Shown: piece after piece, positions 1-14,350 of the stretch
Position numbering within the stretch: the first letter of the stretch is position 1
Layout: each line of letters begins with the position of its first letter
From: a virus
Lineage: Duplodnaviria > Heunggongvirae > Uroviricota > Caudoviricetes
IMG/VR virus record: IMGVR_UViG_3300042293_000433
Length of the DNA: 14,350 bases
Strand: one strand, 5' to 3'
The notes under the pieces: model-generated
What the model saw: the letters and a program-made list of their open reading frames with translations, nothing else
Told to the model about the DNA's origin: nothing
Databases searched by the model: none
Made by a program: the position numbers and the translations under genes

Positions 1-1012
1 TTATTGCTCTCAATGTATTAGTTGTTACACCCCATACATTGTTTACATATGTGTTTGCTTTTGCTGAAAATTTTGTTTCATCTACATTACCACCAAAGTC
101 AAAATTGAATCGTGCAGTTAGGACTTCTCCGTTTGAGTGAGTTACTGAATTTGTATAAAACTCCGTAAAGGTTGCATCATCGGGGTTAGACCAAGTTCCA
201 TATTCAATTACATAAGCACAACTAAAATGATTTGGTAAGTCATTCCATTGAGAACCACCACCCCATTTAGTTACTGCGTAATCTTCATTACCACTATTAT
301 TTGGTTCACCACCTGCCCAATTATTATATTGACCAGGAATGTTTCCGTTTGTTTGTCCGTTATTTATTTTGATAAGAGTTCCCTTTTCAGGTCCTGCATC
401 TATCGTCCATCTAGCTTCCTCTACTTCATCGGTTAGTGCAAACCAAATATTACCTTGAGGAACATTATTAAAAATAAAAGCATCTTCATCGGCAGAAGTG
501 ATTGTTACTAAATATCCGGTCTGTCCTTTGAATGTAGTTAATAACGATGCTGCTCTTGCATTTGTGTAAGTTGCACCGGTTGTTATTGGTCTATAAAAGT
601 GTCCATTTACTCCATTGTAATAATATCCCGTTGGATTTATAGTTGTGGCTACTGATAAAGCAATATTACCCCTTACTGAACCTGTATTTACTTTTAGGGA
701 TGCTAATGCCGTATTAATATCAGCCATCGTTCCTGTAACCACTAATCGTGTTTTGTTACCACTTAAAGTGAATCCACTTGCGGCAGTTAAACCCGTTGTT
801 GTGTTTAATACGAATGTTGTACCTGATGGTGGATTAACTAAACTGATTGATGCTAATAGTGTTGCAGTAGAACTAAATCCACTCAATACAAATCCACTTG
901 CATCTTGTCCGGTAGTAGATTGTAAAAAAGATTTAGAGTCCGGAGCAGATACACTCTGTCCGAACCCTAAAAATGATATTAAAAGAAATAATGTAACTAA
1001 TAGATGTTTCAT
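1..1012 (-). CDS. Secreted protein with a C-type lectin domain (partial, runs off the left edge; missing from the ORF track)
   Basis: Manual translation from ATG at 1012 (TAATG overlap with the upstream stop) is open for 337 codons to the window edge: MKHLLVTLFLLISFLGFG|QSVSAPDS... (signal peptide), a Thr/Ser/Gly-rich beta region, then NGHFY...GYLVTITSADEDAFI...IWFALTDEVEEARW...YNNWAGGEPNNSGNEDY...QWNDLP...YVIEY. The EPN (299-307) and WND (239-247) motifs are canonical for C-type lectins. Confidence 0.88.
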   Translation of the reverse strand, partial: MKHLLVTLFLLISFLGFGQSVSAPDSKSFLQSTTGQDASGFVLSGFSSTATLLASISLVNPPSGTTFVLNTTTGLTAASGFTLSGNKTRLVVTGTMADINTALASLKVNTGSVRGNIALSVATTINPTGYYYNGVNGHFYRPITTGATYTNARAASLLTTFKGQTGYLVTITSADEDAFIFNNVPQGNIWFALTDEVEEARWTIDAGPEKGTLIKINNGQTNGNIPGQYNNWAGGEPNNSGNEDYAVTKWGGGSQWNDLPNHFSCAYVIEYGTWSNPDDATFTEFYTNSVTHSNGEVLTARFNFDFGGNVDETKFSAKANTYVNNVWGVTTNTLRAI

Positions 1013-2667
1013 TATTCTACTATTAGATTAATTTTTTTACCACTACCATCAACTGCGTCTGCTAGGACTGTATAGAATAAACCTGCCGTATTTGCTAATG
1101 TTTCTTTTGGAGTAAATGTTAATCTATATGGTGTACCTGTTTTAATTCTACCCGTTTTAACCTGGTCCATTGAACCAAATGTTAATCTGCCGGCGTTATT
1201 TGTTGAGAAATTTACAACATTTGCACCCGCATCAAAAGCAACATTATCAAAAGTTAATTTAGTATTATCATATTGTAAAATTACTTCTAAACCCGCCAAT
1301 CCTTCTTTTGTTAAAGTTCCTGTTAATACAACTTTACCATTTGTAATTGTAGAGTTCAAACTTAATTTTGCAGTTTCTATTACTGATGTGTAACTCATAT
1401 TTGCAACTGAAAATGATTTTATTACATTTTCATTACCGATTGAATTTGTATAATTACCCGTACTCACTCTACTTGCAATTGTGTCAGGATGAGATGAATG
1501 TGACCAATCCAAATCTCCACCCCATGCAAATACTGCATCTACCGCTTGTGTTGAGTTAGTTACATATACTCTATTTTTAGGAGTACCATCTAACCAACTT
1601 TGATTTAATAAACCACTATACCATCTTACCGATGTTGATGTTGATTTTGGTATCATTGCAATTGAGTCTGCATTTATACCCATTACATGTGCAAATATAT
1701 TATATGAATCACTTTCACTAAATGTACTTTTACCTATTGTAATTAAACCAACTTTCTTTTCTAATACAGGTCTTGTAAAGTATGTCCCTGCACCAGTAAT
1801 ATCAGTTTGTGAAACACCTAAAAACGCTTTATATGCATCCGATACGGTCACAATGTTATTCATCCAACTCTTTTGAAATGCAGCTCCTACAAATACACCC
1901 AAACTATCACCAACTTTAATACCTGATGTAAATGTTGCTTCACCACTTGCATCCAATACTTTTTGTTGAATTGGTTGTTGTGTCCAATCTATATCACCAC
2001 TACCATCTGATTTCAATTTCATCAATTGTATGCTATGGTCTGTGATTGAGTATCCAGATGGGAATAAAACTCTAACTTTGAATTGAGATGTATTACCACT
2101 TACATTTGATAAAGACATTGTACCTGGGTCAGTTGTAATTGGAGTAATGTATGCACTTGCTGCATCTACTGAATATGCTAAATCCAATTTATGTATGTTG
2201 GTATATTCACCCAAATCTTTGATTACATATTTTTGAGTTGCAATATCTCCGTTGATTGATGCATCGGTTCTTTGTATAGTCAATTGTCCTACATTCCAAT
2301 CCGAATTAGCTGTGTAAGACCAAGGAGATGCTAGATATTGTGCATATAAATTTGTAGCAATTATGTTATTTGCGGTACTTGCTGTAAATCTATAAGATGT
2401 CCAACCGGTATAATATGTTTGAACCGATGTTCCTTGTGAGAATGTGGTTGAAACATATGCCAATGCTTTATTGTTGAATTGATATCTCAACCAAAAATAT
2501 CTTGGTGTAGTTGTACCTCTTGCAACTGTATATTTTACTGAAATTGTGTCACCAACCTTTAAACCTGTTGTAGGTGTTACTGATTGGTTGATTGTTAATT
2601 GTGCGTTTACTGTCAATGTTAATAGGGATAGTATAATTATCCCTAACGTCATAAAGAATTTCTTCAT
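1012..2667 (-). CDS. Secreted 551-aa beta-rich protein with putative cohesin-like domains and a degenerate dockerin-like segment
   Basis: The track ORF starts at TTG 2682, but ATG at 2667, 1 nt after the upstream stop, gives a clean signal peptide MKKFFMTLGIIILSLLTLTVNA|Q. The C-terminal GLAGLEVILQYDNTKLTF...GRLTFGSMD...GTPYRLTF and N-terminal FWLRYQFNNKALAYVS segments resemble cohesin beta-sandwiches. The paired VTVSDAYKAF / FSESDSYNIF helices resemble dockerin repeats. The CDS is secure; the domain calls are pattern-level. Confidence 0.7.
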   Translation of the reverse strand: MKKFFMTLGIIILSLLTLTVNAQLTINQSVTPTTGLKVGDTISVKYTVARGTTTPRYFWLRYQFNNKALAYVSTTFSQGTSVQTYYTGWTSYRFTASTANNIIATNLYAQYLASPWSYTANSDWNVGQLTIQRTDASINGDIATQKYVIKDLGEYTNIHKLDLAYSVDAASAYITPITTDPGTMSLSNVSGNTSQFKVRVLFPSGYSITDHSIQLMKLKSDGSGDIDWTQQPIQQKVLDASGEATFTSGIKVGDSLGVFVGAAFQKSWMNNIVTVSDAYKAFLGVSQTDITGAGTYFTRPVLEKKVGLITIGKSTFSESDSYNIFAHVMGINADSIAMIPKSTSTSVRWYSGLLNQSWLDGTPKNRVYVTNSTQAVDAVFAWGGDLDWSHSSHPDTIASRVSTGNYTNSIGNENVIKSFSVANMSYTSVIETAKLSLNSTITNGKVVLTGTLTKEGLAGLEVILQYDNTKLTFDNVAFDAGANVVNFSTNNAGRLTFGSMDQVKTGRIKTGTPYRLTFTPKETLANTAGLFYTVLADAVDGSGKKINLIVE

Positions 2668-2668
2668 T

Positions 2669-3322
2669 TTATTTTTCCTCAAATAGTTTGGTGATTAGTT
2701 TGTCACAACCTTTTTTAAGTGCATTACTTAAACTTGTTTGATTAAAACCACCACCTTCACCGATAATCAATGTACTCATTGATATTTCTGAGGAGGACTC
2801 TTCTACTATAACTACTTTGTCTTTCTTTCCTTCGGATTTAAGAATGCCACGTAAACGAATTACAACTTCTTCTTCTCCACTATGAAAAACCGATATGTTC
2901 TTTTTTGTTGTAAGAACATCTAAAAATATAATTTGAACTGATACTTTGTTTGGTGCTACCGAAGATAGATTATATCCTTTATCTTGTAGATATTCTTCTA
3001 AAATATTCTTAACACCAAATTCTAATTTACGATTTCCTGCTAACTTACCGATTTTTACTTCGTTTGTTACTGATTCAATTGTTACTTGCTTATCGGCATC
3101 ATACCAAATGTTTTCAGGTGAATTTTTGAATGTACCGTCAATTCTCCATTCAATCCAATTTGCAACATCTCTTGTTATTTCAGTTTTACCTGCTAATTCC
3201 AAGTAGGTCATAGTAGCTGTGAATAACAACGCACATACAACCCATACAAGCGCTAGACTTATAAATCCTAGCGCGATTTTTTCGCCAATAGTTTGGCTTA
3301 AGTTTAATAACTTCGCTTTCAT
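2669..3322 (-). CDS. Membrane-anchored protein, possible CsgG/LptE/TolB-N-like alpha/beta domain
   Basis: 217-aa ORF with a hydrophobic segment (IALGFISLALVWVVCALLFTA). The C-terminal domain has a helix (LEFGVKNILEEYLQDKGY), several beta strands and a closing helix (TSLSNALKKGCDKLI), the layout of that fold class. The fold call is inference. Confidence 0.55.
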   Translation of the reverse strand: MKAKLLNLSQTIGEKIALGFISLALVWVVCALLFTATMTYLELAGKTEITRDVANWIEWRIDGTFKNSPENIWYDADKQVTIESVTNEVKIGKLAGNRKLEFGVKNILEEYLQDKGYNLSSVAPNKVSVQIIFLDVLTTKKNISVFHSGEEEVVIRLRGILKSEGKKDKVVIVEESSSEISMSTLIIGEGGGFNQTSLSNALKKGCDKLITKLFEEK

Positions 3323-3368
3323 ATATTTACCCCTTTATGCTAATAAATATATAAAAGTCTCGTCTAAA

Positions 3369-3854
3369 CTAAATTTTTAATTTTAGTGAGGTTATTAATT
3401 TTTTATCAATACCATATTTTTCACACATACCTTTAATTTGCTCTTTACCTTCTTTGGTTGTGTATAGAATATCTAAGTATTCATTTGCGTGCTTTGTAGA
3501 GCAAGTATATTCTTTAACTACTAATTCAACTACCCAATCTTCATAATCATTTGCTCTCTTACCTTTAATATATTTTAGATAATACTTCTTTGGTGGAATC
3601 ATATCACTAAAGAATTTATAAAAATATTCATTAGGTAGTGATTGAACATATGGTTGTACTTCTGCTATCCACTCTATCCAATCAGGATTCATAGATATAT
3701 ACCTTTGTATAATAAAATTACCAAAGGTCTTTTTATCATCATCAGAAATTTTCTTCCAATATTGTGGGTCTTGATACTCAGTCACAGCAGAGATATGGTC
3801 GAACAAACCTAATCTCTTTACTTCTTTATCCGGATTTTTTTTAATTTTTGTCAT
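3369..3854 (-). CDS. Clamp loader small subunit, T4 gp62-like
   Basis: 161 aa. F-I-I-Q-R-Y-I-S-M...LPNEYFYKFF...IPPKKYYLKYIK...VKEY...ANEYLDIL parallels gp62 (FMVENALSQ...[20 protein letters not shown]...AINYKSIL). It lies close to a clamp-loader ATPase. Confidence 0.75.
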   Translation of the reverse strand: MTKIKKNPDKEVKRLGLFDHISAVTEYQDPQYWKKISDDDKKTFGNFIIQRYISMNPDWIEWIAEVQPYVQSLPNEYFYKFFSDMIPPKKYYLKYIKGKRANDYEDWVVELVVKEYTCSTKHANEYLDILYTTKEGKEQIKGMCEKYGIDKKLITSLKLKI

Positions 3855-4095
3855 CTTCGGGTCTTAGTTCTTTTGGTAATAGGTCTTCAAACACTTCACC
3901 ACATTCAATACATAGATAAATTTCAACAGGAGTGATTTCTGCTTTACCGGTCGAACTTGCTAATGCACTTGATTTTCTAAAGTGTAATCCTGGTGAGAAA
4001 AATTGTCCGCCACATTTGCATTCCATTGCAGTTGTTTTACTTAAATCCGGACCTGCCGAACTTTGTCCTAAATTACTTAAATCCATTGGTTGCAT
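3841..4095 (-). CDS. Small putative Zn-finger/Zn-ribbon protein
   Basis: 84 aa with C26-x-C28 and C62-x-x-C65 (ECKCG...LCIECG). It is packed in-line between GroES and the gp62-like gene. Confidence 0.7.
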   Translation of the reverse strand: MQPMDLSNLGQSSAGPDLSKTTAMECKCGGQFFSPGLHFRKSSALASSTGKAEITPVEIYLCIECGEVFEDLLPKELRPEDDKN

Positions 4096-4106
4096 AACTA
4101 TTTATT

Positions 4107-4415
4107 TTATCTGATTACCATTAATAAATCCATTTCTCTACATAAGAAATAATCTTTATCTCCTAATTTAATTTTTTGTACACTCATTTCACCCATTGGT
4201 AATAATACTTTATCACCTGGTTTTACTGTCATTGGAATTTTAGCCCCACTATGTGTGTAAACACCATCTCCGGTTGAAACTACAACTGCTATTTTATTAT
4301 CACCCGTCTTAACTGAATCTGGGATAATTATTCCACCAATTGTTTTTTCTTTTGATTCAATTGTTACTAATACTCTGTCGCCTAACGGCTTTGCTAATTC
4401 AAAATTCTCTGTCAT
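4107..4415 (-). CDS. groES: Co-chaperonin GroES (Cpn10)
   Basis: KPLGDRVLV, mobile loop KTIGGIIIPD, VVSTGDG, PMTVKPGDKVL and a C-terminal RE.DLL match Cpn10 signatures; 102 aa. Confidence 0.93.
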   Translation of the reverse strand: MTENFELAKPLGDRVLVTIESKEKTIGGIIIPDSVKTGDNKIAVVVSTGDGVYTHSGAKIPMTVKPGDKVLLPMGEMSVQKIKLGDKDYFLCREMDLLMVIR

Positions 4416-4420
4416 AATGT

Positions 4421-5368
4421 TTATTTTATAATGTTAATAATTGCGATGATTGTTGCCATAAAACATATTTCTTTATCTATTACTAAGGCATCTCTAAATT
4501 GTCCTTGTGCTAATTCTAAGATTACATTTGCAGTATTACCCGCTGCATAATCATCTAATCTTTCATATAGTGCCGTATAAAGTTCTGCAAAATCATTCAC
4601 TTTATTATCACCCACTATTTGTCTAATCTGCATATATGCGTTTCTCTTTTCTTCACCACTCGCTAATAAATCTACAATCTTATTTTTAAAATCAGCTTGT
4701 AAGATTGTTTGTTTATCTACCTTTAACTCACCTTTAGATGATTGTAGTTGGCAGGTATTCATAACCCTTCTAATATCAGGATAGAAACTACTAATAATAT
4801 CTGCTACATCTTTAACATCATATCTAATACCTTCTTTATTTAAGATTTCCGTAACATGAACTGCTACTTCTTTCTTTGATGGTGGATTTACTGCAAAAGT
4901 TTGACAACGCGATAAAATTGGTTCGATAATTTTTTCATGATAGTTACAGGTTAAGATAAAACGAGTATGCCTACTGAATGTTTCCATTAAATTACGAAGG
5001 ATTGCCTGTGCATTTGGTGTCATATAATCAAACTCATCTAATATGATAATTTTGAATCCTTTGAACCCTGCTCCACTTGCAAAGTTTTTTACCTTATTTC
5101 TTACCGTCTCAACATTGTTCTCATCTGATGCATTGATTATCATCATATCACATTCAATTGTTTGTGCTATGATTTTAGCCAATGTAGTTTTGCCTGTCCC
5201 AGCTTTACCATATAAAAGTAAATGCGGAACATCATTATTATCTAAATAGGATTGTACTTTCTCTTTAAGAAGGTCATTACCTATATAATCTTTTAGTGTT
5301 TGTGGTCTATATTTTTCTACCCACAATGTGTTTTCCGTTTTTACGGATTCTTTTTCAAAAAAGCTCAT
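4421..5368 (-). CDS. Clamp loader AAA+ ATPase (T4 gp44 / RFC small-subunit-like)
   Basis: LWVEKYRP RFC box, Walker A GKAGTGKT, INASD, Walker B IILDEFD, AQAILR and the SRC arginine-finger motif (LSRC); 315 aa. Confidence 0.95.
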   Translation of the reverse strand: MSFFEKESVKTENTLWVEKYRPQTLKDYIGNDLLKEKVQSYLDNNDVPHLLLYGKAGTGKTTLAKIIAQTIECDMMIINASDENNVETVRNKVKNFASGAGFKGFKIIILDEFDYMTPNAQAILRNLMETFSRHTRFILTCNYHEKIIEPILSRCQTFAVNPPSKKEVAVHVTEILNKEGIRYDVKDVADIISSFYPDIRRVMNTCQLQSSKGELKVDKQTILQADFKNKIVDLLASGEEKRNAYMQIRQIVGDNKVNDFAELYTALYERLDDYAAGNTANVILELAQGQFRDALVIDKEICFMATIIAIINIIK

Positions 5369-6591
5369 TATTTAAAATTTATTTTGTAATCGTTTATTAT
5401 ATTGTCTAAGATACTATTTTCTTCGATATAATCCAAACATTTTTGTCTATTTGTTTCTGCTGCTATTGAACATTTATCTAACATTACATCATATTCATCT
5501 TGTTTCATTTCTGAAATACGGATTATATTCTTTGTTAAATTTCTAACTATAAAATCATGATTTTCCCAAATCTCATCATAATTTATACCTAATTCGGTTT
5601 CATATGTTTCAAATCCAAAGTGTATTAAAAAATCATATGCCACCTTACTACAAATTATAAATGGTTTACCTATCAATAAATTATCAATTGTTTTTTCAGT
5701 AATATTACACCATTCTTTTTCACTCAATCTATATAATCCATTTTGATTAGATTCAAACATAATTTGTATATCGGATGAAAATGTTACATCTATTAGTTTC
5801 ATTGCCCCAATATGTTCTTGTTGACCGGCGACTAATGTAGTAGTTGGTGCTAAACTTTGCTTTAATCTATCTAATAACTTAAATTCATTTTTGTATTGGT
5901 CTAACTTATCTGCGTTATTATATTTTGTTGCAAATTCATACAACTGCTCCATTCTATTTACATAGTAATCGTTTACTCTAAGATTAATATTATCCTTTTG
6001 ATAATTTTGTAATACTTTTAACAACTCAACGCGTTCATCTTTTTGAGGAAAGTTTCTAACTGATAAATCTAATCTATATTCTTTTTTAGTGTTCCTAAAA
6101 ATTTCATTACATTGATAATGCTGTAATACAATTCTATTTGCTATAAATTTTCTTAATATAAATCCAAAATCAAAAAGTTTATTAGGTTCTACAATTCTTA
6201 GTGTAGTGTAAAATATACAATTAGGATTACTTCTAATATAATCTATATTATCAAAAATATTATATGGTTCTAAATTCGCGGTATCGAATATATAGTATTT
6301 ATTATTTGGATTATTTTTAATTGCTTCTGCAATTGTAGATTGTAATCCCATCAAATTTGTAGGAATAATATGATAACCAGGGTCTGATACTAATTCAAAC
6401 TCTCTATCATGAATGAAAGCACTATCTATAAAAAACTCACGTTGTTCGGTATGTAAGTTTTTTCTTAGTTCATCTCCAATTTCATGTGATGGTTCTAATA
6501 CTAAAAATCTATAATATAAATCCCACCATTTTGTATTATAAAATAATGCTCTATTAGTTGCACTATCAAATGGACCATGTAAATAAATCAT
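5368..6591 (-). CDS. Uncharacterised 407-aa protein, possible GT10-like (GT-B) glycosyltransferase
   Basis: The track start 6624 lies inside dUTPase, so ATG 6591 (1 nt after the dUTPase stop) is more likely. The C-terminal IMFES...ITEKTIDNLLIGKPFII resembles the GT10 motif FENS...TEK..NAL..G..P. The CDS is secure; the function is tentative. Confidence 0.5.
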   Translation of the reverse strand: MIYLHGPFDSATNRALFYNTKWWDLYYRFLVLEPSHEIGDELRKNLHTEQREFFIDSAFIHDREFELVSDPGYHIIPTNLMGLQSTIAEAIKNNPNNKYYIFDTANLEPYNIFDNIDYIRSNPNCIFYTTLRIVEPNKLFDFGFILRKFIANRIVLQHYQCNEIFRNTKKEYRLDLSVRNFPQKDERVELLKVLQNYQKDNINLRVNDYYVNRMEQLYEFATKYNNADKLDQYKNEFKLLDRLKQSLAPTTTLVAGQQEHIGAMKLIDVTFSSDIQIMFESNQNGLYRLSEKEWCNITEKTIDNLLIGKPFIICSKVAYDFLIHFGFETYETELGINYDEIWENHDFIVRNLTKNIIRISEMKQDEYDVMLDKCSIAAETNRQKCLDYIEENSILDNIINDYKINFK

Positions 6592-6592
6592 A

Positions 6593-7027
6593 TTATTTTC
6601 CTGTTGAACCGAATCCACCTTCACCTCTTAGTGTATCGGATAATTCTTTTACTTCTAAAAATTGTACTGGTGGATGTGGTATAATCATAAGTTGACAAAC
6701 TCTATCACCAACTTTATAATCATTTTTTTGATTTTCAATTGTTGTTATAATTTTGTTGAATGTGGCTTGCAACTCACCTCTATATCCACTATCAATTACC
6801 CCAACTGAATTACTTAATTGCAATCTAGTTTTTCTAATTGATGAACGAGGAAATACTAATCCTACAAATCCTTCGGGTATTTCCAATGCAACGCCCAATC
6901 CATATGTTATTTGAGTATATGTTTCTGATATAACCGATGTTGCTACTAAATCCATTCCAGCATCACCTTCTTTTGCATAGGTTGGTATTACTGCGTTTTC
7001 ATTTAATTTTTTAATTCGTACTTTCAT
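6593..7027 (-). CDS. dut: Trimeric dUTPase
   Basis: All five motifs are present: AGMDL, PRSS, GVIDSGYRGE, GDRVCQL and RGEGGFGSTG; 144 aa. Confidence 0.97.
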   Translation of the reverse strand: MKVRIKKLNENAVIPTYAKEGDAGMDLVATSVISETYTQITYGLGVALEIPEGFVGLVFPRSSIRKTRLQLSNSVGVIDSGYRGELQATFNKIITTIENQKNDYKVGDRVCQLMIIPHPPVQFLEVKELSDTLRGEGGFGSTGK

Positions 7028-7029
7028 TA

Positions 7030-8595
7030 CTATGGTTTATAAAATATAAAAATTGGTTCGTATTTATATGATGTTCCTTCTAATTTCATAGAGTTCTTTA
7101 CACCACTTAAATCTACACCAGTCATTGGGCTCATTGTCATTCTAAGTTTACCTTTGTATTCCATACCTAAACTTGTAAGTACATCAATACTATCTTGTTC
7201 TAATGTAAACCATTTATCTTTACCCACCTTAATATCTGCAATATTCCAGCAAATGTATCTATCATTTTTAAGATATTCAAAAGCCGTTGTTAAGGTTGGT
7301 TTTAAGAATCCATCTCTCCAACTTTCATATGAATTAAACTTTTTAAACGATTGAGAATCATCATCTGAATATCTCTCTCTATCAAAGTATGGTGGTGATG
7401 TGAATATAAAATCTAACTTACCTTTATACTTTTGAAAATTTGGGTCTTCCGATATAATCTCCGAACCTGTTGTAAAGATTTCATATGTATTTTGATGTCC
7501 CCAAAATGGATTAGCTACACCCGGTACTTGTGTATTAAAGAACTCTGCTAAGTATTCATAACGAGTCTTACCTATCTCTGGTATTTGGTTTTCAGTATTA
7601 GGGTCATTTCCAATGTAGTGAATATTTCTATCACCCACACTCAATGCTCCTAATATTCTACCACCCCATCCCGCCGAAGGGTCATAGATATTAATCTTAT
7701 CTTGTCCTTTAATATGTTGAGTAAACCTTTCATATAAATACTTTGCAGTTAATGGTGGAAAATTTACTGCTGGTTGAGAACCCATACCAATTCTAAATGC
7801 GGCTGTTGCTTCAGGAAATATTCTCTGACCCAATGGGTACACCCTGATTTGAATTGGTTGTTTAGGTAAATCAACTAAGTTATCTATATTCTCACCCCAA
7901 TCTGCAGTTTTCAAAGATGCGATATGTTTATATTCTAACACACCACTTTTGTATAACACTTTTACTTCCTCTGCTGAAATGGGTAATGATGGTATTCTAC
8001 TATCTGCTTGCGATAATGCGAATCCTAATCCATTTCCTCTATCTCCACTTTGCCATTTCTCAATCCATTCCTTACCTGTTGCTAAGTGTGAATTATGAAA
8101 CTCTGGATTATCTTTATGTAGGGTTTTAGAGAAACGATACATACCATCTTGTCTCGTCAATCTTCTCATTTGCTTTGTGAATAACTCTAAATAATCATCC
8201 GATGAAAAGATTTCGTGAATTGATGGTTTTGGTTTATCATATGTACTACCACCAATTGCAGTTTTGTACATAGCCGGAAAGAATTGATTTACGGGAGTAG
8301 CGAATTTATTAAAGTTAAATATAACTTCATTTCCATCATCATCCTTTTCCTCAAACTTAGTTATCTTATAACCTTGTAGTTTAGAAAAGTTCTCAATGAT
8401 TTCTGCTTCATTAACCCCAATCTTAGGTGGTGCACCGGTCTCATCCCACTGCTTTAATGCAGTTTTCTTAAAGTTGGCTACCCACGTTTCGAAGTCAGGG
8501 AATGACATCTCAAGTACTTGTTCGTACTTAAGATTCATTTCCGGGTCATAGAACCAATCACTTCTCTCGTAAAAATATTTCTTTTCGTAATTCAT
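7030..8595 (-). CDS. Amino-DNA methyltransferase (N4-C or N6-A) with a long N-terminal extension
   Basis: SAM-binding motif I DPSAGWGG (D305, 7658-7683), motif II YIGNDPN and catalytic motif IV FTSPPYF (S400, 7384-7398). No cognate restriction endonuclease is adjacent. Confidence 0.85.
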   Translation of the reverse strand: MNYEKKYFYERSDWFYDPEMNLKYEQVLEMSFPDFETWVANFKKTALKQWDETGAPPKIGVNEAEIIENFSKLQGYKITKFEEKDDDGNEVIFNFNKFATPVNQFFPAMYKTAIGGSTYDKPKPSIHEIFSSDDYLELFTKQMRRLTRQDGMYRFSKTLHKDNPEFHNSHLATGKEWIEKWQSGDRGNGLGFALSQADSRIPSLPISAEEVKVLYKSGVLEYKHIASLKTADWGENIDNLVDLPKQPIQIRVYPLGQRIFPEATAAFRIGMGSQPAVNFPPLTAKYLYERFTQHIKGQDKINIYDPSAGWGGRILGALSVGDRNIHYIGNDPNTENQIPEIGKTRYEYLAEFFNTQVPGVANPFWGHQNTYEIFTTGSEIISEDPNFQKYKGKLDFIFTSPPYFDRERYSDDDSQSFKKFNSYESWRDGFLKPTLTTAFEYLKNDRYICWNIADIKVGKDKWFTLEQDSIDVLTSLGMEYKGKLRMTMSPMTGVDLSGVKNSMKLEGTSYKYEPIFIFYKP

Positions 8596-9314
8596 TATGC
8601 TGATAGCTGAACTTCAACTAAATAATACTTACAAACGAAATCATCAATGATGAAACTAATGTGAGCTAATCCTTTTGAAGATACTAACAATTTAGCAGAT
8701 GTTGCTTCTTTGTTTGCAGTTAAAATCTCTTTCAAATACTTTGCAGAGAATGAAATTGCTTTTACATCAGTTGCATAGTTTTCTATTGCTTTGAATGTAA
8801 TTCTGTTTGAGTTTACATTAGAGTAACCCATAACAATGTTCAAATTACCTTTCTCAGTTAATACTGTAAATGTATCAACATCACTCAATGCGTTTTTAGC
8901 TTTGATGAATTTGTCAATAAACTTACCATCTAAATCGATTTCGATATCAAATGGAGGTAATGATTTTAGTTCAGGTACATTTGGGATAACACTCAAATCT
9001 GCTAATTGATAAGCCGCTTTGATATCATCACTACCTAAACCTAATGCGATTGATTTATCCTCAACCTTTTGAACTTCTAAATTAACATCATCACCTAATA
9101 CCGATAACATTTTGTTTAGATTAGAAGTCGTATAGATACCTAACTCTGCATTTTCAAAGTTAAAGTTATCTAATGTGATTTCACCTAATACGGTTTTGTC
9201 ATCTGCGATAAACTTTGTTGATAATTTTTGACCATCGGTAGTCCATGTAACCGATTCAACTAATCCAGCTAAATTGTATTTGCTGATAAAGCGTGTAATT
9301 CTTGTTTTGTTCAT
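8595..9314 (-). CDS. DNA polymerase sliding clamp (gp45/PCNA-like)
   Basis: 239 aa with a two-domain beta/alpha pattern (ELGIYTTSNLNKMLS; FSAKYLKEIL...LLVSSKGLAHISF...KYYLV) typical of gp45/PCNA. It lies directly downstream of PolB and in the same block as both clamp-loader subunits. Confidence 0.85.
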   Translation of the reverse strand: MNKTRITRFISKYNLAGLVESVTWTTDGQKLSTKFIADDKTVLGEITLDNFNFENAELGIYTTSNLNKMLSVLGDDVNLEVQKVEDKSIALGLGSDDIKAAYQLADLSVIPNVPELKSLPPFDIEIDLDGKFIDKFIKAKNALSDVDTFTVLTEKGNLNIVMGYSNVNSNRITFKAIENYATDVKAISFSAKYLKEILTANKEATSAKLLVSSKGLAHISFIIDDFVCKYYLVEVQLSA

Positions 9315-9336
9315 TTTTTTATGTTTTATTATATAA

Positions 9337-9368
9337 TAAAGATACGACTTTTATTCCATTCTACCAAA
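9337..9368 (-). promoter_or_regulatory. Bacteroidota-type primary-sigma promoter for the clamp gene
   Basis: Minus strand TTTG (9368-9365), 20-nt spacer, TATCTTTA (9344-9337). This matches the Bacteroidota -33/-7 consensus TTTG-N19-21-TAnnTTTG with one mismatch, and the same element recurs upstream of PolB. Confidence 0.7.
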
Positions 9369-9371
9369 TTT

Positions 9372-11897
9372 TTAGAAGGAAAAGAATTCCTCTAATTTCT
9401 TTGAACTAAATGATGATTTTTCCCACCCTAATGCATTATAGAAATCATCCATTTTATTTTCTAATTCTGCTTCAAATATTTTATCCACATCAATATACTT
9501 TTGGATAAACTCCATTATTTCAGGAGGGTCTTGATAACCCTTAAATGCTGCAGTTTCTAAACTTAATGGATTTTGTTTTAGATATACCCACTTAATCTTA
9601 TCACCATCTCTCATAGGTGCATATTTGAAAGGGCAATTGAAATGTTTAAGTAATCTATTGTAAGTAATACCTGCTTTAATATGTGCAGGTGTTCCTTTCT
9701 CAAAATCACCCAATTGTTTATTTTTACCACCTTTATCATATCTACTAATTTCTTTAACTGCCCCACCCTTTGCAATAAGTGCTACATCTAACCCAGCTAA
9801 TGATAATTTAAACTCTGCTAGTTCAGTATCTACACTTTCATTTGTTTTACCTTGTAGAATATCTCTCAACATTCTCGCCATAAAATCTTGAAATGCTTTT
9901 GGAAAAGATGAACGAACTACATCTAATCCTTTTACATCTAACTTATCCATCGGTAAACCATTCGCTGCAACTATCCATTGTGCATATCTTTTTTTTGCAA
10001 TCCAAATACCTGCTTTACTGATATACTCTTTCTTAATTTCAAATCTATGTTTCTTAATGTTGAAGAACTTATCTGCCATCATATCATAGAACTTATTTAA
10101 GAAATCCTGCACCTCACCTGCTATATCATCAATCTTTTCTGTCATTGCAGTATCATCAAACTCTGCCCAATTGGGAAATCTATGTTTAACTAATGGTAGG
10201 GCTGAAAAGAATACTGAATCCGTATCAATGTATATGTTATAATCTTCATTAGTACCCAACTCTTTGTTGTACTTAATGTTTACCATCTTTGCCGTATTCT
10301 TAATTACCGTTTGTCCCGTAGTGGTTACTGCCGCTGCATTATCCACATCATAAAAACGAAATGCAGGTAATCCTAATACTCCATATAAAGAGTTAAGTAA
10401 AATCTTTTGAACCAATTGTCTTTTAGCATAGAATGCGTGTTTTGCTGTATCACCTTCTTTACCATATTTCTTTTCTAATTTACGGAACTCAACCCTTTGT
10501 TGAAACCACTCATCTAATATATCTGCAATCAATCCTACTTTCTCTTGTGTATATAATACTCCATTAGATGATATAGATAAATTCTCCTCATTCAATTCCT
10601 TTCTCAATTCTTCGGTAGTATAATTAAGTGCCGTATGTTCTATGTTCCATACTCTATAATCACCTTTAACAAATGCTTCTGCATCAAAATTTGCAATCTT
10701 ACCCACCTTTGTTTCGGGTGATATATTCAAACTCATAATAATTGATGGATATAGTGATGTCAAATCCAAATCATATAACCAATCATACTTACCTGGTATC
10801 GGGTCTTTTACATATGCTCCAATGAAACCCTGCTCACCACTCTCTTTCAGAGCTTCCATTTGTTCCCTTCTATCTGATGGTTTGTTTGGTGCTACTAAGT
10901 TTCTTTTCTTTAAGTAGTTCAAACACGCTCCCTCTAAATACTTTGATGAATAGATATAATCCTCATATGGAACGTGTCCAGCGTGACAGATACCTCTACA
11001 TAAATCAATAAATTGTAATTTTCTATCCATCTCTACTACCAACTCAACATCCACAATATTATACTCAATAAACTTTTCTAAATCCTCTTTAAATAAATCA
11101 TCTAAACTTCCAGCATATTCAACTTTCTCTCTACCTAATTCTTTCTTTGCAATATAATTCAATGTATATGATGGTGATAACCCATAGTTATAGTTTTTAT
11201 ACAAAGTAATATAATCTAATATACTAACTCCCGCAAACGTCCATTTTTTTCTATATGGTGAATAAAACGCATCTCTAATTGGTGATAATCTATACGCATT
11301 TTGCTTACCCAATACATTAACTAAACGATTGAATAAATAAGGAATATCAAAGAAATCTATATTCCATCCTGTTAATATTGTAGGATTGATATGTTCGTAA
11401 ATAGTTAAGAACGCATTAAGTAACTCTCTTTCACTTCTAAATGCCTTAATAATACGATTATCTTTTTTTATTGTATTTTGTAACTTACCTTCTTTATCTA
11501 AGACTAATGCATAGTAAGTATTTGTTGGTCCATCGTGCACCGCAATTGCTGTAATTTCATTTTCAGCTTTCTCTACATCCGGCAATCCGCTTTCCATTTC
11601 TACCTCAATATCAAAAGTAAGAACCACATGTCCTTCCGATGGTAAATCACTTTCCGAATATAAATCTACTAAGATACGGGTTGTTTCGGGTACATCAGTT
11701 TCGTAATAAGCCGGGTCATCCTTTTGGAACTCATAGATTTTAGTAACCTTTGTACCATCTAATGCCGTTGATTGTCCTCGCTCTGCCGGGGCGTAAGCGT
11801 AGTTGAATGTTTTGTATGGGAATGTTTGATACCCTAATTTATCATCCCAAAGATGAACTAAATCCTTTCCTTTTTGTAAGTAGACGTTTTGATACAT
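9372..11897 (-). CDS. Family B DNA polymerase (T4 gp43-like) with 3'-5' exonuclease
   Basis: ExoI FDIE (D96/E98), ExoII GWNIDFFDIPYL, ExoIII YNIVD, motif A DLTSLYPS, motif B KILLNSLYG, motif C YIDTDS, KKRYA and KGLDVVRS. At 841 aa there is no room for an intein. Confidence 0.97.
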   Translation of the reverse strand: MYQNVYLQKGKDLVHLWDDKLGYQTFPYKTFNYAYAPAERGQSTALDGTKVTKIYEFQKDDPAYYETDVPETTRILVDLYSESDLPSEGHVVLTFDIEVEMESGLPDVEKAENEITAIAVHDGPTNTYYALVLDKEGKLQNTIKKDNRIIKAFRSERELLNAFLTIYEHINPTILTGWNIDFFDIPYLFNRLVNVLGKQNAYRLSPIRDAFYSPYRKKWTFAGVSILDYITLYKNYNYGLSPSYTLNYIAKKELGREKVEYAGSLDDLFKEDLEKFIEYNIVDVELVVEMDRKLQFIDLCRGICHAGHVPYEDYIYSSKYLEGACLNYLKKRNLVAPNKPSDRREQMEALKESGEQGFIGAYVKDPIPGKYDWLYDLDLTSLYPSIIMSLNISPETKVGKIANFDAEAFVKGDYRVWNIEHTALNYTTEELRKELNEENLSISSNGVLYTQEKVGLIADILDEWFQQRVEFRKLEKKYGKEGDTAKHAFYAKRQLVQKILLNSLYGVLGLPAFRFYDVDNAAAVTTTGQTVIKNTAKMVNIKYNKELGTNEDYNIYIDTDSVFFSALPLVKHRFPNWAEFDDTAMTEKIDDIAGEVQDFLNKFYDMMADKFFNIKKHRFEIKKEYISKAGIWIAKKRYAQWIVAANGLPMDKLDVKGLDVVRSSFPKAFQDFMARMLRDILQGKTNESVDTELAEFKLSLAGLDVALIAKGGAVKEISRYDKGGKNKQLGDFEKGTPAHIKAGITYNRLLKHFNCPFKYAPMRDGDKIKWVYLKQNPLSLETAAFKGYQDPPEIMEFIQKYIDVDKIFEAELENKMDDFYNALGWEKSSFSSKKLEEFFSF

Positions 11898-11903
11898 ATG
11901 TTA

Positions 11904-11934
11904 TAAAGATACAACAAATTATCTTAACTACAAA
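11904..11934 (-). promoter_or_regulatory. Bacteroidota-type primary-sigma promoter for the polymerase gene
   Basis: Minus strand TTTG (11934-11931), 19-nt spacer, TATCTTTA (11911-11904). The -7 octamer is identical to the one before the clamp gene. Confidence 0.7.
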
Positions 11935-11935
11935 A

Positions 11936-12466
11936 TTATTTAATCTTTAATTTGAATTTCTTTCCGGATGGGATTGAATATACTGCAAAGATAGGCGTTA
12001 CTTGAAATTGTAAATCTCGCATTCTATTTGTATATGATTGCCACATTTGTTTTTCTAAATAAGCAATTGTCATATGTGGCCTATAATCTGTAAATTCGTT
12101 TGAGTTTGGTAGTTTGCTTAATAGATGATGTGCTTTTTCTAATCCATCACCAACCGCATCCATTTTTAATACATCATAATTATCACTTTCAAAAACTGAA
12201 ACATTACTTAGTTGTATATCCCCAAAATGAATCCTATCTAATAATTGTTGAACTATTTGTGGAGTTACGTTAGAATGTAATCCATATAACAAAGTGACGT
12301 GGGGTTCTGTTTCTTTACCATACTTACCACTACCATCATCGTAAATATCTTTATCATCTATAATACCGGTAAGTTGACTTTCATTAAAATCAAAGTATAA
12401 CATTACACATCCATATTCGTAAGGACCGTTTTTAATTTCTTTAAGTATTTTTCTTAACTTAATCAT
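11936..12466 (-). CDS. 2H phosphoesterase (2'-5' RNA ligase superfamily; T4 gp57B/Acb1-like)
   Basis: Two HxT motifs: PHVTLLY (H56) and DYRPHMTIAY (H131). The second resembles T4 57B DYTPHITLSY. 176 aa. Confidence 0.85.
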   Translation of the reverse strand: MIKLRKILKEIKNGPYEYGCVMLYFDFNESQLTGIIDDKDIYDDGSGKYGKETEPHVTLLYGLHSNVTPQIVQQLLDRIHFGDIQLSNVSVFESDNYDVLKMDAVGDGLEKAHHLLSKLPNSNEFTDYRPHMTIAYLEKQMWQSYTNRMRDLQFQVTPIFAVYSIPSGKKFKLKIK

Positions 12467-12960
12467 ATTACCTTTTCGAACATATCGTTTATTATTTTTT
12501 TATTTTCCATTGTATTTTCAATATCAAATATTAATGCAATTCTATTTTTAGTTCCCAAATTATTTACTTTATGTTTGTTTTGTATACTAAAATGATAAAT
12601 GTATCCAGGAAACATTACAAATTCATATACTGCACTCATTTCTTCAACATAACTTAATACCAATTCATTGGTTATGATTGGCATTATAAATCGTAATTTA
12701 TCAGTATCGTTGTCGTCTACATGCCAATCTATATTTTTATTAGATGATTGAAAATGTAGTTTAAAATTTAATAAAGGGAATATTGAATTAAAGTATTCAA
12801 ATGTAGTTTTGTAAACCGGATGTGATTCTAAAAAATTAGAGTCATTTATATAATCATTAACTCCATTGTGATTAGAATGTGATTGTATATAATTACTATT
12901 TAAAGATTCATTTAATAAATTGTTAAATGTGATATTATCGTATTTTAATTTAACTAGCAT
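12463..12960 (-). CDS. 2OG-Fe(II) oxygenase, aspartyl/asparaginyl beta-hydroxylase-like
   Basis: H80-x-D82 (WHVD), RFIMPIITN, distal H130 and R140 in KHKVNNLGTKNRIALIFD, the typical H-x-V-x-N...R-I-x-L-x-D ending of this family. Confidence 0.8.
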   Translation of the reverse strand: MLVKLKYDNITFNNLLNESLNSNYIQSHSNHNGVNDYINDSNFLESHPVYKTTFEYFNSIFPLLNFKLHFQSSNKNIDWHVDDNDTDKLRFIMPIITNELVLSYVEEMSAVYEFVMFPGYIYHFSIQNKHKVNNLGTKNRIALIFDIENTMENKKIINDMFEKVI

Positions 12961-13517
12961 TAGCTTACTTTAAAATCTTCTTTTAATTTTTCTAAGAATT
13001 TTGCTATTCCTTTATTGTGATTTTTTTTCCAATCATTTGCATCACCATTATCCGAAATAAATTTATATGAAACAAAATCAAAACCATATATTTTACATAC
13101 TTTTGCAATTGAATATGCTTCCATATCACATACTGAACGTTTTGTATTACTTTGAAACGTATCAGTTGTAAAACATACATCACTATTACCAAATGTTAAA
13201 ATTCCTGCTTCTAATTTAGGGTAAATTATATCATCAAATGGAGTAACATATTTTTTTGCAAATTGCTTAGTATCTATATCACCTTGTTGAAATTGTAAAC
13301 ATTTAATAAGTTCACCAATTTTATAATCAGATGAACCAGCTGAACCAAAGTTTATTACTATTGTTTCGGTTGGTGATAAATCTTTTAATATTTCAGTTGC
13401 TTTAATTGCTGCATTTACTTTACCAACCCCAGTGTATATAACATCCACTCCCATTGGTTCTAATCCTTTTGGAAACTCACTTGGTAATGCAACAAACAAT
13501 TTTATTCTCATACTCAT
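12960..13517 (-). CDS. mtnN: MTA/SAH nucleosidase (PNP_UDP_1 family)
   Basis: N-terminal ALPSE (equivalent of the Glu12 loop), GVGKVNAA, INFGSAG, DMEAYSIA and KFISD catalytic Asp; a compact 185 aa. Confidence 0.85.
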   Translation of the reverse strand: MSMRIKLFVALPSEFPKGLEPMGVDVIYTGVGKVNAAIKATEILKDLSPTETIVINFGSAGSSDYKIGELIKCLQFQQGDIDTKQFAKKYVTPFDDIIYPKLEAGILTFGNSDVCFTTDTFQSNTKRSVCDMEAYSIAKVCKIYGFDFVSYKFISDNGDANDWKKNHNKGIAKFLEKLKEDFKVS

Positions 13518-13526
13518 AAATATACA

Positions 13527-14350
13527 CTATTTTTGAAACATATCCCATTTTAAGATAACATCTTCTGTGAACTTTTTGTAATTACAACTACTAACATGTC
13601 CCGTATGTCCTATTTCTCCAGTTAATAATGCGTTTTCTAATTTAGTTTGACTACCATATTTTTGATATTCCATCCATAGTGGATTAAAATCGATATCCGT
13701 ACTTTTTATTTGATTTCTGATTGTCCATTCAAATACTCCACCATATTTATGTAATCCTTCCTCTTCAAAAAACCAGCAATATTTATCCCAATCAATTGAA
13801 TCATATAAATATTTTGCATATGGATAATCATCTACTCTAAGTTTGGTATCATCCCAAGTATTTATAATATCTTTATCTTCAAAAATACCTTTAATCATTT
13901 TTTGTTTAGTAGGATATCCACCTGGCATTAAACCATAATCATATTTTAATGAAAATGAATTATGCATAAAGAAACATTTTAATTCAATACCATTTGCTTT
14001 ACAAAATTGAATTAAATAATCAAAATATTCCAACCATTCTATATATCTACTTTCATCATTATACAATGTTTCTAAGTAGGATTGATTGTATTGAAATACT
14101 CTTGGACTTTCCCTTTCAATTGAAGAATATTTCATATCGGGTATAGCTAAGTTTAACCAATATCCATTTTGACCTGAAAATTCTTTTTCTTTTAAATAAT
14201 CGTTTACAAAATCGGCATGCTTTTCAAATTCAATATAAGGAGTAAGTTCCTTTGAAATAAAATGGGTACGTCTGAAATAAGATGACCATTGTATAATCAT
14301 ACTGATTTCTTTTGGGTCAACTCCGTTTTTTATTAGTTCTTTAGCTTTGT
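13527..14350 (-). CDS. Uncharacterised protein, possibly SGNH-hydrolase-like (5'-partial)
   Basis: The frame stays open upstream of the track ATG at 14300 to the window edge (KAKELIKNGVDPKEIS-MIIQWSSYFR), so the true start is outside. IIQWS...R and a C-terminal GH.S..NY..F...I resemble blocks of SGNH-like phage proteins, but the GDS block is not visible. Confidence 0.45.
   Translation of the reverse strand, partial: KAKELIKNGVDPKEISMIIQWSSYFRRTHFISKELTPYIEFEKHADFVNDYLKEKEFSGQNGYWLNLAIPDMKYSSIERESPRVFQYNQSYLETLYNDESRYIEWLEYFDYLIQFCKANGIELKCFFMHNSFSLKYDYGLMPGGYPTKQKMIKGIFEDKDIINTWDDTKLRVDDYPYAKYLYDSIDWDKYCWFFEEEGLHKYGGVFEWTIRNQIKSTDIDFNPLWMEYQKYGSQTKLENALLTGEIGHTGHVSSCNYKKFTEDVILKWDMFQK

Follow-up and report, generated by a model that had tools for sequence, protein, structure and literature searches.

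What does a large phage of lake water that infects Bacteroidota do with a run of exported proteins encoded directly after its replication genes? The window analysed here, a stretch of 14,350 nt, belongs to a 126-kb contig of such a phage (65% complete), and an earlier note on this DNA had singled out three of its genes as an exported module consisting of a CsgG/HfaB-like membrane protein, a cohesin-dockerin-like scaffold and a C-type lectin. The overall reading that we tentatively adopt is a glycan-binding complex on the envelope of the infected cell, with receptor masking as the favoured role.

Layout and conservation of the locus

Genes 1, 2 and 3 are all located on the minus strand (Table 1), are translationally coupled, and follow a gp62-like clamp-loader subunit, Cpn10, a gp44-like clamp loader, a sliding-clamp-like gene and PolB. 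Genes 1 and 2 are separated by a 1-nt gap (TAA-A-ATG) and genes 2 and 3 overlap in TAATG; ORFs and junctions thus bear out the coupled arrangement after the replication block that the earlier note described. The sole promoter-like element in the spacer 5' of gene 1 is a partial -7-like box, ATATATTTA, at 3344-3352. Neither a terminator nor a full two-part Bacteroidota promoter was found in this spacer, in contrast to positions 9337-9368 and 11904-11934, where such promoters are present.

Table 1. Features of the three genes and of the spacer before them, in window coordinates
Feature	Position	Strand	Basis or remark
Spacer, clamp-loader gene to gene 1	3323..3368	(-)	46 nt
Gene 1 (P0001)	2669..3322	(-)	ATG start, 217 aa; ORF and translation
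Gene 1 predicted signal-anchor TM helix, residues 16-38	3209..3277	(-)	hydropathy, charge bias, AF2 helix
Gene 1 predicted LptE/PelC/YajG-type alpha/beta domain, residues 76-215	2678..3097	(-)	family alignment, AF2, Foldseek
Gene 2 (P0002)	1012..2667	(-)	551 aa from ATG; Sec-exported, cysteine-free
Gene 2 signal peptide, residues 1-22, predicted cleavage VNA/Q	2602..2667	(-)	sequence features
Gene 2 degenerate dockerin-like segment (IVTVSDAYKAFLG ... FSESDSYNIFAHVMG)	1678..1854	(-)	homologous to EF-hand-bearing segment of gene 3
Gene 2 C-terminal cohesin-like beta-sandwich, residues ~430-551	1015..1380	(-)	AF2 strands 432-550, cohesin fold matches
Gene 3	1..1012	(-)	first 337 of 764 codons; adhesin-like, Sec-exported
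Gene 3 signal peptide, residues 1-18, predicted cleavage GFG/Q	959..1012	(-)	n-h-c features, Q at +1
Gene 3 C-type lectin domain, residues 136-271	200..607	(-)	EPN nt 299-307, WND nt 239-247

Past gene 3 the same strand carries about 11 further genes, whose products are mostly exported (genome 45198-54890). Of roughly 15 ORFs on the contig that encode lipoproteins or proteins with a signal peptide, about 12 belong to this block. A three-gene module was hence too narrow a description, as the trio is the 5' head of an envelope cassette of 9-14 genes, a conserved phage operon. Across 53 viral contigs (51-100% identity) its gene order is kept, also in those with other genes upstream, and homologues number in the thousands in metagenomes; with this conserved phage synteny the genes are those of a phage and not a mis-assembled host fragment. 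A compact version occurs on two contigs, L058 and L063, and in L058 the homologue of gene 2 terminates in Por_Secre_tail. The cultured Flavobacterium phage immuto has the same six component types in another order, and its gp015 scores above both cut-offs for Cohesin (36.7 bits) and Por_Secre_tail (34.6 bits).

Near-identical phages match this one at 100% nucleotide identity in the replication genes but at 70-78% within genes 2 and 3, the drop at these genes (100% to ~72%) taking place within 2 kb. The two genes form a hot spot of allele swapping. Furthermore, the lectin head of gene 3 is exchanged for PA14 in related phages, some of which also carry LCCL, and this swapping between lineages, together with the allele divergence, is a signature of host interaction.

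Anatomy of the proteins

As judged from sequence and model, gene 1 encodes a bitopic inner-membrane protein with a predicted LptE/YajG-fold domain on the periplasmic side. Its single hydrophobic span is preceded by a net charge of +2 and followed by one of -1, a bias that therefore points to an N-in/C-out topology, and residues 2-43 form a confident helix in the AF2 model. All orthologues keep this signal anchor. In more distant family members of 155-170 aa the TM segment gives way to a cleavable signal peptide, and the domain would therefore be periplasmic in both forms. The family alignment of this domain reveals the conserved motifs GxLxGNxxLxFGVKNILEE and GGxFNQ..ALKK, and its secondary structure in the AF2 model (pLDDT 69.7, moderate) is b-a-b-b-b-a. 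Foldseek returned LptE, Cj1090c, PelC, HpaA and FlgT as top PDB matches, and LptE, LpoB, CsgG, DUF4136 and DUF4410 clusters in AFDB; matches to LptE/Cj1090c and PelC reached probability 1.0 and a target TM of 0.55-0.70 at 9-16% identity, and the score against Pfam Lipoprotein_16 was 19.7 bits, below the cut-off of 25. The domain thus has the alpha/beta outer-membrane-lipoprotein fold of LptE (LptDE), PelC, YajG (Lipoprotein_16), LpoB and CsgG, whereas, unlike that group, gene 1 is held by an inner-membrane helix (soluble in relatives) and belongs to a virus-specific family with 153 representatives at 50% clustering and viral Atlas clusters; its metagenome homologues number 3755. We rejected the earlier CsgG/HfaB assignment of gene 1, since neither Pfam CsgG nor E. 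coli CsgG gave a direct score and a lipobox is missing; its fold is instead of the LptE/PelC/YajG type.

The CsgG/HfaB relative of the cassette is likely a 239-aa protein encoded in the same block, about 8 kb downstream and beyond the window. Its nearest named Atlas clusters are CsgG/HfaB (0.93-0.94), and a bacterial lipoprotein with 36.6% identity to it exceeds the Pfam CsgG cut-off; the link to CsgG is transitive, as the 239-aa protein itself gave no direct score against Pfam CsgG or E. coli CsgG. A channel of the CsgG type is known for passing small unfolded curli subunits and not proteins of 55-80 kDa, which weighs against the proposed complex. The block also encodes an autotransporter-like barrel protein.

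The signal peptides of genes 2 and 3 were called by rules (n-h-c features). That of gene 2 (..TVNA/Q) is kept across orthologues and that of gene 3 in 20 orthologues, both with a Q at +1, the usual residue in Bacteroidota. Together with the hydropathy, charge bias and AF2 helix of gene 1, this agrees with the one TM anchor and two Sec signal peptides noted before; as the signal peptides are kept in orthologues and no PHROG structural match was found, the products are very probably exported to the envelope rather than of virion type.

Gene 2 has 3326 homologues, some tagged PF00963 Cohesin. Its AF2 model is of moderate quality (pLDDT 63.4; below 50 in the dockerin-like region) and matches cohesins (target TM 0.6-0.66, identity 16-26%) as well as scaffoldins in Foldseek. 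The C-terminal sandwich aligns with the cohesin-positive C-terminus of the gene 3 family and with the cohesin region of the L058 relative, and the dockerin-like segment contains no canonical Ca loop. All 23 of 23 orthologues have 0-1 Cys per ~550 residues (P = 2.4e-4 against the genome-wide rate), a depletion that fits passage across the outer membrane in an unfolded state.

The window edge truncates gene 3. Its complete version on the parent contig encodes 764 aa (genome 54904-57198), and the part outside the window (genome 54904-56186) encodes a beta-sandwich, a Ca-type dockerin-like EF-hand with one canonical Ca loop and a C-terminal cohesin. Its lectin domain scores 18.6-20.3 bits against Pfam Lectin_C, below the cut-off of 22.6 (best orthologue E 9e-7). 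The C-type lectin call nevertheless stands, as the EPN and WND motifs are intact and align with those of solved lectins in PDB sequence matches, namely CEL-I (E 7.8e-6), mincle and mannose-binding protein. Among 20 family members, Pfam detected Lectin_C in 12, Cohesin in 10, PA14 in 6, LCCL in 3 and Dockerin_1 in 2; with the fold matches of gene 2, these support the presence of cohesin and dockerin-like modules as first proposed. The gene 2 and gene 3 families align with an hhalign probability of 99.6 (E 1.7e-24; P0002 residues 220-548 with gene 3 residues 420-764), which marks the two genes as cysteine-poor paralogues with predicted cohesin folds and a dockerin-like segment.

Comparison with known systems

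Among published systems, two come nearest: the csgG/csgF operon of pelagimyophages (PMC7029224) and the outer-membrane proteins that huge phages encode (bioRxiv 10.64898/2026.10.24.761521). In T4-like pelagimyophages of the HTVC008M group, csgG/csgF have the replication module on one side and the structural module on the other (Zaragoza-Solas et al. 2020, PMC7029224). This operon and the present cassette are alike in that both are blocks of T4-like phages for exported envelope proteins, with a CsgG-family member among them, share this placement and lie in a variable region. However, the pelagimyophage operon encodes genuine CsgG and CsgF, similar to those of alphaproteobacteria, with no cohesin, dockerin or lectin, and its hosts are SAR11. 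Here the host is of Bacteroidota, the CsgG/HfaB-like protein is only a distant relative and a non-lipoprotein, and what characterises the cassette is the LptE/YajG-fold protein together with the lectin-cohesin paralogues. Huge phages commonly encode beta-barrel outer-membrane proteins, TonB-dependent receptors and predicted display modules, and the preprint describing them does not mention CsgG, LptE, cohesin or lectin (bioRxiv 10.64898/2026.10.24.761521). T5 Llp, Cor and T4 Imm/Sp are likewise Sec-exported phage proteins acting on the envelope of the infected cell and not in the virion. Such receptor-masking or exclusion proteins and the huge-phage display candidates are single small proteins or sortase-based modules for Gram-positive hosts; none is a multi-protein lectin-cohesin cassette.

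With cellulosomes (scaffoldins of Clostridium, Acetivibrio and Ruminococcus) and non-cellulosomal cohesins, the cassette shares cohesin beta-sandwich folds, the dockerin-type EF-hand Ca-loop plus helix of gene 3, and modular secreted proteins with exchangeable functional heads. In contrast to cellulosomes, there are no enzymes here and the cargo is a lectin or PA14 binder; the Ca loop is single in gene 3 and the segment degenerate in gene 2, and binding is predicted; cohesin and dockerin-like parts reside within one polypeptide, and the whole is phage-encoded in a Gram-negative host.

In Flavobacterium phage vB_FspM_immuto (NC_055915), gp013-gp019 are annotated only as 'lectin C-type domain-containing', 'cohesin domain-containing' or hypothetical. 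They comprise a lectin whose CTLD is 39% identical to that of gene 3, a cohesin protein, homologues of the 239-aa protein (53% identity, E 2e-83) and of a 117-aa TM protein of the block, a barrel protein with a common N-terminal domain and a protein that hhalign places in the gene 1 family (probability 94.8), and adjoin replication and nucleotide-metabolism genes, as the cassette adjoins replication genes here. The gene order differs, however, and lectin and cohesin each form a shorter protein of their own; in the gene 1 relative a cleavable signal peptide takes the place of the TM anchor; and the cohesin includes a T9SS type A sorting domain, which by fixing it to the surface makes it resemble an anchoring scaffoldin of cellulosomes.

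Competing readings and a proposed mechanism

Exported glycan-binding heads on a cohesin-type scaffold could also serve adhesion or aggregation ('sibling capture'), in which the lectin complex would glue infected cells to neighbouring hosts, particles or algal polysaccharide and freed virions would immediately meet new hosts. PA14 and LCCL are typical adhesin modules, and HfaB, from which the CsgG/HfaB family takes part of its name, functions in anchoring a polysaccharide holdfast. Such a role has already been proposed for the pelagimyophage operon (PMC7029224). We consider it rather unlikely here: the fast allele turnover of genes 2 and 3 among near-identical phages suits strain-specific host glycans better than generic particles. 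Alternatively, the proteins might form a periplasmic complex that disturbs host envelope biogenesis or prepares lysis, gene 1 mimicking LptE, PelC or LpoB-type lipoproteins and targeting LptD, BAM or the T9SS, and genes 2 and 3 binding peptidoglycan or nascent glycans. The best folds of gene 1, LptE in LptDE complexes and PelC, are in line with this, and Pfam and sequence-feature scans detected no T9SS sorting domain, lipobox or barrel in genes 2 and 3, which could therefore remain periplasmic. Furthermore, part of the cassette may serve lysis, since the block contains small holin-like and spanin-like membrane proteins (87 aa with two TM segments and a charged tail; 117 aa, bitopic and Pro/Gln-rich), both kept even in the compact L058 version, and since a PG_binding_1 + GH19 endolysin adjoins the L063 block. 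On the other hand, no endolysin was found on the 65%-complete contig, in relatives the cohesin protein bears a T9SS tag for surface export, and a swappable lectin/PA14 head with hypervariable alleles is unexpected for conserved periplasmic polymers. We thus regard the periplasmic reading as unlikely, and the outer surface as a somewhat better supported location than the periplasm.

An improbable reading is nutrient capture in the manner of a polysaccharide-utilisation locus, where lectin and cohesin proteins would feed the 759-aa TonB-dependent receptor of the block (Plug + OMP_b-brl_3; Pfam E 5e-26, NCBIfam TIGR01782 E 2e-54), its 400-aa lipoprotein and a FeoA-domain protein. TonB-dependent receptors have been reported from huge phages (bioRxiv 10.64898/2026.10.24.761521), but the block contains no glycoside hydrolases, and among the loci examined receptor and lipoprotein are limited to G000 and L041, whereas none lacks the lectin/cohesin core; the two therefore look like an accessory insertion, and the cassette seems to work without the receptor. 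Ig- or cohesin-like sandwiches, lectin/PA14 heads, domain swapping and hypervariability also mark tail fibres and decoration proteins, so genes 2 and 3 might encode receptor-binding or decoration proteins of the virion, their N-terminal hydrophobic stretches being non-functional as signal peptides. This is very improbable given the canonical n-h-c signal peptides in every orthologue, the missing PHROG structural match, neighbours that are lipoproteins, barrels and TM proteins adjoining replication genes, and relatives with T9SS sorting domains, which function only on periplasmic cargo.

Returning to the glycan-binding complex, we infer its formation, its surface location and its role from these features. 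In bacteria, proteins with the LptE/PelC/YajG-type fold are located beneath or within barrels and rings of the outer membrane, and gene 1, anchored in the inner membrane, would present such a domain to the periplasm. The exported products of genes 2 and 3 would associate via cohesin-dockerin-type contacts, an assembly to which we give an even chance, into a complex on the outer face of the envelope, with gene 3 contributing a Ca-dependent sugar-binding head that can be exchanged, being a C-type lectin in this phage and PA14 or PA14/LCCL in relatives. Gene 1, the CsgG/HfaB-like protein and the autotransporter-like barrel protein could aid its placement, a task that in relatives the T9SS-sorted cohesin would take over. 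Receptor masking, possible yet doubtful as a role, would mean that the complex covers host surface glycans during infection, so that superinfecting phages would be excluded and progeny would not be adsorbed to debris; the larger exported block headed by the trio probably remodels the surface of the infected cell.

Layout of the exported cassette

Every gene in the window is coded on the minus strand, and the coupled trio follows a replication set whose PolB is ~50% identical to that of Microcystis phage Mel-JY01 and ~32% identical to those of T4-like cyanophages. Most of the architecture read from the bare sequence in the earlier note is borne out: the clamp-loader genes precede gene 1, as expected of a trio placed right after the replication block, and the two tight couplings are confirmed as a 1-nt gap (TAA-A-ATG) and a TAATG overlap. 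Furthermore, the trio is targeted to the envelope in the way that had been proposed, with a membrane anchor on one product and signal peptides on the other two. The anchor of gene 1 is a single hydrophobic helix (residues 16-38) with a net charge of +2 before and -1 after it, whereas the signal peptides of genes 2 and 3 are of textbook form, ending in VNA and GFG, respectively, each followed by Q. A Q at position +1 recurs in other signal peptides of the cassette. These signal-peptide calls come from rule-based reading, not SignalP, and the export signals are kept in every aligned orthologue of genes 1, 2 and 3. What has to be revised is the size of the unit: the trio itself stands, but it is not a self-contained three-gene module, as the same strand continues with many more exported genes, and ~12 of the ~15 signal-peptide or lipoprotein ORFs of the whole contig fall inside the 14-kb stretch of this cassette (see table).

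Promoter and terminator scans revealed no full Bacteroidota promoter around gene 1, where sigma-70-like matches stayed at chance level. The two-part Bacteroidota promoter pattern occurs nine times in the window versus 2.7 expected, and two full matches (TTTG ... GTATCTTTA; window 9337-9368 and 11904-11934, minus strand) are located directly upstream of the sliding-clamp-like gene and PolB, with none before gene 1. Metatranscriptome libraries from four lake studies contain short contigs covering genes 2 and 3, and one such contig is identical across the junction of genes 1 and 2 (2570-2825); as DNA carry-over is possible and the runs were selected with this very stretch, they give at most a weak hint of transcription, and bins without coverage carry no information. 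A 418-aa ORF between the dUTPase gene and the clamp loader (window 5368-6624, minus strand) has no Pfam match at E<=0.1. The 126-kb parent contig, of which the window covers positions 56187-70536, is rated 65% complete by CheckV, so that the failure to find a Gp23 capsid gene or an endolysin homologue on it says nothing about their presence in the phage.

Genes of the replication block and the exported cassette (window, contig G000:C1 or L002 coordinates; L002 is a stretch of the same contig)
Feature	Coordinates	Strand	Remarks
Replication set before the trio, in order: PolB, sliding-clamp-like gene, gp44-like clamp loader, Cpn10, gp62-like clamp-loader subunit		-	
Gene 1	window 3322..2669	-	217 aa
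Gene 2	window 2667..1012	-	551 aa
Gene 3	window, start 1012, exits window	-	764 aa on contig
86-aa Cys-rich protein	G000:C1:54630-54890 (L002:14630-14890)	-	7 Cys, no signal peptide; between gene 3 and 301-aa exported protein
301-aa protein	cassette	-	signal peptide
114-aa and 122-aa small lipoproteins	cassette	-	paralogous; 122-aa weakly Por_Secre_tail-like
117-aa and 87-aa proteins	G000:C1:52349-53016 (L002:12349-13016)	-	117-aa bitopic; 87-aa with two TM helices, holin-like
759-aa TonB-dependent-receptor-type barrel, 400-aa lipoprotein and 78-aa FeoA-domain protein	G000:C1:47650-52294 (L002:7650-12294)	-	
239-aa protein	genome 48005-48724, outside window	-	signal peptide
284-aa protein	cassette	-	signal peptide
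533-aa exported protein	G000:C1:45198-46799 (L002:5198-6799)	-	autotransporter-like layout
PD-(D/E)XK nuclease gene	end of cassette		

Among the downstream genes, the 86-aa protein looks like a zinc-ribbon protein that could be a cytoplasmic regulator, and it is found in only some relatives. The 759-aa barrel combines Plug and OMP_b-brl_3 domains (TIGR01782, E 2e-54); together with the 400-aa lipoprotein it looks like an accessory insertion, since among the loci examined both occur only in this phage and in one other contig (L041). The 533-aa protein starts with a small two-Cys domain, which is followed by ~250 low-complexity residues rich in Ala, Pro, Ser/Gly and Glu/Lys and by a barrel-like part at the C-terminus; the low-complexity DNA of its gene yields spurious overlapping ORFs. 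The cassette is flanked by 429-aa and 467-aa ORFs which, read without a domain search, are candidate glycosyltransferase-like genes, and in relatives a GT2 glycosyltransferase is inserted in the cassette itself. The lectin may be connected with a glycan made by the phage.

Gene 1, the 239-aa protein and the CsgG fold group

The earlier note had taken the 217-aa product of gene 1 for a CsgG/HfaB-like protein, an assignment that we abandon. It has no match to Pfam CsgG (PF03783) at E<=1, nor does any other protein of the contig at that threshold, and hhalign of its family against E. coli CsgG gave a probability of 0.1. A lipobox ([LVI][ASTVI][GAS]C) is absent, as the N-terminus is occupied by the uncleaved helix, and the relatives of gene 1 carry signal peptides of the SPase I type. 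Many of these relatives are only 155-170 aa long and begin with a cleavable signal peptide rather than the TM helix; since one or the other precedes the conserved domain (residues 76-215), this domain is expected to be periplasmic in both forms. The family is small, comprising only 153 representatives at 50% clustering.

The AF2 model of gene 1 (pLDDT 69.7) shows a long N-terminal helix followed by a β-α-β-β-β-α domain. Its best Foldseek matches in the PDB are LptE (Cj1090c, target TM 0.70, and LptDE complexes), PelC, HpaA and FlgT, and among AFDB clusters LptE, LpoB, CsgG, DUF4136, DUF4410 and DUF4468. A BFVD search with the model returned nothing significant. The α/β core is thus shared with LptE, LpoB and TolB-N at the superfamily level only, with Foldseek probabilities of 1.0 to clusters named LptE, PelC, LpoB and CsgG. 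From the same model we infer that the two low-confidence loops (140-149 and 177-192) may be too short to form the transmembrane β-hairpins of a nonameric CsgG-type channel. Membership in narrower families fared no better: LptE (PF04390) comes closest in structure (target TM up to 0.70), but a sequence match and a lipobox are missing and the contig has no LptD-like gene for a partner, and YajG/Lipoprotein_16 (PF03923) reaches 19.7 bits against a cut-off of 25, again in a protein that lacks a lipobox. PF03923 is flagged in some gene 1 orthologues in precomputed tables and in 14-30% of the members of its Atlas clusters; gene 1 is at best a distant relative of that family. A search of genome contigs with gene 1 alone found no cellular relative, and its Atlas clusters are viral. 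Based on the fold matches, the missing CsgG sequence match and these viral clusters, we place gene 1 in the LptE/PelC/CsgG fold group, not in the CsgG/HfaB family.

As a putative assignment, the CsgG/HfaB label fits the 239-aa protein farther downstream better, although direct tests fail there too: it matches neither Pfam CsgG nor E. coli CsgG, hhalign to the latter was not significant, and sequence searches of the PDB with its profile or with its bacterial homologue gave no match. The family is large and strongly conserved (at least 6122 homologues; 86% mean column identity), and the large homologue search returned near-identical unnamed proteins only. The case for the label comes from its nearest named Atlas clusters, which are CsgG/HfaB (0.93-0.94), and from a homologous lipoprotein of an Ignavibacteriales MAG (36.6% identity, E 5e-45), which itself scores 28.6 bits on Pfam CsgG against a cut-off of 20.8 and lies on a genuine bacterial chromosome contig. 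There, the lipoprotein gene heads an operon (L065:10001-17437) whose next genes code for a signal-peptide protein of 204 aa, a transglutaminase-like protein of 825 aa and a CHASE2 adenylate/guanylate cyclase; this operon may represent the cellular context of the 239-aa family. Between the families of the 239-aa protein and gene 1, hhalign aligned a C-terminal KFNQ..KKA motif only (probability 27), and BLASTP of gene 1 against the 239-aa protein itself found nothing.

A cohesin-like body with an exchangeable head

Genes 2 and 3 are paralogous over their C-terminal two thirds (profile-profile probability 99.6, E 1.7e-24; gene 2 residues 220-548 versus gene 3 residues 420-764), sharing a β-sandwich, a dockerin-like segment, a W(G/K)GD..SHS motif and a C-terminal cohesin-like sandwich. 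The proposal of a cohesin, the nine-stranded jelly-roll β-sandwich of PF00963, in gene 2 and at the C-terminus of gene 3 finds support in fold and orthologue matches: the gene 2 model (pLDDT 63) retrieves cohesins at target TM 0.6-0.66 and 16-26% identity, as well as scaffoldins, and several gene 2 orthologues are flagged PF00963, while the window's own copies remain below Pfam reporting. By definition, a dockerin comprises two duplicated 22-residue segments, each made of an EF-hand Ca loop and a helix; in the gene 3 family, a degenerate repeat is followed by a single canonical EF-hand loop (consensus DVDGNGxFNEAD, then xxLLQHLTG), the dockerin-like segment of gene 3 spanning about residues 490-550, and the Ca ligands are gone from the homologous segment of gene 2. 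Complex prediction of gene 2 (24-551) with the periplasmic domain of gene 1 (70-217) scored 0.00, a value that counts neither for nor against binding.

The C-type lectin domain of gene 3 (residues 136-271) falls short of the PF00059 cut-off (18.6-20.3 versus 22.6 bits), and phmmer against the PDB retrieved CEL-I (7.8e-6), mincle and MBP. The Ca2+/sugar-site motifs are intact, EPN at residues 236-238 and WND at 256-258 aligning with CEL-I, mincle and mannose-binding protein, and both are kept in the lectin-bearing orthologues of gene 3. The conserved disulfide cysteines of C-type lectins are missing, the 764-aa protein having a single Cys (residue 265), and gene 2 orthologues likewise contain 0-1 Cys per ~550 residues in 23 of 23. 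Across 20 gene 3 orthologues, Pfam assigned Cohesin to 10 (best E 2.6e-5), Lectin_C to 12 (9e-7), PA14 to six (7e-13), LCCL to three (1e-11) and Dockerin_1 to two (E 3e-4), from which it follows that a conserved body bears an exchangeable glycan-binding head. Other resources were silent: PHROGs gave nothing usable for the trio and its neighbours, NCBIfam had no matches for the trio, the gene 2 profile found no match in the PDB, and neither the region nor gene 1 or gene 2 matched anything in the phage collection by blastn/tblastn. In that collection only the lectin domain had a match, to the cultured Flavobacterium phage vB_FspM_immuto (NC_055915).

In immuto (160 kb), the component set of the cassette adjoins replication and nucleotide genes. 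It runs from the C-type lectin gp013 (57 bits on Lectin_C, the homologue of the gene 3 lectin) through the signal-peptide protein gp014, gp015, in which Cohesin and the T9SS type A sorting domain each exceed the cut-off (Por_Secre_tail 34.6 bits versus 27), gp016 and gp017 as homologues of the 117-aa and 239-aa proteins (the latter at 53% identity) and gp018, which has an N-terminal domain in common with the 533-aa protein, to gp019, a member of the gene 1 family (hhalign probability 94.8). Outside the signal peptide and a small part of the cohesin, gp014 and gp015 showed no significant similarity to the gene 2 profile. The 638-aa gene 2 homologue of L058, a contig with a compact cassette, also ends in Por_Secre_tail (26.2 bits, E 9.8e-6), and owing to these sorting domains the cohesin component of immuto and L058 is predicted to be T9SS cargo bound for the cell surface. 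Genes 2 and 3 of the present phage lack a T9SS sorting domain (Por_Secre_tail PF18962 / TIGR04183).

Conservation, possible roles and significance

The cassette is widely conserved. Metagenomes contain 3755 homologues of gene 1 and 3326 of gene 2, all unnamed and on contigs of up to ~250 kb, and relatives of gene 1 with 51-100% identity occur on 53 IMG/VR contigs. The conserved order (in aa, optional members in parentheses) is 217, ~550, 630-870, (~100), (~297), ~114, ~123, ~103-121, (~200), ~85, (GT2, phosphoesterase), ~239, further genes, and ~450-530; on more distant contigs the clamp-loader genes are no longer the upstream neighbours, and this order is still kept. A compact version on short contigs comprises a holin-like gene, a gene 1 relative with a signal peptide, a gene 2-like gene, the 117-aa homologue and a small TM protein, and a Flavobacterium-MAG contig adds to this compact set a 239-aa homologue and an endolysin with PG_binding_1 and GH19 domains. 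A mis-assembled host fragment was considered and rejected, since many viral contigs share the synteny and have identical flanks. The phage is a freshwater one, as many independent studies have recovered the window (1-14350) nearly complete from lake water; besides two possible source samples, at least 71% of its sampled words are present in each of 12 further metagenome studies of lakes or freshwater.

Within this lineage, genes 2 and 3 evolve fast. Two related contigs (L011 and L007) are 100% identical to the window in the replication genes and 94-96% across gene 1, and drop to 70-78% from about position 2500 through genes 2 and 3, which marks a sharp mosaic boundary (1-2500 versus 2500-5814); a third contig, L012, has the window's own allele of genes 2 and 3 at 88-98% identity. 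Swapping of alleles and heads in this way would be expected of proteins whose ligand varies, e.g. strain-specific surface glycans.

How could these parts work together? We propose that the products of genes 2 and 3 would join via cohesin-dockerin-type contacts into a glycan-binding complex on the envelope of the infected cell, where gene 1, the CsgG/HfaB-like protein and the barrel protein would help to position it. We tentatively favour receptor masking as its role, by which superinfection would be excluded and progeny shielded from debris, because heads and alleles vary and because other phages offer a precedent in single proteins that mask receptors; even so, masking is possible rather than probable. 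Adhesion, in which the surface complex would serve for "sibling capture", is a live rival, and so is nutrient capture. A further live rival is a role in the periplasm or in lysis. Some genes of the cassette may form a lysis set: it includes the holin-like 87-aa protein and the bitopic 117-aa protein with its Pro/Gln-rich periplasmic tail ending in PKW, and in L063, a carrier of the compact cassette, a PG_binding_1 + GH19 endolysin follows the block. The 87-aa protein has a charged tail, and it and the 117-aa protein are kept even in the most compact cassettes (L058). Virion proteins were also considered for genes 2 and 3 and rejected, a virion role being unlikely for these two exported products.

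A bolder version of the masking or binding complex, which we consider improbable, is a self-contained secretion-and-display system of the phage: a CsgG/HfaB-like ring, an LptE-fold periplasmic adaptor and an autotransporter-like barrel would export the cysteine-free cohesin/dockerin proteins independently of the host T9SS, building a cellulosome-style lectin coat on the infected cell whose swappable head sets which surface glycan is masked or bound. If true, such a system would amount to a novel type of surface organelle, built by the phage and subject to selection in an arms race.

Phage changes to the host surface are usually thought to be the work of single small proteins or glycan-modifying enzymes. 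Some precedents come close to parts of the cassette: in pelagimyophages, a csgG/csgF operon whose function is unknown lies between the replication and structural modules (PMC7029224). For huge phages, outer-membrane proteins, TonB-dependent receptors and sortase-based display candidates have been catalogued in a 2026 preprint, in which CsgG, LptE, cohesin and lectin are not mentioned (bioRxiv 10.64898/2026.10.24.761521). Full-text searches of the literature found no description of this lectin-cohesin cassette.

An abundant lineage of large lake-water Bacteroidota phages retains a multi-gene exported set that has parts in common with a cultured Flavobacterium phage, and the question of its role is directly testable, as immuto and its host, Flavobacterium sp. 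LMO8, are both in culture. At the centre of this set stands a sugar-binding protein with a head that lineages exchange and with alleles that differ even between genomes identical elsewhere. Should the complex mask receptors or glue cells to one another, this would matter for co-infection, loss of progeny and aggregation among freshwater Bacteroidota, adding a new layer of phage-host and phage-phage competition, and a virus would for the first time be seen to use an assembly of the cohesin-dockerin type.
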